Source of the DNA: a phage
DNA length: 64,000 nucleotides
Sequence record: PZ445440.1
Strand: one strand, 5' to 3'
In this document: in pieces, positions 1-64,000 of the stretch
How the letters are laid out: the number at the start of each line of letters is the position of its first letter
How positions within the stretch are numbered: position 1 is the stretch's first letter
Notes under the pieces: generated by a model
The model's database searches: none
Seen by the model: only the letters and a program-made list of their open reading frames with translations
Told to the model about the DNA's origin: nothing
Position numbers and translations under genes: made by a program

Positions 1-122
1 AGAGCTTCACGGACATTGGCAGCAGTGGTGAAGTTGTTCTTAATGATATAAACCATTATTGCAGCAGTTTTTTCATTCAGAGCGTTTTCAGAAGCTTTGA
101 TGATGTAAGTAACTTTAGACAT
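1..122 (-). CDS. motA: MotA middle-transcription activator, N-terminal ~40 codons only; rest lies beyond window start
   Basis: Reverse complement of 1-122 translates MSKVTYIIKASENALNEKTAAIM..., matching T4 MotA N-terminus from memory; ATG at 122-120. Confidence 0.8.
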   Translation of the reverse strand, partial: MSKVTYIIKASENALNEKTAAIMVYIIKNNFTTAANVREA

Positions 123-161
123 TTTATTTCTCCAATTTGGTTGTTTTGTTTTGATAGGTCT

Positions 162-190
162 ATAATATCATGTTTGAAGCACATGTAAAC
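162..190 (-). promoter_or_regulatory. T4-type early promoter (GTTTAC -35, 17-bp spacer, TATTAT -10) upstream of motA
   Basis: Minus strand reads GTTTAC-ATGTGCTTCAAACATGA-TATTAT; about 40 nt upstream of motA ATG. Confidence 0.5.
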
Positions 191-307
191 TGTTTTGTGA
201 GAAAAATGCACAAAGGGGAGCCGAAGCTCCCTAATCATGTTTATCCAACCAGTACAGCCAAATCACTAGTGCAGCTATTGCACCGAGAAATCCTAAGGCT
301 AGGGCAC

Positions 308-1633
308 TCAAAGTGCCTCCAAGTCTTTAGTGTACTCTGTCACAACATCAGTAGACTTCCAATACTCATTTTCTTCTTTCTTAGCTTTAGCTTCTTCTGC
401 TAGTTTACGTGCTTCATCGGAAGTGATATGGAAGATGTTAAGTCCTACCAGTTTATCGACATGTTCTTTATACATTTCGATTTGTGCTAGCTCTTCAGTC
501 AAAGCTTTACGGGTCTTGCCCTGAATCACAATTTCGCCACTGATAACTTTTTTGATGAAGTGTGCCTTAGCAAAAGCAAGTTTAAATGCTTTTTCAGATT
601 CAAGGATTTTGTTGTCAATACGTTTCTGAACGTAAGTCTTACGGACTTCAACAAAATCTTTGATTAAGTCCACTACGTTATCGTAGACAGCTAATTTACC
701 CTTTTCATTAATCACTGTGATGTTTTGTGAACGACGTTCGATGAGACTAAAATCTTTCATGATTTTTTCATGACGTAGCTCTTCATCATCAGGAAGCGAG
801 TACTCTTTACGGAACTTCACCTTAAACCCAAAGCCGTGTTCACCACAATCATCTTCCCATGAGATTAGACCTTTGTCTTCCAACGGGTCAAGAACCTTAC
901 TCACATACGTTTCACGGTCGAATTTATATGGGATTTCAGTTATCTGCATTTGAGTACGAGATGTGAACTTATATGTTCCGTGAATCTCATAACGCCCATC
1001 AACTTCATGCACTTCACCACGGAATTCCGGGAATTCAACTTTTGGCTTAGTGACATTTTTACCTTGAAGAGCTTGTAATACAGCCTTTTTAACTGATTTA
1101 AAACTATGAGGCAGAATATTTGTTGCGTAACCGGTTGCAATACCAGAGACGCCATTCAAAAGAACTGTCGGAATAATAGGAAGATAGAATTTTGGTGGAA
1201 CGTGTTCTTTATCTTCATGTGCTGGAGCATATTCAGTATCTTTATAGACATTATAGAAATTTTTACTTACACGAGCAAAAATATAACGAGATGCTGCAGC
1301 TTTTTGGACTGTTCTAGAACCAAAGTTGCCCTGGCCGTCTAACAGTGGATAGTTGTTATTCCACGTATTAGCCATCAATGCACCTGCATCTTGCGCAGAA
1401 GATTCGCCATGATGATAACCTAAATCTGCAACACCTCCTGCAATTGATGCAAGTTTATGAAATTTTTCTTTATTACCACGAGCCAAATCTAACGCACGAT
1501 GAACAACAAAACGTTGAACCGGCTTAAATCCATCAATCATGTTTGGGATTGCACGGTTTTCAACGGTGTACATCGCATATGCTAAGGCTTCGTTATCAAT
1601 AATACTTTTTAGATTACGAGAATTCAATTGCAT
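308..1633 (-). CDS. 52: DNA topoisomerase II medium subunit gp52
   Basis: 441-aa ORF; N-terminus MQLNSRNLKSIIDNEALAYAMYTVENRAIPNMIDGFKPVQRF (GyrA/ParC-like) matches T4 gp52 from memory. Confidence 0.95.
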   Translation of the reverse strand: MQLNSRNLKSIIDNEALAYAMYTVENRAIPNMIDGFKPVQRFVVHRALDLARGNKEKFHKLASIAGGVADLGYHHGESSAQDAGALMANTWNNNYPLLDGQGNFGSRTVQKAAASRYIFARVSKNFYNVYKDTEYAPAHEDKEHVPPKFYLPIIPTVLLNGVSGIATGYATNILPHSFKSVKKAVLQALQGKNVTKPKVEFPEFRGEVHEVDGRYEIHGTYKFTSRTQMQITEIPYKFDRETYVSKVLDPLEDKGLISWEDDCGEHGFGFKVKFRKEYSLPDDEELRHEKIMKDFSLIERRSQNITVINEKGKLAVYDNVVDLIKDFVEVRKTYVQKRIDNKILESEKAFKLAFAKAHFIKKVISGEIVIQGKTRKALTEELAQIEMYKEHVDKLVGLNIFHITSDEARKLAEEAKAKKEENEYWKSTDVVTEYTKDLEAL

Positions 1634-1637
1634 ATTT

Positions 1638-1778
1638 TCACCATATTAATGAACGAATAACCATTATAACATCTGAAATGAAAAGCACTACTTGGATTAG
1701 TCCAAACATCACACCATAATACAGAACCGTAAGCAACAACAAGAGCCCGAAGGCTCCTGCTAAGATTTTCTTAATCAT
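1638..1778 (-). CDS. small hydrophobic membrane protein, 46 aa (ac-like position)
   Basis: Hand translation MIKKILAGAFGLLLLLTVLYYGVMFGLIQVVLFISDVIMVIRSLIW; ATG overlaps upstream stop; directly upstream of gene 52. Confidence 0.4.
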   Translation of the reverse strand: MIKKILAGAFGLLLLLTVLYYGVMFGLIQVVLFISDVIMVIRSLIW

Positions 1779-1924
1779 TACTCGCCTTTTAACACGTTAA
1801 GAAGAGCTAAGACCGCTAAGGTGCCTTGTGATACGGCCTGTTGAAATACTGTTGTTTCGCCTGTAACTAAAGTATTAACGAATAAAAACGACCAACACAA
1901 CAATGCAATAATCCATGTTACCAT
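1778..1924 (-). CDS. small hydrophobic membrane protein, 48 aa
   Basis: Hand translation MVTWIIALLCWSFLFVNTLVTGETTVFQQAVSQGTLAVLALLNVLKGE; its stop overlaps the start of the next small ORF. Confidence 0.35.
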   Translation of the reverse strand: MVTWIIALLCWSFLFVNTLVTGETTVFQQAVSQGTLAVLALLNVLKGE

Positions 1925-1975
1925 TTTATTACCTCAAAAATAAATTAAAGGGCCAACTTAATATGCCTGTATAAA

Positions 1976-2422
1976 TTAGTAACTCTGCAGAATGAATTTG
2001 AAATTATCTGCCAGAAGACGGTTCATTTCAGTGAGTGTTTGATATTCTGATGTATGATTGCGAGTGAATGCCAGAGCCAATTGTCCTTTACCATAACCAG
2101 TAGTCAGTGGTTTCATGTTCTTAGCTGCAACAAAAATTACATCATATTCAATATTGTTAGTGCCCATGGTGCGGGCTAGTTGCGAACGGCCTTGACGAAT
2201 GTGAGAAAGAATTGCATCCAACCCTTGTTTAGAACGTTGACGTCCTACAAAAAATCGTGCTGCTACTTGTCGCCAATCAGATGAACCTTTAACAAAGAAG
2301 TAAAAACCTTCACGAGAACGAAACTCTTTAGAAACTTCGGAACCGTATTCGCCATTACGAACTACTGCAACAACTTCACCGCCAACTGCCAGAAGGTCTT
2401 TACGAGTTAAATATTTGGACAT
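1976..2422 (-). CDS. ndd: Ndd nucleoid disruption protein
   Basis: 148 aa; motifs [25 protein letters not shown] and [32 protein letters not shown] match T4 Ndd from memory. Confidence 0.85.
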
Positions 2423-2498
2423 GCTAATTTCCTCAATTGATTAATGTTTTTGTAATCCATGAGAGCATTATACCCTGCTCTCAAGAGTTTGTACAATT

Positions 2499-2699
2499 TT
2501 ATTCGGCCATATCAGAACGTTCAAAAAGCTCTTCAACAGTTAAACATTCGGTGTCATCTTCAATAAAGAATCGAGTCCAACACGTTGGGGCAATACAGTT
2601 ATGAGTTTGTCCGGCGATAGAAGCTACACGAATAAGCTGCTGACCATTATTCAGAACAAATTTTTCACCAATTTCAACGTCTTTAAAAAGCTTAGCCAT
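2499..2699 (-). CDS. hypothetical protein (66 aa)
   Basis: ORF with GAGGAA Shine-Dalgarno and an early-type promoter upstream. Confidence 0.55.
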   Translation of the reverse strand: MAKLFKDVEIGEKFVLNNGQQLIRVASIAGQTHNCIAPTCWTRFFIEDDTECLTVEELFERSDMAE

Positions 2700-2727
2700 T
2701 TTGTGTTCCTCATGTTTCAGTAGGACT

Positions 2728-2757
2728 ACTATACCATAATCCTACCGTGATGTAAAC
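2728..2757 (-). promoter_or_regulatory. T4-type early promoter
   Basis: Minus strand GTTTAC (2757-2752), ~18-bp spacer, TATAGT; inverted repeat GTAGGA...TCCTAC around the -10. Confidence 0.45.
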
Positions 2758-2949
2758 AATTAAATTACATTAAAATATGTTAAAGCCAACCATGTTCCAG
2801 TGAACGAACATGCAATGTAAAAACCCGTATCGCAAATTGTTCTTAGTACAATAAGAAGTGCATTTTTCATAAGTACCTCAATACAATTGAAAATATTATA
2901 CAAATCATAGGGATACTAAGCAACCATATTCCGATCCACATTTTAGAGC

Positions 2950-3213
2950 TCATATCTCAACTTCCGCAAGTTCCATATATCCTTTGTTGATAACCTCTTT
3001 AAGGTCTTTAGAAAGAATAACACTAAAATGGTCGTTCATATGTCCATTAACTAAACGAGTTATTTCGGCTTCAGATGACATATAAGGCACGTCTGAGTCC
3101 CAATGAGATAGACCCAAATGGGTATAAATCATCCCTTCGTCATCTGTGGTGTTGTACATTGAAACAAACTCACCGGTCACTTTATGTTTTGCGTAGAAAA
3201 ATTTAAATTTCAT
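2950..3213 (-). CDS. hypothetical protein (87 aa)
   Basis: ORF in compact minus-strand gene array. Confidence 0.55.
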   Translation of the reverse strand: MKFKFFYAKHKVTGEFVSMYNTTDDEGMIYTHLGLSHWDSDVPYMSSEAEITRLVNGHMNDHFSVILSKDLKEVINKGYMELAEVEI

Positions 3214-3239
3214 GATGTTATCCTCTTTTAGATAGGACT

Positions 3240-3269
3240 ACTATATCATAGTCCTACTTAGTTGTAAAC
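3240..3269 (-). promoter_or_regulatory. T4-type early promoter with -10 embedded in inverted repeat TAGGACTA/TAGTCCTA
   Basis: Minus strand GTTTAC (3269-3264), 18-bp spacer, TATAGT; palindrome arms at 3233-3240 and 3249-3256. Confidence 0.45.
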
Positions 3270-3281
3270 ACTTTTATGAAA

Positions 3282-3839
3282 TTAAAGATGAAGATACCAC
3301 CCGTTGTAGTTGCTCTTGCGGACGATTTTCTTTAGGTCTTCATGGTCTCCCACGAACTTTATAGAATAAGAGAAGACGTCAGGTGAGGTTTCTTTGACAT
3401 CTAATATAATAATGCAATCTGCGACTCGATGATTCAAGAAGGGCCCTATATTGATTCCATTACCACCTGGGTAATCACCACTGTATCCTGTGGTAACCGA
3501 AATCCATTTAGAATCTATCTGGTGCGTCTTGACTTCTACACGAATTCCACAATACTTGGGATGGGCTAACACGTCCCATGCATACGTGTACGGGTCTTCT
3601 ACATCTTCAATACCTTTATTAACATATCCGTCTAGCCAATTTGCTACTACATACTCTGCAAAGACCGCAACCTTACAACGTCGAACAACGCCTTCTTTTA
3701 TTTGTCCTGGATCTTGTTTCAACGAGTACCGAGCAGTATCAGCGATCTTAACCTTCATTTCGCTAGTCAAAAACTCATTCGACAGGATAAATGTCGGAAG
3801 ACTCTTCAGCCTCAACAACCCCAAGTTCGTCTTTACCAT
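3282..3839 (-). CDS. denB: putative endonuclease IV (DenB-like) by position and size; start placed at internal Met with GAGG SD
   Basis: 185 aa from MVKTNLG..., same length as T4 DenB as I recall; immediately downstream of rIIB as in T4; sequence identity not verified. Confidence 0.45.
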   Translation of the reverse strand: MVKTNLGLLRLKSLPTFILSNEFLTSEMKVKIADTARYSLKQDPGQIKEGVVRRCKVAVFAEYVVANWLDGYVNKGIEDVEDPYTYAWDVLAHPKYCGIRVEVKTHQIDSKWISVTTGYSGDYPGGNGINIGPFLNHRVADCIIILDVKETSPDVFSYSIKFVGDHEDLKKIVRKSNYNGWYLHL

Positions 3840-4062
3840 AGATACCTCTGATGTGTAGTTCGCCAAAATAAATGCGGTCTCCTTCTTCAAGATATTCTGC
3901 ATCTACCGGTGGGATTTCAATAACAACTTCGTCGCATTCTAACCAGCCGTAGTGTGCATCGCCAGGATGTTTTACCAATTTAGCACAATAAACTGATTTA
4001 CACTTATGGTGACCACGAAGATTAGCAATTTTGGATTCTGATACGTCAAATGGATGAATCAT
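3775..4062 (-). CDS. hypothetical protein (95 aa); doubtful because it overlaps the denB-like start by 65 nt
   Basis: ORF following the rIIB terminator; track ORF N-terminus (4063-4101) is the terminator hairpin, so start moved to ATG at 4062. Confidence 0.3.
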   Translation of the reverse strand: MIHPFDVSESKIANLRGHHKCKSVYCAKLVKHPGDAHYGWLECDEVVIEIPPVDAEYLEEGDRIYFGELHIRGIYGKDELGVVEAEESSDIYPVE

Positions 4063-4072
4063 AATTACCCCT

Positions 4073-4099
4073 AAAGAAAAAAAGGGGACCGAAGTCCCC
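4073..4099 (-). terminator. intrinsic terminator after rIIB (GGGGAC-UUCG-GUCCCC + U-tract)
   Basis: Plus strand aaagaaaaaaa-ggggac-cgaa-gtcccc; on minus-strand RNA a UUCG-tetraloop hairpin followed by U7. Confidence 0.65.
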
Positions 4100-4104
4100 A
4101 ATTA

Positions 4105-5040
4105 TTATTCTGCAAATAATTCAGTAACGTCTGAAATTACTTCATAACGACAAGTACGCATCTTAGCATCACCATAGTCAACCGGGATGGATACAACATC
4201 ACGTGGATGAACTTTAACTTTCACAACTTTATCTGAGCTTGAACCAAAGTGGCGAATATAAGATTTAGCACAAACGTGGAGACCGCGAGAACAGGTTTGA
4301 GTATCATCGTCGTTAACTCGAGTACGAGGCATTGAAACAACTTTACCTGGGGAGTTATCAAATGTACCACTATAGCAGTCTAAATAGTCCTTACGAACTA
4401 CTTTCCATGCATAGAAATGTCCGTCTTCAGTGATTTCAATATCATTTGCAACCAAGAAGTCGAATAAACGTTGTACAGCTTTTTCGCTCGGGTTTTCTAA
4501 CAGGTTTTCAAGGAACGGCAGATAGAATTTAAAGTCTTCACCTTTTTCCATGGAATCAATAATACGGTTAACCAGTCCTGAACGAATCTCTATACCTTGA
4601 TAAAATAAACTACCACCTTCAATAGTAACATTACCATCAACAAACTTAGTAATAGCTTTCTTGACGTTAATAAGTTCGACAGCTTTACTAAGGTTTCCTG
4701 CGACCAGATTAGCTTTAATTTCTTCAAAATTTGCATGACTTGATGGGGTCGCATTGTATGCTACGCGTCCTTCAATAATTGAAATAAATTTAGATGACGC
4801 GTTCCATACGATTTCAGGACGGTGTCCGCCGATAATAGGTTCATCATTTTCTGGGATCTGTTCTTCGTCTTCAAATTCAGCTGCTTTCTCTTCAGCTTTA
4901 AAATTCTTAACAATCTTACGAAGAGTATCTGTTGAAATGTCGAAGTAATCGGCAATTTCTTTACGAGTCCATTTGCCTGATTCAACCAGGCCGTAAGCTT
5001 CTAACTGTTCTTCTTGGGACAAGCATTTAATATTGTACAT
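4105..5040 (-). CDS. rIIB: rIIB membrane-associated protein
   Basis: 311 aa (T4 rIIB 312 aa as I recall); adjacent to rIIA; synteny. Confidence 0.85.
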   Translation of the reverse strand: MYNIKCLSQEEQLEAYGLVESGKWTRKEIADYFDISTDTLRKIVKNFKAEEKAAEFEDEEQIPENDEPIIGGHRPEIVWNASSKFISIIEGRVAYNATPSSHANFEEIKANLVAGNLSKAVELINVKKAITKFVDGNVTIEGGSLFYQGIEIRSGLVNRIIDSMEKGEDFKFYLPFLENLLENPSEKAVQRLFDFLVANDIEITEDGHFYAWKVVRKDYLDCYSGTFDNSPGKVVSMPRTRVNDDDTQTCSRGLHVCAKSYIRHFGSSSDKVVKVKVHPRDVVSIPVDYGDAKMRTCRYEVISDVTELFAE

Positions 5041-5049
5041 AATGTTTCC

Positions 5050-7263
5050 TTATTTGGCCGCTTCCACGGCCTTCATGAATTTAACGATTTGAGCGACCTG
5101 TTCTTTGGAAAGAGTACCACGTCGTCCCATGTATTCTGACACAATATGATAATTGGTTTCGAATTCAATAACCATTTTATCATCATTATCGTAAGCATTA
5201 TCTTTAAGCTTATCGAAAATTTTAGCACACAATTCTAACTTCTTATTCAGGTCTGTATTAGTAGCACCTGCGAATCGATTCCATCCCCAACGATTATTTA
5301 CTGTTGAGAGTTTTGCAAAGTCTTTACTGATTTCTTTGTTCTTAGAGCTAAAATACTTACTAAGGAAATTAAGCTCTTCATTACGAGTAATATGATTCAA
5401 ATAAGGCTGTGCTCTACGACTTGGTGATACATACTCATCATAATCTACTTTATCGATTAGCATAATATAGTCATTAATTGATTTTTCGAACAAGCATTCT
5501 ACTTCACCAAGTTTACGAACTTTCTTAGCAATCTGTGGACGAACTACATTGAACTCTTTAATACCTGACAAATCAGCAATACGGGTCAAGAAATTAGAGT
5601 CATAGTTCAACCAACCTTTATCTGCGTCAAGACATTCAGCATTAGAACGATTACGAACTATAGCATAACCTTGGATTTCATCAGCTTCACTCGCTGGAAT
5701 AAAGAGATCTTCTGATACCCAAACATCGTTTTCATTCTTAAAGAACCGATGAGCACTTGGCGATTTAGGACGAGGCTCATTAGTCCGTTTCCTGACTTCA
5801 ATCCATGGCTTAACGATTTGTAAAAGCTCTGAAGTCTTGTACATGTTAATGTTGTCGCCATCAAAGATAACTTTAAGGCGTTCCAGAAGTTTCATTGCAT
5901 CTTCGTCTGTAGGGTCAACGAATAGTACGCTTTTACCAAAACCGCGTGGAACTTTACCAGTTAATTTAACCTCGTCTTTAGACATTTCAATTGAATTAAG
6001 AGCTCGCATTAATGGAACGCGTCCCTTAACGTCGTCAATAACAATTTCAACGTTTTTAATGTTAATGCCAATCAGACTGTTAATTGAAATGGTTGCCGTT
6101 GAGCTACCGCTTTCACGAATACGACGAAGACGAGGGGATTCAACGATATCGTATACGACGCCAAGATTACACCATTCAGGTCCCATTTTAAAACGTTTGT
6201 ACAACTCAGAATAAGTTAGTTGTTCTTTAGAGTATTTCAGTGATTCAATATTAGACCCGGCCTTTTCCATGTATTTACGAGCGGTATAGCCAAGAGAATC
6301 AATTTCACGGAACACATGACGTGGGTATTTACAATCAATCCATTTCTTAGAATCTTCAGCGAACAATTTAGCATCGATTTCTGCAACGCGTTTATGGATA
6401 TTTGCTACTGTACGTTTATCAAATGACAATGCTTCACGAGACGGGGCTACATCTAGTTCACCCATAGGGAATTTAATATAAGCTGTAGTGCACCGCGTCA
6501 TCATCCATGTTTGTTCTTTAATAACACTTCCGATTGGATATACAATACCACCATAAACAGCCATGATATTACCACGTTCACCCCATGGAGCTTCCTTGGC
6601 CAAATATACATCGTCAAATTCTGGGAAGTATTTAATATCTTTAACACCGCGAACTTCTGCAATATCACCTAGAGGACGCATAACATATGCAATTTCGGAT
6701 GCGAACTTTTCAAAATCTTCCGGGTTAACCGGTACAACTACTTCTACACCCGTACGGTCATTAGGGCCCATCTTATCTACAAAGGTCGGCTTAATTTGTG
6801 GACCTGTGTCATCTTGGTAGATTACGTAACCACGAACTTCGCCATTGTGATAAGACGTAAGGTTAAACGTATCAGTATATGCTAGTGGAGCTTTAGAACC
6901 GAGTCCGAATCCACCAATGAAATCGTTACTCGATGTTTTAGTTGAAGCAAAATATGAGTTATAAATTCCTGGTTCTTCATCATTACCACGAATAGTGAAA
7001 TCACTCATACCAGGACCAAAGTCTCGAACTACAAAACGTGGGTCTAAACGACCTGGAGCCTGAACAATAAATTTATCAGTGCAACCATTAAGAATTTGTC
7101 CATCTATACAGTTTGTGATTAATTCACGTACACAAGCCAATTCTTTGTTTGTATAAAGGTCATTAGACAAAATCTTATAAACTTTACTATTGCCTTGAAT
7201 AGTGAATGCTGTGCTCTTACCGCCTGAACCAATAATCGTTTCTTTAGCCGTTTCAATAATCAT
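5050..7263 (-). CDS. rIIA: rIIA protein (GHKL ATPase-like N-terminal domain)
   Basis: 737 aa; N-terminus MIIETAKETIIGSGGKSTAFTI...LYTNKELACVRELITNCIDG resembles T4 rIIA. Confidence 0.9.
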   Translation of the reverse strand: MIIETAKETIIGSGGKSTAFTIQGNSKVYKILSNDLYTNKELACVRELITNCIDGQILNGCTDKFIVQAPGRLDPRFVVRDFGPGMSDFTIRGNDEEPGIYNSYFASTKTSSNDFIGGFGLGSKAPLAYTDTFNLTSYHNGEVRGYVIYQDDTGPQIKPTFVDKMGPNDRTGVEVVVPVNPEDFEKFASEIAYVMRPLGDIAEVRGVKDIKYFPEFDDVYLAKEAPWGERGNIMAVYGGIVYPIGSVIKEQTWMMTRCTTAYIKFPMGELDVAPSREALSFDKRTVANIHKRVAEIDAKLFAEDSKKWIDCKYPRHVFREIDSLGYTARKYMEKAGSNIESLKYSKEQLTYSELYKRFKMGPEWCNLGVVYDIVESPRLRRIRESGSSTATISINSLIGINIKNVEIVIDDVKGRVPLMRALNSIEMSKDEVKLTGKVPRGFGKSVLFVDPTDEDAMKLLERLKVIFDGDNINMYKTSELLQIVKPWIEVRKRTNEPRPKSPSAHRFFKNENDVWVSEDLFIPASEADEIQGYAIVRNRSNAECLDADKGWLNYDSNFLTRIADLSGIKEFNVVRPQIAKKVRKLGEVECLFEKSINDYIMLIDKVDYDEYVSPSRRAQPYLNHITRNEELNFLSKYFSSKNKEISKDFAKLSTVNNRWGWNRFAGATNTDLNKKLELCAKIFDKLKDNAYDNDDKMVIEFETNYHIVSEYMGRRGTLSKEQVAQIVKFMKAVEAAK

Positions 7264-7275
7264 ATTTTTCTCTCA

Positions 7276-7476
7276 TCACAAGTTACGTTTAAAAATTTCT
7301 GCTACTTCAAGAAGTTCTTCTTTAGTAGCTGTATCGGTTTGTATTTTATATCGAATTTCTTTAAAGCGTTCTTTAAAGGACTCGGCTGATTCGATATCAA
7401 AAAATCTTTGGATAAGCCGGAATTCCCGGAGCACTGCTTTATCAAAAAGTTCCAAGTCCACGTTATATGTTCTCAT
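7276..7476 (-). CDS. rIIA.1: rIIA.1-like small protein (66 aa)
   Basis: Small ORF directly upstream of rIIA; synteny with T4. Confidence 0.55.
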   Translation of the reverse strand: MRTYNVDLELFDKAVLREFRLIQRFFDIESAESFKERFKEIRYKIQTDTATKEELLEVAEIFKRNL

Positions 7477-7568
7477 AATATTCTCTTCAGTAGATTCCTA
7501 GGGCACTATTACTAAAGACCATATAATCTATCATCTTATGTGTAATAGTGCCTCAGGCTATTCAGGAT

Positions 7569-8669
7569 TTACGCTGTGAAGATTTTATCCCACATCGCAA
7601 CAACTGCATCTCGATTATACTTCTTCCATACTGCTTCAGCACGTTTAACTCGAGCTTCGTATGTGTCAGTGAATTCTAATACAGCTTTTGTGTAAAGCGC
7701 AACTACTTCTTTCTTAGGAGTAGAGGAATCAATTTCTACACGCACAGTATCTGGGTCGTATTCGAATGTCGCATGAGGATAATCCTTAAAAACTAACTGG
7801 ATTACAGGGACACCTTTAGAGATGGCTTCAATAGAACTATTCTCTACCGTACCTGTGTCAGGACACGTATTAATAAGTGCTTTAGCTGTTTTAAGACGTT
7901 CCATGATTTCACTGTGTGGAGCATCAATAATAACAGGATACTTAGCCGGTGGTGCCCATTTGCTTGGACAGTATCCTGCACCATTTTCGCCTAGTGCTTT
8001 AATCGCTTCAAGAGCAACATCAGTACGACGCATTTTAGTGTCATAACGTTGTGCACTAATAATCAGATCAGTCGCCGGAAGAACTTCAGGTTTCTCATTC
8101 AAACAAATAACTGGATAATCTTCGGCTTCAAACAACGGATTTGCTCGCCAATAATCATAATCAATTTTGTCAGTCAGACCTGAAGTCATATAACAATATT
8201 TGCGTTCAAATTCACGGAAGGCTTTAGTAGGAGCATAACTCTTACCACCATTCTTATGAATTTGAATAGTCTGGTCCCAAATTTGAACAATGCCACGAGA
8301 TACCGGTTCAAATGGTGTTGCCATAAAATTCTTATGAACTTTAGAGAGACCTGCGTCTTTAATTGCCTGAACGGTTAGTTTAGTCGGTTCCGTAGTAACA
8401 ACAAAATCGTATTCATGGATGTCGGCTAGTTCAACAATCTTACGAGCCATAGTATAACTCATACCTAGACTGAATTTAGTCAGATGACCAACAGGATGAT
8501 GATTAACTTTCCAGTCACCAAACGTGTCATTATCAAAACCGATATAATCAATATCGGCACCAATAGAAACTAAATATTTCAACACATTTAAATGTACTGC
8601 TTCAAGACCACCTTGTACACGTTCTGGGTTAAATGGGACTGCGCGCGATGGGATAAACATAACTTTCAT
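7569..8669 (-). CDS. GT-B fold glycosyltransferase, candidate DNA (hmC) arabinosyltransferase
   Basis: 366 aa; C-terminal GTVENSSIEAISKGVPVI resembles the GT1/GT4 nucleotide-sugar binding motif; occupies the T4 gene 60/mobA slot; no T4 counterpart. Confidence 0.6.
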   Translation of the reverse strand: MKVMFIPSRAVPFNPERVQGGLEAVHLNVLKYLVSIGADIDYIGFDNDTFGDWKVNHHPVGHLTKFSLGMSYTMARKIVELADIHEYDFVVTTEPTKLTVQAIKDAGLSKVHKNFMATPFEPVSRGIVQIWDQTIQIHKNGGKSYAPTKAFREFERKYCYMTSGLTDKIDYDYWRANPLFEAEDYPVICLNEKPEVLPATDLIISAQRYDTKMRRTDVALEAIKALGENGAGYCPSKWAPPAKYPVIIDAPHSEIMERLKTAKALINTCPDTGTVENSSIEAISKGVPVIQLVFKDYPHATFEYDPDTVRVEIDSSTPKKEVVALYTKAVLEFTDTYEARVKRAEAVWKKYNRDAVVAMWDKIFTA

Positions 8670-8680
8670 AATTAAGCCTT

Positions 8681-8713
8681 ATTAAAATTAAAATGAAGCT
8701 CCCGAAGGAGCTT
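8681..8713 (-). terminator. intrinsic terminator after gene 39 (UUCG tetraloop hairpin + U-rich tract)
   Basis: Plus aagctcc-cgaa-ggagctt preceded by A-rich run; hairpin overlaps the gene 39 stop codon. Confidence 0.55.
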
Positions 8714-10529
8714 AGGACATCCATTCTTTACGAAGTTCTGAATCATCACCCATCAACATTTCAAAGAGTTCTTTCCAATTTTCAGGAAGTTTAACTACGT
8801 CGTACACAGGGTTCTGAATCATTTCACGATATTCTGACTTTTCAAGGGAGCCTAATCCCTTGATGTATCGAATACTATGCTTAGGCAGTGTATCTTTAAC
8901 TTCTTCATACTCAGCTACAGTATAAAACCATTTTTGAGTTTTGCCAATTTGTGCAATAATTACAGGCGTTTTAACAAAGCGAATACGTCCTTGTTCGAAC
9001 AATTCAGGCCAATTACTAAAGAAAGCAAGCAAAGCCGGATAGATACTTCCAAGACCGTCGTGATCTGCATCAGTCATAATTGCAATATTACGATAGTTCG
9101 TATTCTCTGCCTTTTCACCAAGAATAAGACCTGTGATAGCACAGATATCGAAGAGCTCTTTGTTCTTCATCATATCAGCATATGACATACCCCAGCTATT
9201 CATCACCTTACCACGTAATGGGAATCCGCCGTGTAGTTCACGGTCACGAACATCAATGAGATAACCAATTGCCGAATCACCTTCTGTTAAGAACAATGTC
9301 GTATCTGCATCTTTACCACATTGGTTAGCTTTAATATGCTTATGAACCTTAGCTTTAGTTGCCTTTTTAGCTGCTTTAGTTTCTGCAGCCTTTTCTGCTG
9401 CCAATTTACGAGCTAATGCTGCTTCAACAATAGGCATAATCAAGGCTTCGTTTTTAAGAAGCGCCTGAGCAATTTTCTTAGCATCTAATTGGATATGATT
9501 ACGAATATCACCATACGTTGACGTTAAACGTTCTTTAGTCTGAGAATCAAAACGCATGTTGCTCATGTCTCTAATAAACATCAACATTGTGAGGCATTCT
9601 TTAACACGAGCTTTAGTGACTTCAATACCCTTATATTTCTTTTTAATACCCGGCAAAAGATGTTCGCAGATATCATCCATTACACATTCAACATGATGAC
9701 CACCATTTTTAGTATGGATGTTATTCACATAAGTTAAATGACGGAAGCCATCTGGTGATGTTGTGAATGCTATAGAGACTTTATCATTTTCTTGAATGAT
9801 GTTATCTTCACCAAATTGTTTAGCAAATCGTTTAAAATTACCATCAACCTTTTTACCATTAAATGTGAACTTGATGTCAGGATAAACGACTGCCAATGTT
9901 TGAAGTCGGTCTAAAGTAATATCTAAATAAATTTGAGATAAATTATGCTCTTCAAATGAAGTGAAATCAGGAGTGAAGATTACTTTAGTGCCTCTACCTT
10001 TAGATTTCTTAGAAGACCATGATTTGTTTTCCATTCCGTTTGAACAGTTAACAGTGATTTCATTTTCGCCATCTGACGTGATGCCTGTAAACAACGTAGA
10101 GAAGATATTAGTTAAACTACTCCCGACACCGTTCATACCACCAGTCTTGCGTTCAGAGTCATCGCCAAAGTTACCACCGGCCTTTGGAATAGTCCAGGCT
10201 GCTACAGGCCCAGGAATTTGTTCACCTGTTTGGTCGGTAACTAAACCTTGAGGAATACCACGTCCGTTATCTTCCACCGAAACTTGATTATTTTTAATTT
10301 GCACATCAATTTTATTTGCAAACTTAAATGATGTACGAATAGCTTCATCAACCGAGTTGTCAATAATCTCATCGATTAATTTAACCAGACCAGGAACATA
10401 TTCAACTTGTTGATATTTACCAAACAAAAAACGCTCGTGGGCTTCTTTAGCCGAAGAACCAATATACATACCACTACGTTTCTTAATATGTTCTACATCT
10501 GACAATACCTTAATTTCATTTTTAATCAT
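8712..10529 (-). CDS. 39: DNA topoisomerase II large subunit, fused gp39+gp60 equivalent (GyrB-like ATPase + Toprim)
   Basis: 605-aa continuous ORF; ATPase motifs (IDNSVDEA, GGNFGDDS) and Toprim region (LTEGDSA, DADHDG); no split or bypass element. Confidence 0.9.
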   Translation of the reverse strand: MIKNEIKVLSDVEHIKKRSGMYIGSSAKEAHERFLFGKYQQVEYVPGLVKLIDEIIDNSVDEAIRTSFKFANKIDVQIKNNQVSVEDNGRGIPQGLVTDQTGEQIPGPVAAWTIPKAGGNFGDDSERKTGGMNGVGSSLTNIFSTLFTGITSDGENEITVNCSNGMENKSWSSKKSKGRGTKVIFTPDFTSFEEHNLSQIYLDITLDRLQTLAVVYPDIKFTFNGKKVDGNFKRFAKQFGEDNIIQENDKVSIAFTTSPDGFRHLTYVNNIHTKNGGHHVECVMDDICEHLLPGIKKKYKGIEVTKARVKECLTMLMFIRDMSNMRFDSQTKERLTSTYGDIRNHIQLDAKKIAQALLKNEALIMPIVEAALARKLAAEKAAETKAAKKATKAKVHKHIKANQCGKDADTTLFLTEGDSAIGYLIDVRDRELHGGFPLRGKVMNSWGMSYADMMKNKELFDICAITGLILGEKAENTNYRNIAIMTDADHDGLGSIYPALLAFFSNWPELFEQGRIRFVKTPVIIAQIGKTQKWFYTVAEYEEVKDTLPKHSIRYIKGLGSLEKSEYREMIQNPVYDVVKLPENWKELFEMLMGDDSELRKEWMS

Positions 10530-10570
10530 GTTGTCTCCTCGTTATGAAGGTATTCTATCATCCGAAATCT

Positions 10571-10594
10571 AAAGCAAAAAGGGCCGAAGCCCTT
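10571..10594 (-). terminator. intrinsic terminator (GGGC-UUCG-GCCC hairpin + U-tract)
   Basis: Plus aaagcaaaaa-gggc-cgaa-gccc at the stop of ORF 10593-11018. Confidence 0.5.
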
Positions 10595-11018
10595 ATTTAA
10601 ATTTAATTTTCTGAAGTGCATCAATTGCAGCCAAACGCCCTTGTTCACTTTTAACTGTAATGACCACATCGCCTGATACGATCACCGAACCATCAACAAA
10701 TTCTATAGAGCCTTTTTTGAAATCGACAGCTGTATCTGGTTCCGGAACTTCTTCAAAGAATTTAAATTCTGCACCATAAAGCAGAATATCACCTTGCATA
10801 CTATGAATAGTTCGGCCATAATCGCCTACGGCTTCTACAGCAATAACCGAAACACCGTAGCCAATCATCTCTTCCACAATAAAATCTTTGGACAATAAAG
10901 TAGTATGCAGATTAGTATTAAGACGTTTACCAGTCGTATTAAGAATTCTCAAGAAATTATCTTCCTGTCCTTTGATAATACGATATTTCTTACCAACTTC
11001 AAAACCTTTAAAAGCCAT
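10593..11018 (-). CDS. hypothetical protein, possibly GoF-like by size and position (141 aa)
   Basis: 141-aa ORF upstream of gene 39; T4 goF occupies the equivalent position; identity not verified. Confidence 0.4.
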   Translation of the reverse strand: MAFKGFEVGKKYRIIKGQEDNFLRILNTTGKRLNTNLHTTLLSKDFIVEEMIGYGVSVIAVEAVGDYGRTIHSMQGDILLYGAEFKFFEEVPEPDTAVDFKKGSIEFVDGSVIVSGDVVITVKSEQGRLAAIDALQKIKFK

Positions 11019-11020
11019 AA

Positions 11021-11200
11021 TTAACCCTTCTTAAGTAAATCGTAAAAACCACCGTTCACATGTTTAGGAGCAGAAACCCGACGAGTAGACATACGATGAC
11101 ATTCAGGGCAAACATCGTTTTCTCGTTCAGAAATTCTTTTAATTTTTTCATATTCATGACCACAATCTTCAGATTGGCATTTATAGTCGTATAACGGCAT
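11021..11200 (-). CDS. small zinc-ribbon protein (59 aa, CxxC...CxxC)
   Basis: Hand translation MPLYDYKCQSEDCGHEYEKIKRISEREDDVCPECHRMSTRRVSAPKHVNGGFYDLLKKG; fits exactly between flanking ORFs. Confidence 0.6.
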   Translation of the reverse strand: MPLYDYKCQSEDCGHEYEKIKRISERENDVCPECHRMSTRRVSAPKHVNGGFYDLLKKG

Positions 11201-11202
11201 TA

Positions 11203-11631
11203 TTATTCCTTAAAATGTGCTTTCAACATTTGATACAAAGACCATGCCTGGTCATTATTTTTGATAGTAATCGTCATCACAGGAAATTCAGACAATTCAT
11301 CAAGTTCACCAGAATCTTGCTCTTCGGACGCTTGATATGGATTTCCAACTTCGTCAAAGAACTCTGCTTCATTCGTGGAGAGCCAGATAAAGTTTTCATC
11401 AAGGATATCACCGCCTGCTGCATATCCAACCATGCCAGTAGATGTCACAATTTTAGTAGGACGACCAAGATGGTCAACATCTAATACTTTAAATGGTTCC
11501 ATGCCAAGACGTCGTGCATAAATCCCATTATCAGTGTGGTCTTTAATAAACTCTTCTTGGGCACGTTTATCTTTAAATTGGTACCATGAGTTAACGCGGA
11601 ATTTATTAGCCATTAGTAAGTTTCCTTCCAA
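11203..11631 (-). CDS. hypothetical protein (142 aa)
   Basis: ORF in gene array. Confidence 0.6.
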
Positions 11632-11885
11632 TAAGTTGTACCATTTTCAGTGATTTCACGGAAGATACCATAGATAGGCATTTCATCACCGAGTTTTTCG
11701 TAAACGTAAACCACTTCAGTGTAGCATAAAAATTCGGTCCAGTTTTTCTGTACAACAACTAAATCAGGATTAAACAGAACATCTTCAAACTCGTCGATGT
11801 TTGAATCAGTAGTTACATTTTTAATGATTTGACGTTTCATAATATTCTCCTCTTGTTTTGATAGGTCTATAGTATCATAGACCAT
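11613..11885 (-). CDS. hypothetical protein (90 aa)
   Basis: ORF in gene array. Confidence 0.55.
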
Positions 11886-11897
11886 AGTTGTTGTACA

Positions 11898-12422
11898 TCA
11901 TTTTAGCAAAATAAAATCAACTTGTTCTGCCAATGAACGTCTAAACATTAATTGACAACTTCCGAGGATGAAATCAGGTGCTTCATAGACGGCGATGTAG
12001 TATCCTTTAGCTTTCAAGAGTTCAACATCCACCTGGTCATCAAACCATGCATAAACCGCGTCAACACTTTCAAATCCAAAATAGAACCCTTGAGCCCAAT
12101 CTTCACTCAATTCAAATGTGTGCTCAATTCTATAGTATCTTAAGATATTTTGTTCAAGGAGTTTGTCTTCATTTACTGTAGGACGATTAGGGACATTATA
12201 GTTGTCACCGTGATGGTAGAAGTTACCTGAGAGTATTCCATGCTTATCAAGGAACTCCCATGTTTCTTCAGAGTTGTCGGTGCCTGACCAACCGTATGGC
12301 GAACGAGGTTCTTTATTCCAAGAGGTTTCCCAAATTCTGACGGCTTTACCGTCTTCAATAGCAATTCCTGGTAATGATTCACGTTGAGTACAAAAACTAC
12401 GTTCTACGCGGTAAACTAACAT
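11898..12422 (-). CDS. hypothetical protein (174 aa)
   Basis: ATG with GAGGAG SD and upstream promoter. Confidence 0.65.
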   Translation of the reverse strand: MLVYRVERSFCTQRESLPGIAIEDGKAVRIWETSWNKEPRSPYGWSGTDNSEETWEFLDKHGILSGNFYHHGDNYNVPNRPTVNEDKLLEQNILRYYRIEHTFELSEDWAQGFYFGFESVDAVYAWFDDQVDVELLKAKGYYIAVYEAPDFILGSCQLMFRRSLAEQVDFILLK

Positions 12423-12448
12423 ATTATTCTCCTCTGGTTGATATGGTT

Positions 12449-12477
12449 ATAATATCAAAACCAGAGGAGAAGTAAAC
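12449..12477 (-). promoter_or_regulatory. T4-type early promoter; -10 inside inverted repeat CCTCTGGTT/AACCAGAGG
   Basis: Minus GTTTAC (12477-12472), 17-bp spacer, TATTAT (12454-12449). Confidence 0.5.
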
Positions 12478-12481
12478 AACT

Positions 12482-12901
12482 TTATGCGAAAGCAGCTGGG
12501 CTATATTTTTTAATTTGGAATTCAGGAACTACCATGAACTGTCCAGCGAAAACGATGTTATAAAGCTTAACACCATCTTCTACCCAACGGTCGCTAATAA
12601 ATCCGGCGATTTGCTTAGTTTTCCATGGTGTTCCATCAGTTGCCGCAGCAATAGTGAATTCATGGTCTTTTTCAACAGAAACTGATCTGCATAGTCCCCA
12701 TTTGAACGCTTTTTCTTCTGGTTCAATGAATTGGCTTGAGACGTAGCCAATATTACCATTAGCATCACGAACTTTAACTTGGTTACGACCAAAAACCGGA
12801 TCACTCACAGAAAGAACTTCAACCAACTTCCCGGCAACTTTAGAGCGAGAAGCAACAGATACATATACGTAATCACCTGTAGAGAGATTTACAATATTCA
12901 T
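12482..12901 (-). CDS. member A of tandem paralog family (139 aa), function unknown
   Basis: Shares N-terminal SxASRSKxAGKLVEV and C-terminal GFISDRWVEDGxKLYNIVFxGxFxVV motifs with the next two genes; TTG start with AAGGA SD. Confidence 0.7.
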   Translation of the reverse strand: MNIVNLSTGDYVYVSVASRSKVAGKLVEVLSVSDPVFGRNQVKVRDANGNIGYVSSQFIEPEEKAFKWGLCRSVSVEKDHEFTIAAATDGTPWKTKQIAGFISDRWVEDGVKLYNIVFAGQFMVVPEFQIKKYSPAAFA

Positions 12902-12910
12902 AATAATTCC

Positions 12911-13375
12911 TTAAGCTTTACGAGGAGACACATAGCGAGTGATTTCAGATTCTTTAACAACTCGGAAGTCACCTAAGAATACGATATTGTATAACTTTTC
13001 ACCATCTTCAACCCATTGGTCACTAATGAAGCCACACATAGTATCAGTTTTGCTTGGATAACCGTATTCATCGATGAAGTCAAATTCTTTATCAGTCTGG
13101 AATTCAACACCTTTACACAAGGCCCATTTGAACTGTGTAGTAGGCTCAACGATATCGCTTGAAGCAAAGTGGGCACTTACACGAGTTTCCAAGAATTTAG
13201 GACTTACATAGGCGAACTGAGTTTCAGTTTTTCCAGAACTAGGAATGATTCGAACTTTAACTTCTTTAATATGGCCCATGCCATTAGTACGAAGTCCTAC
13301 TACTTCAACCAGCTTTCCTGCAGCTTTAGAACGAGACGCTGTCGATACACGTTTAATTTCACCAATATTAATCAT
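12911..13375 (-). CDS. member B of tandem paralog family (154 aa from internal ATG)
   Basis: Motif CGFISDQWVEDGEKLYNIVFLGDFRVV; track ORF N-terminus overlaps the upstream promoter so start moved to MINIGEIK. Confidence 0.65.
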   Translation of the reverse strand: MINIGEIKRVSTASRSKAAGKLVEVVGLRTNGMGHIKEVKVRIIPSSGKTETQFAYVSPKFLETRVSAHFASSDIVEPTTQFKWALCKGVEFQTDKEFDFIDEYGYPSKTDTMCGFISDQWVEDGEKLYNIVFLGDFRVVKESEITRYVSPRKA

Positions 13376-13405
13376 ATTTTTTCTCTCTTTGTTTAAGTTG
13401 AATTC

Positions 13406-13436
13406 ATTATACTCCATCCATCCTTGGATGTAAAAC
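13406..13436 (-). promoter_or_regulatory. early promoter, member of the conserved 29-bp module family (variant -35)
   Basis: Plus ttatactccatccatccttggatgtaaaac; near-identical to modules at 13963, 55771 and 56792. Confidence 0.45.
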
Positions 13437-13437
13437 A

Positions 13438-13932
13438 TTAATTAAGAATATTAACTACTGCACTACGTGGAACAACACTAAAATCACCTGCATGAACAAC
13501 GTTCAGAAGTTCAACACCGTCTTCAATCCACTGGTCAGTTACCCAGCCACTTACCGGTCCAGCGAACGGACGTCGAATTGAAACAGCTTTACACAACAAA
13601 TCAGTAGGCTCAATAGGCTTAATCAGAGTACCGTACATACAAGCGATATCCATATCAATACAGATGTCTTTAACGGGTTCTACTTCTTCAATCAACAGTT
13701 CAAAGTCGGTGTTTGGAAGGGCGGTAGTAGAAATTGTACCGTATGAATTTTTAATTTCTAAGAATAACCAAGGGCCTTCAGCTTGTTTGATAAAGTTAAC
13801 AATAGTGAAACTATTACCTTGAGTGGCACCTAAAATTTCGCAAAACTTTTCATAAGCTCGCACTGAAGCGCCGTACCAGTTGATTTGTTTTTCGTCTTTC
13901 AGGATGTAAGTAGCCGTAGTATTGATATTCAT
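13438..13932 (-). CDS. member C of tandem paralog family (164 aa from internal ATG)
   Basis: C-terminal GWVTDQWIEDGVELLNVVHAGDFSVV shares the family motif; track ORF start (TTG) lies inside the promoter -10. Confidence 0.65.
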   Translation of the reverse strand: MNINTTATYILKDEKQINWYGASVRAYEKFCEILGATQGNSFTIVNFIKQAEGPWLFLEIKNSYGTISTTALPNTDFELLIEEVEPVKDICIDMDIACMYGTLIKPIEPTDLLCKAVSIRRPFAGPVSGWVTDQWIEDGVELLNVVHAGDFSVVPRSAVVNILN

Positions 13933-13962
13933 AATGTTTTCCCGTTTGGTTAAGATAGAAAG

Positions 13963-13992
13963 ATTATACTCCAACCATCCTTGGTTGTAAAC
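13963..13992 (-). promoter_or_regulatory. early promoter, conserved 29-bp module (GTTTAC-AACCAAGGATGGTTGGAG-TATAAT)
   Basis: Plus ttatactccaaccatccttggttgtaaac; identical module upstream of three other genes. Confidence 0.55.
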
Positions 13993-13997
13993 TGGTT

Positions 13998-14675
13998 TTA
14001 TCGCTGTTTTACACTTAACGGGTCAGGATTCTCAGGGACATCTTCAAGGCCAAGCGCATAACGCTGAGCATATTTTAACATCAAAATATCTTTAGCACAA
14101 TCATGAATACTATCATGGGCAACGAATCCTTTTAGCGTACCCATCGGTAATGGACACATACTTAATCCTCGTGTCAACGAGTAAGCTTCGATTGCCGTAC
14201 GAATATCACGTTGAGCCCAGAATTTAACAGGTTCTAATTTATCGGTATCAATATCTGGTTCAAGAACACCTTCATCACGATAGAGGTCACGAATCAAATC
14301 GACTAAGATCGGGAAGTCAAAGCTCATACCACGGCACCACATCTGTGATTTCCATTGGTCAACTTTATTAGCTCGACAATAATCTAAAAAGATTTTAATG
14401 CCTTCAAGCGTAGTGACATCATCTTCAGACGGAGCCAGGTTTTTACGTGCTTCTGCTGATTGTTCTTTCCACCATTTCATAGTGGATTTAGCGAAAACTC
14501 GCTTCCCTTTCTGAGAAGCTAGATTAAATTTAATTCGCTTACCTCGTTGAACAAGTTCTTCAAATGATTCAACAACTTCAGGGTCGGAATTATATGCAAT
14601 AACCGCAAGGTCAATAACAGCCGCTTTTGATGTATTGCCGAATGTTTCAAAATCTATAATAACATCAGTGCTCAT
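13998..14675 (-). CDS. dexA: exonuclease A (DexA)
   Basis: 225 aa (T4 DexA 227 aa as I recall); DEDD-like N-terminal DFETFG; immediately downstream of dda as in T4. Confidence 0.75.
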   Translation of the reverse strand: MSTDVIIDFETFGNTSKAAVIDLAVIAYNSDPEVVESFEELVQRGKRIKFNLASQKGKRVFAKSTMKWWKEQSAEARKNLAPSEDDVTTLEGIKIFLDYCRANKVDQWKSQMWCRGMSFDFPILVDLIRDLYRDEGVLEPDIDTDKLEPVKFWAQRDIRTAIEAYSLTRGLSMCPLPMGTLKGFVAHDSIHDCAKDILMLKYAQRYALGLEDVPENPDPLSVKQR

Positions 14676-14684
14676 AATTTTCTC

Positions 14685-15998
14685 TCAAATAAAATGGACG
14701 TCAAAACGACCACGAGTTGTGCCGACATACAATAACTGTTTAGCTAATTCTGAATCGGCATAATGGATACACGGCGTATAAACAAAGGCCGTGTCAACAG
14801 ACATACCCTGGGCCTTATGGAAGGTTGATACAGGTAGTGCCTTCACCTTAGTGAACATACGTTTAGCATCCCAGAATTCGCTCCATGGGGCTTTACCACC
14901 TTTATTCCAAAATTTGTATGTTTCTGCGGTCTTAGCCAAAAACAAATTGAATTTATAAAGCTCTTCTTCAGAAGAAATAACCTTTATATCTTCGCGGATG
15001 TATTCTTCATCATCCCCATATGTTTCTACTGTAAGATTCCAGTATCGTATCATATATTCGCCTGAAACACCACGTGCTTTAACGAATGTAGACGTTTCTA
15101 CAGCATCTCGAATACGAACGAATTGCCCGTTATTGAAAAGCATTTCAGTCATATTTTTGCCATCTAGCTTGTACGTCTTAGTAAACGGCTCTTGTAGAAC
15201 AATGACTTCGTCTTTAATAAATGGTTTTTCTGTTTCAAGAAGTTTTCGGCGAATAATTGAATTTAACTTGTCCACCGACTTATTTGTGAATGCCATCATT
15301 CGATTTTCGAAAAGGTCTTCAGGAGTTTTAACGACGTTAAAATAGTTCATCATATACGATTTAAGGTCTGTATACCCATGAACACCGTGTCCATCAACTA
15401 CTTTATCGTAAATCCATTTGCCATTACGAATATCAGTCGCAACATCAATAATTGGTGCATTGCTACGTTTAACTTCTGTAAGGTTGCATTGCACGAAGTC
15501 TTTGTGAGTGAAGAAAGGACTTAGATATGCAGTTGATTCGCCTGGGTCTACCGGTCGAATCTGGCATCGGTCACCAATTCCAATTACTGTGCACCATTTA
15601 GGGATACTAGCTAACATTATTTTAAACAGAGAACGGTCGCACATTGATGCTTCATCAAATAACAGTACACGACACAAGGCTAAGTCGGGAACCTTTTTCT
15701 GTTCAAACAATACGTTTTCTTCGTATGTAGTTGGGTTGATTTTAAGAATGCTATGAATAGTCGATGCTTCTTGACCTGCAAGTTTGCTTAGAACCTTTTT
15801 AGCTGCATGTGTAGGGGCTGCTAAAATAATACCTGATTCTCCAGAAGAAATAAGGGCTTCAACGATGAATCTAGTAAGGGTTGTTTTACCTGTACCAGCA
15901 GGCCCATTAATAGTTACGTGATGTTTCTTTTCTTTAATAGCGTTCATAACAACATTGAAGGCGTTTTTCTGGCCGTCAGTCAAATCATCAAATGTCAT
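14685..15998 (-). CDS. dda: Dda SF1B DNA helicase
   Basis: 437 aa; MTFDDLTDGQKNAFNVVMNAIKEKKHHVTINGPAGTGKTT nearly identical to T4 Dda N-terminus from memory. Confidence 0.95.
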   Translation of the reverse strand: MTFDDLTDGQKNAFNVVMNAIKEKKHHVTINGPAGTGKTTLTRFIVEALISSGESGIILAAPTHAAKKVLSKLAGQEASTIHSILKINPTTYEENVLFEQKKVPDLALCRVLLFDEASMCDRSLFKIMLASIPKWCTVIGIGDRCQIRPVDPGESTAYLSPFFTHKDFVQCNLTEVKRSNAPIIDVATDIRNGKWIYDKVVDGHGVHGYTDLKSYMMNYFNVVKTPEDLFENRMMAFTNKSVDKLNSIIRRKLLETEKPFIKDEVIVLQEPFTKTYKLDGKNMTEMLFNNGQFVRIRDAVETSTFVKARGVSGEYMIRYWNLTVETYGDDEEYIREDIKVISSEEELYKFNLFLAKTAETYKFWNKGGKAPWSEFWDAKRMFTKVKALPVSTFHKAQGMSVDTAFVYTPCIHYADSELAKQLLYVGTTRGRFDVHFI

Positions 15999-16306
15999 CG
16001 TAAAGTCCCTGCAATTGGAATACTAACAATACGGCCTGTGTCCAGGATTCGTTGATACAATCTTTGCGTCTCCGCATCTAGTTTAATGTGTTTCATTTCA
16101 AGCTTATTAAACCAGAACTTACGCGGAGTTTCGACCATTCTTAGAACTCCCATTTTTAAATCTGTTTTATACTGTGTTTTCAAAGTATCGAAAACTTTAT
16201 CTGCAATATCCTTTCTAAAAAATACTGCAGGACGATGCTCATCAAGTGGAACCGGGACAGTAAATCCTTCCATATCTCGATAAACTATTGCATATACATA
16301 AACCAT
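15995..16306 (-). CDS. dda.1: Dda.1-like hypothetical protein (103 aa)
   Basis: 4-nt overlap with dda start; synteny. Confidence 0.6.
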   Translation of the reverse strand: MVYVYAIVYRDMEGFTVPVPLDEHRPAVFFRKDIADKVFDTLKTQYKTDLKMGVLRMVETPRKFWFNKLEMKHIKLDAETQRLYQRILDTGRIVSIPIAGTLR

Positions 16307-16308
16307 AA

Positions 16309-17055
16309 TTAACCTTTAATCAGTTGGAATAATAATGCGCTAAGTGGTAAGCCACGTTTCAATTTTAATTTACCAATGAAACCAATCTTTTCAAAACGTT
16401 GCAGACCTTGGATAACTTTATCATATGTATCGAAAAGCGATTCAGCGTCAGTTAATTTAGTTTTAGTTTTCCAGTCAGAGCCTTTAAGAAGAACGTTGAG
16501 TTTAGTAAGTTCATGGCCTTCTGCTTGATGTGAGCCGTTAATGCGTGCTTTCAAAGCAACAATTCTAAGTTTAGATTCGTTAGATAAAGGTTGATTTTTC
16601 ATCATGTTCGCCATATGCTTAACACGATTTTCACGTTTTGCTCGGATTTTTAAAATAGTACCATAAACCTTTTTAATTTGGGCCCATTTCTTCTCGTCGA
16701 GATTAAGTTTCTCTACTTTACGGGCAGAAGGATTAGCGATACGTCTTGCAACGGCATCACGTTTCTCAATAAGTTCTTCTAATGTTAAATCAGAACGAGC
16801 TGTGTTATATTTTTTCTTAACCGGGATAACATTACCTTTAATGTAGCCTATATCATTATTAAAACGTTCTAAGGATAATTTCTCACCTTCAACAGAGTTA
16901 TTGAAAGATTCACCTGAGTAAGCGCAGACCTTTTGATCAAGAATGTTTTTAAGGTAATTAAAGTCTAAGTTAAAATCCTTAGAGCGTCTCTTCGCAGAAG
17001 CTCTGGTGTGGTCAAGACGACGATTGATTTTGTTAATTTTATTATTTGATAACAT
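16309..17055 (-). CDS. srd: basic protein, possibly Srd (sigma-decoy) by position
   Basis: 248 aa, Lys/Arg-rich; located between dda.1 and modA as in T4; identity not verified. Confidence 0.45.
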   Translation of the reverse strand: MLSNNKINKINRRLDHTRASAKRRSKDFNLDFNYLKNILDQKVCAYSGESFNNSVEGEKLSLERFNNDIGYIKGNVIPVKKKYNTARSDLTLEELIEKRDAVARRIANPSARKVEKLNLDEKKWAQIKKVYGTILKIRAKRENRVKHMANMMKNQPLSNESKLRIVALKARINGSHQAEGHELTKLNVLLKGSDWKTKTKLTDAESLFDTYDKVIQGLQRFEKIGFIGKLKLKRGLPLSALLFQLIKG

Positions 17056-17207
17056 AATATTTTCCTCTGTCTTACGGACGTTAGGACATTTAGCTGATAA
17101 GCTTATAATATCATGCCCTCAGGTAGTGTACACTCTTTTTTCATAAAATGCTTTAATTTTTTATGTGTTATAATGGTTCTGAGTTCCATCCGGTTATTCC
17201 AATTCAG

Positions 17208-17816
17208 TCAGTAACTGACAATAGACAGATTCCAGATTGTATAACTTCCATCCTGAATAATAGAATCTACACGCAGTGTAGTCCCTATAGGGAGCATAAA
17301 TTCACATTCGTCAGATATAAGTCTAGCATTAGACCGTCTTGTCGCTTCAGGGAAAGCTCCATTGAACTCACAAGATGGCGCAGCCAGAATCATGTTAAGC
17401 ATATGTTCACGGAAGTTGAAAGCAAATGGTGCATCTTTGATGCAGAACATATTAAATGTTCCGTAAAAATTATACGAAGCAAAGTTACGTGCTACACCGA
17501 ACACTGGACTGAAGCTCATTACTCTGTCAAATTTAATAATACTACCAATGCCTTTATCATCGAGTGTGGCCATAGTTTTCTTAGAGATTCCACGATACAT
17601 TGTCTCAGGAACAGAAGACGTCCAATTTCTACGAACGATTGAACTTAAATCTTGTTGGATGCTATCAGGCTTGTTTTCCATACACTGCCACAGTACACTT
17701 TGTTCAATGTCGCTGAATTGCTCATCGATTTTGTACTGAAGCATATCTTGATAATCTGGACATTGGGCACGACGAACCATTTCTTCAATTTCACACTCGT
17801 TATACGGCATAAACAT
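17208..17816 (-). CDS. modA: ADP-ribosyltransferase ModA-like
   Basis: 202 aa; motif LW.C...TSSVPETMYRG shared with adjacent paralog; T4 modA/modB synteny. Confidence 0.7.
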   Translation of the reverse strand: MFMPYNECEIEEMVRRAQCPDYQDMLQYKIDEQFSDIEQSVLWQCMENKPDSIQQDLSSIVRRNWTSSVPETMYRGISKKTMATLDDKGIGSIIKFDRVMSFSPVFGVARNFASYNFYGTFNMFCIKDAPFAFNFREHMLNMILAAPSCEFNGAFPEATRRSNARLISDECEFMLPIGTTLRVDSIIQDGSYTIWNLSIVSY

Positions 17817-17873
17817 TTAGGTTTCTCCTGTGGTTGATAAAGGTATAGTATCATCATCGGAAGAGTTTGTACA

Positions 17874-18455
17874 CTAAAAATTCAACATTTTCAAATGAAT
17901 GATTTTGTATAATCGAGATAAAGGGTCATATTCTAAGTCTTCAATTTCCACAATCTCAAATCTAGAGATACCTGAGACCATGTACTCTTGTTCAGATTCA
18001 ATCATATCTAGGACGTCAACACGCGTTTCTTCCATAACATGCTTAGGGTTCTTTCCGGCGAGTACAATGTTAACCATGTTTTGGTAGTAATCAAAAATGA
18101 ATGGAGCATTCCTGAGACTAAGAATAGTGTACGTCTGATATTCCCATCTCCCAGAGAATTGACGAGCTGTACTGAAATCAGTTGTGAACGATGTTACTCG
18201 TCCAGGAGACCAATGGCATCCAACAGAAAGAAGGGAAAGACGTTCTACTTCTTCTGGAGTTACACCACGGTAGAGTTCTACTGGTACTGTAGAAGTCATA
18301 TGCTTACGAACAAGATGGTCTAATTCATAGTGGAAATCCGGGTCTTCCTTAGAATCGGTGCAAGCCCAGAGAATGTTTTGTTCTTGGCGGGTGAATTTGC
18401 TATCAATCAGATTTGTTAGGTATTCGCGTTCTTGAAGTTCAGATTGACATGTCAT
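17874..18455 (-). CDS. modB: ADP-ribosyltransferase ModB-like
   Basis: 193 aa; paralog of the preceding gene (ILWACT...TSTVPVELYRG). Confidence 0.7.
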   Translation of the reverse strand: MTCQSELQEREYLTNLIDSKFTRQEQNILWACTDSKEDPDFHYELDHLVRKHMTSTVPVELYRGVTPEEVERLSLLSVGCHWSPGRVTSFTTDFSTARQFSGRWEYQTYTILSLRNAPFIFDYYQNMVNIVLAGKNPKHVMEETRVDVLDMIESEQEYMVSGISRFEIVEIEDLEYDPLSRLYKIIHLKMLNF

Positions 18456-18531
18456 GATAGACCTCCATTTAAAGATAAGTCTATCATAACACGAGAGGAG
18501 GGAATGTAAACTACTTTTTAAGCTTTCCTAC

Positions 18532-18675
18532 TAAAGGCCCATCAGGACTAGGTTGTTCTAACATGAATAAGGATGCTTTAAAAAGCAATGTCAACCCTTT
18601 CACCATTCGATACCATGTCTCAAAGTCTTTTTCCTTGATTTCTAGTAAGAATTTCTCTTTAAATTTCTCTTTCAT
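18532..18675 (-). CDS. small Lys/Glu-rich ORF (47 aa), doubtful
   Basis: Hand translation MKEKFKEKFLLEIKEKDFETWYRMVKG...; ATGA overlap with upstream stop. Confidence 0.3.
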
Positions 18676-18860
18676 TTCCAAGGACTCCATGGTGGAGGGT
18701 CGTCATAATAAGATGCAAGGTCTTTCAGGGCTTCAACAGGTAAACTAAAGCCGTGTCGTTGTATAATACTATCTAGTTCATCAACAAGTTCACTACGATG
18801 CACTTTAGGAGCCTCAACTTCAGGCTCGTCAAACATACTCATAAGGTCCATATTATTCAC
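18672..18860 (-). CDS. hypothetical protein (62 aa)
   Basis: ORF in gene array. Confidence 0.5.
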   Translation of the reverse strand: MNNMDLMSMFDEPEVEAPKVHRSELVDELDSIIQRHGFSLPVEALKDLASYYDDPPPWSPWK

Positions 18861-18913
18861 CTAAATAAAAACTAGGCTGCTCGGAGAATGTTTCTAGCGC
18901 TACACCTTTTGTC

Positions 18914-19318
18914 TTAAAAAATTTCCAAATAGCTCGTTGCAAATGGACTAAATCTGCTAATGATGTAATAAAGTATTTTTTTGGCAAAATACTTATGGTC
19001 TCGCTTTTCAAACAAGTCTAAACGCTTTTCAGGATTCACATAAACTGCATTTTCCGTAGATTCATAACCTAAGTCCTTTATGCCTTCTTCAAGACTAAAT
19101 GGAGAATTTTTAGAACGAGTAATAGCTCCAACTCGCTCTACACGAATTTTGTAACCTTTAGGAATCTGCAATTTGTAGAATTCTTCTACGATATATTGCG
19201 GATTATTTAGACTTTTGTTAATTAGAATAGCTATTTCTAGTGGAGTCTTATCTTCCACTGGTATATGTTTAAACGATTTGGCTTCAAGCAAATACATTTT
19301 AAATAGCATAGCATCCAT
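18914..19318 (-). CDS. hypothetical protein (134 aa)
   Basis: ORF in gene array. Confidence 0.55.
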   Translation of the reverse strand: MDAMLFKMYLLEAKSFKHIPVEDKTPLEIAILINKSLNNPQYIVEEFYKLQIPKGYKIRVERVGAITRSKNSPFSLEEGIKDLGYESTENAVYVNPEKRLDLFEKRDHKYFAKKILYYIISRFSPFATSYLEIF

Positions 19319-19493
19319 TATAATTTCCTCGATGGTTCACCCATATAAAGTTTTACAATACGTTCGCCTTCATCTTCGACGAGCTTCTCTTCATGTTTCT
19401 GGAATTCTTTAGCCATATTCTCTTCAAGAACATCTAACCAATCTTCTGGTTCGACTCCATCATTCCAGCTTTTAAACCATTTTACTATTCTGT

Positions 19494-19694
19494 TCATTCA
19501 CAGCTCCCTGAGCTTGAACCACAATCAGAATAACTTGACCCAGAATCACCAGGCCAAGACGATACGTATGAATGATTATAACTTGAAGAGTTTGAAGCAT
19601 TAACATGTTTTGTTTTTGGACGAACAACTTCTTCCATCATGCCGTCACCAATGTATTCCCAAGCCTTTTCATGTGTATCTGGAATCGGCATCAT
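19494..19694 (-). CDS. hypothetical protein with Ser/Gly/Cys-rich C-terminal tail (66 aa from internal ATG)
   Basis: Track ORF overlaps upstream gene; start moved to MMPIPDTHEK with AGG SD; tail SWPGDSGSSYSDCGSSSGSCE. Confidence 0.4.
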   Translation of the reverse strand: MMPIPDTHEKAWEYIGDGMMEEVVRPKTKHVNASNSSSYNHSYVSSWPGDSGSSYSDCGSSSGSCE

Positions 19695-19707
19695 ACCTTC
19701 GCCTGGT

Positions 19708-19935
19708 TTAACAGCAAACAACTTCTTCAGTATCGTAAGCATTAATTGTTCCTCGAACAAAACGAACACTACCGTCGTCCCAGCGGATTTCGGCATTAAA
19801 TTTGACGTCTTCACCATCCATCATGAATGAGTGTACGACTACATCATCATAATATCCAAGACCGTATTTCAACGAAACTTCTTGAGCAATCAAAGCACCT
19901 AATGTGTTATTAGGTTTAATCCAACGATTTAACAT
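19708..19935 (-). CDS. hypothetical protein (75 aa from internal ATG with GAGGAG SD)
   Basis: Strong SD caagaggagaacaatATG at 19935. Confidence 0.55.
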   Translation of the reverse strand: MLNRWIKPNNTLGALIAQEVSLKYGLGYYDDVVVHSFMMDGEDVKFNAEIRWDDGSVRFVRGTINAYDTEEVVCC

Positions 19936-20002
19936 ATTGTTCTCCTCTTGAGTAAGTAAGAATATCTTAACATAGTTTTTAGTGGTTGTAAACTGTAGAA
20001 AC

Positions 20003-20031
20003 AAAAAAAAAAAGGAATCCCGAAGGATTCC
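20003..20031 (-). terminator. intrinsic terminator after soc (GGAAUCC-UUCG-GGAUUCC + U11)
   Basis: Plus a11-ggaatcc-cgaa-ggattcc; 9 nt after the soc stop codon. Confidence 0.8.
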
Positions 20032-20040
20032 TTAAATTAT

Positions 20041-20277
20041 TTAACCACTTACTGGTGTAGGGGTAAACATTGCAGCGTTCTTAGTTTTCCAGTCAGCTGC
20101 ATCAGAAACTACAGTAGAATAAGCTGCCTTTTCTGATGGAAAGATTTGGTAATGAGCATCAGCAATCCGATGTTCGTTTGAATAAATCTCAAACGGTACG
20201 GAAACTTCCATACCTTTAACTTCTTTACCTTCACCCGCAGGATGCGTAAAGGTTTTGATGTTTACATAACCACCCAT
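20041..20277 (-). CDS. soc: Soc small outer capsid protein
   Basis: 78 aa; GYVNIKTF...HYQIFPSEKAAYSTV matches T4 Soc motifs from memory. Confidence 0.9.
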   Translation of the reverse strand: MGGYVNIKTFTHPAGEGKEVKGMEVSVPFEIYSNEHRIADAHYQIFPSEKAAYSTVVSDAADWKTKNAAMFTPTPVSG

Positions 20278-20308
20278 AATTAACTCCTTTGTTGTTTAAT
20301 TACAGGTG

Positions 20309-20316
20309 TATTTATA
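20309..20316 (-). promoter_or_regulatory. T4 late promoter TATAAATA (gp55-dependent) for soc
   Basis: Plus tatttata is an exact TATAAATA on the minus strand, ~35 nt upstream of the soc ATG. Confidence 0.65.
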
Positions 20317-20322
20317 ACTTAA

Positions 20323-20844
20323 TTAGTAACCATTATCCTGACGTTCAAAGTTGTGTTGGTTTTTCAGATAATACAGTTTGAAGATTTCTTCAGCAGAAAG
20401 TCCTAGACCTTGGAACATATTCAGAACAAAGTGGAGGATATCAATCATCTCGAATTTAATTTCAAGCTGGTCTTCAGGAGACAGTTCATCGATACGACGA
20501 TTTCGATATTCAGCATGTTGTGCTTTCCAAGGCTTCCATACAGAGCTAGCGGCTTTTTCACCATTGCTCATACCGCCGAGTGAAGTCAGCAGTTCACGGA
20601 ATTCATCATCAATATAATCTTTCTGATTACGCAGCCAATCAACAACATCACCAGCAGTAGCCAATTCATCAGGATGTTTGTTATGTTCAGGCTTGTCATT
20701 TGCCAGACGAACCTGTAAAGATTTCTGCATATCAAGCATTACCTGCAGTGGGTCTTTATCTTCGTGAATCAGAGCATTAAAATAAGCTTCTTCTGCTTTA
20801 TCAACACCAGAAATAAGTTGTGAACATTCGTTAAAGTGTGCCAT
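20323..20844 (-). CDS. 56: dCTP pyrophosphatase gp56 (MazG-like)
   Basis: 173 aa from MAHFNE... with AAGGA SD (T4 gp56 about 171 aa as I recall); synteny between soc and gene 61. Confidence 0.75.
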   Translation of the reverse strand: MAHFNECSQLISGVDKAEEAYFNALIHEDKDPLQVMLDMQKSLQVRLANDKPEHNKHPDELATAGDVVDWLRNQKDYIDDEFRELLTSLGGMSNGEKAASSVWKPWKAQHAEYRNRRIDELSPEDQLEIKFEMIDILHFVLNMFQGLGLSAEEIFKLYYLKNQHNFERQDNGY

Positions 20845-20933
20845 TATTTTTCCTTTCAATTCAGTATAAGAGAGTTTAATTCTAACATTAATTTTATAAA
20901 GCGTAATAAATAATAGGTAACTAAGGAGATATT

Positions 20934-21131
20934 ATGTTTAAACTTCCATCGTTAATCAACGCTATTAAAGGCAATAAAAAGAAAACTGCTATCGCTGCAA
21001 TAGTTGTAGGTGGCATTATTTCATGGAACTTCGGGATTGCACCATTGTTAGTTGCCCATGGTATTATAGTTCCTTCTGTTCCGTTGGATACTGTGGTTGA
21101 TTTGGCCTTTGCTATTATAGGGCTTGTTTAA
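20934..21131 (+). CDS. small membrane protein (65 aa) on the plus strand
   Basis: Fits exactly the gap between gene 56 start and gene 61 stop; strong SD AAGGAG 6 nt upstream of ATG; hydrophobic (IAAIVVGGIISW...AFAIIGLV). Confidence 0.6.
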   Translation: MFKLPSLINAIKGNKKKTAIAAIVVGGIISWNFGIAPLLVAHGIIVPSVPLDTVVDLAFAIIGLV

Positions 21132-22150
21132 ATCTTCGAATAACGAGATAATCTCATTTTAGCATGCAACCCACTTGAAATATTCTGTTTCATATATTCT
21201 AAAATTTCTTGTGGTGTTGCATTTTCTTTCATTACCATATCATTCACATCCTTTGAACTCCATGGAGCTCTATCCCAGAACATAACACGTTCGCCTGCAT
21301 CTACTAATCGCTTCATACGAGCTATAGTATCCGGATGCCTAGGTTCATTATCCATCACCCATACCCGACGTTCTTTAAATGGTACCACATCTAAATCTAT
21401 TGAGCCGCCTGTAATAGCGATTGCATTGGGTATGAATAAACTATCAATAGGGCCTTCCATTACCCAGACGTCTCCTTCCTTAACACGTTCAACACCGTAA
21501 ATTTTTGTTGCCGACTCAAACGCTTTAATAGTGATATATTTCTGAGGAGCATCTTTACGAAGTGCACGTCCTTGGAATGACTCGGCCTTACCATCTTTAT
21601 TAAAAATAGGAATCACTAAACGTGGTTCGGGAATCTCTTTCTTATACGTACCAGGTTGAATCTTGTTGACCAATTTAGGCCATTCTAATGTGAACCATAG
21701 TCTATTCCATGATTCTTTAGGAATGCATCTAGACTTAACATATTTCACAATAGGATGCTCTTCAGGCAGCTTGTCCAGACGAGAACAAGACGGCAAAGAA
21801 TTTATAGTCTTTTTCTCCGGTTCTGGTTTGTGTTCAGGAACCTTTTCAATCTTTGGTTCCATTCTAGCTTTTTCTTTACGAACTTCCATTAGATACTCGC
21901 GATAAAGCTCTTCATCATACTCTTTTAAGTATCCGGAAATTGTATTATGGTATTGACAGTTATAGCAATGTACATTACCAGGAGTACCGCCATAATACCA
22001 TCCGCGAGCTTTCATTGCATCTGTCTGGGAGTCGCCACAAACCGGACATCGAAATGTTAATTTAAATGTGCTTGAATTATTGATTTGTCTAAAACGAGGT
22101 AGGTGAGAAAACGCACGATAAGCAAATTCATTATCTATCCATTCAGCCAT
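21128..22150 (-). CDS. 61: DNA primase gp61
   Basis: 340 aa (T4 gp61 342 aa as I recall); N-terminal zinc ribbon CPVCGDS...CYNC; synteny. Confidence 0.9.
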   Translation of the reverse strand: MAEWIDNEFAYRAFSHLPRFRQINNSSTFKLTFRCPVCGDSQTDAMKARGWYYGGTPGNVHCYNCQYHNTISGYLKEYDEELYREYLMEVRKEKARMEPKIEKVPEHKPEPEKKTINSLPSCSRLDKLPEEHPIVKYVKSRCIPKESWNRLWFTLEWPKLVNKIQPGTYKKEIPEPRLVIPIFNKDGKAESFQGRALRKDAPQKYITIKAFESATKIYGVERVKEGDVWVMEGPIDSLFIPNAIAITGGSIDLDVVPFKERRVWVMDNEPRHPDTIARMKRLVDAGERVMFWDRAPWSSKDVNDMVMKENATPQEILEYMKQNISSGLHAKMRLSRYSKI

Positions 22151-22189
22151 AGTATTCTCCAGAGGCCTTAAATTAATAAGGCCATCTTA

Positions 22190-22684
22190 TCACAACTTAT
22201 TAATATTTACTTTAATTCGCTTTCTTTTCTTGGAAGGAATTTGTTCGGGACCTTTATTTACAATTGCACCTGTAGTAGTTCCTGATGCAATAGCTTGAGG
22301 ATTGCCGTCTGAATCACCAGCAACCATATCCTCAAATAAAGGGAGTTCTTTAAATATTTCTTTCTGTTGTTCTTCAGTAATGTTATAGCGTGAAGCTACA
22401 GCACTCCAAGCAGACATCATTGATGCCATTCCATTAAGACCTGGAACAGTGTTCATCATTCGCTTCATTGAACGAACTGAAGCATGAAAAGGTGTATACG
22501 CCGCTTTCTCTTCAGGAGTGGAAGGACGTTTAAGAACACTTCCACGTTCATCGATGATTTTGGCTTCATATGCTTTCCATTCGGTAAAAGGTTTTTGCAT
22601 TAGTCGAATAAACTTATATGCGTAAACAGAATCTATTGCAGTGTTAATAATACCCATAGGTACCTCCTGAGTATATTTAATCAA
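22190..22684 (-). CDS. hypothetical protein (164 aa)
   Basis: ORF in gene array. Confidence 0.6.
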   Translation of the reverse strand: MIKYTQEVPMGIINTAIDSVYAYKFIRLMQKPFTEWKAYEAKIIDERGSVLKRPSTPEEKAAYTPFHASVRSMKRMMNTVPGLNGMASMMSAWSAVASRYNITEEQQKEIFKELPLFEDMVAGDSDGNPQAIASGTTTGAIVNKGPEQIPSKKRKRIKVNINKL

Positions 22685-22874
22685 TTACAAAGATTGCTTT
22701 GTCACCGTTTATATCTGTGACTTCATATGTAGTACCTTCATACTGTGGAATATTCCAAATTACACCGTCATTAGCTTTTACGCTAATATGGCATTGGTGT
22801 TTTGAAACAACTTCATAATCTTCAAAACTTGTAAAAACACTAATTTTAGAACCAGTGCAAATTGCAGTAGTCAT
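22677..22874 (-). CDS. hypothetical protein (65 aa)
   Basis: ORF in gene array. Confidence 0.55.
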   Translation of the reverse strand: MTTAICTGSKISVFTSFEDYEVVSKHQCHISVKANDGVIWNIPQYEGTTYEVTDINGDKAIFVID

Positions 22875-22875
22875 T

Positions 22876-23535
22876 TTAACCTCGATTCATAAATGCATTA
22901 AATATTTGGTCATCAACAGAAATTTCTAATTCGACTTCAATTGCTTCGGCCTTTTCTTCAGGTGGTAATTCGTATCCACACACTACAATTTTTTCATCGA
23001 TATCAAAATATACAGAAGCAATACGATTAATGTTATTTTCAGTTAAGTCCAAATCAACATCAACATCTTTTTGGCCTACACTTAGAGGATAACTAATACG
23101 GGTTATTTTATTATCTTTAACAAAGAGTCCACCAACATACTCTGTACTGCGTTTGAAGTTTACACGTTTCCGAATTGAAAGATATGATACATCTTTACCG
23201 TGAGCTCGGCTCATAGGACATAATGAATAGCTAGAATAAGAGATGTCAAATCCCACACCTTCAATATGAGCCAACGTGTCATGATTAAACCAATTATAAT
23301 CATATGCCAAATCCATTATATTGTAATATGTGAAAGGCACAGGATTAACATCATATGTTGTACCTTTAAAATCTGCCCAGGCAACGATTTCGTTATCTTT
23401 AACAATTACAAAAATTACACCGAGATGGTATCCGTTATTATTTTCATTCGGCGTTATATTATAACATTGTGCATTAGGAAATTTACCATATTTAAATGGT
23501 GCATTTTTGTGCATATAATAAATCATATTATTCAC
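22876..23535 (-). CDS. hypothetical protein (219 aa)
   Basis: ORF in gene array. Confidence 0.6.
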   Translation of the reverse strand: MNNMIYYMHKNAPFKYGKFPNAQCYNITPNENNNGYHLGVIFVIVKDNEIVAWADFKGTTYDVNPVPFTYYNIMDLAYDYNWFNHDTLAHIEGVGFDISYSSYSLCPMSRAHGKDVSYLSIRKRVNFKRSTEYVGGLFVKDNKITRISYPLSVGQKDVDVDLDLTENNINRIASVYFDIDEKIVVCGYELPPEEKAEAIEVELEISVDDQIFNAFMNRG

Positions 23536-23821
23536 CTGTGATTTCGGTTACGATATCTTTGTTATCGAAATTAGGGTCACAATACAAAACATAGTTGTAT
23601 TGCATGATACCACCAGACTTAAGTTGTTCAACAACTTTATTAACCATATTAGGACGGTCTCGTTTAGTGATGTTCATGATATCAGAGAAGATTTGTTGTT
23701 CAACATCTTCTTGATTTGCAGTCATTGACCACTCACAGAGGTCTTTATCATAACCTGCCGTAACTGGAGCCGGTGCACATGATACTGCAAGTAAGATTGC
23801 TGCCAATGATAACTTTTTCAT
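23528..23821 (-). CDS. sp: Spackle-like periplasmic protein (signal peptide)
   Basis: 97 aa, same length as T4 Sp as I recall; N-terminal signal peptide MKKLSLAAILLAVSCAPAPVTAG; AAGGAG SD. Confidence 0.65.
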   Translation of the reverse strand: MKKLSLAAILLAVSCAPAPVTAGYDKDLCEWSMTANQEDVEQQIFSDIMNITKRDRPNMVNKVVEQLKSGGIMQYNYVLYCDPNFDNKDIVTEITGE

Positions 23822-23850
23822 TTTAACTCCTTAGTTGATTTGATAGGACT

Positions 23851-23880
23851 ACTATACTATAGTCCATCTATAATGTAAAC
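23851..23880 (-). promoter_or_regulatory. T4-type early promoter; -10 within inverted repeat GGACTA/TAGTCC
   Basis: Minus GTTTAC (23880-23875), 18-bp spacer, TATAGT. Confidence 0.5.
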
Positions 23881-23884
23881 AAAT

Positions 23885-24133
23885 TTATTCTTTTTCGCGA
23901 ATAATAATTACTTGTTGAGGCTGCTGAGCCGATTTCTTTTCGGCAACGATAGACCAAATTAAAGTTCCAATCCAACCAACCATCGTCCAGTTAAAGAGTA
24001 AAGATACAAAGAAGATTGCTGTTGTGCTTTTTGTGCCACGAATAAGTGCGATTACCCAAGGCAACATGTAAATGATGATTGAACCAATACCTGCGATTAA
24101 AACTGCTACTGAACTAGCTACGAATAATTCCAT
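23885..24133 (-). CDS. small integral membrane protein (82 aa, two TM helices)
   Basis: Hydrophobic segments VAVLIAGIGSIIIYMLPWVIALI and IFFVSLLFNWTMVGWIGTLIWSIV. Confidence 0.65.
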   Translation of the reverse strand: MELFVASSVAVLIAGIGSIIIYMLPWVIALIRGTKSTTAIFFVSLLFNWTMVGWIGTLIWSIVAEKKSAQQPQQVIIIREKE

Positions 24134-24194
24134 GTTAATTTCCTCTTGATTTGTTATGTTTATAGTATCTTATTTTAACTTTGGTGTAAACCAA

Positions 24195-24563
24195 TTAATT
24201 AAATTTGTTTAAACGTTCAATACACTGCACGTAGTTATTCGCGATTTGTTTCTGGGTAGGCTCTTTACCAGTTGTTTCAACATAGCGAATGAATGCGATT
24301 TCAGTAGCCTGTAAGCAATGTTCTTTAACGCGCTGTTCTTTTGACATAGCTACAGTATCAGAATCACGATATCGTTGAGCATGAGCATCAGCTTGAATCA
24401 TTCGATTACCTACAGTAACCGGGTCTTCCACTTCAACTTTAGGTTGGTCATACTGTTTAACATTAGGATTGTAAATCAATTGGCCAACGTTATTAGGGAT
24501 AAAGCCATGGGCACCACATCCGGTTAATCCAAATACCATTGCTAAAGCGATTAATTTTTTCAT
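24195..24563 (-). CDS. putative lipoprotein (122 aa)
   Basis: Signal peptide with lipobox MKKLIALAMVFGLTGC. Confidence 0.65.
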   Translation of the reverse strand: MKKLIALAMVFGLTGCGAHGFIPNNVGQLIYNPNVKQYDQPKVEVEDPVTVGNRMIQADAHAQRYRDSDTVAMSKEQRVKEHCLQATEIAFIRYVETTGKEPTQKQIANNYVQCIERLNKFN

Positions 24564-24632
24564 TTCAATTTCCTCTGTAGTTGATATAAAGATAGTAACA
24601 CAGTATGTAGTGCTTGTAAACAGTTTTTAAAA

Positions 24633-24821
24633 TTATCGAAAATCTGCTTCGAAAACTTTCTCGTCATTAACAAATGCTTTAACTAATGCGTTGTTCACTT
24701 CAGCAAGTTGTACCGCAACCCACTCGATTTCTTCGCGATCTCCTGATAACATGATATCTTTAGTGAACATCTCACCGCTTTTAAACCAACCGATAAAAGT
24801 AACTTTAGTTAATTTGCTCAT
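24633..24821 (-). CDS. hypothetical protein (62 aa)
   Basis: ORF in gene array. Confidence 0.55.
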   Translation of the reverse strand: MSKLTKVTFIGWFKSGEMFTKDIMLSGDREEIEWVAVQLAEVNNALVKAFVNDEKVFEADFR

Positions 24822-25135
24822 ATTTCCTCACAGAACGCCCATTCAGCATGATAAACTGTAGCGCCTTTAGTAACATTCATTTGAACTACATCTACCGGAG
24901 AAATTACTCGATAGAGACGTGGTTCACCTCCATAAGAGCGTGCCGCTCGTCCTGCATAAATCTTTGCTAAACCTATATCTTCAGTAAAGAATACACGATC
25001 CAAGTTTTTCTTACGTCCTGTTTCAGACAGAACTCCTGTTTCTTCAGGAGGACAAAGCATGTTTTCGATGTTAGCTGAACTACTTGAACCGTGATAAAAA
25101 ATCTTAAATTCTGCTTTACAATCGATGGTTTTCAT
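24818..25135 (-). CDS. hypothetical protein (105 aa)
   Basis: ORF with upstream promoter. Confidence 0.6.
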   Translation of the reverse strand: MKTIDCKAEFKIFYHGSSSSANIENMLCPPEETGVLSETGRKKNLDRVFFTEDIGLAKIYAGRAARSYGGEPRLYRVISPVDVVQMNVTKGATVYHAEWAFCEEI

Positions 25136-25161
25136 TTTGTTCTCCAGTAGTTGATAGGTCT

Positions 25162-25190
25162 ATAATAACACAACTACTGGAGAAGTAAAC
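25162..25190 (-). promoter_or_regulatory. T4-type early promoter (GTTTAC-N17-TATTAT)
   Basis: Plus ttgataggtctataataacacaactactggagaagtaaac. Confidence 0.5.
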
Positions 25191-25565
25191 TTAAAAATGT
25201 AATTTAGATACATCTGCGTTGATTTCGGTTTGGTTTGCGTCATATGCAATTAAACGAACCGCTTTAGATGGGTCATTCAATGCATAGAAATGATGGAACA
25301 TTGCTCGAACGATATCACCATTTACGAGTTCTACCTGGATAGGAGAACCTTTTTCGAGTTGGAAATGTTCATAAGCTTTGATGGTTCGTAGATAATCAAG
25401 TTTTTGATTTCCAGCTCCAACGATTTGTACGATACGTTTGCCCATGTTTTCCATACGAGATACAATAGTTTTAGGAGCAAGAATAACGTAGGTTGCCAGC
25501 GGAGAAACTACTTCAACAGTTGTGTTTTCGGTGATTGCAGTAAAAATTGCTTGAGACATATTCAT
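25191..25565 (-). CDS. hypothetical protein (124 aa)
   Basis: ORF in gene array. Confidence 0.6.
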   Translation of the reverse strand: MNMSQAIFTAITENTTVEVVSPLATYVILAPKTIVSRMENMGKRIVQIVGAGNQKLDYLRTIKAYEHFQLEKGSPIQVELVNGDIVRAMFHHFYALNDPSKAVRLIAYDANQTEINADVSKLHF

Positions 25566-25620
25566 AATGTTTTCCTCTTGGTTGGTGTAAGTACATCATA
25601 TCATGCCTAGAGGAAGATGT

Positions 25621-25650
25621 AAACCCCGAAAGGAGACCGAAGTCTCCTTT
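25621..25650 (-). terminator. hairpin terminator after gene 41 (GGAGAC-UUCG-GUCUCC)
   Basis: Plus ggagac-cgaa-gtctcc flanked by T/A-rich runs on both sides (possibly bidirectional). Confidence 0.5.
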
Positions 25651-25653
25651 TTA

Positions 25654-27096
25654 TTAAAATTTTAACTCATTGGCTAAGCTATCTAGGTCAGCACGTGTTG
25701 CTTTGGCTTTACCTACGCGTTCCGTACGATTCACCTCTGCCTGACGCATCTGAGCACCTGCGTTTTCATTTACTGTGTTAGGTGTGTTCATGCCTTCTTG
25801 CTCAATCTCAATCCATTTCTGGTTGCCTTTACGTACACCCATCAGGAATTTATTCCACTTATTCTTATCACCATATCGTGATTTGATTTGTTTGATAAGT
25901 TGTTGTTCAGCTTGTGCAAGTTCTTCGGTTTCAATTACAGCCAACATGAAATCTGCCGTTGCTGGTAAACCTGCTGATTCTGCGATATCACTCATGTTCA
26001 TGTCTGAAGCATCCCATGCTGCACGTCCTACTTGAGCTGCAGTCCATAGAACTGTTTCAGATTCTACTGCTAATGCACGAAGTTCTTCTGCGATAGCTTT
26101 AACTAATGTGTAGCTATTTTCAGTGTAAACTCTGATACGACAAGACCCGCAAATACCTAAGTAATCAACCATGATTACAGATGGCACAAAGTTCTTCTTA
26201 AGTTTTAACTCATTAAGCAATGCACGAAATGTATTAGCATTAGCTCCACCAGTAGGATACTGTTTAACTACTAAACGTCCTAATGTGGATTTTGAACGCC
26301 ATTTTTCCATCTTGGCTTTATATTCAGCATAAGATACGTTACCATCATCAATATCATCAAGTGATACGTCAAGCATGTTTGCATCTATACGCTTAGCACA
26401 AACTTCTTCAGCCATTTCCATGGAAATATAAAGAACATTATGACCTGTTTGAAGATAATCTGCAGCAAGTGAACAAAGGCCTAAAGATTTACCAACGTTA
26501 ACACCTGCCATTAAAACATTCAGTGTACCGGTTTCAGCACCACCTTTAGTGATTTTATTCAGAATGTTTAATTTGAACGGGACCTTACGTGCTTTGTTCA
26601 GATAAGAAAGCCAGCGTGCTTCATAGTCTTCCATCCAGTCATGCCCAACATAACTATCAAACGAAATTGAAAGTGCTTGACGCATAATATCAGGAATAGC
26701 TCCTACGTCAGGCATTTTCTTGTTACGTTGTTCTGGAGGTAGTTCAGCATTAGACTGAATCTCAATGATTTTGGATGTAGCATTATACATCGCTTTTTGC
26801 TGGACATATTTCTCAGTTTCTTTAACCAACCATTCGTGGTCTTCAGGAGTATCAGCCAATTTTTCAATTAGGTCTGAAGTTCCTTTATATTCGGCTTCAG
26901 TTAAAGAACTGTTATCTAAAGCCACCTTTAATGCATTGATAGATGGCATTGCATTATATTCGTTAACGTGGCTCTTTATAATTTTAAAGACATTTTTTGC
27001 CGGTCCACGCTCAAAATACTCAGAATCCATATAAGGCCAGACCTTAGAAAAATAAGCCTGGTCGTATACTAGATGAGACAAAATAATTTCTACCAC
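25654..27096 (-). CDS. 41: replicative DNA helicase gp41 (DnaB family)
   Basis: 480 aa (T4 gp41 475 aa as I recall); Walker A GVNVGKS, DnaB-like motifs; synteny. Confidence 0.9.
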   Translation of the reverse strand: MVEIILSHLVYDQAYFSKVWPYMDSEYFERGPAKNVFKIIKSHVNEYNAMPSINALKVALDNSSLTEAEYKGTSDLIEKLADTPEDHEWLVKETEKYVQQKAMYNATSKIIEIQSNAELPPEQRNKKMPDVGAIPDIMRQALSISFDSYVGHDWMEDYEARWLSYLNKARKVPFKLNILNKITKGGAETGTLNVLMAGVNVGKSLGLCSLAADYLQTGHNVLYISMEMAEEVCAKRIDANMLDVSLDDIDDGNVSYAEYKAKMEKWRSKSTLGRLVVKQYPTGGANANTFRALLNELKLKKNFVPSVIMVDYLGICGSCRIRVYTENSYTLVKAIAEELRALAVESETVLWTAAQVGRAAWDASDMNMSDIAESAGLPATADFMLAVIETEELAQAEQQLIKQIKSRYGDKNKWNKFLMGVRKGNQKWIEIEQEGMNTPNTVNENAGAQMRQAEVNRTERVGKAKATRADLDSLANELKF

Positions 27097-27105
27097 GATA
27101 ACTCC

Positions 27106-27468
27106 TTAAAAGAATTTAAATTTTTTCTTGGTCCGTTCATTAAAAGCTTGTTGTACTTGCATTGTAACACATTTTTCAACATGCGGTGCAAGTTCTGCTT
27201 TTCTGTCCTGGTCAAGAACTGCAAAGTCCATTACGATTTTACCATCAACCCAGTCTAGTTTTGTAATATAGACTATATGATGGGAACCGTCTTCAAGTGT
27301 AATCAGAATCTCTTGAATGACATTTTCCATTGCTGAACGGACAATTTTAAGAGATTCATTAAACACTCGTTCTTTGCGAATGTCTTCCCCTTCCGAAGAA
27401 GGGGATTCATCAACGATTTCTAGATTTAAATCATCGAGATTATTCATCGAAATCTTCCATTTCGTCAA
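27106..27468 (-). CDS. 40: gp40-like protein by position (120 aa)
   Basis: Located between uvsX and gene 41 as T4 gene 40; sequence identity not verified. Confidence 0.45.
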   Translation of the reverse strand: MTKWKISMNNLDDLNLEIVDESPSSEGEDIRKERVFNESLKIVRSAMENVIQEILITLEDGSHHIVYITKLDWVDGKIVMDFAVLDQDRKAELAPHVEKCVTMQVQQAFNERTKKKFKFF

Positions 27469-28612
27469 GGTCGTTTTCTATATCTGCTGCAGATGGAGCA
27501 TCAGAAGTTTTAACTGGAACCTTAGTTGTTGCTTTGCAATTAATAAGGTCGTTAACAGCGTCATCAACTTCTTTAATAGAAGAGATAGCACCTAGTTTAT
27601 ATTTGGTTTCAATTGCATCTCGGAAAGGTTTGTGTTTAAACAACGGTCCCCAGAATTCTACACAATCAGTAGCTTTAGCACGCCACGATTTCTCTTCACG
27701 AATCATTTCACCTGTTTCTTCGTCAAGGAATTCACGAGCATACCAACCAGCTTTAGGCTTAACTACAAAACCAATTTCAGTTGCCATTTCTAACAAGCCA
27801 CTGAATGGATCAATACCGCCATCAAAATTAACCGTGATTGGGAAAGTAGATTTCTCTTTAACTGTACGAGATTTTTCTGCTTTCAACGTGAAGTCATAAC
27901 CGGTCAATTCTGTACCTTCTTTAACCTGACGTTTAGAGATAAAAAATACCGTGTTGGCAGAGTAAAGAATACCTGTACCACCACCCATAATCTCTTTAGG
28001 ATATAGTCCGCCGATTTCCATTGCTGTATGGTTGATTGCAACACACGGAATATCTTTAATAGTCAGATAAGGAGTCACAATGCGGAACAGAGATTTAAGT
28101 GCCTTAGCACGAGACATATCACCTACAACTTTTTCGTTCAACGCATCTTCGGTTTCTTTCTTAGATGCAGTATTACCGATTGAATCGATAAAGATAATAA
28201 CTTTATCACCGCGTTCAATAGCGTCAAGCTGATTAGTCATATCGACTTTAAGTTGTTCGACAGACTGAATTGGTGTATGAACTACGCGGTCTAAATCAAC
28301 ACCCATCGAACGGAAGTAAGATTCTGAAGCACCGAATTCTGAGTCATAAAACAAACAGATCGCATCTTTATATTTCTTCATATACGCTGCGACCATAGTT
28401 AGTCCAAACAATGTTTTAAAATGTTTAGAAGGTGCAGCAAAAATAGTCAAGCCTGATTGCAATCCTGCATTCAGAGCACCACCTAGTGCAATATTCAACA
28501 TCGGAATACGAGTAGGGACTTCATCACGATTATTAAACAGCTTAGACTTAGTCAAGTCTGCAGTCATTTTAGAAGTAGAAGCTTTAATCAGACGAGATTT
28601 TAAATCAGACAT
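27440..28612 (-). CDS. uvsX: UvsX recombinase (RecA/Rad51 family)
   Basis: 390 aa; MSDLKSRLIKASTSK... and WYAREFLDEETGEMIREEKSWRAK match T4 UvsX from memory. Confidence 0.95.
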   Translation of the reverse strand: MSDLKSRLIKASTSKMTADLTKSKLFNNRDEVPTRIPMLNIALGGALNAGLQSGLTIFAAPSKHFKTLFGLTMVAAYMKKYKDAICLFYDSEFGASESYFRSMGVDLDRVVHTPIQSVEQLKVDMTNQLDAIERGDKVIIFIDSIGNTASKKETEDALNEKVVGDMSRAKALKSLFRIVTPYLTIKDIPCVAINHTAMEIGGLYPKEIMGGGTGILYSANTVFFISKRQVKEGTELTGYDFTLKAEKSRTVKEKSTFPITVNFDGGIDPFSGLLEMATEIGFVVKPKAGWYAREFLDEETGEMIREEKSWRAKATDCVEFWGPLFKHKPFRDAIETKYKLGAISSIKEVDDAVNDLINCKATTKVPVKTSDAPSAADIENDLDEMEDFDE

Positions 28613-28665
28613 TGTATTTTTCCATAGGCATCATTATATTTTACTCATGTTTAAAAGATAAGATG

Positions 28666-28693
28666 ATTATATACTAAGGGTTATACAGCATTT
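28666..28693 (-). promoter_or_regulatory. candidate MotA-dependent middle promoter for uvsX
   Basis: Minus AAATGCTGTA (MotA-box-like, one mismatch to TGCTTtA) followed 12 nt later by TATAAT. Confidence 0.35.
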
Positions 28694-28710
28694 AAAACTT
28701 TAAATGGCTC

Positions 28711-29259
28711 TTAACGAGCCCATTTGATGATTTCTGTAATCAAATCATTACGTTCGCTTGCATTAAATCCTATAACTTTGTTAGCACCATCATGATTAAG
28801 TAATTGATACGTTTGGATTTTGTTATGAATTGCAAACTCTTCAAAATGTGAAATGACTGTATTAAAACCGAATGAAGACAAAGTAATAAGGTCGTCTTCA
28901 AAACTTTCAGTCATTTCGTTACGTGTTAAAATAATTGTGAACACATCATGGTTTTGGCAAAGACGAATATAATCCTGTTCATAAACGTCAAGAACCGAGT
29001 CCGCATCTTGTCGAATACGTCCATAAACCCAGTTACTAATATACCCACGGTCTAACAGATAAATCTTAGTAGGGTCTAAATAATTCAACATCGTTTCGAA
29101 ACAGCCAACTTCGTTTCGAGACTTAACATCGAAACGCCCATCAACTGTTCGTTTAGGGAAATCAATCTTTACATATCTTTCACTAATTTCCATTACGTCA
29201 TTAATGAAAGTTGTTTTACCAGCATTATCCGGGCCGTCTACTAAAATAATTTTAGCCAT
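28711..29259 (-). CDS. P-loop nucleotide/nucleoside kinase-like protein (thymidylate-kinase-like fold)
   Basis: 182 aa; Walker A ILVDGPDNAGKTT and a DRGY motif (YLLDRGYISNWVYG) reminiscent of dNMP kinases; GAGGAA SD; sits in the T4 beta-gt slot. Confidence 0.6.
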   Translation of the reverse strand: MAKIILVDGPDNAGKTTFINDVMEISERYVKIDFPKRTVDGRFDVKSRNEVGCFETMLNYLDPTKIYLLDRGYISNWVYGRIRQDADSVLDVYEQDYIRLCQNHDVFTIILTRNEMTESFEDDLITLSSFGFNTVISHFEEFAIHNKIQTYQLLNHDGANKVIGFNASERNDLITEIIKWAR

Positions 29260-29260
29260 T

Positions 29261-30160
29261 TTATTCCTCGATTACGACATCTTCGTATTTAGGTATATTA
29301 TACGGTGAAGAAATTAAAGCATTAAAGTAGATGAACTCACCAAGACCTGGATGGAATACTTCTTCAGGATTTTCGAAATATTGAATCTTCGGACGTCCTT
29401 TAAGAATTTGATAGTACTCAGTTTTAGTTGGTTTAAAAATTCGAATCAGCGCTTCTTCAGGATACTTATTTCTGTCGAAGCTATTATTTGGATCGGTTAT
29501 ATAAAGCGGTTGACCTAATTGAATTGCACATTCAACCACTTGTTCAAAACGATAGCATGGGTCACTAATTCGAAATGGATGAAAAATACCATCTAGATGA
29601 ATAGGAGCCAAATCACCTACAAGACGCTGCATGATGGAAGGACGTATAACTTTCTGGGTTATGATAATCTTATTACCATCGGCACCTGCGTTAACCAGCA
29701 CTTCTTTTTGACGTTCATTCAACACAGTAGTTTGAAGTGAACGATTAACAGACAACATATCGGTTTTTAAGAATTCGTCAATATAAAAACGTGGTTTATT
29801 AGGGTCTGCAGTGATATTGAAATTGAATTCTACATCAAAAGCGCCGTCATATCCAGTGATATCTGTGATTAGAAAATCACAATCATAATAAGCAATTAAT
29901 GAATCAACCACAAATTCATTTTCAGACCAGAAATATTTACGAGTGTTATACGCGTTATCTTTATACCATAATGGAACAAACTTAAATTCTGGGAAAAGAC
30001 GTTCACATTCTTTAATATCAGATGCATTACGTGGATATGTAATCACATCACCCGGATTAGCACGGTGCAAATGAAGTTGGAAGTTGCCATCCTTAAGGAT
30101 AGCATACTGTCCAGTTTCATAAGACCGCATACTCAAGATAGGTACGCGGAAAATAGCCAT
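29261..30160 (-). CDS. hypothetical protein (299 aa), candidate novel DNA sugar-transferase
   Basis: No recognisable motifs; translationally coupled to gene 42 (stop/start overlap); occupies the beta-gt position. Confidence 0.6.
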   Translation of the reverse strand: MAIFRVPILSMRSYETGQYAILKDGNFQLHLHRANPGDVITYPRNASDIKECERLFPEFKFVPLWYKDNAYNTRKYFWSENEFVVDSLIAYYDCDFLITDITGYDGAFDVEFNFNITADPNKPRFYIDEFLKTDMLSVNRSLQTTVLNERQKEVLVNAGADGNKIIITQKVIRPSIMQRLVGDLAPIHLDGIFHPFRISDPCYRFEQVVECAIQLGQPLYITDPNNSFDRNKYPEEALIRIFKPTKTEYYQILKGRPKIQYFENPEEVFHPGLGEFIYFNALISSPYNIPKYEDVVIEE

Positions 30161-30876
30161 TAGTCAAGGAATCCTTTAACATAATCAAAATCACGTTCAA
30201 ACACATGGGCACTTACCATGGTATGAGTATAATCACCAACTTCTACACCACATTCGTTAGCGATATAATGAAGTAATTTTCCTTGGAGATAAAAATCCAA
30301 CTGCATAACAACAGCACAGTTCTGAGAACGCATATGACAGTGGGTATAAAGCTTACCATCACGAATATAATAAGTCACTGAGTCAGTACATGGATATTCA
30401 AGCGTTTCGTCTGAATCAAGCAAAGCCTGATCAGAACTTTCTAGAATTTGGAACACAACTCTTCGAGAGTTAGGCTTCTCTTTAAGTTCTTTTAGAAGAG
30501 CTGGTAATTGGGCCGCAATGCGAGGACCGTAGAAAGTGTTGAAGTTCGCAGGCAAAGCATCTGATTTTGGTTTAGAAATAAATTTAGCGACATTAGGATA
30601 TGCCTTAAACGCTTCTTCTGCATCAGTACCACCAGAAATCATAAACTTCCAGAAGTCTTCGGCATATTCATAAGAGATGCGGTTAATACGTGGGTCGGTC
30701 ATTTTGAATGATGATGGAGTGTCAACAACTACTGTCATAGACCCAATTTCATTACAACGTCCAATACGAGAATCAGTTACGAATTCCGGGTTTTCTAAAA
30801 TTTCACGATTGACTGCTTTAAATGCGGTTTGAAAATCTGCGGCTTTGATATATTTCATTGTGTTATGTTTTCCCAT
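30160..30876 (-). CDS. 42: dCMP hydroxymethylase gp42 (thymidylate synthase family)
   Basis: 238 aa; thymidylate-synthase-like region HCHMRSQNCAVVMQLDFYLQ; synteny upstream of the uvsX block. Confidence 0.7.
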   Translation of the reverse strand: MGKHNTMKYIKAADFQTAFKAVNREILENPEFVTDSRIGRCNEIGSMTVVVDTPSSFKMTDPRINRISYEYAEDFWKFMISGGTDAEEAFKAYPNVAKFISKPKSDALPANFNTFYGPRIAAQLPALLKELKEKPNSRRVVFQILESSDQALLDSDETLEYPCTDSVTYYIRDGKLYTHCHMRSQNCAVVMQLDFYLQGKLLHYIANECGVEVGDYTHTMVSAHVFERDFDYVKGFLD

Positions 30877-30918
30877 GTTTACCTCAATACAATTTATTAT
30901 ATACTCGATTCGTAAAGC

Positions 30919-31158
30919 TTATTTGAATTTCTTGGCAGTGTTGATATACCGTAAAGCTTCAGCATCGATACTTCCAAGAACACTATGAAGAAATGCATCA
31001 GCGTAGTATTCTAATTGAACAGGTTCTTTAATCACTTTAGCCGCTTTGGTTTCAAACAGGCCCATCAGGGCCTTTTTAAGAATTTGTTCGTTGCTGTTAA
31101 TTTTAATAGTCAAAATCTCTTCATTAAGTTGGTGGTTAAAAGTTTTTCTAGAAATCAT
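30919..31158 (-). CDS. hypothetical protein (79 aa)
   Basis: ORF with ATGA overlap to upstream gene. Confidence 0.55.
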   Translation of the reverse strand: MISRKTFNHQLNEEILTIKINSNEQILKKALMGLFETKAAKVIKEPVQLEYYADAFLHSVLGSIDAEALRYINTAKKFK

Positions 31159-32315
31159 TCCGGGTACCTCAAAGCGTCGTCAGAGTTAGTTATATCAATA
31201 ATAGATATAGAATTTTCTGATAACCCATTTTTAGATAACTGACGTTTATAATATCTTTCACAATATGTACACGTCGTCCCGCAGATTTCATTAGCACAAT
31301 CGAAATCTGGATGTCTGAACCACCTTTTTTCTAAAAAGCCATCTAACAAAGAGGTTTCAATATTTACTGTATGTGAAAACTCAGTTTCGTTTTCAAGAGT
31401 GAAAATAGTCTCTAAAGGCTTCCACAGTTCTAACAAATTACCTTCAAACTTTTCAGAAGCGTATGCTTCAAGAACTTTCAAAATGTAGTCTGTGCTACCT
31501 GTACGTCCTGAAACTTTGAATTGAGTGATACCAATATCATTATAAAGTTTCAAATCTTGGGGACGAACAAAACGAGTTCTCAACCAGTTAAATGGGTCTG
31601 TATCACGAGCTTTAATACAGTGCTGCATTGGATACCCGTTTAAGGATTTAGCATCATCAGCTGTAACATCAGTACTATGGAAAATATAGCAAGAGTCACG
31701 ATAGCTACAATGTGTTGTATACCCTTTACCAGCATTAGAACAGAACTCATTTACAAGAACTTCAAATATTATATTGTTCTTATTGCAAAACTCTGCTGCA
31801 CGCTTCAGGAAAGAAACTGAACGGTTCTTATGAATTCCACAGCAGACCTTTTTGATATTATATTGGTCATGCAAGTATTTGATTTGAGTTACAGCATCGA
31901 CATGTAGAATTGTTGAAACTTCAATCTCAATGTCTTTATTGACTTCACGAACAATTTCCATAACAACAGGGTTAGCGATAGTAATACGCCATACGCCTAT
32001 TGACCAAAGATACTGAACATAATCCTGAATAGCTTTCTTCTTCCACTCAACTAGTTCTCTTTTTGAACCAGGATTTATCGTGTTGAGTGTATAGTTAAAG
32101 CAAATACCTAATTCGTTACAACGTTTAACGTAATCTTCTAACATCTTTTTGTCAACGTCAGGAAGCCTAAAATCAGGTCTGGCTGCTACAAAAGCCATTT
32201 CTCTTGTAGAGCCGTATACTTCATTTATCAAGCTATTAGGATAAGTTTTATTGAGCTCTACGATTTTATCAAGAAGAGCTAAATCAAAATTCGTTCCGAT
32301 TTTAAAAGTATTCAT
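31155..32315 (-). CDS. Cys-rich protein of unknown function (386 aa); weak peptidase-U32-like resemblance
   Basis: Cys clusters (EVLVNEFCSNAGKGYTTHCSYRDSCY; CANEICGTTCTYC); loose resemblance to the U32 signature region; not verifiable without a profile search. Confidence 0.6.
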   Translation of the reverse strand: MNTFKIGTNFDLALLDKIVELNKTYPNSLINEVYGSTREMAFVAARPDFRLPDVDKKMLEDYVKRCNELGICFNYTLNTINPGSKRELVEWKKKAIQDYVQYLWSIGVWRITIANPVVMEIVREVNKDIEIEVSTILHVDAVTQIKYLHDQYNIKKVCCGIHKNRSVSFLKRAAEFCNKNNIIFEVLVNEFCSNAGKGYTTHCSYRDSCYIFHSTDVTADDAKSLNGYPMQHCIKARDTDPFNWLRTRFVRPQDLKLYNDIGITQFKVSGRTGSTDYILKVLEAYASEKFEGNLLELWKPLETIFTLENETEFSHTVNIETSLLDGFLEKRWFRHPDFDCANEICGTTCTYCERYYKRQLSKNGLSENSISIIDITNSDDALRYPE

Positions 32316-32371
32316 TTTTTTGCATCTCGCGTTAATTGATGCGATGGTTTTTGCAGGTCTTACTTAAATTA

Positions 32372-32758
32372 TTATAGATTCGGTTTATATGATTTAAATG
32401 TTTCGAATTCGCCTTTATTCATAAGAGCTTTGAATTCGTCAGGACGCATAGCTTTGTCGTCGATAATCCAATCATATACTGGTTTATGTGTTAGCAAATT
32501 ATGGTACTTCAATCCAATGTTTGCTAAGTTCTGAATCAGACTTGGGAGAATGTCGATTGCTATACGACCAGGACCTACTGACTTCATACCGCGAGCAGTG
32601 TAAAGCGTTATGGTATGCCCTGCATCATACAGGGCATTAATGGCAGACACCATTTCGACGTCTGGTTTGAAGTTCACATAATCACGGTTGTTATTCCACT
32701 CTGTTATACAATCATCGACATCAAAACAAAGATTAAGCATGTTTTCTACACGGTGCAT
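32372..32758 (-). CDS. HAD-superfamily phosphatase (small, cap-less)
   Basis: Motif I FDVDDCI, motif II ITLYTARG, motif III/IV K...DWIIDDKA; ATG overlaps the stop of the upstream NTase/kinase gene. Confidence 0.7.
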   Translation of the reverse strand: MHRVENMLNLCFDVDDCITEWNNNRDYVNFKPDVEMVSAINALYDAGHTITLYTARGMKSVGPGRIAIDILPSLIQNLANIGLKYHNLLTHKPVYDWIIDDKAMRPDEFKALMNKGEFETFKSYKPNL

Positions 32759-34443
32759 TAGATTCGTTCCCATTGATGAGTGATATCGCCACCGATTGGA
32801 CGATAGGAAACACCAGTTTCTTTATCAGTTAGTACCCATTTACCAGGATTTTTTGTAATAAGAGTAGCCGTTACAGGTTCTGCTACGTCATAACTAATAG
32901 AGCCGTCTTGAAGTACACGGCCCATGTTACGTAATTGCTTAGTCAGAAGTTCCATACCTTTATAATATGCGGCTACCGCTTTAAGTGGATTATTCTTGAA
33001 ATAACCACCTAATGCAATCCAGATAATTGCCACCGCCAAATGATGATACTCGTTAAACGAACTCATCTTTCCATATTTGTAAATTAATGGATTGATGTTA
33101 ATAGTCACATTACAAGTTGTTTCATCAATAGTAAACTGTCCCCAGGTCGGATTAGCATTGAATTCATCATAACCTGAAACAGCGTAAAGCACTTTAGCTT
33201 CATCGTACAATTTTGGCCCGTAAATCTTGGTTTCACCAAAATATCCACGAGGGTCGATAAACTTGACTTCGCCATTATCAGTAATCATAGTATTACTGAA
33301 GTTCGGGTCACCATGAATAACAGAGTACTGTCCCTGAGAACGGTTATGATAACGAATAAGGTGTTCTAAAGCTTGTTTCAACATTGGCTTCAGACGTCCA
33401 ATCTTAGTGTAGTTCACATGTGTGATTTTACCAAATGAATCAATCAATGGTTGAATGCTTTCACAACGATCAATAACTTTCGTATAGAATTCTTTAGTGA
33501 AATCACGACGGACAGTTTCAGGACTTACAAAATAAGTGTCTGTGCTGAATTTCAGTGCATCTAAAATTGCATCAACAATTTGTGGACGAGCAAGACTTGA
33601 TTTGGATTTAATATATTCAAATGCCGGCTTACCTTTAATGCGTTCCATTTCAAAGTTATTTTCATTAACAGAAACTAACTGAGGAACTGAATCTGATTTC
33701 ACTTTCAAGTACCACGAAATCTCATCTTTCTGAAGAGCTCGACCCTGTTCGGTTAATGCGAATTTAGTTACAGTTTCTTCACCAATTTCAACTGCATTAA
33801 AACTACGATTAAGTTCACGAACTTCATGAGCTTTTTCAAGTTTAGGCATATCACCTAAATCAATTAGATTCATAAGCTCTGATTTATTGAATGCGCCGCT
33901 GTAAAGGAATTCTACGAAATCACGTCCTTTGCAGTATTCATGAATTTCCTCATCAGTAGAACCCATATAGAATTCCCAGTCTTTGAACTGATAAATTCCT
34001 ACAACATTACCGCCTGTTGCACCTACATTAGTGATATTTTCACCGTCGAAATTATATCGACATTCGTCACCCTTAACATAGATTGCGTTAACATTCCAAG
34101 ACCATGAACCAAAATCAGGAATAATATCACACCAGTTAACAATTACGTTATGGCCGTCTAAATCTTTGTGTAATTTAGCAAGAGCATAAGCAGAACCATA
34201 CGCTTCATCAACTGTACGAATAGTCACATTGAACCCTTCTTGCTCACAATAAGCTCGAACAGTTTCAGCAAATTTTGAATGAACTACTACAATAATTTCA
34301 TCTGCGCCAAGGTCAGAATAAATTGTATACAAATTGCTCAGAATAGTGTCTTGTTTATAGTTAACAAGCACCTTAGGAATATGATGCGTTATTGGATACA
34401 AACGAGTTGCCAGTCCAGCACCAAGAATAACAGCTTTTTTCAT
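32758..34443 (-). CDS. bifunctional sugar-1-phosphate nucleotidyltransferase / anomeric sugar kinase (LicC-like N-domain + APH/choline-kinase-like C-domain)
   Basis: 561 aa; N-terminal MKKAVILGAGLATRLYPITHHIPKVLV (NTP-transferase signature); C-terminal VIHGDPNFSNTMI (Brenner HGDxxxxN) and FIDPRGYFG. Confidence 0.8.
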   Translation of the reverse strand: MKKAVILGAGLATRLYPITHHIPKVLVNYKQDTILSNLYTIYSDLGADEIIVVVHSKFAETVRAYCEQEGFNVTIRTVDEAYGSAYALAKLHKDLDGHNVIVNWCDIIPDFGSWSWNVNAIYVKGDECRYNFDGENITNVGATGGNVVGIYQFKDWEFYMGSTDEEIHEYCKGRDFVEFLYSGAFNKSELMNLIDLGDMPKLEKAHEVRELNRSFNAVEIGEETVTKFALTEQGRALQKDEISWYLKVKSDSVPQLVSVNENNFEMERIKGKPAFEYIKSKSSLARPQIVDAILDALKFSTDTYFVSPETVRRDFTKEFYTKVIDRCESIQPLIDSFGKITHVNYTKIGRLKPMLKQALEHLIRYHNRSQGQYSVIHGDPNFSNTMITDNGEVKFIDPRGYFGETKIYGPKLYDEAKVLYAVSGYDEFNANPTWGQFTIDETTCNVTININPLIYKYGKMSSFNEYHHLAVAIIWIALGGYFKNNPLKAVAAYYKGMELLTKQLRNMGRVLQDGSISYDVAEPVTATLITKNPGKWVLTDKETGVSYRPIGGDITHQWERI

Positions 34444-34484
34444 GTTGTGGTCCTCATTGGTAAGTAGAAGTATTGTACACTATT

Positions 34485-34628
34485 CTAGTTAAAGCATTCA
34501 TACTTCGCTTGTAGTCCAATCATAATCCATCCAATTACAAGTGTTGGAATCATTACTGGAGCCGTTAAGCTCCAGTAGATAGTCATGACAAGCATCAATA
34601 GTAAAAGTCCTATTGTTATTGTTTTCAT
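34485..34628 (-). CDS. small membrane protein (47 aa)
   Basis: Hand translation MKTITIGLLLLMLVMTIYWSLTAPVMIPTLVIGWIMIGLQAKYECFN; ATGA overlap with the isomerase stop. Confidence 0.4.
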   Translation of the reverse strand: MKTITIGLLLLMLVMTIYWSLTAPVMIPTLVIGWIMIGLQAKYECFN

Positions 34629-35260
34629 TGTTCGCCTCGTAACATGGCACCTAGTGCGCCGCCTGGATGGAACTTAAGGAAATCATTAGAGGTAAATCCA
34701 CGTTCAGACGAAAGGTTGATAGCGAACGTATCGATAAGCGCTAACAACAATGTAGTAGACATTGTCGGAGCTAAAGAGTTCTCGTCAACTTCTACCGCGA
34801 TACCGGTACAGAACGTATAATCAAAAAGAGCTTCGTATTCTTGTGGAATGTCAGGGTTACAATGTAACAGAATCTGTTTAACCTGAGGACGAATCATACG
34901 AAGATGTTTAGCAACACCTATCATTTCTTCAGTCTTACCAGAACGACTGATGTGAACTAATACATCATTAGGTGCAATAAATCCTGCGTCGCCATGAGAA
35001 TAATGCCCGGTGTTCAAGTACATACTCGGGATACCTAGTGAAGCAAAAGTCTCGGAAGCTTTAGTTGCGATATTAGCATTCTTACCAACACCTGTAATAA
35101 TTACACGACTTTCGTAATTACTCAGTCCAGGGCGACGAAGAGTTTCAAGAATAGCATTATATCGGGCAGGGTTTTGACTAATTATTTTAGCCATAGTGGC
35201 AAGAGATGAAGCTTGTTTTACGATTGCGTCAATAGCGATAGTGATTGGTGTAGTTTTCAT
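34625..35260 (-). CDS. D-arabinose-5-phosphate isomerase, SIS domain only (KdsD/GutQ/KpsF-like, no CBS pair)
   Basis: 211 aa; strong similarity to E. coli KdsD SIS domain from memory: GVGKNANIATKASETFASLGIPS, HGDAGFIAPNDVLVHISRSGKTEE, LAPTMSTTLLLALID, HPGGALG. Confidence 0.85.
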   Translation of the reverse strand: MKTTPITIAIDAIVKQASSLATMAKIISQNPARYNAILETLRRPGLSNYESRVIITGVGKNANIATKASETFASLGIPSMYLNTGHYSHGDAGFIAPNDVLVHISRSGKTEEMIGVAKHLRMIRPQVKQILLHCNPDIPQEYEALFDYTFCTGIAVEVDENSLAPTMSTTLLLALIDTFAINLSSERGFTSNDFLKFHPGGALGAMLRGEQ

Positions 35261-35300
35261 ATTTCTCTCATTTAATTAGTTGGCCATCCTTGGCATTATA

Positions 35301-38012
35301 TCAAAAATCAAACATATCGAACAGAGATGCTTTCTTCTCGTAATCGAGTTTCGCTGCTGATGTGAATCCTTCAAGTGGTTTAATAAATGTCTTCTCAAGG
35401 AGAACAGTGTAGTCCATCCAATGAAGTACATCATCTTTGATTAAATCAGTGATTTCCGTACCAGAAGGCCATGCGATACATTTATCACCGAACGGGTTTC
35501 CATCACGTAAAGGCAGAACGTATACCTTTTCGCCTTCTACAACTTGTGGAGCATCAATATTACCTTTGATAGCTCGGTTATATGTCAGAATTCCACGAAT
35601 ATGGAATGGGCATTTAGGTCCTGGATATCCACCTACATCATATTTAGCAATGTTATTCGCAGAAGATACCGACGCGATGCTAATATAATTCAATTGACGG
35701 AATTCTTTTTCAAACTCTTTAAAATATTCTTGTAATGATTCTTCACCTTCTTGAAGCATACGACGAATACATTCTTTAAGAGCTTTCTGTACTGCTTTAG
35801 GGGTCGAAGATTTCTGAGTTTCTAGACCCATGATTTTGAGTTTAGGCTCAGCGTAACGAGTACCTTCCATATCCCACACGTTTAATGCATAACGTTTCTT
35901 ACCAGTCCAGAATCCACCAATACCTTTAGAACCGAGCGGAGGACCAGCGATAGCTTCTCGGTCCATGAACATTAAGTGTTGTTTATTGTTCATGTATTCA
36001 CACATTTCACGGAAACCTCTATCAATAGCAGGTTCCATACGTTCACGTGCAAACTTATCTAAGAAGTCTACCCAATGGTTGGTATCACGGAATTTAGATT
36101 CACCAACCTTATCGATAATTTTATCAGCAGATACGTAAATAGAGTCGGTATCACCATAAAGAACGAAAGCTTCACCTTCTGTACCACAAACTTCATTCAG
36201 ATATTCATTAACTTTACGTTCAATCCACTGTAAAGCCATTTGCCCAAATGTTGTGATTGCAGTAGCATTACGCAAATCATAATAACGGAACCAAACGTTT
36301 CCAAGTGCACCATAAAGTGAGTTGATAAGCAATTTACGGTTAATTTGTGCAGTCATACCTGCAACTTCAGTACGTTGAGCTCTAAACAACATTTCATTAA
36401 GAGATTTAGCAGACAACTTTTTAATCTTTTCTTTAATCTCATCACTGAAGTCGAAACGATAATCAACATCTAATGGTTCGTCAACAGAAAGATTAGGATT
36501 ATGCAATGCCTCTTTAATTATTTCACCATTACGTTGAGCTGCAAGCATGTAACCTTTATGTTCTTTACGTTGATTAAAGACCTTAGTGATTTCAGTTGGA
36601 ACTACACCATCACGGTCTTTATAATACATCATGCCGTTAGGAGAGCAACTGTACACATCTGAAGGACGTTCAGCGATTGCGTTAATATAATCATGCAGTG
36701 GAGCTACTTTAAACGTTCCTGCTATTGTTTCCGGGCTAATATTCACTTGGCGAATAATACTTGGATACAGAGATGTAAGGTCGAAACTCATTACATATTT
36801 GTATCGATTTGGAATAGGTTCCTTAACAAAAGCGCCAGGATAAGGTTGAACCGGATGAGAACGACCTTGTGGAATCACCTTGTTCTGCTCTTTAAGGCTA
36901 TTAAAAATAATAGCATCCCATGTTTTAATTGGGCTAAACACAGATTGAATCTGTATCTTAGCATAATAACCCATGTCCAAACTCAAGTTGATGAACTGAC
37001 GCTTAGCATCAATTTGCAATACACGATACACGTCGATAATGTTATAAGAAATATATCGTTGGTGATTGCTTTCACGAAGCTTAGAAATAGGGCCGTCATA
37101 TTTCAGTTTACCGACGTTCAATTCAAATTCTGAAATGTAATCCAGAGAATACGACGGTTGATTGGTAAAAGAGAATTTTTTGTAAAGGTCAATGTAATCA
37201 AGAACAGAGATACCGAACAATGTAATGATTTCACGAGAACCATACATGTTTTCGATAACTTTAACACGAGTTTTACGATGTGGTGATAAACGTTTCGCAG
37301 TAGATTCGCCAAAAATATTCTTGATTCTGTTATACACATATGGAATATCAAATGACTCAACGTTCCATCCAGTCAAAATGACAGGAGTTTTCTGTTGCCA
37401 GAAGTTGAGATATTCCATCAACAATTCTTTTTCGTTATCGAACGGCATATAAACAATTTTGTCGATAATTTCGGATGGAACTTCATCACCGCCTTGTTCT
37501 TGAAGCTTAGCAGCGATTTCAATAGACCATTCTTCTACATTACCATATGGAGAATTCAATAGATCAAATACGTAGAACCTGTCGTCAATTGAGTCATAAT
37601 GGGTGATAGCATCAATCGGATGTTTTGCTTGTGACGGCTCAGGGAACCCATCCGGAGATGTTACTTCGATGTCGAAGTTAGCCACACGAATTTTTGTATG
37701 GTCGTATTTGATTTCATAGTTATAAGTGTCAGACAAATACGCTAATTTGAAATCGTCCATGCCAAGTGCTTCAAGTCCGATATCTTCCATGCGTTTAATC
37801 CATTGTGAGGCATCACGCATATTAGCGAACAACTTACGAGTACACGGCTTACCGTAGATATCGAAATATTTCGTAGCCTGACTTTCTGGACAATGAGCAA
37901 ACAGTGATGGTTTATATTCTACTTCACGAGTACGTTCACGGCCATTAGAATCGATGTAACGTTCAAAAATTGAATCACCAATCTGTTCAACCGTTAAGTA
38001 AAATTCTTTCAT
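35301..38012 (-). CDS. 43: DNA polymerase gp43 (family B, 3'-5' exonuclease)
   Basis: 903 aa; exo motifs FDIEV, polymerase motifs DxxSLYPS and YGDTDS; sequence matches the RB69 polymerase from memory. Confidence 0.97.
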   Translation of the reverse strand: MKEFYLTVEQIGDSIFERYIDSNGRERTREVEYKPSLFAHCPESQATKYFDIYGKPCTRKLFANMRDASQWIKRMEDIGLEALGMDDFKLAYLSDTYNYEIKYDHTKIRVANFDIEVTSPDGFPEPSQAKHPIDAITHYDSIDDRFYVFDLLNSPYGNVEEWSIEIAAKLQEQGGDEVPSEIIDKIVYMPFDNEKELLMEYLNFWQQKTPVILTGWNVESFDIPYVYNRIKNIFGESTAKRLSPHRKTRVKVIENMYGSREIITLFGISVLDYIDLYKKFSFTNQPSYSLDYISEFELNVGKLKYDGPISKLRESNHQRYISYNIIDVYRVLQIDAKRQFINLSLDMGYYAKIQIQSVFSPIKTWDAIIFNSLKEQNKVIPQGRSHPVQPYPGAFVKEPIPNRYKYVMSFDLTSLYPSIIRQVNISPETIAGTFKVAPLHDYINAIAERPSDVYSCSPNGMMYYKDRDGVVPTEITKVFNQRKEHKGYMLAAQRNGEIIKEALHNPNLSVDEPLDVDYRFDFSDEIKEKIKKLSAKSLNEMLFRAQRTEVAGMTAQINRKLLINSLYGALGNVWFRYYDLRNATAITTFGQMALQWIERKVNEYLNEVCGTEGEAFVLYGDTDSIYVSADKIIDKVGESKFRDTNHWVDFLDKFARERMEPAIDRGFREMCEYMNNKQHLMFMDREAIAGPPLGSKGIGGFWTGKKRYALNVWDMEGTRYAEPKLKIMGLETQKSSTPKAVQKALKECIRRMLQEGEESLQEYFKEFEKEFRQLNYISIASVSSANNIAKYDVGGYPGPKCPFHIRGILTYNRAIKGNIDAPQVVEGEKVYVLPLRDGNPFGDKCIAWPSGTEITDLIKDDVLHWMDYTVLLEKTFIKPLEGFTSAAKLDYEKKASLFDMFDF

Positions 38013-38045
38013 TTAATTTCCTTTAGACGAGTTATTGTCTTTTGT
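38013..38045 (-). promoter_or_regulatory. candidate gp43 translational operator (RNA hairpin AGAC-AAUAACUC-GUCU adjacent to SD)
   Basis: Minus RNA AAGACAAUAACUCGUCUAAAGGAAAUUAAAUG: 4-bp stem, 8-nt loop, then SD AAGGA and the gp43 AUG. Confidence 0.45.
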
Positions 38046-38072
38046 TTGTTGGATGAACTTATTATACTCCAA

Positions 38073-38090
38073 ATGGGACCGAAGTCCCAT
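38073..38090 (-). terminator. UUCG-tetraloop hairpin between regA and gene 43 (terminator or RNA stability element)
   Basis: Plus atgggac-cgaa-gtcccat, 7-bp stem; weak U-tract; immediately followed (in transcript direction) by a TATAAT box. Confidence 0.35.
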
Positions 38091-38094
38091 TGCT

Positions 38095-38463
38095 TTAATT
38101 ACCAATTGTATATTTTGCTTTCAAAGTCCAGTCATCTTTCTGTTTAAAAGAGATAACACGGAAGTTATTAGTCAGGCTAAATAGATCTTCACGAGCAGAG
38201 TCTTCAATAACAATCAATCCCCAGTCTTCAAGCAACTGGGCAATCGAATCACGTCGCTGATAGTCTTCACCATCGATATCAACTTGACGTCCGTCCATAC
38301 GCAACATTTCTTTAAAGTGGACGATGTAGTATTTACCTTGCTTTTGGAGGATATGACAGGACTGATAAAGAACTTTATCCTTGTTATTAGCGATGCCCAT
38401 ACGGGTCAGAGTCTCTTTGACTTTCAGAAAATCTTCTGGGTTCTTCAATTTAATTTCGATCAT
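38095..38463 (-). CDS. regA: RegA translational repressor
   Basis: 122 aa from MIEIKLKNPEDFLKVKETLTRMGIANNKDKVLYQSCHIL...; matches T4 RegA from memory. Confidence 0.85.
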   Translation of the reverse strand: MIEIKLKNPEDFLKVKETLTRMGIANNKDKVLYQSCHILQKQGKYYIVHFKEMLRMDGRQVDIDGEDYQRRDSIAQLLEDWGLIVIEDSAREDLFSLTNNFRVISFKQKDDWTLKAKYTIGN

Positions 38464-38465
38464 TT

Positions 38466-39029
38466 TTACCATTCCAATGCTAATTTTTTAAATTGTTTTT
38501 GTTCTTTCACATTTTTTGTAACTTCTTTGAGAAACTCATCAGTGACCATTGCCTTCAGTTCTTTAAGGACTATTGGCAGCTTGTTATTTTTTTCAAGGAG
38601 CCGTTTATACTCGGTGGCATCATTCATGTTGATTGTGTAATGTTTCATCAACAGTTTGATAACTAGTAACTCTGAAGTGTCTTCGACTAGTTTAGCCCAT
38701 TTAGAGAATCGTCGACCACGCGGAATTGCCGCCATCATATAGTTGAAGTGCGCTTCATCACTTAATTCAGAACCGACCAAGTTCATCATGTAAACTGCGG
38801 GCATACATTCTGGAAACTGGGACAATGAGTTCTCAACCATAAATTTTGAGTAGTCGACCTGAGCAATTGACATAGATTTCTTTTCATTAATAGCATTAAT
38901 GATTTTAAAGAATTCGTTCTCAGGTTTTTCTTTAAACATGTCAGCACATTTTTGAATCGCATCAGCGTCATTAGACTTCCATGCGATTTGGTGCTCGTTA
39001 AGTTGGACGTCATCATCAAATAAGTTCAT
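38466..39029 (-). CDS. 62: clamp-loader small subunit gp62
   Basis: 187 aa (T4 gp62 187 aa as I recall); immediately downstream of gene 44. Confidence 0.8.
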
Positions 39030-39030
39030 A

Positions 39031-39993
39031 TTATTTCCAAGTCAATTCACAAGTCAATTGAAGAAGCATATACATAACATGTAATTCAATATTACTAGCT
39101 AGCCCATGAAACTTATTATTTTCGCCTGCAATTTCGTAAAGCGAAATAATACTTTTACCAGGTGCAACTTTGTCATAACACTCAGAAACTAATTTATCTA
39201 TGAACCATGAATAATCAGCGGCATATTTTGGAGCTAATGCACGAAGCTGTTTGATATCTTTATTTTTCATTGCTTCTATGACATCATCTACCGTGCCACG
39301 ATCATTGGTTACAATCGACAAAATACCTGCATCAAGAACACCTTTAGACGAGTACTGGTCTAATTGTCCAATTGTACGACGAAAGTCCGGGAAGTTCTTT
39401 TTAACAAGAGCTGCAACAACTTTCATATCAGCGATTTCAATATTTTCGTTCTTACAGATTTCAACCATACGATGAATCATTTTCTTCATCATCGAGATTT
39501 TATCTTCTTCGGTTGGACGTCCGAATTCGATAACTCGACAACGACTACGCAATGGTTCAATAATTCCATCGATGTTGTTAGCAGTAATAATAATAGAACA
39601 GTTACTAGAGAATTCTTCCATGAATGTACGAAGGTGTCGTTGTGATTCAGCAAGGCCACTACGGTCAAATTCATCAATAACAATAACTTTAGGCTTGCCT
39701 TCCATTGAGACTGAACGAGCAAATGCAGTTAACGGGCCGCGTACAAAATCAATCTTACAATCGGAACCGTTGACAAACATCATTTCGGCATTGATATCAT
39801 TACATAATGCTTTTGCTACGGTTGTTTTACCTGTGCCAGGAGAAGGAGAGTGCAAAATAATATGAGGAAGTTTTCCTTTAGATACTAAAGACTTGAATGT
39901 TTCATGGTCATACGCAGGCAGAATACATTCGTCAATGGAAGAAGGACGATATTTCTGTTCTAGAATGTGTTCTTTGGAATTGATAGTAATCAT
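39031..39993 (-). CDS. 44: clamp-loader large subunit gp44 (AAA+ ATPase)
   Basis: 320 aa; Walker [11 protein letters not shown], Walker B VIVIDEFD. Confidence 0.9.
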
Positions 39994-40068
39994 GTAATTT
40001 TCCTCATTATCATTAAACTGGAGGATTTCTCCTCCATAATCGTATCACAATAAACGTAAAGCTTTGAC

Positions 40069-40755
40069 TTAGAAGTCGTGGGTAGAATCGGCTTCCATCG
40101 CAATAACATAACTTACTTGAGAGCTTTCAAACTTGGCTGCAACTTTATCACCAGCTCCCCACAACATTACTTTATAGTTACCTGGCTGGATTTTCATATT
40201 AGCCATATTGATTACGAAGTTAAAGTTGTTAGAACCATCATAATCGGTAAGAGTCAAAGAATACTTAGGACGAGTTAGTCCAGAATCTTCAACTTTATTA
40301 TAGCCATTGATAACAATTTTACCATCTTTATTTGTAATAGCAATTGTATCAATCTGAAGACCACGTGAAACTCGAAGCAATTGTTGAAGGTCTTCGGCTT
40401 TAATTTCAGTAATCACAGAAGCCACTGGGAATTGAATTGGCTTATTAGGAAAAACAATGGTGCTCTTGTCAGCGGCAGGCCAATAAACTGTGGAACGTGT
40501 ATCTGCAATTTTAATATTGCCATCAGTGTGCATTGAAATTTCAGCATCATCAGACACTAGACTCAAAATGCTTAAGAAGCTATTCAAATCATAAAGTGCT
40601 ACGTCAAAATCAATTTCATCAGAGATATTTGCTTCCGCATAAGTGGTGCCATTAACTGCACGAGTCATAATAAATTTACCTTGACTCAGCAGAATACCGG
40701 AGTTAATAGAGGCAAAGTTTTTCAGAATAGCGATAGTATCTTTAGACAGTTTCAT
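40069..40755 (-). CDS. 45: sliding clamp gp45
   Basis: 228 aa from MKLSKDTIAILKNFASINSGILL...; matches T4 gp45 from memory. Confidence 0.9.
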   Translation of the reverse strand: MKLSKDTIAILKNFASINSGILLSQGKFIMTRAVNGTTYAEANISDEIDFDVALYDLNSFLSILSLVSDDAEISMHTDGNIKIADTRSTVYWPAADKSTIVFPNKPIQFPVASVITEIKAEDLQQLLRVSRGLQIDTIAITNKDGKIVINGYNKVEDSGLTRPKYSLTLTDYDGSNNFNFVINMANMKIQPGNYKVMLWGAGDKVAAKFESSQVSYVIAMEADSTHDF

Positions 40756-40797
40756 TTTATTTCCTTTCAAGACAATTCAAAGTTTATAACAAATTTA

Positions 40798-41214
40798 TTA
40801 TGCAGCAACCATCTGCTTTTTAATAGCTTCAGGCAGCGATTCAATATATTCTGGAATTTTAGAAGCAACAATTTCGCCAGCTGCAATTAGTTGTTCGTCG
40901 GCATCAACACAGTAAAAATCTTCAAGGCGTTCAGAACCGTCTTTATCAAGAACGATTTTAGCACCTGCTTCGATAGAATCTTTATAGTGCTTACGCATCA
41001 AATGAATCCACATATCAGACACATCGTTATCAATAAAACCATAAATCATAAAACGAGTTTCTTGTGGCAAAGATTGGAGTTTTTTAGCACTTGCGTCATC
41101 ACAATGCAGGACCCATGCTTTACGAACACGATTATGGTTATGTGGGTTAGCGTCAGTACGGATAGAAGTAACTTTCAGATCAGCAGCAGTGAAACCTTTA
41201 GCAGTAGTAAACAT
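40798..41214 (-). CDS. rpbA: RpbA-like RNA polymerase-binding protein by position
   Basis: 138 aa between gene 45 and gene 46 as T4 rpbA; identity not verified. Confidence 0.5.
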   Translation of the reverse strand: MFTTAKGFTAADLKVTSIRTDANPHNHNRVRKAWVLHCDDASAKKLQSLPQETRFMIYGFIDNDVSDMWIHLMRKHYKDSIEAGAKIVLDKDGSERLEDFYCVDADEQLIAAGEIVASKIPEYIESLPEAIKKQMVAA

Positions 41215-41226
41215 ATTATTTCTCTC

Positions 41227-41427
41227 TTATTCGTAGAAGTCGGTAACTGTCCATGCGGAATTGCGATTAGACATTATTTTATTATACTCATCTTTAAAAG
41301 CAGATTTGAGCATTTGTTCAGTAACAATATGTTCTTCACCTGAAAACGTATTGGTCAAAACATATTTTTTAATTTCAGGGACAACGAGAAGATGTTGGCC
41401 GGTTGAATACTCCATGTTGTTCTCCAT
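41227..41427 (-). CDS. hypothetical protein (66 aa)
   Basis: ORF in gene array. Confidence 0.55.
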   Translation of the reverse strand: MENNMEYSTGQHLLVVPEIKKYVLTNTFSGEEHIVTEQMLKSAFKDEYNKIMSNRNSAWTVTDFYE

Positions 41428-41469
41428 TTAATTTGATGTGGTCATTATAACCACATCATGTTAAAGCGT

Positions 41470-43158
41470 TTATGAAACAGTCATTACAGTAAATCGTCCA
41501 ACTTTGCTCATCTGAAGATGTTGTCCATAAGCTTGTGGGTCATGGTCTCTGTGACTAATTATAAACACGTTTGCATTGGTTAGAGAGTTAAGAATTGTTG
41601 AAATAGCTTTAATACCTTCAGAATCAGTCGCGGAATCCATGACTTCGTCCATAATTAATGTATTGATTCTAACACCAGAAACCTTTTCAGCAATATCTCG
41701 CCATGTAAACAACAACGCGATATCGATACGTGCTTTTTCACCTTGACTAAATGAAGCATAACTGAACTCTTCACGACCACGTGATTTTATAGATTCATTG
41801 AATTCTTCGTCAATAGAAAACACGTAATCGGCTTCCATGATTTTAAGATAATGGTTAATCTGCTTATTGAACAAAGGCACGTATTTTTTAATGATAGCAC
41901 CTTTAATACCAGAATCTTTTAACATATCTGTGATAATACCACGGTGGTATTTTTCAAGAACGATGTCTGATTTTGTTTTAATGATTTTATCAAGTTCTTT
42001 TTGAAGCAAAGCTATCTCATCGGCATGGTCGATAAATTCCGCCGAGGCTTGTTCTATTGCAGCTTTAACTTTCTTAGCTTTATCAATAGTGGCAATCATT
42101 GCTTGTTTCTTGGTACGAATATCAGATGCAAGGTCCTGTTTAGTCTTAACATTAGCTCTGTATTCGTCCACTAGGACACTCAGATTATCTCTGTGACATG
42201 TAAGTTGCTCGAATGAGTGATTACATTCGTGAAGCTTATCGGTAATCTTAGAGACAATAGGATCACCCTGGTGCAACTGTGATGCGCAAGTAGGACACGT
42301 ACCGCCATCATGATACATCTTAATAACTTTGTTATATGAGTCGATTTTAGATTTAATCAAGAATGCTTCTTGTCCTATCTTGTTGAATGCCTCAGTAGGG
42401 TCTTCATCAAGAACGATATTAAGTAGTCGCTCATTAGCTTCTTCGATTTCTGCTTTTAATGAACGAGCTTCTTTGGCTAGGTCGTCATACATATTCTGTA
42501 GACGCGCTACATTATCGCCAGATAATTTCTTTTGACGTTCGATATTCTCGTTATAAATCTTAATTTGTTGGATAACACCATCTTTCTTGGCATCGAGAAC
42601 TTGCCCTTGGGAATTAAGTTCTCGAACTTGAGACTTATTGATTTTATCCATTTCAGCGAGTGTGCCAACTTCTAAAAGGTCTTCGACAAGTTTTCTACGA
42701 GCAGGGGTGCTAAGAGCCATGAAAGGGGTATACCCTGCCGTCCCAAGCACAACGATTTGTTTAAAAGACGCGTATGACATTCCGATGCTACGTTCAAATT
42801 CTTCTTGGAAGTCACGACTGCTGGCAGATTCATCGAGACGAACACCGTCAACGGAGATTTCGAAAATATTGGGCTTTTGGCCACGTCTAATGAAGTATTT
42901 TTTATCATCGAATTCCATCCAAAGCTCAACTAAGAGCTCTTTCTTGTTCGTGCTATTAATGATTTGTCCTTTCTTAACATCACGAAATGGTTTACCGAAA
43001 AGTCCGAAAGTAATGGCTTCTAACATCGTAGATTTACCACCGCCATTTTTACCAGTGATTAATGTCTTTTGGACTTTATCTAATTGGATATCAATAGGAT
43101 TCCCACCTACCGACATGATGTTTTGATAACGAACACGATTTAATTTAAATGATTTCAT
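41470..43158 (-). CDS. 46: recombination endonuclease subunit gp46 (Rad50/SbcC-like ATPase)
   Basis: 562 aa; Walker A GKNGGGKST, central coiled coil with CPTC hook, C-terminal signature/D-loop region. Confidence 0.9.
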   Translation of the reverse strand: MKSFKLNRVRYQNIMSVGGNPIDIQLDKVQKTLITGKNGGGKSTMLEAITFGLFGKPFRDVKKGQIINSTNKKELLVELWMEFDDKKYFIRRGQKPNIFEISVDGVRLDESASSRDFQEEFERSIGMSYASFKQIVVLGTAGYTPFMALSTPARRKLVEDLLEVGTLAEMDKINKSQVRELNSQGQVLDAKKDGVIQQIKIYNENIERQKKLSGDNVARLQNMYDDLAKEARSLKAEIEEANERLLNIVLDEDPTEAFNKIGQEAFLIKSKIDSYNKVIKMYHDGGTCPTCASQLHQGDPIVSKITDKLHECNHSFEQLTCHRDNLSVLVDEYRANVKTKQDLASDIRTKKQAMIATIDKAKKVKAAIEQASAEFIDHADEIALLQKELDKIIKTKSDIVLEKYHRGIITDMLKDSGIKGAIIKKYVPLFNKQINHYLKIMEADYVFSIDEEFNESIKSRGREEFSYASFSQGEKARIDIALLFTWRDIAEKVSGVRINTLIMDEVMDSATDSEGIKAISTILNSLTNANVFIISHRDHDPQAYGQHLQMSKVGRFTVMTVS

Positions 43159-43409
43159 ATGTATTCTCTTCGAATGAAGTCCTCTACATATTTTAACATG
43201 TCATCTCTATCAGCAAAATATTCATCTAGTTCTGCATACATAACAACACCTGGTGCGTACTCACAGGTAACATACATTGTTCCAAAGAAACGAGGAGTTG
43301 ATTCCTCGTAATTCTCAGTCCATTCAACGATACCAATATAACCGTCACCAATACTAAATTCATGACGATGGATTTCATAATCAGTCTTCGTCATTATACG
43401 CATCCTCAA
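43155..43409 (-). CDS. hypothetical protein (84 aa)
   Basis: ORF overlapping the gene 46 start by 4 nt. Confidence 0.6.
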   Translation of the reverse strand: MRMRIMTKTDYEIHRHEFSIGDGYIGIVEWTENYEESTPRFFGTMYVTCEYAPGVVMYAELDEYFADRDDMLKYVEDFIRREYI

Positions 43410-43638
43410 TACACGCTTCAGCCATTTTAAGAATAGAGCCGGGAGTATCGTTGTCCATTATATTAAAGCTAAATTCAATAGCCCAGTCGGTGCAGACATG
43501 AACTGCTTTAACTTCATTGCCTTCAACGCGTAATGGCTCAATCCAATACTTGATAGTGTTCTCGAATCCATCATCATCTTTAACGTCTATTTCAACTTCA
43601 AGCCTGAGTCCAGCATTGTTAAATTCATCTAAAGTCAT
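43381..43638 (-). CDS. hypothetical protein (85 aa)
   Basis: ORF in gene array. Confidence 0.55.
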   Translation of the reverse strand: MTLDEFNNAGLRLEVEIDVKDDDGFENTIKYWIEPLRVEGNEVKAVHVCTDWAIEFSFNIMDNDTPGSILKMAEACIEDAYNDED

Positions 43639-44654
43639 TGTGTTGCCTCAATATAAAGTTCGTTGGAATATTTGACCAGCGCTTCTCTGTCTTCGTCTGA
43701 GATATCTGGAATCGCGTCAATATATTCTTTAATGATATCTTGAAGTGATTTAATCTCGATTTCCTGGTCGTCATCAGATTCAACACTGTTATCAACTTTA
43801 GAAACCATACGAAGAGAGTGAACTACTTTTTCAAGTTCAGATTCAAACTTAGTCAACTCTGAATCAATTTCTGATACTATAACACGTACGGCTAGATTGG
43901 TATAATCAGAATAATTGATTTTGCCTTTAAACGGATAAGTGATTCGTCGATGCCATGTTGTTTCATTAGGAATAAATTCCATACGTTCAACATCAGTGTC
44001 AAATACCCAGAATCCACGAGGATCATTCTCATCGCCTGCAGTAAGGGTCCATGGTGTCCCAATATATTTGACGTTAGCAGCTTCAGAGATTGTGTGGAAG
44101 TGGCCAGACCAGACTTGTTTATAGGTCTTTAAGAAATCAGGTTCAAGCCCATGAGACTTCATTCCTTTATAGAAATAAAAACCATTCAGTTCCCAGTGCC
44201 CAACACAATACGCTGCAGAAGAAGTCTTGATGTGCTCTAAGATTTCACCTGTATTTTCTTCACACATCCATGGAACGATATCAATCAGACATCCGTCAAA
44301 ATCTACAGTAGTTGGATGCTCGTAAATAGTAAAGTTTTCAAATTGAGTTAACAATTCAGAAACAGTGTTAGGTGTTATGGTATTCTTAAACGCCATGTCA
44401 TGATTTCCTATCGTGACATGAACGTGAATGCCTGCTTTAGAAATCATATCAACGATTTCACGATTGAATTCCATTGTACGATGTGTTATTGCTTTACGGA
44501 CGTCAAACCAATCACCGTACTGAATCCAAGTTTTAATCCCGTGTTTCTTAGAGTATTCAATTGCTTGACGAATACCATCACGTTGAATATCTTGAACCCA
44601 TGGGTCGTCTTGTTTGACTCCGATATGGAAGTCGCCTAAGTGCAAAATTTTCAT
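43635..44654 (-). CDS. 47: recombination nuclease gp47 (Mre11/SbcD-like phosphoesterase)
   Basis: 339 aa; metallophosphatase motifs LHLGDFH, GDWFD, GNHD, GHFH. Confidence 0.9.
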   Translation of the reverse strand: MKILHLGDFHIGVKQDDPWVQDIQRDGIRQAIEYSKKHGIKTWIQYGDWFDVRKAITHRTMEFNREIVDMISKAGIHVHVTIGNHDMAFKNTITPNTVSELLTQFENFTIYEHPTTVDFDGCLIDIVPWMCEENTGEILEHIKTSSAAYCVGHWELNGFYFYKGMKSHGLEPDFLKTYKQVWSGHFHTISEAANVKYIGTPWTLTAGDENDPRGFWVFDTDVERMEFIPNETTWHRRITYPFKGKINYSDYTNLAVRVIVSEIDSELTKFESELEKVVHSLRMVSKVDNSVESDDDQEIEIKSLQDIIKEYIDAIPDISDEDREALVKYSNELYIEATQ

Positions 44655-44694
44655 ATTATTTCCTCATTAGTTAATTCATTCTATCATCCGTTTA

Positions 44695-44724
44695 TAAAGC
44701 AAAAAAGGAACTCCGAAGAGTTCC
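44695..44724 (-). terminator. intrinsic terminator (GGAACUC-UUCG-GAGUUCC + U6)
   Basis: Plus aaaaaa-ggaactc-cgaa-gagttcc immediately after the stop of the small ORF 44724-44897. Confidence 0.6.
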
Positions 44725-44897
44725 TATCCACATAGTACACCGTACAGAGGCTCATTTGAACTTTTAAATCGAATGGGCTTGTATGTAATAGTTCCTTCGG
44801 CTTTAGCTTTATCATAAGACTCTTTAAAACGTCTCATTCTTTCTGCTTTGCCTTTACGGATTTTATCGAAATTTTCAGAAGTCGGGATGTTCGTCAT
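44724..44897 (-). CDS. small hypothetical protein (57 aa)
   Basis: Hand translation MTNIPTSENFDKIRKGKAERMRRFKESYDKAKAEGTITYKPIRFKSSNEPLYGVLCG; terminator directly after its stop. Confidence 0.45.
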   Translation of the reverse strand: MTNIPTSENFDKIRKGKAERMRRFKESYDKAKAEGTITYKPIRFKSSNEPLYGVLCG

Positions 44898-44936
44898 GCA
44901 TAAGCACCTCTCAGAAAATGCCTAAATCAATTTCTC

Positions 44937-45158
44937 TCATCGTTTCCACCATTTCTTAACTTGAAATGAATCGACCCACACGAGTTGTTTTGGGTCTGCC
45001 TTTACAATAGGCGGACAAATTTCTGTAATAGAACCGTCGTGATATTCCTTTTCAGAAATTTTAACACAAAGAGGACCTCCCAATTTAAGGGTGAACCCTG
45101 CGTTCAGCTTCAGACGTTTAAACTTTATTTGAACTAGCGCCATTAATGATGTCCTCAA
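44937..45158 (-). CDS. hypothetical protein (73 aa)
   Basis: ORF in the slot where T4 has alpha-gt. Confidence 0.5.
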   Translation of the reverse strand: MRTSLMALVQIKFKRLKLNAGFTLKLGGPLCVKISEKEYHDGSITEICPPIVKADPKQLVWVDSFQVKKWWKR

Positions 45159-45441
45159 TAGCCTGACGAGTAGTAACCCACTGGATTTTAATTAACTTGT
45201 CATTGTATGGTTGTCGTAGAATATCCCGAGATTTCTTAATAGCATATTCGTAAGCTTCGAAGTTGTTTTGAATTGCTGCTTCTTGAGCATGAGCATAAAG
45301 ACGGTTTAGTTCAAAACGATTCTTTTTAAGAATCTTTTCGGATTTTTTACGTGCTTCAGCTTCATTTTTCTTTTGGATTTCTTGTAGCATTTTAGCTACT
45401 GCATCTTCTGCTTCTTTATTTTCAATAATCTCGGTAGTCAT
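45118..45441 (-). CDS. hypothetical protein (107 aa)
   Basis: ORF in gene array. Confidence 0.55.
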   Translation of the reverse strand: MTTEIIENKEAEDAVAKMLQEIQKKNEAEARKKSEKILKKNRFELNRLYAHAQEAAIQNNFEAYEYAIKKSRDILRQPYNDKLIKIQWVTTRQAIEDIINGASSNKV

Positions 45442-45442
45442 A

Positions 45443-45658
45443 TTATCTCATTAAATTAAAATAAAAACGTCCATCCTCTTCAATACAGAACTCGTACTCA
45501 ACTGGAGTTCCATTTATCGAAAATGACACGTCATGTGGGTTCAAAGGGTCGATGTCAAAATTAATTTTAAATTCTCGACCCAACAGTTTTACCAAATAAG
45601 GGATTGCTTCGTCAAAAGGTTCTTCTAAGTAGTTAGAGATGTCAATTGTCATCCTCAT
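45443..45658 (-). CDS. hypothetical protein (start uncertain)
   Basis: Track ORF overlaps the gene 55 3' end; start moved to an internal ATG. Confidence 0.4.
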
Positions 45659-46199
45659 ATAAAAAATCCAAACTAGGCGAATCGCTAACAACTTCCTTCT
45701 TTTCAGCCCCAGGAGCTTTATAAGCGGATTCTTCATAATGCGTCATTTTATCGTAGATGTCTTGAATAAACGTTTCATCTACCAACGCTACCATATCATC
45801 GTCATGACTGTCGTAGACATTATGAACGAAGTAACTATATTTCTTTGCAACTTCCTTACGTTCTTTTTTGATACGTTGGACAAAAGCATTAAAACAAGCT
45901 CGAGTTATGTATGCATGTGGGTTATTGTACTTAGTTTCGTCGAAATTATGAAGTCCCTTAATAGAGGCTTCAATCCCATCTGCAATCATCTCCTGCTTCC
46001 AAGACTGGGTATATCCTGAAAAGTTGAAACGTTTGGACAGGCCTTCGGCGATAAGCATAATTGCTAAACCGATGGTATCATTCTGACGAATAATTTTGTT
46101 TGGGTCTTTATTATTTAAGAGCTCCTTTTTCCACTCGATTATAGCGGCGAGAAGCTCTTTATTATTCACATAGTTATTTTTAGGTTTTTGTTCAGTCAT
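45642..46199 (-). CDS. 55: late-transcription sigma factor gp55
   Basis: 185 aa; [105 protein letters not shown] nearly identical to T4 gp55 from memory. Confidence 0.95.
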
Positions 46200-46274
46200 A
46201 AGTACCTCTTAGCTCAATTCATAGGTCTATTATATCATAATATTTAGAGACCTATCTTAAAGCACGAGATACTA

Positions 46275-46541
46275 TCAGAGCAAACAATAAGCCTGAAACA
46301 CTTTTTCCATTAAACGTTTGAACTCATGGATATCGATATAAAGCTCAGTAAGACCGGCATTATAAAGAAAATCTAAAAAGTTCTCATGTGTTTCGTTATA
46401 GACGCCTTCGTTTAATTGAGATACATGAGTTTCCCAAAAACCAACACCTTTAACGAATGGAAAATACGTGACTTTCATGTATTCGTCAACATAAAATTCG
46501 CCCAGCTTTTCTTCAGTTATACTGATTCGAGTTAATTTCAT
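46275..46541 (-). CDS. hypothetical protein (88 aa)
   Basis: ORF in gene array. Confidence 0.55.
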   Translation of the reverse strand: MKLTRISITEEKLGEFYVDEYMKVTYFPFVKGVGFWETHVSQLNEGVYNETHENFLDFLYNAGLTELYIDIHEFKRLMEKVFQAYCLL

Positions 46542-46765
46542 TCTAGTTCCTTTGCTGCTTCAAGAGCAGCATCCAGCGAATCAAATTGGTCAACGAAATC
46601 AATATTCAACGCATCGTCAACCGTAGCATATAACCACCATTGTTTGAATTCGTATTCTAGAATAAATCCAGGACCTTCAATCTGAGGAAGACCTAGGCTA
46701 TTTGTACCAACTTCGTAACCAGCTAGACGCAGGTCATTAATCAAAGTTTCTGTTAATACGCTCAT
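46538..46765 (-). CDS. hypothetical protein (75 aa)
   Basis: ORF in gene array. Confidence 0.55.
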   Translation of the reverse strand: MSVLTETLINDLRLAGYEVGTNSLGLPQIEGPGFILEYEFKQWWLYATVDDALNIDFVDQFDSLDAALEAAKELE

Positions 46766-47142
46766 TTTACCGCCTTAACAATTTTCAGATCAACGAATTT
46801 TTTCTTACGTTGATTTTTCATACGACGGATAGTCTTTTCAGAGATTTCATGTTTCTGATAAGCTTTAGATTCAACACCAAATGCAGCAACGTCAAATTCA
46901 GAAAGAATATATTGTACTAGAATTTCGCGAATAGAATTACGTCCAATTTTCTGGTCGTGTTTTTGCATGATTTCATAAAGACGGAATTCCCACGCGTCAA
47001 GAACTTGAGGAGTAACAATATTGCCGGATTCCAGAAGAGCAACAACTTTATCGAAAGCGAAAGAATTAACTACGTTTTTGATTTTAGTAGACATATTATT
47101 TTCCTCGGTTATTTTATTATCCAACGAGAGAATTATATTCAT
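46762..47142 (-). CDS. hypothetical protein (126 aa)
   Basis: ORF in gene array. Confidence 0.55.
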   Translation of the reverse strand: MNIILSLDNKITEENNMSTKIKNVVNSFAFDKVVALLESGNIVTPQVLDAWEFRLYEIMQKHDQKIGRNSIREILVQYILSEFDVAAFGVESKAYQKHEISEKTIRRMKNQRKKKFVDLKIVKAVK

Positions 47143-47160
47143 CTCTCAAGAGTTTGTATA

Positions 47161-47400
47161 CTATTTTTTAAGCATGAAAAGTAAGTAATTTGTATCACGT
47201 GGAGTAATATCAACACCCATATCAAAGATGCCTTTATAGATTGGGTATTTGTTTTCGGTTGTATCGAAGCTGAAACTATTTCCATCACAACTAACAGTAA
47301 TAGCATCTGTTAAAATGTCATACTCAATCCTAACAATTGAATCCCCAATTTTAACGTCGAGGTGTTTTTTGAATTTGATAAAATCTAATTCTTGGGCCAT
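47161..47400 (-). CDS. hypothetical protein (79 aa)
   Basis: ORF with upstream promoter and SD. Confidence 0.55.
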   Translation of the reverse strand: MAQELDFIKFKKHLDVKIGDSIVRIEYDILTDAITVSCDGNSFSFDTTENKYPIYKGIFDMGVDITPRDTNYLLFMLKK

Positions 47401-47431
47401 GATATTTTCCTCATTTTAAGACGATAGGAAG

Positions 47432-47460
47432 ATAATAACATGTCTTCCTATCGTTGTACA
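47432..47460 (-). promoter_or_regulatory. early-type promoter; -10 inside an 11-bp inverted repeat CGATAGGAAGA/TCTTCCTATCG
   Basis: Minus TGTACA(-35 variant)-N17-TATTAT; palindrome arms at 47423-47433 and 47443-47453. Confidence 0.45.
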
Positions 47461-47463
47461 TTA

Positions 47464-47664
47464 TTAACCGAACTTTTTAGCGCCTTTCCAGCCTTCGTAC
47501 ATAACTGCACAAGTCAATAGCACAGCATGTTGGCATTCTTTGTATTTGTAAATCCAGAACCAGCGTAAGAAGTCTTCATCCTCAACACCGTTGAGTTTCA
47601 TATTGGCAAAGAATTCGGCACGTTCTTCACGAAGCTTTTGCGATAACATAGTTTCAGGATTCAT
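47464..47664 (-). CDS. hypothetical protein (66 aa)
   Basis: ORF in gene array. Confidence 0.5.
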   Translation of the reverse strand: MNPETMLSQKLREERAEFFANMKLNGVEDEDFLRWFWIYKYKECQHAVLLTCAVMYEGWKGAKKFG

Positions 47665-47889
47665 TTAAATTTCCCAATTGCCATTTTCATCAATAAATTT
47701 AATCCAGTCAGTTACTGACCACTTAGTTGTATCGCCTTTTGGAGTAGCATTTAAAGTGTAGAACCCTTGCTTAAAAAGCCAGCGTTTGATATTCATAATT
47801 TCCTCAACTGTAACGATAACATTCGTTAGCTTTACGTTTGGCTTCAGTATGAGAAGTATTATAATCATAATCTTCTTTACTGTAAACAT
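47665..47889 (-). CDS. hypothetical protein (74 aa)
   Basis: ORF in gene array. Confidence 0.5.
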   Translation of the reverse strand: MFTVKKIMIIILLILKPNVKLTNVIVTVEEIMNIKRWLFKQGFYTLNATPKGDTTKWSVTDWIKFIDENGNWEI

Positions 47890-48125
47890 CTTTTTTTCAA
47901 CTTACGAACTTCTTTGCGGAGTTGTCGATTCATTTCATTCTTGACTTCAGAATCAACGCCTTTCATACGTTTCCATTTATCTGAGCGGAAAATGTTTTCA
48001 ACCATGTCTTTGTGGCTAACACCGTCAGGAGCTTTACGCTTACCAAAATAGTCGTAATCGCGAACTTTCAAATCTTTACGACGATATGTTTTACCCATAA
48101 GTACCTCAGAGGTTGATTGATACAA
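47877..48125 (-). CDS. hypothetical basic protein (82 aa)
   Basis: ORF in gene array. Confidence 0.5.
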   Translation of the reverse strand: MYQSTSEVLMGKTYRRKDLKVRDYDYFGKRKAPDGVSHKDMVENIFRSDKWKRMKGVDSEVKNEMNRQLRKEVRKLKKRCLQ

Positions 48126-48354
48126 TGCGTTTGATAAAATTCACTTCACTTACTGAAAGGTCTTTAAGACCGATTGATTCTAAACGCTGAGTAAGCGTCA
48201 ACATCGGGATATAATCCCAATGAGTTTTATTTGCTTGATAAGTACGAACGCCGTTAGCAATTTCAACATGCAAATCGGAAATGGTAATGAATATCGGACG
48301 TTCGTCATTAACTTTAAGGGTTAGAACAACTTTCTTTGAATCTAAACTAATCAT
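48106..48354 (-). CDS. hypothetical protein (82 aa)
   Basis: ORF in gene array. Confidence 0.5.
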   Translation of the reverse strand: MISLDSKKVVLTLKVNDERPIFITISDLHVEIANGVRTYQANKTHWDYIPMLTLTQRLESIGLKDLSVSEVNFIKRIVSINL

Positions 48355-48533
48355 GGCTTAATTTCCTTCGCAATTGAACAGAAGATACCACGGTCACAAA
48401 GCATTTCACCAATTTCTGGATATTTGATTGAACGGTACCAAACATCCAGGCTTGAAACTCTGGTTATCTGTACTGCGTTACCGTTGACAGAATAGTACTG
48501 GTCAACCTTAATTTCTTTATCTTCAATTGTCAT
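48351..48533 (-). CDS. hypothetical protein (60 aa)
   Basis: ORF in gene array. Confidence 0.5.
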   Translation of the reverse strand: MTIEDKEIKVDQYYSVNGNAVQITRVSSLDVWYRSIKYPEIGEMLCDRGIFCSIAKEIKP

Positions 48534-48698
48534 TTTATTTTCCTCTATAGTAGATGGTTTAATCTTAACACATCTATTGAGGATGTAAACTGTTTTATGA
48601 AAATATTTTCAATTTGAGAGGGGCACAAGGAGATAGTGAAGTGAAGATTCCAATGGATTATATTAGAAACGAGATAAAGAAGACCAGGCGGCACCTGG

Positions 48699-49070
48699 TC
48701 AATCTTCTATGATATCAGAGTCATATCCTAATGAAATCAAGGACTTTTTAAACTCTGCAATATTCTTTTGTTTCTTATCATTTAAAAATATGACAGGATA
48801 ACGAATATTAAGTGAAGTGAATCCTGCACGTTTAGCAAGAGATACGATTAAAGGACGGTCATATTCAATCTTACCATTATTAGTGAGGACTTTATAAAAT
48901 GTATAAGGAGCATTGAGCTCCTTTAAAAGTTTTGTAACAGTATAACATCCTGGACAACGTCCAACTTCTTCAGGGATGCCATAAACTTCAATTTTATTCT
49001 TTGGGTTCGAGTTTTGTTCCACGAGAAATAATTCCTTGATAAGCCCAGTACGGCGGGTTAACAGAATCAT
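48699..49070 (-). CDS. nrdH: glutaredoxin/NrdH-like redoxin (start uncertain)
   Basis: Redoxin domain KIEVYGIPEEVGRCPGCYTV begins exactly at the stop of ORF 48994-49305 with no canonical start codon; nearest in-frame ATG is at 49070. Confidence 0.5.
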   Translation of the reverse strand: MILLTRRTGLIKELFLVEQNSNPKNKIEVYGIPEEVGRCPGCYTVTKLLKELNAPYTFYKVLTNNGKIEYDRPLIVSLAKRAGFTSLNIRYPVIFLNDKKQKNIAEFKKSLISLGYDSDIIED

Positions 49071-49305
49071 CACCAGAATTTTCTTCAGGGAAATAAACCT
49101 GAATAACGAATCCGGATTCGTCAAAGGTAAAATACACTGTAGGCAGTTCACCAAGCAATTCGGAACGAGCGTTAATTTCTTCGAGGTCTTGCTCACGTCC
49201 AGCCCAAAAACTAGGATTTAAACTACATTCGTAAAAATAATAGTCATTACCGAACATATCAAAACCCTTCCAACTCTCTACCACGTACCGCTCAAAACTA
49301 ATCAT
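48994..49305 (-). CDS. hypothetical acidic protein (103 aa)
   Basis: ORF; its stop codon abuts the redoxin domain in another frame. Confidence 0.5.
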   Translation of the reverse strand: MISFERYVVESWKGFDMFGNDYYFYECSLNPSFWAGREQDLEEINARSELLGELPTVYFTFDESGFVIQVYFPEENSGDDSVNPPYWAYQGIISRGTKLEPKE

Positions 49306-49307
49306 AA

Positions 49308-49523
49308 TTAAGCCTTTTTATCAAGAACAGAATTCAGTTTATTAGTAATTTTGTCCAAACGTTCATTGAATTCGCTGGAGGATAAACCCTTTTCTGGAGA
49401 AATTAAACTAATCACGAAAAATACACCAGTAAAAGGAATAAGAAAAATAGCTCCAACTGCCATAAACAAAAAGAACGTTACAGTTGTAAGAAAATCAGCT
49501 AAACCTTTACGAAATTTGTACAT
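49308..49523 (-). CDS. small membrane protein (71 aa)
   Basis: Hydrophobic segment LTTVTFFLFMAVGAIFLIPFTGVFFVISLI. Confidence 0.55.
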   Translation of the reverse strand: MYKFRKGLADFLTTVTFFLFMAVGAIFLIPFTGVFFVISLISPEKGLSSSEFNERLDKITNKLNSVLDKKA

Positions 49524-49633
49524 ATTTACCCTTAATTAACTAAGCATTGATAATCATTAAACTATATTGCGAATAAAATTCTGGACCAAAACGAAAAATC
49601 ATATCATTTATAGTATCCATAATGTAATTCAAT

Positions 49634-50104
49634 TTAATCATGTTTCCACACCCCATCGGTATTTGACCAAAGTCGCTGATTATCTGATCCTCGCCACAGC
49701 TTTTTAGTCGGAAGATTTTTCTCATACTTCCCATCAATAATAACATCAACATATTTAAGCATTTCTAGTTGTTTAATATCTTCAAACTTATATCCTGTCC
49801 ACAACCAAATGCTTTTATTGGGATAAAGATTTTTTACTGTTTGAGCAATGCGATGAATAACATCTCGGTTATCAGGATAGAGAGGGTCACCTCCGGTTAT
49901 AGTTAATCCTTCTATATAATCATTATTCAAACATTCAATTAATTGTTCTAGTGTTTCACCGGTGAATGGAACACCATTTCTAGCATTCCATGTTGATTTA
50001 TTATAACACCCTTCACATTTATGCAAACAACCTGTAACGAAAAGAACGACCCTGCAACCAGGGCCATTCACAAAATCGCAAGGATAAAATCTATCATAAT
50101 TCAT
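49634..50104 (-). CDS. nrdG: anaerobic ribonucleotide reductase activating protein NrdG (radical SAM)
   Basis: 156 aa; CxxxCxxC-like cluster GCLHKCEGCYN; overlaps nrdD start by 4 nt. Confidence 0.85.
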   Translation of the reverse strand: MNYDRFYPCDFVNGPGCRVVLFVTGCLHKCEGCYNKSTWNARNGVPFTGETLEQLIECLNNDYIEGLTITGGDPLYPDNRDVIHRIAQTVKNLYPNKSIWLWTGYKFEDIKQLEMLKYVDVIIDGKYEKNLPTKKLWRGSDNQRLWSNTDGVWKHD

Positions 50105-51918
50105 TGGTGTTTAACCCTATGCATGATTTCTTTATTTTTGCCTAGATTAAATCCGCGTTCGTTTGGATTTCCCAAATAACCGCATGTTCTTCTTATTGTG
50201 TTCATCTTTTTAGGATCAGTTTCTCCGCAAACTGAACAAACAAATCCATTTTCAGTAGGAGTCATTTCATGAGTACTTCCGCATGTAAAACATTTATCTA
50301 CTGGCATATTAACACCAAAATAATCTAAATGTTGTGCAGCATAATCCCAGACAGCCTCAAGTCCTTTTAAGTTATTTTTCATATCAGGAAGTTCAACATA
50401 AGAAATGTGACCACCTGTCGCAATGAAATGATATGGCGCTTCACGAGAAATCTTTTCAAACGGAGTAATATTTTCTTCTACTGAAACATGGAAACTATTA
50501 GTGTACCAGCCTTTATCGGTAACATCTTTTACGCTTCCATATTTTTCTGTATCGAGTTTACAAAAGCGATAACAAAGGTTTTCAGCAGGAGTAGAATATA
50601 AACTAAAAGCAAATCCGGTTCTTTCAGTCCACTGTTTAAGATGAGCATTCATTTTAGTTAAAATTTCTTGTCCAATATCACGACCGACAAGAATATTCAA
50701 TTCGTGAATACCGATGTATCCCAAAGACACTGAACTTCTACCATTTTTAAATAACTCAATTATGTCATCATCAGGTTTAAGACGAACCCCGAATGCACCT
50801 TCTTGGTAAAGAATAGGAGCAACAGTAGCTTTAACTCCTTTTAAGGAACTAATTCTACACATCAAGGCTTCAAAACACAGGTCCATTCGCTCGTCGAACA
50901 ATTCAGTAAATTTCTGTTCATTGAACTGTGTTCCAATATAAGAATCTAATGCGATACGAGGAAGATTCAGTGTTACAACACCGAGATTATTACGTCCATC
51001 AAGAATTTCATTACCAGTCGAATCTTTCCATACGCTCAAGAAACTACGGCAGCCCATTGGAGAAACTGGAACTGAAGAACCGGTAATAGCTTTATTATTC
51101 TTAACCGAAATAATGTCAGGATACATTCTTTTGCTTGCACATTCTAACGCAAGTTGTTTAATATCATAGTTCGGATCATCTTTATAAAGATTAACACCTT
51201 CTTCAACAAACATAACAAGCTTAGGGAAAATAGGAGTTATTCCATCACGACCAAGACCTTTAATGCGGTTTTTAAGAATTGCCTTCTGAATCATTCGTTC
51301 AGTCCAATCGGTTCCCGTACCAAATGTAATTGTTACAAAAGGAGTTTGTCCGTTTGAACTAAAGAGAGTATTTACTTCATATTCATAAGCTTGGAATGCG
51401 TCATAGACATCTTTTTCTGTTTTAGATTGAGCATAATTCAGAATGTCTGGTATTTGCCATTTTTCTGCATCTTCAACATGTTTAGCGTATGTGCGTTTAA
51501 CATAAGGAGAAAGAACTTTATCGACATTCGCAAATGTAGTTCCGCCATACTGGTGTGAAGCAACTTGCGCGGTAATTTGTGCCATAATTGCAGTAGCAAC
51601 GCCAATTGATTTAGGAGTTTCAATCTGTGCATTACCAAGCTTAAATCCGTTCTCAAGCATTCCTTTTAAATCTACTAAACAGCAATTAGTAAATGGAAGA
51701 GCAGGAGAATAATCAATATCATGCATGTGAATGATTCCGCTTTCATGCGCATTCATAATAAAAGACGGGACCATATTTTTGGCAATGTGCTTAGACACAA
51801 TACCAGCCATAAGGTCCCGTTGAGTTGGAAAAACACGAGAATCTTTATTAGCATTCTCGTTCAAAAGATCTTTATTAGTTTTATGAATTAATCCTTCAAT
51901 TTCTTTTTCAATTTTCAT
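50101..51918 (-). CDS. nrdD: anaerobic ribonucleoside-triphosphate reductase NrdD (intron-less)
   Basis: 605 aa continuous ORF; C-terminal glycyl-radical region and CxxC zinc ribbon (CFTCGSTHEM...CSVCG). Confidence 0.9.
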   Translation of the reverse strand: MKIEKEIEGLIHKTNKDLLNENANKDSRVFPTQRDLMAGIVSKHIAKNMVPSFIMNAHESGIIHMHDIDYSPALPFTNCCLVDLKGMLENGFKLGNAQIETPKSIGVATAIMAQITAQVASHQYGGTTFANVDKVLSPYVKRTYAKHVEDAEKWQIPDILNYAQSKTEKDVYDAFQAYEYEVNTLFSSNGQTPFVTITFGTGTDWTERMIQKAILKNRIKGLGRDGITPIFPKLVMFVEEGVNLYKDDPNYDIKQLALECASKRMYPDIISVKNNKAITGSSVPVSPMGCRSFLSVWKDSTGNEILDGRNNLGVVTLNLPRIALDSYIGTQFNEQKFTELFDERMDLCFEALMCRISSLKGVKATVAPILYQEGAFGVRLKPDDDIIELFKNGRSSVSLGYIGIHELNILVGRDIGQEILTKMNAHLKQWTERTGFAFSLYSTPAENLCYRFCKLDTEKYGSVKDVTDKGWYTNSFHVSVEENITPFEKISREAPYHFIATGGHISYVELPDMKNNLKGLEAVWDYAAQHLDYFGVNMPVDKCFTCGSTHEMTPTENGFVCSVCGETDPKKMNTIRRTCGYLGNPNERGFNLGKNKEIMHRVKHQ

Positions 51919-52388
51919 TTTAAACTCTTTCTAAGCTGCTTTTTGAATGAAGCTATTAATTGTGTTTTAGTATCAGATTCATTATATTCAAATCCTCTTT
52001 GAAGCATCTCGACCATCATTTCCTCTTTACCTAGTCTTGAGAACTCTTTAGTTTTGTCTGGAACAAAATTAGGATGGATATTATTAGCAGAATAATCTTG
52101 TTTCAAATAAGCAAGAAGAGCTTCAAGCCATTCGAGGTAGTCGACATCACGTCCTTTAAGACCAGAACGGTTGAACTTATGCTTCATTTGGCCTTCTGCT
52201 GCGTTGCACAGAGAACAGAGTAACCCACGAACCTTACCAGCTTTTGGCCCGTTTAATTCATGGTCGTGGTCAAGATGGTTACCTTGAACATCAGGGTCTA
52301 ATTCACGGTGGCAAATAGGACACTTACCGTTCTGTGCATCATAAAATTTTTGTTTTTCTTCTTTATATTTTGCGCCTGATAATAACAT
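51915..52388 (-). CDS. 49: endonuclease VII (gp49), Holliday junction resolvase
   Basis: 157 aa; MLLSGAKYKEEKQKFYDAQNGKCPICHRELDPD...HLDHDHELNGPKAGKVRGLLC matches T4 endo VII from memory. Confidence 0.9.
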   Translation of the reverse strand: MLLSGAKYKEEKQKFYDAQNGKCPICHRELDPDVQGNHLDHDHELNGPKAGKVRGLLCSLCNAAEGQMKHKFNRSGLKGRDVDYLEWLEALLAYLKQDYSANNIHPNFVPDKTKEFSRLGKEEMMVEMLQRGFEYNESDTKTQLIASFKKQLRKSLK

Positions 52389-52423
52389 GATAAACCCTTA
52401 CCTTAAATAGATAAGGGTATTTA

Positions 52424-52849
52424 TTAACTTAAACGTCTTTCTAAATATTCAATGTATTCCGCTGCGGCTTGCATCAGATTACCTTCATAACCATCATTAT
52501 TTTCTTGACCGGCTAATTTAGCTAATGCATAAGAAATTCGTTCACCTTCGAATTCGCCAAGTTTACTACCTAGCACATCCGCAATATCAGCCGAATCAAT
52601 TTCTTCGAGTTCATCTATTGAATGAGATTCCCAGAAGCACCAAAGAGAAGTATCACGGTCATAGATGCAAAGTTTCTCACCTGTGTTCAACATCACTTCG
52701 TTAATGCCATGGTCGCCATAACCATCTTCGGTAGTAGTACCAATTACCTTGATGATTGTTCCTTTCTTTAATTCAGGAAACTTGACTTGTAGTTCTTCAT
52801 CTTCTTTAACAATCTTGAACCATTTACCGCGAGTTTCAGAAATATTCAT
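52424..52849 (-). CDS. pin: Pin-like protein by position (start uncertain)
   Basis: Follows gene 49 as T4 pin does; 141 aa from the internal ATG MNISETRG; identity not verified. Confidence 0.4.
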   Translation of the reverse strand: MNISETRGKWFKIVKEDEELQVKFPELKKGTIIKVIGTTTEDGYGDHGINEVMLNTGEKLCIYDRDTSLWCFWESHSIDELEEIDSADIADVLGSKLGEFEGERISYALAKLAGQENNDGYEGNLMQAAAEYIEYLERRLS

Positions 52850-53149
52850 ATCAATATTCTCTATAAAAGTTACGATGAGAACGTTTAGCTTTGCGAAGCT
52901 GACGTTTAGTAGGACGAACTGTAAATGGTTGTCCAGAGAAAAAATTCGGATCGGTTTTAATAAGCAAATACCAATCATGTTTGCCATTTTTTAATAAACG
53001 GTACAATAATTTAACTTGCATAATAATCTCTTCCCATTTCCATATCAATTAATTCATTTATTGAAGGTTCATCATAACATGGTTCTTCGTCGTTGTAAAC
53101 TGTTTCGACGTCTGGCTCGACTGTCTCCCATCGAGCAGAATACCACGGT

Positions 53150-53506
53150 TTAACCCCGGAGTTTATTGAGCTCTTCATAATCAATCCAGGATTCTAGCCC
53201 TGATGGCAGGTCACATTCAATGTTCCACAGAAGCTCTTCAATGGCTTGCAGGCGATTATATTCTTCAACGGTAATGGTAACCATTGGTGCAACCGGTTCT
53301 GCCTTTTTAACCATCATATCGTTCATCAGGACGTAAAGGTCATCACGAACGACAGTGTCGTTCCATCCCCATGATTTGGCTTCGTAAGCTAATGATGAAG
53401 GGAGCACATTTAAAACTTCAATAATAGTTGGAGCATCAGGACCAAGTTCATTGGCACAAACTTCGTATACATCTTGGAAATCTTTAAGATTTAATGAATA
53501 TGTCAT
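53150..53506 (-). CDS. hypothetical protein (118 aa)
   Basis: ORF in gene array. Confidence 0.55.
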   Translation of the reverse strand: MTYSLNLKDFQDVYEVCANELGPDAPTIIEVLNVLPSSLAYEAKSWGWNDTVVRDDLYVLMNDMMVKKAEPVAPMVTITVEEYNRLQAIEELLWNIECDLPSGLESWIDYEELNKLRG

Positions 53507-53524
53507 TTAAAATTTTCTCGCAGG

Positions 53525-53821
53525 TTATTGTTCTACCCATGAACAAGAGACTTCAAAATCAGGACCACCGTATTCCCAGTGATATTCACCAACAGGAATC
53601 CAGTCACCGTGCTCGTTTTCTTCATAGTCCTCAGGCTCAAGGCCAACGAATCGCCATTGGACACCGATGATTCGATTACCCATCATTACTCGAAATTCGC
53701 CCCATGGATTATCGATAGCATACTGAATATCGTTCTTGGCACGAGAGCACATTTCTTGATATAATAAAGCTTCTAATTCACCCTGGTCATAAGGGCCAGG
53801 GAAAGTTAAATCAATACTCAT
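53525..53821 (-). CDS. hypothetical protein (98 aa)
   Basis: ORF in gene array. Confidence 0.55.
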   Translation of the reverse strand: MSIDLTFPGPYDQGELEALLYQEMCSRAKNDIQYAIDNPWGEFRVMMGNRIIGVQWRFVGLEPEDYEENEHGDWIPVGEYHWEYGGPDFEVSCSWVEQ

Positions 53822-54081
53822 TTAAAATATTCTCGTAGTTGGTCAAATCCACCAATGTGACTTCCATCAGGAGCAAACACTTGAGGCATAGTCAATCCGA
53901 CTTGTGATTCACGTCCAAGCTTAACCAGAAGCTCAGCAATTTTCTCATCATCAAAAACACCTTTTTCTGGCATAACATTAATGAATTCGAACGGCTGTTT
54001 CTTAACAGTCAGCAATCGTTTCGCATTATCACAATAAATGCATTTATGAATAGTAGAGTCATACCCGTACACTTTAAACAT
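53818..54081 (-). CDS. nrdC: thioredoxin/glutaredoxin NrdC
   Basis: 87 aa from MFKVYGYDSTIHKCIYCDNAKRLLTVKKQPFEFINVMPEKGVFDDEKIAELL...; nearly identical to T4 NrdC from memory. Confidence 0.9.
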   Translation of the reverse strand: MFKVYGYDSTIHKCIYCDNAKRLLTVKKQPFEFINVMPEKGVFDDEKIAELLVKLGRESQVGLTMPQVFAPDGSHIGGFDQLREYFK

Positions 54082-54487
54082 TATTTTTCCTTTCATCGAT
54101 TAAATATGCAATGCCAAATACAATACATGTAATAAAACCTGTGATACAGATAGAAACCAACAACACCGTACCAAAGAACCAAATCAAGTTATCTTTAGTA
54201 GTTTGTTTGATATCCATCTCACGAATTTCTATAGCTATCGTATCACCTTTATTCAGAAGCGTATAAAACGACGGTGATACACGCCTGTCAAAAACTCGTC
54301 CTTGTTCATCTTTATAAACTGCAATAAATTCTAATTTAGAATATTTTCCTGTAGATTGGCCTGAGATTAATTCCACTACCTCCACAGGAATTACTTTAGT
54401 TTCCATGTAAGTATTCTGGCTGTTCCAAATGAATGGAATGATGGCAAAAACTAAAGCTGCAATAAAACAACGAAGGCTATATCTCAT
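54074..54487 (-). CDS. membrane protein (137 aa)
   Basis: N- and C-terminal hydrophobic helices. Confidence 0.55.
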   Translation of the reverse strand: MRYSLRCFIAALVFAIIPFIWNSQNTYMETKVIPVEVVELISGQSTGKYSKLEFIAVYKDEQGRVFDRRVSPSFYTLLNKGDTIAIEIREMDIKQTTKDNLIWFFGTVLLVSICITGFITCIVFGIAYLIDERKNNV

Positions 54488-54792
54488 TATAATGTTCTCT
54501 CAAATTTGTGGAAGCATTTACGGCATTTCAATTTCAAGTTATCAGTGGTCCAGTTAACCAGTTGGACTTGGATAGTTCCACATTCCGGACATGGATGTTT
54601 TGCTGCCGATTTGGCAGCATTTTCACGTCGTTCAACCATTTTCATGATTTCGTTCCATGCCGGAGGAACGAACTCTTCTTCACTATGAATTTTATCTCGT
54701 TGAACAAATTCAATCTTTGAACTATCGTCAATAAACTTAACCAAGCGGTGATTAGTGTTCATATCAATATCTTCTAAAAGACGTAGTTTCAT
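54487..54792 (-). CDS. zinc-ribbon protein (101 aa)
   Basis: CPECG...CRKC motif pair. Confidence 0.55.
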   Translation of the reverse strand: MKLRLLEDIDMNTNHRLVKFIDDSSKIEFVQRDKIHSEEEFVPPAWNEIMKMVERRENAAKSAAKHPCPECGTIQVQLVNWTTDNLKLKCRKCFHKFERTL

Positions 54793-55742
54793 TATAACAC
54801 CTCAATGGCATTTCGTAAACCATCCGCTTTAGCATTCAGAGCTTTTAACGATTTAGTTTGTTCTGCAATCTGGGCTTCGACTTCTTTCAGACGAGATTTG
54901 AGATATTCGCGTTCTTCTCTTAAGTTATCAACTTTTTCTGCTTTAGGCTCTTTAATAGACTTAGGTTTATATGTATTAGGGTTCTTCAACTTAATTTGAA
55001 TGCGAGAACTGAATAACATCGAACCGTTATCTTCGGTTTCACTGTGCATTTCTACCACATCCATGATTCTTAACATCATGCGAAGTTTATAAGACAGCGA
55101 ACGAACGGTTTTATTGTGCTTCTTAATTTCTTCAGCTTTCATGGTGCCGAGATTACGTGAGTAGTAATAAGGAACCTGGATATCAATTGATAATGATGCG
55201 TTACCATTACCAGTTGGTTTGAATACTGCAGTAACCCAATCTTTAACATGAACTTTATTTGTACGATCATCGCCGCCTGTGAATAATTTACAAGAATGTT
55301 TAAAAAGCATATTCACTTGGTTATTGAATTCACAAGCAAATTTATCAGCAAATTTAGTTTCAGGAATGGTAGTTAACCATTCAGCCAAATGAGTCTTTTT
55401 AACATCATTAACAATAGTGAATTCAACCAAATCGGTTTTAGTTGTCACAGATTTAATAAAGCTCGGCTTCATAAAGTTTTTAATGTTATCGCGAGCTACA
55501 GTAGAAGATAATAAACGAGAACGTTTGAACCATTGAAGCAACGTCCCTAACGAATGAGAATACGCATTTTGAGTATCTTTACAGATATGATTTTCTTGGC
55601 CTATGTATGTACCAAAATCGCGAAGAATACCACTTACTACATCTCGGTGTGGAACATCAAATCCTAGTGCACCAGAAGCACGTTGGGCATGAACGTTAGC
55701 GATAAGACCTGCAAAGTATTCAATGTAATGTGAACGTGTCAT
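54792..55742 (-). CDS. hypothetical protein with C-terminal coiled coil (316 aa)
   Basis: ATG with GAGG SD; heptad-like C-terminus EEREYLKSRLKEVEAQIAEQTKSLKALNAKADGLRNAIEVL. Confidence 0.65.
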   Translation of the reverse strand: MTRSHYIEYFAGLIANVHAQRASGALGFDVPHRDVVSGILRDFGTYIGQENHICKDTQNAYSHSLGTLLQWFKRSRLLSSTVARDNIKNFMKPSFIKSVTTKTDLVEFTIVNDVKKTHLAEWLTTIPETKFADKFACEFNNQVNMLFKHSCKLFTGGDDRTNKVHVKDWVTAVFKPTGNGNASLSIDIQVPYYYSRNLGTMKAEEIKKHNKTVRSLSYKLRMMLRIMDVVEMHSETEDNGSMLFSSRIQIKLKNPNTYKPKSIKEPKAEKVDNLREEREYLKSRLKEVEAQIAEQTKSLKALNAKADGLRNAIEVL

Positions 55743-55770
55743 AATATTTTCCTCTCGTTAAGATAGATTC

Positions 55771-55800
55771 ATTATACTCCAACCATCCTTGGTTGTAAAC
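55771..55800 (-). promoter_or_regulatory. early promoter, conserved 29-bp module
   Basis: Plus ttatactccaaccatccttggttgtaaac (minus GTTTAC-N18-TATAAT). Confidence 0.55.
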
Positions 55801-55804
55801 TATT

Positions 55805-56764
55805 TTATGATTTTAATGCATTCATTGCGTTAAAAAGTTTAGAATACTGCAACTGGAGATTCGTTACAACACTTTGAGCATCACGAAGCTTAGCTTGTGC
55901 TTTGTCAAGTTCAACAGACAGTTGGTCTACAGTAGCCTTGATTTGGTTGTAATGATAATCTTCGGCTGGAAGAAGGTCATTAGAAACATTTAGTTTTACT
56001 GCAGACAGTTTGCACACATTTGGTAAACCTTTAAACATTGATTTACCTGAAGTAGAATAAGCACTTAGGACTTCAGCCTGTTCAATTGGGGTCCCAGTAA
56101 GCGATGCTTCGAACGTTGCATTTTCCTTTTTAAGATTTTGATAGTATTCAGAGTCTTTGTGCCACCATGGCGCAGGAACCTTTTTACCAATAGATACACG
56201 AGCCTGGATAGCGATATGGCCCTTATTCTTGATAGGGTCGATAATATTAAGCTCACGAGAATAAATTGCTTTAATCTCATGGATATTATCGCCTAACACT
56301 TCTAGCGCTTGGTGGAATACACGAGCAACGTTATCATTCTTAGGTTTATACGTAAGAGTGAACTCGTTCTCACTGATAACCATGATTTCTAACTTATCGT
56401 AAGTGTACTTAAGATGCTTCATGTTAACCGCTTGAGGACGAATACGAGAAGCAATGGCCATCAGATTGTTAAGGTTATTCCGGAACTGCTTAGCGAAATA
56501 TTGTCCTTCACCACCAATACAAAAATTACGAAGTTTCTGTTTGGCTAATAAACGGCTGAACTCACCATTTTTAATGAACTCTTTAACGGGTGTGTTAGTA
56601 ACGCATTCAAATTGAGTAAACTTACGAGAATTAATCCCATAATACGAACAGATTTCCTCAATCTCTTCAGGAGTCTTTACAGGCATACGGATAGGATTAG
56701 GTCCTGGAGTATATGCGTTCGAGGTAAATTCTTTGATAAGTTCTTTACGTGTAATAAAAGCCAT
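55805..56764 (-). CDS. hypothetical protein with C-terminal coiled coil (319 aa)
   Basis: ATG with GAGGAA SD; own promoter module. Confidence 0.65.
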   Translation of the reverse strand: MAFITRKELIKEFTSNAYTPGPNPIRMPVKTPEEIEEICSYYGINSRKFTQFECVTNTPVKEFIKNGEFSRLLAKQKLRNFCIGGEGQYFAKQFRNNLNNLMAIASRIRPQAVNMKHLKYTYDKLEIMVISENEFTLTYKPKNDNVARVFHQALEVLGDNIHEIKAIYSRELNIIDPIKNKGHIAIQARVSIGKKVPAPWWHKDSEYYQNLKKENATFEASLTGTPIEQAEVLSAYSTSGKSMFKGLPNVCKLSAVKLNVSNDLLPAEDYHYNQIKATVDQLSVELDKAQAKLRDAQSVVTNLQLQYSKLFNAMNALKS

Positions 56765-56791
56765 TTTATATTCCTCATGTTGAAAAATTTA

Positions 56792-56820
56792 TTATACTCC
56801 AACCATCCTTGGTTGTACAT
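56792..56820 (-). promoter_or_regulatory. early promoter, conserved 29-bp module (variant -35)
   Basis: Plus ttatactccaaccatccttggttgtacat. Confidence 0.5.
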
Positions 56821-57656
56821 CATTCCTTAAGAAGTTTTACTACCTGAATAAGATTAGCTCGTTCTGTTTTATTTTTACCGTTTAAGCCTGCTAATCGTGA
56901 GATTTCATCGTCAGTCTGTTGAATAGTTACATTAAGTTCGTTAATCAAAGCTTCAAAGTATTTGATTTGCTCAGCATGTTTTGATTCAAATTTCTGAACC
57001 GGAATAACGTCTTGGTTTAGTTCATCAATAAGGTCTTTAAGAGCATCTTCTTGGTTGATATCATATTCAACTTCTTTTATTTCTTCAACGAGCTCGTCTT
57101 TATATCTAACGTCTTTTAGTCCTGGTGCTGGTCCTGAAATCTCTTCTTTAAGAGTACAAACATATCCAATACGGTATCCAATGCCGGCTCGCTTGATATC
57201 AACTTCGTCGATAAATCCACAATGTTTAAGCCCGGAGCCGATTAGGTCAAAATATCCTTGACGTCGTCCTTCAAACGTTACATGAACTACTAAGACAGTT
57301 TTACCTGCAACCTTTTGAAGCTCACATTTATAAAAGTCAGTTGAACCTGAATAACGTGGATGAGTTTTAAAGTTCATCTGACGATCTAGGCCCATTTGTA
57401 AACGCGCTGTTACGGCCAGAAAACGTGTTTGGTTCTCGTTAAGATGAGCAACAATCCATTTCAAAGGCATTTTACATTGGTCACGACAGAACAAATCAAC
57501 ATATCCAAGATTACGAAGGATATTGTTAGAGTTAATCATCGACAGAACGTTAAGTTTATTCAGCGCGCTGAAGATTCCATCAGCCATTGATTTTCCGTAA
57601 CCTTTACACGCTTTAATAAGTGCTCGCGGCAGATTAGTATAGATTTCAGACGGCAT
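56820..57656 (-). CDS. hypothetical protein with C-terminal coiled coil (278 aa)
   Basis: ORF in array. Confidence 0.6.
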   Translation of the reverse strand: MPSEIYTNLPRALIKACKGYGKSMADGIFSALNKLNVLSMINSNNILRNLGYVDLFCRDQCKMPLKWIVAHLNENQTRFLAVTARLQMGLDRQMNFKTHPRYSGSTDFYKCELQKVAGKTVLVVHVTFEGRRQGYFDLIGSGLKHCGFIDEVDIKRAGIGYRIGYVCTLKEEISGPAPGLKDVRYKDELVEEIKEVEYDINQEDALKDLIDELNQDVIPVQKFESKHAEQIKYFEALINELNVTIQQTDDEISRLAGLNGKNKTERANLIQVVKLLKE

Positions 57657-57879
57657 ATGAAAATCAAATTTACTCTAACCAGTAATTGATGAACTTGGAT
57701 AGCAATTTGTTCATAATTAAGTGCTCTGCGATCATTATGGTCTTTAAACCACACTTTAATCTGTGAAGCACATAAACCGTTAATTTCATGTTTTACCGCA
57801 TCAGATGTAATGCTCATAACTATTTCCTCAGATTGAATTGGAACTCAAAACCATTATAACCCGTCCTTGGGTAAAGCGT

Positions 57880-58407
57880 TTATGCGTGAACCGTCTTTAA
57901 ACGTTCTTCAAATTTCCGAAGAGTACTAATACGTTCTGCTTTCTGTTTTGTATAGTTTGCAATACGTTCTGAAGTGAGAGCGTATCGTTCGTTTACTGTT
58001 TCTTTCATGAAGTCAGTGATTTCACGAGAAGCTTTAATTTCATCAAACTTATCGAGTACTGCCTGATCTTCAGCAATTAAATTTTCGTACATCTCGATAT
58101 CTTTCTTGATGAAGTCGATATCTTCCTGGGTTACTTTGGATAAACGAGATGCTTTATCCTTTTTGTATTGCTCGTTAGTTTCACGAGACCAGAATAATGT
58201 ACGGTTTTTGTTGGTGTTTTTGTAGACTTCCACAATTCCAACTGAATCGATGATAACAATCCAATTCCAGCGAGATTTGAAAATCTGACCTCCGTCCACG
58301 GTAATCTCGTTACCATAAGCAACATCATTAAAGAACTTGCTTTGTGCTTCAGATTTAAATTTACCGTCGTTATAATTTACCAGGTTGAAAATATCTTTAG
58401 CGTTCAT
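57880..58407 (-). CDS. hypothetical protein (175 aa)
   Basis: ATG with upstream promoter. Confidence 0.6.
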   Translation of the reverse strand: MNAKDIFNLVNYNDGKFKSEAQSKFFNDVAYGNEITVDGGQIFKSRWNWIVIIDSVGIVEVYKNTNKNRTLFWSRETNEQYKKDKASRLSKVTQEDIDFIKKDIEMYENLIAEDQAVLDKFDEIKASREITDFMKETVNERYALTSERIANYTKQKAERISTLRKFEERLKTVHA

Positions 58408-58434
58408 GTTTTACCTCCAGTAGTTGATAGGTCT

Positions 58435-58463
58435 ATAATAACATAACCATAGACCTTGTAAAC
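58435..58463 (-). promoter_or_regulatory. T4-type early promoter; -10 between inverted repeat arms AGGTCTAT/ATAGACCT
   Basis: Minus GTTTAC (58463-58458), 17-bp spacer, TATTAT (58440-58435). Confidence 0.5.
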
Positions 58464-58465
58464 AA

Positions 58466-58753
58466 CTAAAAGAAACTTTTTTCGGTATTTTTTCCACTGA
58501 ACCAAACCGACTTCGGGATTTTTTGTAATTTTTCAGATTTAAGTTTCTCTTCCTGTTCTTTCTTATATACACCCTTGTCGTACTGGAGCATCTCTATGGC
58601 ATTCTTTTGCAAACGATCTAAGGTAATTAAGGCTTTAGTTTTTCCTTTCAAGGAAGAGTCCTGGCGAACCTCCTCACTATATTGCATCGTAGAACTAACC
58701 ATACGATGAGCATACAGTTCGACTGCGGCTTTAATTTTTTGCATAAAATCCAT
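58466..58753 (-). CDS. hypothetical protein (95 aa)
   Basis: ORF; overlaps alternative ORF 58648-58854. Confidence 0.45.
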   Translation of the reverse strand: MDFMQKIKAAVELYAHRMVSSTMQYSEEVRQDSSLKGKTKALITLDRLQKNAIEMLQYDKGVYKKEQEEKLKSEKLQKIPKSVWFSGKNTEKSFF

Positions 58754-58891
58754 AACATATCCTCTTTGATTTGTACATCATTATTTTTAAATATTTCTAT
58801 GCCCTCAGTAGGTTCCTGGTGTCCTTCTTTGAGGTAAGCCATATGATTATTCATCTTTATGGCTTTTGTTACCTCAGAACTTCCTATAAGC

Positions 58892-59872
58892 TTATTTCAG
58901 TAAAGTTACTTCAGAGATTTCCTCCCAACCATCTTTATCAGTTGAAATAAAATCTGCTACATAAAGAGCCGTACGTAATGATACATTGCGAAGACGAGAT
59001 ACGTTAGCCTTCATCCAAGATAATGCTTTATACGTTTCTGCATCAGTCAGACCACGTTTCTGCATCATGTCAGTAGATAATATTACATCTTCAACTCGAA
59101 CCATAATCTCTTCATTAGAGTGTACTCCAAGGTCAAGATACACTGAACGAGATACTAAAGCTTGAAGGTGTGGAGCAAGTTTAGAACCGCGTTCTAACTC
59201 TTTATCGATATCAACGTTTGTAATGAAAACGATAGTACCTTCAAACTCAAATTCTTTATCGATACCCTTATCATCAAGATAAGATGATGCAGTGCTCCAA
59301 CAAACTTTGCGTTTATCACCGGTATCTAATGCGGCTTTAAGAAGGTTCAAGATGTCCATATCTGAGAATACGTCAACGTCGTCGATTAAGAGAACGCTGT
59401 CTGCATCACGGTTGAGCCAAAGTTGTTCGTAAAGGCCAATACCAGAGATTTTACCATTAATACTTTTGTATTTGATGAAACCATTATCATTAGCATTATT
59501 AAGTGCTTTATCCAGAGAATACGTCTTACCAATACCTGCTGCACCTGAAATAATGAGTGAACGAATTTTGCCATCGATAATGCCATTCGTCATCATGTTC
59601 ATTACTTTAAAGCGTTTGTTGATACGAGTTTTCATATCTTCAGTGCTTTCAATAACTGCAACTGGTGACGTCTCAACTCCTTCCATTACGATGTCTGATT
59701 TGAAGACCCATACTCCACGTTCAGAGCCATCAATCATAACGAAAATTTTACCATCACCTAAGTGGGAACATTCAGGATTAAGCTTTGCCGGGAACCATGT
59801 CTTTGTGGCAACATAAGAACCAGAGATTTCGTTATTACGATAGATACCTTTTTTGATTTGAACGTTGAACAT
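58892..59872 (-). CDS. P-loop ATPase (326 aa from ATG with GGAG SD)
   Basis: Walker A ISGAAGIGKTYS, Walker B VLLIDDVD; track start is TTG, the ATG 4 codons in has a better SD. Confidence 0.65.
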   Translation of the reverse strand: MFNVQIKKGIYRNNEISGSYVATKTWFPAKLNPECSHLGDGKIFVMIDGSERGVWVFKSDIVMEGVETSPVAVIESTEDMKTRINKRFKVMNMMTNGIIDGKIRSLIISGAAGIGKTYSLDKALNNANDNGFIKYKSINGKISGIGLYEQLWLNRDADSVLLIDDVDVFSDMDILNLLKAALDTGDKRKVCWSTASSYLDDKGIDKEFEFEGTIVFITNVDIDKELERGSKLAPHLQALVSRSVYLDLGVHSNEEIMVRVEDVILSTDMMQKRGLTDAETYKALSWMKANVSRLRNVSLRTALYVADFISTDKDGWEEISEVTLLK

Positions 59873-59911
59873 TTTATTCTCCAAATTTACTCATTTCGTT
59901 TCGATAGGTCT

Positions 59912-59940
59912 ATAATAACATATCCTAAAAGCATGTACAC
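59912..59940 (-). promoter_or_regulatory. early-type promoter (GTGTAC -35 variant, TATTAT -10)
   Basis: Plus tcgataggtctataataacatatcctaaaagcatgtacac. Confidence 0.4.
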
Positions 59941-59960
59941 TACTTTTTAAAAATATTTTG

Positions 59961-59986
59961 ACCCCCTAAAGGGCCCGAAGGCCCTT
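59961..59986 (-). terminator. hairpin (AAGGGCC-UUCG-GGCCCUU) after ORF 59988-60977; weak U-tract
   Basis: Plus aagggcc-cgaa-ggccctt adjacent to the stop codon. Confidence 0.35.
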
Positions 59987-59987
59987 A

Positions 59988-60977
59988 TCATTTATAGTAC
60001 GAATTGTGGTTTTCTAAGTAGACTTGTTCAAGGAAGTCATCCCAGAAACTCATATCTACTTTTTGTTGCATACCATTCTTAGCAGCTTGTTCTGCTGCAT
60101 GTTCAACTTGGTCAACGATATCTTCTAGGAATTCCTGTATGGTTTTAAACGTATGTTTACCAAGCTTAACATCGAGAATAAATGGAGCATCCTGAAGCGG
60201 GTAAACCAGGTCGCCGGTTTTGTAAATTTCTAGGAGCTGAAGTCCACCACGGCATGCATGACTCAATGCTTTCCAATCAATACCTTCATTGGCTTCTGCC
60301 TTACGAGCACGTTCACCGTAGTTCTCTTCAAGTTTAACCAGGATGGCATTGAACTCTTTATTGGTTAACGTGTCTTGGAATTTACGGTCCAACAGACTAT
60401 AGAATGTTTGCTTACCTGTTTTCTCATTTTCGGTTTCAACCCACGAAGCAAATTCACCTACAGGCAGAACATTCTTCATATGTGATAAACGAATTACTGC
60501 ACCATTATCAAAGTATCGTCCCCATTCATTAGAACGTTTAAGGGCTTGACGAAGAACAGCCAGTCGAGAACCCTTGACACCGTATTTAGAAGCTTGCTTA
60601 CGGACATACCCTAAATAAGATTTCATGTTAGTGGTATAGAAACGAGACCTGTTATCTTGAATATACTTCCATACATCAGGCAAATCAGATTTAACTACTA
60701 GACTTTGTGGAGTGTGAAGCATATCTAATGCGACGGTTTCACCATCAGCAGCTAGTTTAAAGAAATATTTGAGACTATACAACTCATGGTCCACGTCGTC
60801 TTTTGTGTTCTTAGAAGATGTGTTATTCGTGTTCTTGCTCATGTGTTCTTTAACGTTACCGGTCAAGATATCACGAGCATGAGGGACATAAATTTCTTTA
60901 AAATCGACGTCAGATTCAGGAGTAGACGTTCCATAAAGGTGGCTACCAAAGTAAGCCTTAACAATCGTTTTCATCAT
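59988..60977 (-). CDS. predicted nucleotidyltransferase (Pol-beta/minimal NTase superfamily-like)
   Basis: 329 aa; N-terminal GSHLYGTSTPESDVDF fits the GS-x(9-13)-DxD NTase motif. Confidence 0.55.
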   Translation of the reverse strand: MMKTIVKAYFGSHLYGTSTPESDVDFKEIYVPHARDILTGNVKEHMSKNTNNTSSKNTKDDVDHELYSLKYFFKLAADGETVALDMLHTPQSLVVKSDLPDVWKYIQDNRSRFYTTNMKSYLGYVRKQASKYGVKGSRLAVLRQALKRSNEWGRYFDNGAVIRLSHMKNVLPVGEFASWVETENEKTGKQTFYSLLDRKFQDTLTNKEFNAILVKLEENYGERARKAEANEGIDWKALSHACRGGLQLLEIYKTGDLVYPLQDAPFILDVKLGKHTFKTIQEFLEDIVDQVEHAAEQAAKNGMQQKVDMSFWDDFLEQVYLENHNSYYK

Positions 60978-61447
60978 TTAGCCTTATATTCAAGAGTAGG
61001 ACAGACTTTTTCTTTACGAGCTTTAAGGTATCCACCTATTAATGATTTCTTACGTTCAATAGGCTCAAGTCCATTTTTAATTCGTTCTTGGTTTTGCGCA
61101 ATGAGCTCAATTTCTTTATAATATTTTCTGTCGTTATATTTGTCTAACAGCCAAGACGGACCAATTACTAACCCGGTAGCAATAAAAGCCATGACTGCTA
61201 CAATTAAAATGCCTACACCAATTGAGGCTGGAACTAATGTCCATAGACTGCTAAAAACAAAGAATTTAGTTAAAATTTCCTGGCCAATGATTGTGACTGC
61301 TGCTAAAATCGCAAATCCAATAATTGAAGCAGCCAATACCGGGATTAACGTTTTCCAAAAATAAGCACACAACGTTTTCGGACGATTCCATGTACTATTG
61401 AACGCGGCATAAATTTTAAAGTGCCAAGAGTTTTCATTGATAATCAT
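60974..61447 (-). CDS. integral membrane protein (157 aa)
   Basis: Several predicted TM helices (ASIIGFAILAAVTIIG; GVGILIVAVMAFIATGLVIG). Confidence 0.6.
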   Translation of the reverse strand: MIINENSWHFKIYAAFNSTWNRPKTLCAYFWKTLIPVLAASIIGFAILAAVTIIGQEILTKFFVFSSLWTLVPASIGVGILIVAVMAFIATGLVIGPSWLLDKYNDRKYYKEIELIAQNQERIKNGLEPIERKKSLIGGYLKARKEKVCPTLEYKAK

Positions 61448-61456
61448 AATAATTCC

Positions 61457-61999
61457 TTATTTCAAAGTTGGGATAATGGAATCGAGATAAGCTTTAAGAG
61501 CTACAGCTTCGTCTTTGGTAAATGTAGTAACATGTGAACGTAAATCATCATTTTGGCGAATAGTTACTACATCACCATCTTCATAAGAATTCATGACAGC
61601 CAAAGTCGTGGTATAGTTTGGAGCTATTGGATTAATAATGTAAGCACCACGACTGATACCCCATTTAAGTTTAGCCTTTTCAGGTGGTTCGGATTCCAAG
61701 AATTCTTTCACCTTAGCAACGAATGTTTTCCAGTTATCGATAGAAAGGCATTTGTCTTCAGTTTCGATATTAGCACCGTTATAAAGCCCATGATAAAAAC
61801 GAGCCTGAAGGTCTCCACCAATATTAATTGCCGATGCATGACCAGGCGGATTGAGTTTCAAAATCTCGTCTAGTTCCATAGGACAAATAGTAATACCATC
61901 ATCTTCCTGAGTCAGAACGTATACATTACCACGTTTTTCGATAGTCAAATCACCGAACAGTTCGGTTGTTTCAATTACAGTTTTCATATTATTCACCAA
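61457..61999 (-). CDS. hypothetical protein (180 aa)
   Basis: ORF in gene array. Confidence 0.6.
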   Translation of the reverse strand: MVNNMKTVIETTELFGDLTIEKRGNVYVLTQEDDGITICPMELDEILKLNPPGHASAINIGGDLQARFYHGLYNGANIETEDKCLSIDNWKTFVAKVKEFLESEPPEKAKLKWGISRGAYIINPIAPNYTTTLAVMNSYEDGDVVTIRQNDDLRSHVTTFTKDEAVALKAYLDSIIPTLK

Positions 62000-62303
62000 T
62001 TAAAGTTTCAACAAAATTCACCAAATCATTCTGACGAGCATCAACTTGTTTTTCATAAAAGTCTCCACAGTCATTTACTGCATGATAAGCTACATCATTT
62101 AAATCTGAATCAGCTTCACGTAAGTCATGGATAAGGTCCATCAATTTATTAGCTTGTTCACGGGTCATTTTACCATACTCGTTTCAATAAGATTCACTAT
62201 GCCGTTTACCATGTTATAAGTAAACATCGGATAATTGTATTGTATCACAACGTATACGATAAGCAAAAGTTTCATTTTGTTCTCCATTTGTTTTGGTAGG
62301 ACT

Positions 62304-62333
62304 ACTATAACATAGTCCTACCAAGATGTAAAC
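62304..62333 (-). promoter_or_regulatory. T4-type early promoter; -10 in the loop of a perfect 10-bp inverted repeat GGTAGGACTA/TAGTCCTACC
   Basis: Minus GTTTAC (62333-62328), 18-bp spacer, TATAGT; arms at 62295-62304 and 62313-62322. Confidence 0.5.
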
Positions 62334-62566
62334 TACCGATTGTGTTTTAAATGTTGATAAAGTTCTTCAACTTGTTTAGGGTCCAAAACAATTAGGTCAT
62401 TTTCTTGGCGAAGATAAATCCATCCCTTATCCCCAGGACCATTTTTACAAAACATCACCACCATATCATCATCTTCAGCGCTTTCAGGTAAAAGTTCAAG
62501 TACGCCGTCTTCAGATTTTTCAGTATAATCGTAAAGCATAATATCCTCACATAATCTCGTTAACAT
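62333..62566 (-). CDS. hypothetical protein (77 aa)
   Basis: ORF in gene array. Confidence 0.55.
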   Translation of the reverse strand: MLTRLCEDIMLYDYTEKSEDGVLELLPESAEDDDMVVMFCKNGPGDKGWIYLRQENDLIVLDPKQVEELYQHLKHNR

Positions 62567-62795
62567 ACATTTGCAATTCGGTGTGGGCGTCAGCCATCTT
62601 TTTCATAGCTCTGTTAATGTCGATGTCTCCATCTTCGCAACCATGAGCATTTTCCCAATCAGATACCGCATTAGCGTACTCTTCAATCAAAAACATTAAC
62701 TTAGAAATTTTTTCTTTACGTGACATAACGTTCTCCTCTAGTAAGTAAGGTTTACTATAACACAACCTGAGGAGAAGTAAACTGATAGATGCCAA
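62547..62795 (-). CDS. hypothetical protein (82 aa)
   Basis: ORF in gene array. Confidence 0.55.
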   Translation of the reverse strand: MASISLLLLRLCYSKPYLLEENVMSRKEKISKLMFLIEEYANAVSDWENAHGCEDGDIDINRAMKKMADAHTELQMYVNEIM

Positions 62796-62821
62796 AAAGC
62801 CCCGACCTTTCGGAAGGGGCT
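62792..62821 (-). terminator. intrinsic terminator after ORF 62828-63130
   Basis: Plus aaaaa-agcccc-gacctttcggaa-ggggct: GC stem followed by U5 on the minus-strand RNA. Confidence 0.5.
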
Positions 62822-62827
62822 AGTAAA

Positions 62828-63130
62828 TTAGATAGATGTAGGCTCTAATTTTATTTTCATGAACTCGGCAAATTGTCTGGCAGTTTTTATGCCTTGTTCA
62901 TGACATTCAAATGCATCATCACAGGGGCTATTTTTGTAATGCTTTGCCATATACTTATAGAATTTTTCAGAATTCTCGACATTTTGAATTTCAAACAAAG
63001 TATATACGTTTTTAATCCCTGATTCCATAAAGTTATCAAAGTATGGGTCAACATATGCAGTGCCAACAATAGGAGTCGTTGCTGCAAAAAACCCCAGCAT
63101 CGCCACAATGACTATCGCTCTTAAGGCCAT
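62828..63130 (-). CDS. secreted/periplasmic protein (100 aa, signal peptide)
   Basis: N-terminal MALRAIVIVAMLGFFAATTPIVGTA. Confidence 0.6.
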   Translation of the reverse strand: MALRAIVIVAMLGFFAATTPIVGTAYVDPYFDNFMESGIKNVYTLFEIQNVENSEKFYKYMAKHYKNSPCDDAFECHEQGIKTARQFAEFMKIKLEPTSI

Positions 63131-63142
63131 ATAGGCCTCCTG

Positions 63143-63355
63143 TTAATTTTGGCCAGTATTTATTTTTCGCCTTTGGACGGCATTAACATCTGCGAGGTAT
63201 TTTTCCAGCTTGCGCTTGCGTGTATAATCAGCTTTAGAACCAGTTTGACGGATATCCTCGTTTAAATGAGAAATAGAATGTCCTAATTCTCTTCGGATTT
63301 CATCCAATTGGGTTACAGTAAGATTACGAAGTTGTCTTTCGTTTAATTGCTGCAT
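63143..63355 (-). CDS. hypothetical protein (70 aa)
   Basis: ORF in gene array. Confidence 0.5.
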
Positions 63356-63382
63356 ATATACCTCTTGGTTAGATATTAGTAT

Positions 63383-63964
63383 TTATAACAACCCTGTCAA
63401 ATCGTTCCAATGCTTCCGGCATAATGACACATATCTATCGGTATCACCAATTTCAATTTGACTGCCATCTGTAATTGGAAGTCCGTCTTCCGTGACTCTA
63501 GCTACCATTGTGGCCTTTTTACCACAATGACAGACACCTTTAAGTTCAACAAGCTTATCGGCAATAGCCATTAATGCTTGAGAACCTTCAAATAGATTAC
63601 CTTTAAAATCTGTTCGTAGTCCGTATGCCATTACCGGCACATTGTATACGTCAACAATACGACTAAGTTGATACACCTTTTCAGTAGTTAAGAACTGAGC
63701 TTCGTCAACAAATACACAGTGAATATCCTTTTGTGCTGCAGCCCATTTATAGAATTCAAAGATATCCATGTCTTTTGTAATTATATTGGCGTCCTGACGA
63801 ATACCAATACGAGAGACTATTTCACCTTTTGAATCACGAGTATCAATAGCCGGTTTAAGAACTAATACACCCATGCCACGTTCTTTATAGTTATGTGCGG
63901 CAGTAAGTAATGAAGCAGACTTACCAGCGTTCATAGCGGCATATGTAAAAATTAAACTAGCCAT
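63383..63964 (-). CDS. tk: thymidine kinase
   Basis: 193 aa; P-loop AMNAGKSAS, Zn ribbon CHCGKKA...C; matches T4 Tk length. Confidence 0.9.
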   Translation of the reverse strand: MASLIFTYAAMNAGKSASLLTAAHNYKERGMGVLVLKPAIDTRDSKGEIVSRIGIRQDANIITKDMDIFEFYKWAAAQKDIHCVFVDEAQFLTTEKVYQLSRIVDVYNVPVMAYGLRTDFKGNLFEGSQALMAIADKLVELKGVCHCGKKATMVARVTEDGLPITDGSQIEIGDTDRYVSLCRKHWNDLTGLL

Positions 63965-64000
63965 AAGAGTCCCTTATAGTGAATTCACGTAGTCAATGAG

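What the first reader, a model, noticed from the sequence alone, without database searches (positions are those of the whole stretch)
20934..21131. Lone plus-strand gene for a small membrane protein inside the minus-strand early array
A 65-aa hydrophobic ORF with a consensus SD (AAGGAG) fills the gap between gene 56 and gene 61 on the opposite strand. A late-promoter-like TAATAAATA lies ~22 nt upstream. Opposite-strand small membrane proteins in T-even phages are often lysis, immunity or superinfection-exclusion factors.
Basis: seen in the sequence. Interest (0 to 1): 0.55.

Follow-up and report, generated by a model that had tools for sequence, protein, structure and literature searches.

The report
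Overlooked late membrane micro-protein gene of T-even phages
The 65-codon plus-strand ORF is a real, conserved gene of T4-like phages for a tiny inner-membrane protein. It is almost certainly switched on late in infection. It is missing from the T4 reference annotation, and its function is still unknown.

Summary
The window is Escherichia phage ChristianSchoenbein (Bas46, Mosigvirus). The ORF at 20934-21131 (+) exists as described and is the only plus-strand CDS among 117 annotated genes in the window.

- **Real gene:** only this frame is open in 13 lineages from 8+ Tevenvirinae genera. Within-genus dN/dS is 0.10-0.36. M1, W31, N32 and P37 are invariant.
- **Conserved position:** it always sits convergent with primase gene 61.
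- **T4:** T4 has a 66-aa orthologue at NC_000866.4 17738-17938 (+). It is unannotated there and has no NCBI protein accession.
- **Late promoter:** this reading is strongly supported. The heptamer ATAAATA occurs 5 times in 64 kb, against about 28 expected, and only once on the plus strand. All five copies lie 21-31 nt before an ATG: soc, gene 49, rI.-1, rI and this ORF. The motif and a strong SD are kept across genera.
- **Protein:** it looks like a single-pass, N-in/C-out membrane micro-protein whose conserved core lies at the periplasmic face.
- **Function:** it has no homologue of known function and fails the holin, RI and Imm membership tests. A role in lysis, immunity or exclusion remains an untested guess.

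The result is moderately interesting. The family is already annotated as hypothetical (RB69ORF029w, phrog_2024).

The parts
20905..20912 (+). Predicted gp55-dependent late promoter -10 element, AATAAATA (T4 consensus TATAAATA with A at -13)
   Evidence: Sequence. ATAAATA occurs 5 times in the window against 27.8+-5.0 expected, and all five copies precede ATGs of soc, gene 49, rI.-1, rI and this ORF. It is the single plus-strand copy against 11-19 expected under order-1/3 Markov models. NATAAATA is kept 14-22 nt before the ATG in 7 of 8 genera, and is a perfect TATAAATA in Entb_45 and F48. A(-13) is the commonest T4 variant (PMC2988020; PMC1524935).
20917..20919 (+). Inferred transcription start (about 6 nt after the -10 element), giving a 5' leader of about 16 nt
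   Evidence: Inference from the -13..-6 position rule for T4 late promoters (PMC1524935). Not measured.
20923..20928 (+). Shine-Dalgarno AAGGAG, 5-nt spacer to the ATG
   Evidence: A strong (A)GGAGG is kept in all 13 lineages. Only 3 of 61 plus-strand ORFs of at least 50 aa have an SD-like motif.
20934..21131 (+). CDS, 65 aa plus TAA; member of phrog_2024 / RB69ORF029w family
   Evidence: dN/dS is 0.10-0.36 and only this frame is open in all 13 lineages. Synonymous excess p=9e-7.
20985..21056 (+). Codons 18-41: the single predicted transmembrane helix, preceded by the basic N-terminal segment (K12, K15-K17)
   Evidence: AlphaFold helix 15-41, pLDDT 87-93 over residues 21-50. Hydropathy and positive-inside count: N-flank K+R 4-7, C-flank 0-1 in 7 subtypes. 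TM 21-41 predicted for RB69ORF029w in Nolan 2006, Additional File 2.
21024..21089 (+). Codons 31-52: conserved core W31-N32-x4-P37-x-A-x-[ATS]-x-G43-x2-L-P47-x-V-x2-[DE]52, covering the outer half of the TM helix and the periplasmic juxtamembrane stretch
   Evidence: Per-column conservation of alignment A2, 33 sequences.
21128..21131 (.). 4-nt overlap of the convergent stop codons of this ORF (+) and primase gene 61 (-)
   Evidence: The same tail-to-tail overlap is seen in T4, HMD-9, RB69, Entb_45, UTK0003 and TH41 copy B.

Best explanation
This is a genuine late gene of T-even phages. The explanation has four steps.

1. **Transcription (inferred from sequence, strongly).** After replication begins, gp55-RNA polymerase starts at the variant late promoter AATAAATA (20905-20912). 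It makes a short-leader plus-strand mRNA, the only plus-strand message in this 64-kb early region.
2. **Translation and selection.** Protein-level selection is shown. Translation itself is inferred from the strong AAGGAG SD, which should drive a 65-aa product.
3. **Membrane insertion (predicted).** The basic N-terminus stays in the cytoplasm. Residues about 18-41 span the inner membrane. The last roughly 24 residues are an extended Pro-rich stretch and a short amphipathic helix carrying acidic residues. They lie at or in the periplasmic leaflet.
4. **Function (inferred, weak).**
   - Conservation is concentrated in the outer half of the helix and the juxtamembrane stretch (invariant Trp-Asn, Pro37, Gly43, Pro47), not in the cytoplasmic tail.
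   - I therefore propose that the protein acts by binding another envelope protein within or at the periplasmic face of the inner membrane.
   - My best single guess is that it is an accessory modulator of end-of-infection envelope events such as lysis timing or lysis inhibition, working with holin T, antiholin RI or the spanins. It is not itself a holin.

Probabilities:
- real translated gene: about 0.9
- late-only expression: about 0.85
- N-in/C-out membrane protein: about 0.7
- lysis-related role: about 0.25
For: **Gene reality**
- phrog_2024 match, E=1.9e-27.
- 693-943 phage records carry a homologue, nearly always abutting primase. 967 records have a primase at least 60% identical.
- A syntenic plus-strand ORF is found in Mosig-, Tequatro-, Gapriver-, Dhaka-, Marfa-, Jiaoda-, Kanagawa- and Gelderlandvirus.
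- dN/dS is 0.10-0.36 and only this frame is open in all 13 lineages. Synonymous excess is p=9e-7.
- Invariant M1, W31, N32, P37; near-invariant G43, P47, G63.

**Late promoter**
- ATAAATA occurs 5 times against 27.8+-5.0 expected, and every one of 100 shuffles had more.
- It is the rarest of the 21 heptamers of composition A5T2, and occurs once on the plus strand against 11-19 expected under order-1 and order-3 models.
- All five copies lie 21-31 nt before the ATGs of soc, gene 49, rI.-1, rI and this ORF.
- The motif is conserved across genera while the flanking sequence is not.
- The literature reports the A(-13) variant and late transcripts of either polarity.
- The scan found no consensus-grade sigma-70 promoter on the plus strand upstream, only one 9/12 match about 560 nt away inside gene 56.

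**Topology**
- AlphaFold: mean pLDDT 79, helix 15-41, extended 42-51, helix 52-62.
- Charge bias and hydropathy agree in 7 subtypes.
- TM 21-41 and SignalP-negative for the RB69 orthologue.
Against: - No transcript, ribosome or peptide evidence was accessible. The T4 dRNA-seq TSS table that could settle this is not held.
- Nolan et al. 2006 did not call a late promoter here in RB69.
- T4's own motif is GATAAATA and Gelderlandvirus has TATTAAATA. Both are weaker matches.
- Hydropathy scales and AlphaFold on a 65-aa helix are crude. The hydrophobic segment is rich in Ala, Gly and Ser and ends in P-x-A-x-A, so cleavage or release from the membrane is possible.
- Nothing links the protein to lysis. 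There is no similarity to RI, RI.-1 or Imm, no neighbouring lysis gene, and the 'Holin' label on one homologue is unreviewed.
- Two records carry frameshifted copies, so the gene may be dispensable in the laboratory.
Confidence: 0.45

Rival explanations
1. The hydrophobic segment is a long Sec signal peptide, or an RI-like signal-anchor-release domain. Signal peptidase would cut after residue 41 (P37-x-A39-x-A41 | H-G), or the domain would leave the bilayer. Either route puts a 24-aa hydrophobic, acidic peptide (HGIIVPSVPLDTVVDLAFAIIGLV) into the periplasm late in infection.
For: - The layout is n-region (K/R-rich), h-region, then Pro at -5.
- Residue -3 is Ala in 28 of 33 sequences. Residue -1 is Ala, Thr or Ser in 32 of 33.
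- The segment is rich in Ala, Gly, Ser and Thr, with a marginal insertion energy in several subtypes (+0.8 to +3.5 kcal/mol on a crude scale).
- T4 RI sets a precedent for a SAR domain in a late T4 protein (my own knowledge, not checked here).
Against: - The h-region is about 19-24 residues and the n-region 17, both long for a cleaved signal.
- SignalP was negative and one TM was predicted for RB69ORF029w.
- Trp31-Asn32 inside the segment are invariant, which is unusual for a disposable signal peptide.
- Mosigviruses have Leu at -3, and Thr at -1 is a poor signal peptidase residue.
Confidence: 0.18
2. The important product is the RNA. A late plus-strand transcript runs antisense into primase gene 61 and shuts off or destabilises its mRNA by convergent transcription. 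Alternatively it primes late replication near oriA. On this reading the peptide is secondary.
For: - The stops are convergent and overlap by 4 nt, and no plus-strand intrinsic terminator is found within 5 kb.
- Late T4 transcripts of either polarity, and sites where both strands are transcribed, are known.
- R-loops at late promoters have been suggested as cryptic origins, and oriA is more active late (PMC3016281).
- A hairpin lies 35-90 nt past the stop in Bas46 and T4.
Against: - Protein-level constraint is clear: dN/dS well below 1, invariant residues, a conserved SD and an open frame in 13 lineages.
- An RNA-only role would not preserve these.
- Covariation in the hairpin is weak, and the hairpin is absent in JS98.
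Confidence: 0.1
3. It is a late-acting superinfection-exclusion or immunity factor that alters the inner-membrane injection site.
For: - It is a small inner-membrane protein with its conserved surface at the periplasmic face.
- The exclusion genes sp and imm lie about 2-3 kb away in this phage.
Against: - sp and imm are early minus-strand genes. This gene can only be read from a late promoter.
- There is no similarity to Imm.
- Exclusion is needed from the first minutes of infection.
Confidence: 0.1
4. It is a holin or pinholin, as one homologue is labelled in UniProt/BFVD.
For: - It is small, membrane-spanning and late-expressed.
- There is a 'Holin' label on the vB_EcoM_OE5505 homologue.
Against: - There is no Pfam holin match at E<=10.
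- The C-terminus is hydrophobic with no K/R, whereas holins carry a charged cytoplasmic C-tail.
- There is only one membrane-competent segment.
- T-even phages already have holin T, which is necessary for lysis (my own knowledge).
- The label is automatic; all other sources say 'hypothetical'.
Confidence: 0.04
5. It is a membrane-bound helper of particle assembly (for example docking prohead initiation at the membrane) or a minor hydrophobic virion component.
For: - Late expression is shared with the structural genes.
- One record labels the neighbouring small ORF 'putative head morphogenesis protein'.
- Its tryptic map has only one detectable peptide, so it could have escaped virion proteomics.
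Against: - The cytoplasmic N-terminus, where assembly takes place, is the least conserved part.
- No similarity to any structural or assembly protein was found.
- The label is unreviewed.
Confidence: 0.08
6. It is a chance ORF in an intergenic gap, not a gene.
For: It is short, hydrophobic and AT-rich. It is not annotated in T4, JS98 or F48.
Against: Searches show a conserved frame, SD, promoter motif and residues across 8+ genera, with significant purifying selection.
Confidence: 0.02

Closest known systems
RB69ORF029w / RB32ORF030w / VR7ORF033w = PHROG phrog_2024 (hypothetical proteins of T-even-type phages)
   Same: Same family. RB69ORF029w differs from the window protein by one residue, and the window protein matches the full length of the PHROG profile at E=1.9e-27. 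The position and strand next to primase are the same.
   Different: Nothing differs; this is membership. The family has no assigned function and I found no paper naming it. What I add here:
- the late-gene status
- the T4 orthologue
- the conserved motif
- the tandem paralogues
T4 RI antiholin (gene rI)
   Same: - It is a small envelope protein of T-evens encoded in the early region.
- In this window it is preceded by the same AATAAATA variant late promoter at similar spacing (26 nt against 21 nt).
- It has an N-terminal membrane-tethering segment and a periplasmic C-terminus.
   Different: - There is no sequence or profile similarity.
- RI has a periplasmic domain of about 70 residues that binds holin T (my own knowledge). 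This protein has only about 24 residues beyond the membrane.
- rI is on the minus strand and also lies within early transcription units.
soc and gene 49 of T4: late-promoter genes embedded in the early region
   Same: Each has a late promoter core directly before the gene inside the early/middle gene array. soc is a recognised late gene lying within early/middle polycistronic transcripts (PMC2988022).
   Different: Those genes are co-oriented with the early genes and are also present on early read-through RNA. This gene is on the opposite strand, so it depends on its late promoter alone.
Holins (T4 T, class III; phage 21 pinholin S21 68)
   Same: They are small or membrane-embedded late proteins.
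   Different: This protein gives no homology to any Pfam holin model, has no charged C-terminal tail and has one membrane-competent segment. T is about 218 aa with a large periplasmic domain (my own knowledge).
T4 Imm and Sp (superinfection exclusion)
   Same: They are small envelope proteins, encoded within 3 kb in this phage.
   Different: They are early, minus-strand genes with no similarity to this protein. Imm has two TM segments (my own knowledge).

Membership tests
phrog_2024 / RB69ORF029w family | Significant full-length profile match | tested here: met
   E=1.9e-27, residues 1-65 on profile positions 1-65. The profile search returns 116 relatives, all 45-74 aa.
phrog_2024 / RB69ORF029w family | Conserved genomic slot: plus strand, tail-to-tail with primase gene 61, downstream of gene 56 | tested here: met
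   The slot is absent in RB49 (Krischvirus), where genes 56 and 61 are 14 nt apart.
T4-type late gene (gp55-dependent) | TATAAATA-type element at -13..-6 with no -35 requirement | tested here: met
   AATAAATA at 20905-20912. A(-13) occurs at 9 of 50 T4 sites, and A or T is common at that position in RB69-like phages. The heptamer is purged elsewhere in the window.
T4-type late gene (gp55-dependent) | Motif conserved in front of the orthologues | tested here: met
   NATAAATA lies 14-22 nt before the ATG in 7 of 8 genera and is a perfect TATAAATA in Entb_45 and F48. Gelderlandvirus has TATTAAATA.
T4-type late gene (gp55-dependent) | RNA 5' end appearing late and dependent on genes 55, 33 and 45 | not testable with these tools
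   T4 dRNA-seq data exist (150 TSS, 22 antisense) but the TSS table is not held.
Holin | Homology to a known holin family | tested here: not met
   No Pfam hit at E<=10 and no NCBIfam hit. Foldseek hits to 'holin' entries have E>3, apart from its own family member.
Holin | Charged, hydrophilic cytoplasmic C-terminal tail | tested here: not met
   The C-flank has 0-1 K/R and ends ...AFAIIGLV. The charge cluster is N-terminal.
Holin | Lethal hole formation and endolysin release | not testable with these tools
   Needs expression experiments.
RI-type antiholin | Sequence/profile similarity to RI, and a periplasmic globular domain | tested here: not met
   hhalign probability 0.5%. Only about 24 residues follow the TM segment.
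Imm/Sp superinfection exclusion | Similarity to Imm; early expression | tested here: not met
   hhalign probability 0.1%. The gene is on the plus strand with only a late-type promoter, and no consensus-grade sigma-70 promoter was found upstream.
Cleavable Sec signal peptide | n-h-c organisation with small residues at -3 and -1 | tested here: inconclusive
   The P37-x-A39-x-[ATS]41 pattern is present. However, the h-region is long and SignalP was negative for the RB69 orthologue. No signal-peptide predictor was available here.
Single-pass N-in/C-out inner-membrane protein | One hydrophobic helix and positive-inside charge bias | tested here: met
   These are predictions only, not experimental topology.

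The most novel reading that the evidence does not exclude
T-even phages, T4 included, carry a universally conserved late gene missing from the T4 reference annotation. Its 65-aa product would be a missing player in end-of-infection envelope biology. One version is a transmembrane partner that tunes the holin T / antiholin RI lysis clock. A second is a processed form, cut at the conserved P-x-A-x-A|HG site, giving a secreted 24-aa hydrophobic acidic periplasmic peptide. The tandem A and B paralogues in some Gapriverviruses would then be interchangeable or hetero-oligomerising variants of that factor.
Probability: 0.2. Interest if true: 0.65.

Novelty: new member of a known kind. Interest (0 to 1): 0.4.

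Why it matters
- **Gap in a model annotation.** T4 is one of the best-annotated genomes in biology. Even so, its reference record (NC_000866.4) and the protein databases lack this gene. About 940 related phage records carry a homologue, and selection has clearly maintained it.
- **Biology.** If it is expressed late as predicted, it adds a membrane micro-protein to the small set of T-even late envelope proteins (T, RI, spanins). It also offers a new handle on lysis timing or other late envelope events.
- **Method.** The late-promoter heptamer is so strongly purged from the early region that every surviving copy marks a late gene. Other T4-like genomes could be scanned for late genes the same way.
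- **Annotation.** The T4, JS98 and F48 records should gain this CDS. The Bas46 CDS start should move from the ATT to the ATG at window position 20934.

Tried and rejected
**Homology and fold searches (nothing found beyond the family)**
- Pfam, NCBIfam and a PDB sequence profile search (only E>0.1 hydrophobic noise).
- Foldseek against BFVD and PDB (only its own family, the rest E>2).
- Exhaustive HMMER against 1.84 billion representatives. It found two real clusters, and two long proteins matched only through hydrophobic stretches. The family is confined to T-even-type phages.
- hhalign of the family profile against this phage's RI, RI.-1 and Imm (no similarity).

**Sequence collections**
- IMG/VR gave only two extra loci.

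I repeated it with A2.

**Literature**
- Miller et al. 2003 (the T4 genome review with the late-promoter table) is not held.
- No paper names phrog_2024, RB69ORF029w, RB32ORF030w, VR7ORF033w, NP_861719, bas46_0126 or QXV76970.
- Searches for T4 Ribo-seq, TSS mapping or re-annotation found nothing on this ORF.
- The T4 dRNA-seq preprint holds no TSS table in the stored supplement.
- One search failed on a term that was too short.

**Readings considered and dropped**
- Antisense open frame: the frame in phase with gene 61 stays open through the ORF in Mosigvirus and T4. It has stops in the other genera, and the protein has few Tyr, His or Gln codons. I judge it a compositional by-product.
- Hairpin as a conserved terminator: RNAalifold did not recover it and covariation is weak.
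- Early or middle expression from the plus strand: there is no convincing sigma-70 site, and I saw no MotA-box core (TGCTT) in the 74 nt upstream.

Full report
**Identity of the window.**
A 1.9-kb query spanning the finding is 100% identical to Escherichia phage ChristianSchoenbein (Bas46, MZ501056.1; Tevenvirinae, Mosigvirus). Window position equals record position minus 64478. The ORF is annotated there as bas46_0126, 'hypothetical protein'.

**Checking the observation.**
- The ORF is as described: ATG at 20934, TAA at 21129-21131, 65 aa.
- AAGGAG lies at 20923-20928, 5 nt before the ATG.
- TAATAAATA lies at 20904-20912, ending 21 nt before the ATG.
- The flanking genes are dCTPase gene 56 (20323-20844, -) and primase gene 61 (21128-22150, -).
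- The ORF and gene 61 end tail-to-tail with a 4-nt overlap.
- All 117 annotated CDS across the window are on the minus strand except this one.
- The GenBank CDS starts 3 nt early at an ATT. The ATG is the credible start, as in RB69.
- Of 61 plus-strand ATG-ORFs of at least 50 aa in the window, three have an SD-like motif. Only this one also has the late-promoter core.

**Is it a gene?**
Yes.
- It matches PHROG phrog_2024 end to end (E=1.9e-27, function unknown).
- tblastn finds it in 693 phage records, 686 of them at 80% coverage or better, and almost always abutting primase.
- A more divergent family member as query reaches 943 records. By comparison, 967 records have a primase at least 60% identical to this one.
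- A syntenic plus-strand ORF of 62-74 aa between gene 56 and primase occurs in at least eight genera:
  - Mosigvirus
  - Tequatrovirus
  - Gaprivervirus
  - Dhakavirus (JS98, unannotated there)
  - Marfavirus (F48, unannotated there)
  - Jiaodavirus
  - Kanagawavirus
  - Gelderlandvirus
- In RB49 (Krischvirus) genes 56 and 61 are 14 nt apart and the ORF is absent.
- An exhaustive HMMER scan of 1.84 billion representatives finds nothing outside the family. A profile search returns 116 relatives, all phage.
- Only this reading frame is open in all 13 lineages examined, and within-genus dN/dS is 0.10-0.36.
- Synonymous changes are in significant excess: p=9e-7 for three unsaturated pairs and 2e-14 with a fourth.
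- M1, W31, N32 and P37 are invariant and G43, P47 and G63 nearly so, across 33 sequences down to about 15% identity.

**T4 itself.**
- NC_000866.4 has a 66-aa orthologue at 17738-17938 (+), in the 310-nt 'empty' gap between dam and gene 61. It has AGGAGG and GATAAATA at the same spacing.
- It is not annotated there. The exact T4 sequence has no NCBI or UniRef accession.
- All named relatives are 'hypothetical protein'. A few carry stray automatic labels: 'Holin', 'DNA packaging ATPase', 'dCTP pyrophosphatase' and 'putative head morphogenesis protein'.

**Late promoter.**
- The T4 late promoter is TATAAATA at -13..-6. 32 of 50 T4 sites are perfect and nine have A at -13. Late transcripts run in either direction (PMC2988020).
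- In RB69-like phages -13 is commonly A or T (PMC1524935).
- The window's element is AATAAATA.
- The key result is that the core ATAAATA occurs only 5 times on both strands of the 64-kb window, against 27.8+-5.0 in dinucleotide-preserving shuffles. All 100 shuffles had more.
- It is the rarest of the 21 heptamers of composition A5T2. It occurs once on the plus strand against 11-19 expected under order-1 and order-3 Markov models.
- All five copies sit 21-31 nt before a start codon:

| Gene | Element |
|---|---|
| soc | TATAAATA |
| gene 49, endonuclease VII | AATAAATA |
| gene upstream of rI (rI.-1 position) | TATAAATA |
| rI | AATAAATA |
| this ORF | AATAAATA |

- soc is a recognised late gene embedded in early transcripts (PMC2988022). 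That genes 49 and rI have late promoters in T4 is my own recollection of the T4 literature and was not checked here.
- The region has therefore been cleared of this motif except where it is used.
- The motif is also kept before the orthologues while the surrounding intergenic sequence is not alignable. NATAAATA lies 14-22 nt before the ATG in seven genera. It is a perfect TATAAATA in Entb_45 and F48, and TATTAAATA in Gelderlandvirus.
- No consensus-grade sigma-70 promoter precedes the ORF on the plus strand. Because early and middle transcription is entirely minus-strand, the gene should be late-only.
- Nolan et al. did not list a late promoter here for RB69, so this inference appears to be new.

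**The protein.**
- AlphaFold with a 33-sequence alignment gives mean pLDDT 79, and 87-93 over residues 21-50. It predicts a short N-terminal helix (4-11), a long helix (15-41), an extended stretch (42-51) and a short helix (52-62).
- Seven subtypes each show one membrane-competent segment. K+R is 4-7 on the N side and 0-1 on the C side, so N-in/C-out is predicted. The last 19 residues are not TM-competent on a crude scale.
- Nolan et al. predicted TM 21-41 and no signal peptide for RB69ORF029w.
- Conservation is concentrated in W31-N32-[FLY]-x3-P37-x-A-x-[ATS]-[HQN]-G43-x2-L-P47-x-V-x2-[DE]52. That is the outer half of the helix plus the periplasmic juxtamembrane stretch. The cytoplasmic N-terminus is only compositionally conserved, as a basic segment.
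- A membrane-embedded Asn and conserved Pro and Gly suggest a specific helix-helix or interfacial contact. This is inference.
- The P-x-A-x-A|HG pattern resembles a signal peptidase site, which gives the processed-peptide rival.
- Trypsin would leave only one detectable peptide. That could explain absence from proteomic data.

**Comparison with known families.**
- There are no Pfam, NCBIfam or PDB-sequence hits.
- Foldseek finds nothing beyond its own family.
- It has no profile similarity to this phage's RI, RI.-1 or Imm.
- It fails the holin criteria that could be tested: no homology and no charged C-tail.
- It does not fit early exclusion factors.
- Its regulatory logic is closest to soc, gene 49 and rI, which are late promoters inside the early array. 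It differs in being on the opposite strand.

**Mechanism.**
- The well-supported part is gp55-dependent late transcription, SD-driven translation and insertion as a tiny single-pass inner-membrane protein.
- The function is a guess. Timing, location and the conserved periplasmic-face motif make an accessory role in late envelope events (lysis timing or LIN) my leading hypothesis, at about 0.25.
- The rivals are:
  - a released periplasmic peptide
  - an antisense or replication role of the RNA
  - late exclusion
  - assembly help

**Side observations.**
- In Gaprivervirus TH41 the slot holds two tandem paralogues, a T4-type copy and a JS98-type copy 8 nt apart. In CJ20 the second copy is decaying.
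- T4_ev240 and ERS-1 carry 1-nt indels in the ORF. These may be sequencing errors.
- A hairpin lies inside the 3' end of the primase gene (21164-21222). It is stable in Bas46 (z=-4.35) and T4 (z=-3.35). It is absent in JS98 and lacks convincing covariation.

**Verdict.**
The gene and late-promoter readings are supported. The functional reading is untested. The family is already annotated as hypothetical, so novelty is modest. The points of interest are the missing T4 annotation, the near-universal conservation in Tevenvirinae and the strong indirect evidence for late expression.

Noticed in passing
window 20309-20315(-), 20906-20912(+), 52418-52424(-), 63157-63163(-), 63380-63386(-): The late-promoter core ATAAATA is strongly purged from this 64-kb early region: 5 copies against about 28 expected. 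It is the rarest of the 21 A5T2 heptamers. Every surviving copy sits 21-31 nt before the start of soc, the ORF, gene 49, rI or the gene upstream of rI. The depletion itself marks late genes.
   Followed up: yes
L002 (NC_000866.4) 3739-3939 = T4 record 17738-17938 (+): T4's own 66-aa orthologue lies in the dam-61 gap and is not annotated in the reference record. The exact protein has no NCBI or UniRef accession. JS98 (L012:1965-2165) and F48 (L014:1980-2180) also lack the annotation.
   Followed up: yes
L004 (TH41) 2501-2698 and 2707-2907; L005 (CJ20) about 2707: Some Gapriverviruses carry two tandem paralogues in the slot, a T4/Mosig-type copy and a JS98/Marfa-type copy 8 nt apart, each with its own SD. 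In CJ20 the second copy has a stop at codon 2 and about 87 nt deleted. This suggests partly redundant subtypes with differential loss.
   Followed up: partly
window 21164-21222 (+), inside the 3' end of primase gene 61; T4 L002 about 3975-4027: A stable hairpin followed by a pyrimidine-rich run lies 35-90 nt past the ORF stop: -17.9 kcal/mol, z=-4.35 in Bas46; -21.2 kcal/mol, z=-3.35 in T4. It uses G/C-rich codons unusual for these genomes. JS98 does not fold it, the arms do not look complementary in RB49, and covariation is weak. It could be a 3' end of the late transcript or a primase mRNA element.
   Followed up: partly
L018 (T4_ev240) about 2455; L006 (ERS-1, UNVERIFIED) about 2640: Two records have 1-nt indels that frameshift the ORF, one of them in an A6 run. 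They may be sequencing errors, or a sign that the gene is dispensable in laboratory passage.
   Followed up: partly
window 20931-20933; record MZ501056.1 85409: The GenBank CDS bas46_0126 begins at an ATT, 3 nt upstream of the ATG. This is probably an annotation artefact.
   Followed up: yes
window 20934-21127, minus strand, frame of gene 61: The antisense frame in phase with gene 61 stays open through the whole ORF in Mosigviruses and T4, but has stops in the other genera. It is probably a by-product of the ORF's amino-acid composition, not a read-through extension.
   Followed up: partly
window 20959-20931 (-): A sigma-70-like site (TTGATT-17-CATAAT, 9/12) on the minus strand overlaps the ORF start. 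It could be a promoter for gene 56, divergent from and overlapping the late promoter region.
   Followed up: no
P0095 (OE5505), P0086 (SAKp28), P0112 (SEA1); H208 (phage BW-1): Family members carry contradictory automatic names: 'Holin', 'DNA packaging ATPase', 'dCTP pyrophosphatase' and 'putative head morphogenesis protein'. None is supported by the searches run here.
   Followed up: partly
L005 (CJ20) 3861-4274 (+): An annotated 137-aa plus-strand CDS (CJ20_018) sits just upstream of primase. Its low-complexity translation and lack of an SD suggest a spurious call.
   Followed up: no

Follow-up and report, generated by a model that had tools for sequence, protein, structure and literature searches.

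In phage T4, the genes at the place between uvsX and gene 42 are ordered uvsX-segA-b-gt-42. The phage DNA analysed here, a stretch of 64,000 nucleotides (sequence record PZ445440.1) that we refer to as the window, has two other genes at the b-gt place, encoding proteins of 182 and 299 aa. An original prediction, made from the sequence alone, had located both reading frames there, which our analysis confirms, together with their position relative to T4. The question raised by this locus is therefore what the two proteins do: whether the larger one transfers a sugar during DNA modification, to which acceptor, and which substrate the kinase-like protein beside it phosphorylates.

Location of the gene pair and its neighbours

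Over the queried segments of 1.6–2.3 kb, 28600–30200 among them, the window matches Escherichia phage ChristianSchoenbein (Bas46, MZ501056.1, genus Mosigvirus) at 100% identity. The segment 28600–30200 shares 97–99% identity with about 150 further Mosigvirus genomes including RB69, in which the counterpart of the glycosyltransferase (GT)/kinase region is 98.5% identical at the DNA level. GenBank labels the two Bas46 genes 'putative thymidylate kinase' (bas46_0140) and 'hypothetical protein' (bas46_0141).

The ThyA-family gene upstream ends in a stop codon that runs into the ATG of the 299-aa reading frame (GACTAATGG, TAATG, with base 30160 shared), in agreement with the coupling that had been predicted. 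The kinase ATG, preceded by GAGGA, lies one base past the GT stop. The window contains the full gene set for arabinosyl-5-hydroxycytosine, namely a ThyA homologue with the D169N substitution, a SIS isomerase, a nucleotidyltransferase/kinase, a HAD phosphatase and GTs (Table 1); in the 561-aa bifunctional enzyme, weak Pfam matches to kinase families fall at residues 308–409. The GT and the kinase are best explained as the final genes of a minus-strand cassette, running from 35260 to 28711, for arabinosylated 5-hydroxycytosine DNA. A scan of 27300–35400 for promoters and terminators returned no more sites than shuffled sequence (26 versus 30.0 expected, and 4 versus 4.0), and for this reason no transcription-unit boundaries are claimed.

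Table 1. Genes of the modification cassette and of the second glycosyltransferase, with their positions in the window.
Feature	Position	Strand	Equivalents and evidence
Thymidylate-kinase-fold P-loop kinase, 182 aa	28711..29259	-	Bas46_0140; RB69 gp45 orthologue
Compact GT-B glycosyltransferase, 299 aa, predicted first (base-proximal) arabinofuranosyltransferase	29261..30160	-	Bas46_0141; RB69 gp46:47 orthologue
Predicted ThyA-family 5-hydroxy-dCMP synthase (GenBank 'dCMP hydroxymethylase')	30160..30876	-	~99% identity to PDB 9iqc/9ir2/9iqu, active-site signature
79-aa ORF, PHROG 8601 (unknown function)	30919..31158	-	overlaps U32 gene end by 4 nt
Peptidase-U32-family protein, 386 aa, C-terminal Cys cluster DCANEICGTTCTYC	31155..32315	-	PF01136 7.3e-11; weak UbiU match
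HAD-type phosphatase, 133 aa, AfhF / RB69 gp51 equivalent	32372..32773	-	PHROG 1238 5e-43
Bifunctional sugar-1-P nucleotidyltransferase/kinase, 561 aa, AfhE / RB69 gp52:53 equivalent	32758..34443	-	PF00483 8.5e-10 (N-terminus); PHROG 4098
SIS-domain arabinose-5-phosphate isomerase, 211 aa, RB69 gp55 equivalent	34625..35260	-	PF01380 SIS 9.3e-10; record annotation phosphosugar isomerase
Second GT-B glycosyltransferase, 366 aa, RB69 ORF003c homologue, predicted second-arabinose enzyme	7569..8669	-	E 2.3e-247 to PDB 9iqz/9ir0

The upstream synthase and the acceptor base

The ThyA-family neighbour had been taken for gp42, and a test of sugar transfer to hmC DNA had been proposed; neither is upheld by a closer comparison. 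The neighbour is about 99% identical (E 4.5e-162) to the phage HY126 protein in PDB entries 9iqc, 9ir2 and 9iqu, which come from the deposition series that also includes the HY126 glycosyltransferase. Its signature consists of L143E, C146, D169N and N177D, D169 being retained in T4 gp42 (residues compared with E. coli ThyA and T4 gp42 as references). The D169N substitution is diagnostic for 5-hydroxy-dCMP synthases, and RB69 gp48 makes 5-hydroxy-dCMP using oxygen from O2 (PMC13326640). Judged by its sequence, the neighbour is a 5-hydroxy-dCMP synthase and not a dCMP hydroxymethylase. This assignment would make 5-hydroxycytosine, not hmC, the acceptor, and an assay on hmC-DNA would offer the wrong acceptor and fail. 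Passages in two reports, both citing Mahler 2025, give the modified base in Bas46 DNA as 5-arabinose-arabinose-hydroxy-cytosine (bioRxiv 10.64898/2025.12.19.695335; PMC12923530).

A predicted GT-B fold for the 299-aa protein

At the sequence level the 299-aa protein is indeed without recognisable motifs, as originally described: it matches no Pfam family at E ≤ 0.1 and no NCBIfam model, and its family profile retrieves nothing below E 0.49 among PDB sequences. Sequence classification being empty, the class of the protein came from structure prediction alone. The AlphaFold2 model, based on 64 homologues (pLDDT 95.3, pTM 0.89), has two Rossmann-like β/α/β domains separated by a cleft, the arrangement that defines the GT-B superfamily. 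Its best structural neighbours are retaining GT4 enzymes. In Foldseek, the highest TM-scores are to GT4 transferases (0.61–0.63 for MshA) and the lowest E-values, about 1e-6, to UDP-GlcNAc 2-epimerases, which have the same fold. According to the model, the fold is thus canonical GT-B, merely compact, with a sequence that lies outside GT4. The earlier suggestion of a DNA sugar-transferase with a non-canonical fold therefore survives in one part only: as modelled, the protein is very probably a glycosyltransferase of a DNA-modification pathway, of standard architecture.

Three features argue against reading the protein as a GT4-like transferase of the first arabinose, namely the lack of a Pfam match, which includes the CAZy GT4/Pfam Glycos_transf_1 profile, the poor conservation of the EX7E motif and the acidity of the protein. 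E267-x7-E275 is present here, yet most of the 64 aligned members have K or T at position 267, and the residues kept instead in the family are [ED]263, H270-P271-G272 and [ED]275. The pI is 5.13 (family median 5.1) versus 9.05 for T4 β-glucosyltransferase, a property that is a weak indicator of DNA binding. Neither by sequence nor by closest fold is the protein related to the family of the T4 enzyme (GT63).

PHROG 3891 matches the protein at 7.9e-156 over 298 of its 299 residues, and this full-length match, together with synteny downstream of a D169N ThyA homologue, places it in the RB69 gp46:47/PHROG 3891 orthologue group ('arabinosyltransferase 1'). The wider family comprises 231 cluster representatives (E ≤ 0.001) among 1.84 billion, and every member with an identifiable source comes from a phage or a viral contig. 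Retaining GT4 enzymes as nearest structural neighbours would also fit the α-linkage reported for the base-proximal Araf (PMC13326640), provided that the donor is UDP-α-D-Araf, as we infer.

The 182-aa kinase

The GPDNAGKTT and DRGY motifs that had suggested a thymidylate-kinase-like protein are found at residues 9–17 and 70–73, both in invariant alignment columns, and the fold supports the same reading: the protein has an NMP-kinase fold, a P-loop of the form GxxxxGK[ST] and an acidic P-loop residue. This residue, D11, would correspond to the P-loop residue through which thymidylate kinases contact the 3'-OH of dTMP. The invariant residues D70 and R71 are followed by G-Y. The LID region (residues 112–128) contains a single Arg, R113, together with the invariant acidic residues D122 and D123; the absence of the usual arginines from this region in the alignment counts against the proposed role as a dNMP kinase of the pathway. 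PHROG 761, which is labelled thymidylate kinase, matches the protein at 3e-45. Among the thymidylate kinase profiles, PF02223 gives no match at E ≤ 0.1 and TIGR00041 reaches 16.2 bits against a cut-off of 83. Taken together, the 182-aa protein is best explained as a dNMP kinase with a thymidylate-kinase fold.

The original prediction had allowed for a nucleotide or a sugar as the kinase substrate. The dNMP-kinase fold and the P-loop aspartate speak for the nucleotide. A sugar is unlikely given this fold and D11, and because phosphorylation of the sugar is already attributed to the 561-aa enzyme, through its C-terminal domain (PMC13326640).

Conservation of the synthase, GT and kinase genes

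Comparative analysis was based on 56 IMG/VR loci carrying a relative of the 299-aa GT. A ThyA homologue lies directly upstream of the GT in 51 of them, with the D169 position occupied by Asn in 50 and by Ser in one, a pattern that links the GT family to 5-hydroxy-dCMP synthases. Among the 53 loci that extend past the GT, 49 have a homologous kinase inside the cluster, abutting or overlapping the 3' end of the GT gene (36 loci), its 5' end (2 loci) or located a few genes upstream (11 loci). The triad is kept even in contigs L029–L042, where no arabinose-donor genes were seen within 6 kb. This conserved synthase-GT-kinase triad, defined by sequence homology, is a new result of the present analysis, as are the co-occurrence and the fusions described next. 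Of 50,697 phage records, 349 carry the GT and 344 the kinase, and the hosts are distributed almost identically for the two; these numbers and the many invariant alignment columns indicate that both genes are real.

Furthermore, the two proteins occur as metagenomic fusions, in the order GT-kinase in seven cluster representatives and kinase-GT in one. The fused domain is homologous to the 182-aa kinase (hhalign probability 94.3%, E 1e-7, 135 columns), and one such domain has a sub-threshold match to Thymidylate_kin. Neither the narrow kinase HMM nor the HAD protein of the window detected the fused domains in long homologues, and recognition of the kinase required profile-profile comparison. Fusions of HAD and GT exist as well, identified by a weak Pfam match and DxDG/GDD motifs read by eye. 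Because these would join non-consecutive steps if the HAD domain is an AfhF-type sugar phosphatase, the fusions point to a shared pathway and not to adjacent steps. The triad, the co-occurrence and the fusions are compatible with either DNA or a nucleotide as the acceptor of the first sugar.

A second GT and the number of sugars

A second GT in the same window, of 366 aa, had been overlooked. It is essentially identical to the 'phage HY126 glycosyltransferase' of PDB entries 9iqz and 9ir0, is annotated 'putative hmC-arabinosyltransferase', and has no detectable sequence similarity to the 299-aa GT. Its RB69 homologue, ORF003c, has been proposed as an arabinosyltransferase, alongside an eight-gene module between the polymerase and uvsX (Thomas et al., 2018, PMC6024577).

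The 366-type family is found in 212 phage records and is restricted to Mosigvirus and Acinetobacter phages, with two copies in the latter. Serratia phage LC53 has a 299-type GT, and no Serratia phage is among the 366-type matches. Thus, LC53 has the 299-type GT only, Bas46 and RB69 have one 366-type GT in addition, and DLP3 has two; the reported sugar counts are one arabinose for LC53, two for Bas46 and RB69, and three for DLP3 (PMC13326640; bioRxiv 10.64898/2025.12.19.695335). The number of GTs therefore equals the number of sugars across these phages, and the 299-type GT is the constant member, as would fit a base-proximal transferase.

A proposed pathway for arabinosylated 5-hydroxycytosine

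The gene pair itself is not a discovery, since it already appears in the recent literature in the form of predictions: RB69 gp46:47 appears there as predicted arabinosyltransferase 1, and gp45 as a predicted nucleotide kinase (PMC13326640, Table 1). For proteins near-identical to those of the window, it has been shown that the ThyA homologue uses O2 and flavin to form 5-hydroxy-dCMP, and that the isomerase, the bifunctional kinase/uridylyltransferase and the HAD phosphatase together yield UDP-arabinofuranose, with the roles of AfhF/RB69 gp51 and AfhE/RB69 gp52:53 described (PMC13326640). Our survey of the literature, which covered sources other than He et al. (Nat Chem Biol 2026) and Mahler et al. 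(Cell Host Microbe 2025), found no demonstrated activity of the GT or the kinase and no reported test of the kinase.

We propose that the 299-aa GT would transfer the first, base-proximal Araf from UDP-Araf to the 5-OH of 5-hydroxycytosine, that the 366-aa GT would add the second arabinose, and that the 182-aa kinase would be a dNMP kinase dedicated to the 5-substituted dCMP of the pathway. We estimate at roughly 60% the probability that the pair consists of the first arabinofuranosyltransferase and a dNMP kinase for 5-substituted dCMP. As for the order of steps, we lean slightly towards a sequence in which 5-hydroxy-dCMP would be phosphorylated by the kinase, in parallel to the gp1-type kinase, then by host Ndk, incorporated by the polymerase, and finally glycosylated on DNA by the 299-aa GT, possibly in complex with the kinase. 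Action on DNA is favoured by the T4 precedent, by the ease with which 5-hydroxy-dC is incorporated into DNA, and by the lack of unglycosylated 5hoC in virion DNA despite competition from the gp1-type kinase for 5-hydroxy-dCMP.

Two published observations sit uneasily with this order. The gp1-type kinase of RB69 phosphorylates 5-hydroxy-dCMP (PMC13326640), and because that substrate is already handled, a simple order of steps leaves the second, strictly conserved kinase unexplained. In addition, individual DLP3 GTs were inactive on 5hoC-DNA; gp79, the orthologue of the 299-aa GT, gave no arabinosylation with either UDP-Araf or UDP-Arap ('data not shown'; PMC13326640). Both would be accommodated by a pre-replicative route, which we nevertheless consider unlikely, in which the 299-aa GT arabinosylates 5-hydroxy-dCMP, the kinase phosphorylates the resulting Ara-5-hydroxy-dCMP, the polymerase incorporates a dCTP analogue that already bears the first sugar, and attachment on DNA is limited to the second sugar. 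Under this route the strict conservation of the kinase would follow if the gp1-type enzyme, which takes 5-hydroxy-dCMP (PMC13326640), does not accept the bulky Ara-5-hydroxy-dCMP. The tight coupling of GT and kinase, fused in both orders, also points this way, but the HAD-GT fusions indicate that fusion need not mean consecutive steps. Similarly, the acidity of the 299-aa GT and the failure of DLP3 gp79 on 5hoC-DNA, where the later GTs are active on DNA with the same donor (PMC13326640), would be consistent with a nucleotide acceptor, although a negative result in vitro is weak evidence. The authors of the DLP3 work were unable to discriminate between a nucleotide and DNA as the acceptor (PMC13326640). 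Against the route, expression of the synthase and the gp1-type kinase alone is enough for 5-hydroxy-dC to enter DNA readily (PMC13326640). The DNA should then contain unglycosylated 5hoC, unless there is also a GT that acts on DNA. We know of no natural pre-replicative glycosylation of a dNTP; if true, the route would account for phages keeping a second dNMP kinase and would be, to our knowledge, the first case of natural glycosylated DNA made from a glycosylated precursor.

The thymidylate-kinase fold and the database label could also be taken to indicate an ordinary dTMP kinase that increases the dTTP supply and has no part in the modification. This is very unlikely in our view, as the gene is nearly confined to records that have the 299-type GT (344 versus 349, sharing one host profile), lies directly beside the GT gene or is fused with it, and its product scores below the Pfam and NCBIfam thymidylate-kinase thresholds. 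Moreover, T4-like phages already have the gp1 kinase, which acts on dTMP. We give similarly little credence to the 299-aa protein being a sugar-nucleotide enzyme, either a UDP-pentose pyrophosphorylase or similar to a UDP-sugar 2-epimerase, an idea that draws on the Foldseek E-values described above and on the Thanatos homologue TH1_063, which is reported to form UDP-xylose from UTP and xylose-1-P in vitro (PMC12838424).

The preferred reading, a first arabinofuranosyltransferase with a dedicated dNMP kinase, matters because arabinosyl-5-hydroxycytosine gives protection against restriction enzymes, CRISPR and DNA glycosylases to a large group of T4-like phages, some of which are candidates for therapy directed at E. 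coli, Klebsiella and Acinetobacter. All later decoration depends on the base-proximal sugar, the addition of which is the step predicted for the 299-aa GT. Establishing the acceptor of this GT and the role of the kinase would complete the pathway, supply a means of producing arabinosylated DNA in vitro and might reveal a new route to hypermodified DNA.

A candidate O2-independent hydroxylase in the cassette

The U32 protein is the most conserved protein of the cluster, with at least 80% identity in all 222 phage records having it. Its gene is confined to phages of Enterobacterales and Shewanella and is present in none of the 57 Acinetobacter phage records with GT and kinase. Between the U32 and synthase genes, 13 of the 15 T4-like IMG/VR loci with U32 encode an 80-aa AroQ chorismate mutase (PF01817, 39.5 bits); in Klebsiella phage PWKp16 this enzyme has the same position, and the start of its gene shares 4 nt with the end of the U32 gene. 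The 79-aa ORF of the window was considered as a divergent chorismate mutase and rejected, as it neither resembles the Klebsiella phage enzyme nor matches any Pfam or NCBIfam model, and both genes coexist in some loci. In three Pol-III-type phage contigs, which lack a ThyA homologue, a U32 gene comes directly after the GT relative; in two of them (L049 and L051) a TMK-like kinase abuts the 5' end of the GT gene.

U32-family proteins with C-terminal Cys clusters are responsible for prephenate- and Fe-S-dependent formation of 5-hydroxycytidine in rRNA (PMC5727448), and anaerobic hydroxylation can take its oxygen from prephenate (PMC10990095). The phage U32 protein, elsewhere listed as a 'sugar or heterocycle reductase' (PMC13326640), is thus a candidate O2-independent cytosine-C5 hydroxylase. 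By analogy with the rRNA enzymes, we regard it as a good candidate for backing up the O2-dependent synthase in facultative anaerobes.

Comparison with known systems

The closest systems are RB69 gp46:47 with gp45 and DLP3 gp79 with gp78 (PMC13326640), from which the present GT and kinase show no substantive difference; the split of the GT into ORF046c and ORF047c in the RB69 record is due to a sequencing error (PMC13326640). The HY126 glycosyltransferase (PDB 9iqz/9ir0), that is RB69 ORF003c, belongs to another family, of narrower distribution (212 versus 349 records); its predicted task is the second sugar, not the first.

Like Tmk and the T4 gp1 dNMP kinase, the 182-aa kinase has a P-loop NMP-kinase fold, an acidic P-loop residue and a DR-type motif after strand 3. 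It differs from Tmk in having DRGY in place of DRY/DRH, an acidic LID (FEDDLI) with R113 as its single Arg, and scores that fall short of the family thresholds. RB69 has a gp1-type kinase as well, which belongs to an unrelated sequence family.

Compared to sucrose-phosphate synthase (6kih), BshA, PimA, MshA and T4 α-glucosyltransferase, the 299-aa GT is 60–100 residues shorter. The EX7E motif of GT4 enzymes is replaced by [ED]263-x6-H270-P-G-x2-[ED]275, there is no Glycos_transf_1 match, and the predicted donor and acceptor are a furanose and a pyrimidine 5-OH. With T4 β-glucosyltransferase (CAZy GT63), the 299-aa GT shares a gene position downstream of a ThyA-family gene and beside uvsX, a GT-B fold, as modelled, and the predicted ability to decorate the C5 hydroxyl of a modified cytosine using a UDP-sugar.

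A candidate route to cytosine hydroxylation

Enzymes of the peptidase U32 family are known to hydroxylate C5 of RNA pyrimidines in a prephenate-dependent, O2-independent manner (PMC5727448, PMC10990095). The U32-family protein of the cluster was found in 222 phage records, none of them from Acinetobacter phages, and the hosts are exclusively facultative anaerobes. In most genera, a gene for an AroQ chorismate mutase comes after U32; no such gene follows U32 in the Mosigvirus of the window. Taken together, this host range, the chorismate mutase neighbor and the known chemistry of the family suggest that the U32 protein may be an anaerobic cytosine hydroxylase.

No family could be detected for the 79-aa ORF (PHROG 8601) beside the U32 gene. 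This ORF was rejected as a chorismate mutase, and both genes are present in L008 and L015-L017, four viral loci carrying a relative of the 299-aa glycosyltransferase (GT).

Variation in module composition

In three phage contigs whose polymerase is of the Pol III alpha type (L049, L051 and L053), a GT relative is directly followed by a U32 gene, and a ThyA homologue is absent. A dUTPase_2-like gene and a TMK-like kinase gene upstream of the GT are also present in L049 and L051; in L053 the kinase was not detected. This arrangement resembles a variant of the module, with the U32 protein possibly substituting for the 5-hydroxy-dCMP synthase.

The position of the kinase also varies: in the JS98-like and Marfavirus-like phages, as well as some others, its gene does not come after the GT but has the HAD phosphatase gene on one side and the U32 or ThyA gene on the other, and the displaced kinases share only 36-42% identity with that of the window. 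The JS98-like group lacks the U32 gene as well. In L050, the ThyA homologue adjoining a distant GT relative carries Ser where Asn would be expected at the D169 position; the published signature does not predict the product specificity of this protein.

Among metagenomic homologues of the 299-aa GT, we observed fusions to a TMK-like kinase domain in either order (P0254, P0259, P0265, P0286, P0240, P0268, P0281, P0257) and, at the N-terminus, to a KdsC-like HAD phosphatase domain (P0167, P0176, P0178, P0190, P0191, P0226, P0252).

Coordinates of the features in the window and in related phage loci
Feature	Location	Strand	Remark
U32-family protein	window 31155-32315	-	
79-aa ORF	window 30919-31158	-	4-nt overlap with U32 gene end
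GT-B glycosyltransferase, 366 aa	window 7569-8669	-	between rIIA and gp39 topoisomerase subunit
ThyA homologue	window 30160-30876	-	
GT relative-U32 module without ThyA	L049 5466-8051; L051 4301-6865; L053 about 5956-8000		
U32/AroQ arrangement	L062 3658-3903; L003-L005, L007-L009, L015-L017, L020, L021, L024, L025		
Displaced kinase gene	L062 1965-2504; L004-L006, L010-L014, L019, L024, L025		
ThyA homologue with Ser	L050 about 3621-4300		

Deposited annotation and the second glycosyltransferase

GenBank MZ501056.1 labels the window's ThyA homologue 'dCMP hydroxymethylase' and the 366-aa GT-B protein 'putative hmC-arabinosyltransferase'. Both labels date from before the base was found to be 5-hydroxycytosine, and they are now misleading. 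The 366-aa protein, a second GT-B glycosyltransferase that the original observation left out, is likely the second arabinosyltransferase; it matches the solved HY126 enzyme (9iqz/9ir0) almost exactly.

Follow-up and report, generated by a model that had tools for sequence, protein, structure and literature searches.

The 386-amino acid protein encoded by nucleotides 31155..32315 of the window (here, the entire 64,000-nucleotide stretch of phage DNA that was analysed, sequence record PZ445440.1) is, as judged by profile comparison and a predicted fold, a U32-family protein, though a divergent one. On balance, it is probably an iron-sulfur (Fe-S), prephenate-dependent, O2-independent isozyme that makes 5-hydroxy-dCMP. 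In the absence of oxygen, it would take the place of the thymidylate synthase (TS)-like 5-hydroxy-dCMP synthase that is encoded two genes downstream and that requires flavin and O2. We infer its metal content, its use of prephenate, its substrate, and its anaerobic role from its family, its fold, its conserved ligand sets, the linkage of its gene, and its phyletic pattern. Somewhat more tentatively, with the chances falling just short of even, the protein founds a family of O2-independent, prephenate-dependent deoxynucleotide hydroxylases, and would be the first U32 enzyme to act on a DNA precursor.

The gene and its neighborhood

The window matches Escherichia phage ChristianSchoenbein (Bas46; MZ501056.1) at 100% identity, and the U32 protein of that phage carries the locus tag bas46_0144; its homologue in phage RB69 is gp50. 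The first-pass annotation of this DNA had placed the gene inside a DNA-modification cluster, and there it indeed sits. The features of the window that are needed here are as follows.

7569..8669, minus strand: second DNA arabinosyltransferase, homologue of RB69 gp3
20323..20844, minus strand: dCTPase/dCDPase (RB69 gp28), which removes canonical dCTP
28711..29259, minus strand: thymidylate-kinase-like nucleotide kinase, homologue of RB69 gp45
29261..30160, minus strand: glycosyltransferase of 299 amino acids, homologue of RB69 gp46:47
30160..30876, minus strand: TS homologue (Pfam Thymidylat_synt), equivalent of the RB69 gp48 5-hydroxy-dCMP synthase; labelled dCMP hydroxymethylase in the GenBank record
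30919..31158, minus strand: open reading frame (ORF) of 79 amino acids (phrog_8601; 0 Pfam matches)
31155..32315, minus strand: U32-family protein of 386 amino acids, with an ATG start; the sole ORF there in the ORF listing
32372..32773, minus strand: HAD-type phosphatase of the UDP-arabinose route, homologue of AfhF and RB69 gp51
32758..34443, minus strand: bifunctional sugar kinase and nucleotidyltransferase, homologue of AfhE and RB69 gp52:53 (Pfam NTP_transferase and weak APH-like kinase matches)
34625..35260, minus strand: SIS-domain arabinose-5-phosphate isomerase, homologue of RB69 gp55
49634..50104, minus strand: NrdG, activase of the anaerobic ribonucleotide reductase
50101..51918, minus strand: NrdD, anaerobic class III ribonucleotide reductase

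Of the proteins of the cluster, the U32 protein varies least between genera (83-89% identity). In the junction sequence, the ATG of the 79-amino acid ORF overlaps the U32 stop codon (ATGA), and the two genes are therefore probably translationally coupled.

The product of the modification cluster is arabinosyl-5-hydroxycytosine, not a derivative of hydroxymethylcytosine. In RB69, its base is made by gp48, a flavin- and O2-dependent 5-hydroxy-dCMP synthase that incorporates 18O from O2 (Lee et al., 2026), and gp46:47 has been proposed as the arabinosyltransferase that acts first on the 5-hydroxycytosine of the DNA. In the TS homologue of the window, the L143E replacement is taken from the alignment; D169N and N177D come from inspection by eye, with R166-S167 in register (MAFFT placed this stretch two residues off).

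A divergent U32-family protein

The first-pass annotation had given the protein no clear family assignment, noting only a loose resemblance to the U32 signature. The former statement was wrong, and the latter was too cautious, as Pfam, profile comparison, and fold all agree on membership. Pfam PF01136 matches residues 94-286 with 42.2 bits (E 7e-11), above its gathering score of 22.4. Comparison by hhalign with a profile built from RlhA, TrhP, and UbiU gives a probability of 97.5% (E 3e-11), and RlhA is the best match among single-sequence profiles; against UbiV alone, hhalign detects no match. An AlphaFold2 model of the protein has a pLDDT of 92.5. A structural comparison of a predicted model had been recommended as a check, and its top fold match is a U32 barrel, that of Mk0906 (PDB 5D88), a U32 "peptidase" from Methanopyrus kandleri. 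The identity here is 14%, and the match spans the barrel only, without the C-terminal module of four cysteines (Cys4). A sequence search of the PDB with the protein returned 0 matches.

Membership in the family does not, of course, make the protein an ortholog of any characterised member. The NCBIfam UbiU model gives 18.5 bits against a cut-off of 440, missing the equivalog threshold. The NCBIfam TrhP model does not match the window protein at all, and gives 11.8 and 11.7 bits, against a cut-off of 534, for its homologues P0038 and P0111. Nor does the protein pass as an ortholog of RlhA: the Pfam scan finds PF01136 only, without DUF3656, and the chain has 386 amino acids versus 653.

Two other assignments were considered and set aside. 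The motif C345-x3-C349-x-Y-C352 fits the CX3CX(aromatic)C pattern of radical SAM enzymes, a reading that is unsupported in the Pfam and fold searches. A role in defence was likewise considered for the cassette in which the family is found in cellular genomes. PADLOC gave only a viperin-like match, to the neighbouring radical SAM protein, and a mad2-like match, to a methyltransferase; it gave no match for the window protein or its Phocaeicola homologue.

Conserved cysteines as candidate metal ligands

The protein contains 13 cysteines (3.4%), and the two clusters of them that had been remarked upon, FCSNAGKGYTTHCSYRDSC (residues 191-209 of the translation) and CANEICGTTCTYC (residues 340-352), are real rather than the work of chance, being conserved across homologues. 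Across a set of 121 homologues that reaches down to about 48% identity, 100% conservation is seen for C192, C203, C209, C233, and the C-terminal set C340/C345/C349/C352. Among 126 full-length representatives of clusters formed at 50% identity, C203 and C233 are 100% conserved, C192 is 99% conserved, and the four C-terminal cysteines are 94-95% conserved. At position 209, 59% of these representatives have Cys and 40% have His, an exchange that looks ligand-like. Conversely, C158 (57%) and C177 (13%) are poorly conserved, and are therefore unlikely ligands.

The hhalign alignment pairs C203, C209, and C233 with the canonical Fe-S ligands Cys1, Cys2, and Cys4 of RlhA, together with the His that follows. 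The canonical CX6CX15CX3/4C motif is only partly kept, as the Cys3 position is not a cysteine in the 386-amino acid protein, which counts against the proposed function. C192, which lies within an insertion specific to the subfamily, may replace it, giving CX10CX5CX23C. C192, C203, C209, and C233 would then form the core site, with a [4Fe-4S] cluster bound to it. A further metal centre would be provided by the C-terminal CX4CX3CX2C; it may serve as an electron relay, comparable to the second cluster in the UbiU-UbiV pair.

Comparison with characterised enzymes

RlhA and TrhP, which form 5-hydroxycytidine and 5-hydroxyuridine in RNA, require prephenate and Fe-S clusters, and TrhP functions anaerobically. 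UbiU and UbiV each carry one [4Fe-4S] cluster, and for the pair, prephenate is the oxygen donor. In vitro reconstitution of direct hydroxylase activity has been reported for no U32 protein.

Among the closest precedents is RlhA (YdcP), the 5-hydroxycytidine-2501 synthase of E. coli 23S rRNA, which has the U32 domain and hydroxylates C5 of cytosine, as proposed here. It differs in acting on a ribosomal precursor, and shares only about 20% identity with the phage protein. The latter, in turn, has a 10-residue insertion carrying C192, lacks the canonical Cys3, and ends in the CX4CX3CX2C module. TrhP (YegQ) and TrhO offer a second parallel, in which an O2-independent U32 enzyme and an unrelated O2-using enzyme yield the same 5-hydroxypyrimidine, ho5U34. 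They act on tRNA, however, and in their case the O2-using enzyme is a rhodanese and not a TS homologue.

UbiU and UbiV resemble the phage protein as U32 proteins, and their four-Cys [4Fe-4S] sites, in which the fourth ligand has been relocated (UbiU C232, UbiV C39), may have a counterpart in its core site. Together they do without O2 what the flavin monooxygenases UbiI/H/F do aerobically. The phage protein has its two Cys4 sites on one chain; UbiU and UbiV, in contrast, pair as a two-cluster heterodimer that needs the lipid carrier UbiT. The TS-like 5-hydroxy-dCMP synthases (RB69 gp48, DLP3 gp80, and the HY126 enzyme) share with the phage U32 protein a proposed product and pathway. They differ in their thymidylate synthase fold, their flavin, and their O2-derived oxygen; further, their role is experimentally shown, whereas that of the U32 protein is inferred.

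Linkage to prephenate synthesis

Chorismate mutase is the enzyme that makes prephenate. An AroQ chorismate mutase is encoded directly after the U32 gene, or one small gene further, in 14 of the 18 T4-like loci. The chorismate mutases beside U32 match Pfam CM_2 (E 2e-11 and 2e-10), and the catalytic residues R11/R28/K39/S84/Q88 are retained. Among loci more distant from T4-like phages, eight have a DAHP synthase within two genes of U32, fused to a chorismate mutase in six (the DAHP synthase fusion at locus L037 matches CM_2 at 5e-20). A ninth has a stand-alone chorismate mutase 2.2 kb downstream of U32.

The window itself contains no chorismate mutase, which counts against the proposed function; its phage would therefore depend on the PheA/TyrA of its host. 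The 79-amino acid ORF was considered as a degenerate mutase, having the position and the length of the Entb_45 mutase and 27% identity to it, and was rejected. It matches none of the Pfam or NCBIfam chorismate mutase models and has, as read by eye in the alignment, N and K where Entb_45 has R11 and R28. Its family also occurs next to true chorismate mutases, both in phages of Yersinia and at a further locus (L019, L021, and L027). The absence of a CM_2 match, and the presence of a true mutase side by side in relatives, are the grounds for the rejection.

Distribution and displacement

A TS-type hydroxylase is encoded within 2 kb of U32 in all 18 T4-like loci, and within 10 kb of it in 0 of the 48 distant loci (checked over ±10 kb); the only TS-like match in the latter is a canonical ThyA. 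A glycosyltransferase of the family found in the window adjoins U32 in 29 of these 48. Six distant loci, from jumbo phages, have an overlapping kinase-glycosyltransferase-U32 operon that mirrors the TS-glycosyltransferase-kinase triad of the window. These six contain no sugar-activation genes at all.

The U32 gene is present in 222 phage records, all from phages of Enterobacterales or Shewanella hosts. The TS-type hydroxylase is present in 374, including 57 from Acinetobacter and 20 from Rhizobium phages, in neither of which was a U32 match found (all U32 matches here were at least 80% identical). The modification cluster is also found without any U32 gene in some phages of E. coli, such as the Dhakavirus IME08; the gene is therefore accessory, a further point against the proposed function. 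Among 185,579 species genomes, U32 is found in 13 loci, all in genomes of anaerobes (twelve metagenome-assembled genomes and one isolate). At E ≤ 1e-30, the subfamily as a whole falls into some 480 clusters of 50% identity, almost only from phages and anaerobe genomes.

The proposed reaction and its alternatives

The U32 enzyme is proposed to act on a deoxynucleotide of cytosine (most likely dCMP), hydroxylating C5 of the base with an oxygen atom from prephenate and not from O2. If the reaction runs as has been proposed for UbiU/UbiV, the pyrimidine ring would undergo a two-electron oxidation, and decarboxylation of prephenate would deliver hydroxide, leaving phenylpyruvate and CO2. The dCTPase of the phage removes canonical dCTP, and modified dCTP is therefore needed under all growth conditions. 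An O2-independent route would matter precisely because the phage destroys canonical dCTP itself; with both enzymes, every cytosine could be replaced by arabinosyl-5-hydroxycytosine with or without oxygen.

The same chemistry might, of course, be directed to another form of the cytosine, either within polymeric DNA after replication or in dCTP/dCDP. The characterised pyrimidine-hydroxylating U32 enzymes use polymers, and the four C-terminal cysteines might form a nucleic acid-binding zinc ribbon. Nevertheless, this is unlikely: as the dCTPase removes dCTP, unmodified C is unavailable for incorporation, the protein lacks the DUF3656 and C-terminal domains of RlhA and TrhP, and the neighbours of the family are mononucleotide enzymes (a Tmk-like kinase, dCMP deaminase, dUTPase, MazG, and, in cellular cassettes, a guanylate-kinase-like fusion). 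To a similarly small degree, one might expect a U32 redox enzyme that works on some other nucleotide-related substrate, converting dUMP to 5-hydroxy-dUMP or carrying out a reductive or otherwise non-hydroxylating reaction on a heterocycle. At two jumbo-phage loci, the gene directly upstream encodes a dCMP deaminase; in cellular cassettes, the protein is accompanied by a kinase-methyltransferase fusion; and Lee et al. list a "sugar or heterocycle reductase". Cytosine is, however, the only base reported to be replaced in RB69 and DLP3 DNA, the structure needs no further ring chemistry, and the linkage to chorismate mutase and DAHP synthase points to prephenate-dependent hydroxylation. Less likely still is an RNA hydroxylase that tunes translation during infection through the tRNA or rRNA of phage or host. 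Its closest characterised relatives are indeed RNA hydroxylases, and T4-like phages such as IME08 encode their own tRNAs. Against this, the match to TrhP is negligible or nil and DUF3656 is missing, U32 is missing from tRNA-bearing relatives (IME08 again), and the gene holds a fixed place inside DNA-modification operons across unrelated phage lineages.

The first-pass annotation had entertained an enzyme with a metal or an Fe-S cluster, its target being the nucleotide or the sugar, or else a novel transferase. The nucleotide half of this is favoured by the present analysis; the sugar and the transferase are not, as phages without a U32 gene still carry the arabinosylated-base cluster, and U32 adjoins a glycosyltransferase at loci without sugar-activation genes. 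A reductase or epimerase in NDP-arabinose biosynthesis or sugar tailoring would fit the place of the gene, between those for sugar activation and base modification, the TIM-barrel fold, common among sugar enzymes, and published annotations (in GenBank, "putative enzyme involved in UDP-arabinose biosynthesis"). Yet AfhE and AfhF make UDP-arabinose from arabinose 5-phosphate (He et al., as summarised by Lee et al.), and the whole cluster minus U32 occurs in Acinetobacter phages and Dhakavirus, the DNA of Maestro and DLP3 being arabinosylated. The six operons described above also count against such an enzyme, and chorismate mutase would have no apparent role beside it, all of which leaves it with a slim chance. 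A collagenase-like protease, the historical name of the family that persists in many phage annotations, is scarcely credible: U32 "peptidases" have no known catalytic mechanism, their characterised members are linked to hydroxylation, and the context is nucleotide metabolism throughout.

Literature searches for U32 together with chorismate mutase, or together with phage and 5-hydroxycytosine, found no paper that makes the link proposed here (He et al., 2026, and Mahler et al., 2025, lay outside their scope). Searches for the Afh gene names returned unrelated papers only, and a Bas46 transposon preprint contains no gene-level data.

Implications

Should the 5-hydroxy-dCMP synthase proposed here prove to be real, the presence of phage-encoded chorismate mutase and DAHP synthase would be explained. 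It would also close a gap, as the sole known phage cytosine hydroxylase needs O2, and the hosts are gut bacteria that are often anoxic. If the protein also founds a family of such hydroxylases, glycosylated 5-hydroxypyrimidine DNA, made without a TS-type enzyme, would be predicted for many uncultured jumbo phages whose hosts are anaerobes of the gut and of sediments. More generally, a large set of uncultured phages of anaerobes would be likely to carry hypermodified DNA, which bears on restriction evasion, on sequencing artefacts, and on which phages to select for therapy. A substrate as small and soluble as dCMP could, in turn, make the chemistry of prephenate as an oxygen donor directly testable for U32 hydroxylases.

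Anaerobic ribonucleotide reductase as a possible companion marker

The class of ribonucleotide reductase carried by a phage has been reported to track the oxygen lifestyle of its host. NrdDG is absent from both of the U32-negative genomes that were checked in full, those of IME08 and of Acinetobacter phage KARL-1. Acinetobacter lies outside the top ten genera for NrdD, which sets an upper bound only. Among U32-positive phages, nrdD/nrdG is reduced to a deletion scar in LC53, and Yersinia phage TG1 has no nrdD/nrdG in the syntenic 18 kb. Co-occurrence of NrdDG and U32, to be expected under the proposed function, is imperfect, and is weak evidence for an anaerobic kit. NrdDG does show that the phage carries O2-independent versions of enzymes for dNTP supply. 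The T4-type pair NrdAB and NrdDG resembles the proposed U32/TS pair in that O2-dependent and O2-independent enzymes for one step in dNTP supply are encoded in the same window; the enzymes and their chemistry differ.

The U32 gene and its neighbors

The window matches Escherichia phage ChristianSchoenbein (Bas46, MZ501056.1), a Mosigvirus related to RB69, with 100% identity. The open reading frame that the first-pass annotation placed at 31155-32315 was confirmed (minus strand, ATG start, 386 aa), with its two cysteine clusters, FCSNAGKGYTTHCSYRDSC and CANEICGTTCTYC, at residues 191-209 and 340-352. In the record, the gene (locus bas46_0144) is labeled "putative enzyme involved in UDP-arabinose biosynthesis"; elsewhere among phage records it is named a peptidase, a collagenase, or a hypothetical protein.

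Minus-strand gene order in the window
DNA polymerase
SIS isomerase
34485-34628 (-), conserved 47-aa ORF
sugar kinase/nucleotidyltransferase (AfhE-like)
HAD phosphatase
31155-32315 (-), U32 protein
30919-31158 (-), 79-aa ORF, small family phrog_8601
30160-30876 (-), thymidylate-synthase (TS) homologue, RB69 gp48 counterpart, labeled "dCMP hydroxymethylase" in the record
glycosyltransferase
Tmk-like kinase
UvsX

The start of the 79-aa ORF overlaps the U32 stop codon in an ATGA junction, and the two genes are probably translationally coupled. The phrog_8601 family carries the motif YYxDAFxHSxxGxIxAExxRHINxAKR. Its gene lies between U32 and a chorismate mutase gene in Yersinia phages and in locus L027, and in Serratia phage LC53 the N-terminal "INHxMNE" segment of the family is seemingly fused to chorismate mutase. 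The 79-aa protein may serve the U32 enzyme as an accessory factor. The LC53 counterpart of the 47-aa ORF, which sits between the AfhE-like and SIS isomerase genes, is annotated with a transmembrane segment, an oddity in a cytosolic sugar-nucleotide operon.

Family placement and cysteine sites

The earlier view that this protein has no clear family did not survive a Pfam search, in which residues 94-286 matched Peptidase_U32 with 42.2 bits (gathering score 22.4). A profile of 78 subfamily sequences matched a small RlhA/TrhP/UbiU profile with 97.5% probability (E 3e-11, 286 columns). Against single E. coli paralogues, RlhA ranked first (81.6%), followed by TrhP and UbiU, with no match to UbiV. 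The AlphaFold2 model made from the same 78-sequence alignment is confident (pLDDT 92.5, pTM 0.91). No NCBIfam equivalog includes the protein (its UbiU score is 18.5 bits, the cut-off 440), and a complete HMM search over 1.84 billion cluster representatives yielded 483 members at E <= 1e-30, rising to only 1,702 at E <= 1e-3. Judged by these profiles, this is a separate, divergent U32 subfamily.

Profile alignment places C203, C209, and C233 on the RlhA Fe-S ligands Cys1, Cys2, and Cys4 (C169, C176, C196) and H213 on its conserved His, with a non-Cys residue at the canonical Cys3 position. C192 is carried on a subfamily-specific 10-residue insertion. Among 126 diverse representatives, conservation is 99-100% for C192, C203, and C233 and 94-95% for the C-terminal C340/C345/C349/C352; C158 and C177 are not conserved. 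C209 is Cys in 59% and His in 40%, an alternation of the kind expected for a ligand. Because both Cys sets are conserved, two four-ligand sites are predicted, which would bind metal. In each of UbiU and UbiV, four Cys, of which some have shifted position, hold one [4Fe-4S] cluster, and the two proteins function as a two-cluster heterodimer. There, the clusters are distributed over two chains, whereas the phage protein has both predicted sites in one; by analogy, it could be a single-chain equivalent of that heterodimer.

Chemistry of U32 enzymes and of the modified base

RlhA is required for 5-hydroxycytidine at C2501 of 23S rRNA, and depends on prephenate synthesis and Fe-S biogenesis. TrhP depends on prephenate, but not on O2, to form ho5U34, which the unrelated TrhO makes with O2. 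UbiU/V substitute for flavin monooxygenases under anoxia, with prephenate as the oxygen donor by 18O labeling. U32 chemistry is therefore O2-free C5 hydroxylation of pyrimidines, together with aromatic-ring hydroxylation, and it consumes a chorismate mutase product. In vitro reconstitution has been achieved for no U32 enzyme so far.

The DNA of RB69 and of Acinetobacter phage DLP3 contains arabinosylated 5-hydroxycytosine, not hydroxymethylcytosine (Lee et al., NAR 2026, PMC13326640), and Bas46 DNA reportedly carries 5-arabinosyl-arabinosyl-hydroxycytosine. The label "hmC-arabinosyltransferase" at window 7569-8669 is thus outdated, the base being 5-hydroxycytosine. RB69 gp48, which binds flavin, makes 5-hydroxy-dCMP with oxygen from 18O2; L143E, D169N, and N177D are the signature of such synthases (Lee et al., PMC13326640). 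Read by eye, the protein at window 30160-30876 has all three. RB69 gp50, the U32 homologue, appears in Lee et al. as a table entry without discussion ("sugar or heterocycle reductase", 5D88 match). As He et al. are summarized in that paper, AfhE and AfhF convert arabinose 5-phosphate to UDP-arabinose; every step of the sugar route is therefore already assigned.

The best-supported reading, to which we lean with modest confidence, is that the U32 protein would be an Fe-S, prephenate-dependent, O2-independent C5 hydroxylase of cytosine deoxynucleotides (as mononucleotide or in polymer), and an anaerobic isozyme of the TS-like 5-hydroxy-dCMP synthase.

Linkage to prephenate supply

Directly after U32, and overlapping it by 4 bp, Serratia phage LC53 and Enterobacter phage Entb_45 encode a genuine AroQ chorismate mutase (Pfam CM_2, E 1.7e-11 and 2.4e-10). 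The mutase lies directly after U32, or one small gene beyond, in 14 of 18 T4-like loci, with R11, R28, K39, S84, and Q88, the catalytic residues of EcCM, retained. At 48 distant loci, of which 35 are viral or metagenomic and 13 come from genome assemblies, U32 identity is 40-55%; nine of these loci have shikimate-pathway genes nearby. Six have a DAHP synthase-chorismate mutase fusion.

DAHP synthase-chorismate mutase fusions at distant loci
L037:8411-9433
L040:7302-8357
L041:8332-9387
L051:11079-12197
L064:8931-9959
L039, also present

The L037 fusion matches DAHP_synth_1 (4e-25) and CM_2 (5e-20) in Pfam; KDO8P synthase was rejected as its identity, the best NCBIfam match being bifunctional DAHP synthase/chorismate mutase. 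DAHP synthase stands without a mutase fusion in L010 and L026, and all eight DAHP synthase genes lie at most two genes from U32. In L061 the mutase is a stand-alone gene, 2.2 kb downstream of U32. These enzymes catalyze the first and a late shikimate step, and the fused pair occurs in jumbo-phage contigs, where, as an auxiliary metabolic gene pair, it would drive host carbon to prephenate.

Two distinct mutase architectures are thus linked to one U32 subfamily in unrelated phages, a pattern that is hard to explain otherwise, and from which we infer that the U32 enzyme uses prephenate. Chorismate mutase is absent from the U32 locus in the window's phage, other Mosigviruses, PM2, and Marfa. E. 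coli PheA and TyrA supply RlhA and TrhP, and a phage without the mutase would depend on them for prephenate.

Displacement of the O2-dependent hydroxylase

The TS-type hydroxylase lies less than 2 kb from U32 in all 18 T4-like loci and within 10 kb of it in none of the 48 distant ones. The single TS-like protein among the distant loci, in L028, keeps L143, D169, and N177, and is an ordinary ThyA. The distant loci do have homologues of the window's 299-aa glycosyltransferase (29/48), itself proposed as the first arabinosyltransferase on 5-hydroxycytosine, and of the AfhE-like kinase/nucleotidyltransferase (20/48), HAD phosphatase (16/48), and SIS isomerase (12/48). In six, the genes for Tmk-like kinase, glycosyltransferase, U32, and Pol III alpha form a tight operon, without sugar-activation genes. 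This operon corresponds to the TS hydroxylase-glycosyltransferase-kinase triad of the window, U32 standing where the hydroxylase would be, and sets U32 apart from arabinose synthesis.

Further U32 neighbors are dCMP deaminase, dUTPase, MazG, and UDG. In two very large phage-like contigs, one of 466 kb, dCMP deaminase is immediately upstream of U32 (L007:7447-9086, with overlapping genes; L011:7504-9083). Given this position, the substrate of some family members could be dUMP instead of dCMP.

In the literature searched, nothing links a phage U32 protein to O2-independent cytosine hydroxylation; neither He et al. 2026 nor Mahler et al. 2025 lay within its coverage. What is new here is the U32 subfamily, its proposed substrate class, and its viral setting, along with the linkage to prephenate-supply genes and the displacement of the O2-dependent hydroxylase.

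Host distribution and oxygen

By tblastn, the U32 protein occurs in 222 phage records, always full length and at least 80% identical, with listed hosts all Enterobacterales, plus Shewanella. The 374 records with the TS-type hydroxylase take in 57 Acinetobacter phages, 20 Rhizobium phages, and Agrobacterium phages, at 30-70% identity to the window's protein in these three groups; none of the three is among the U32 matches, of which none falls below 80%. Between genera, no protein of the cluster is better conserved than U32 (83-89% identity); the TS hydroxylase has 73-83% and the glycosyltransferase 51-69%.

The TS gene comes immediately after the HAD phosphatase gene in Acinetobacter phage Maestro; in Dhakavirus IME08 the two are separated by a Tmk-like kinase gene. 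Both clusters lack U32, the 79-aa ORF, and the mutase as a unit, and in this respect the three act as a discrete accessory module. The IME08 cluster (L074, record 23565-26882), compared with window 28711-35260, also lacks an annotated SIS isomerase; it is a rearranged minimal form of the pathway.

NrdD/NrdG, the anaerobic ribonucleotide reductase, is encoded in the window as well (49634-51918) and sets a precedent for pairing an aerobic enzyme with an anaerobic one; which RNR class a phage carries is known to track the oxygen lifestyle of its host. By whole-genome tblastn, NrdD and NrdG are absent from E. coli phage IME08 and Acinetobacter phage KARL-1, two lineages with the TS hydroxylase and without U32. 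Yersinia phage TG1 has neither within the syntenic 18 kb, and U32-positive LC53 retains only a scar, which joins NrdD residues 1-24 to NrdG residues 126-153.

NrdD/NrdG deletion scar
L086:6186-6331 (LC53 record 40185-40330), 42-codon ORF labeled "anaerobic NTP reductase large subunit"

The LC53 relative X20 has a full gene here, so the loss is recent, caused perhaps by propagation in air. Co-occurrence of NrdDG with U32 is thus mixed: compatible with an anaerobic role, and not a clean correlate. Loss is compatible because host NrdDG can substitute, while 5-hydroxy-dCMP has no host source.

U32 cassettes in anaerobes

Among 185,579 species genomes, U32 homologues occur at only 13 loci, in 12 MAGs and one isolate, Phocaeicola faecalis. 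All are anaerobes (Erysipelotrichales, Oscillospiraceae, Romboutsia, Tannerella, Gastranaerophilaceae, Woesearchaeota, and others). A conserved four-gene cassette in anaerobe genomes ends with U32: GP88 (PF17338), a guanylate-kinase-like domain fused to a SAM methyltransferase (~420 aa), a ~270-aa protein, and U32.

Four-gene cassettes
L071:3044-7137
L072:7179-11065
L070:6929-11086
L008:5135-9098
L069, L068, L073, and L062, also present

This content suggests a hydroxylate-then-methylate nucleotide pathway (5-methoxy?). Downstream, at L008:9116-15428 and also in L062, are an NT5C deoxyribonucleotidase, a PnuC-like transporter, a deoxynucleoside kinase, an AlaX-like protein, a viperin-like radical SAM protein (PADLOC pVip 2e-18), a second, weak U32-like protein, and a nucleoside 2-deoxyribosyltransferase-like protein. 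The region resembles an island devoted to the synthesis or salvage of modified nucleosides.
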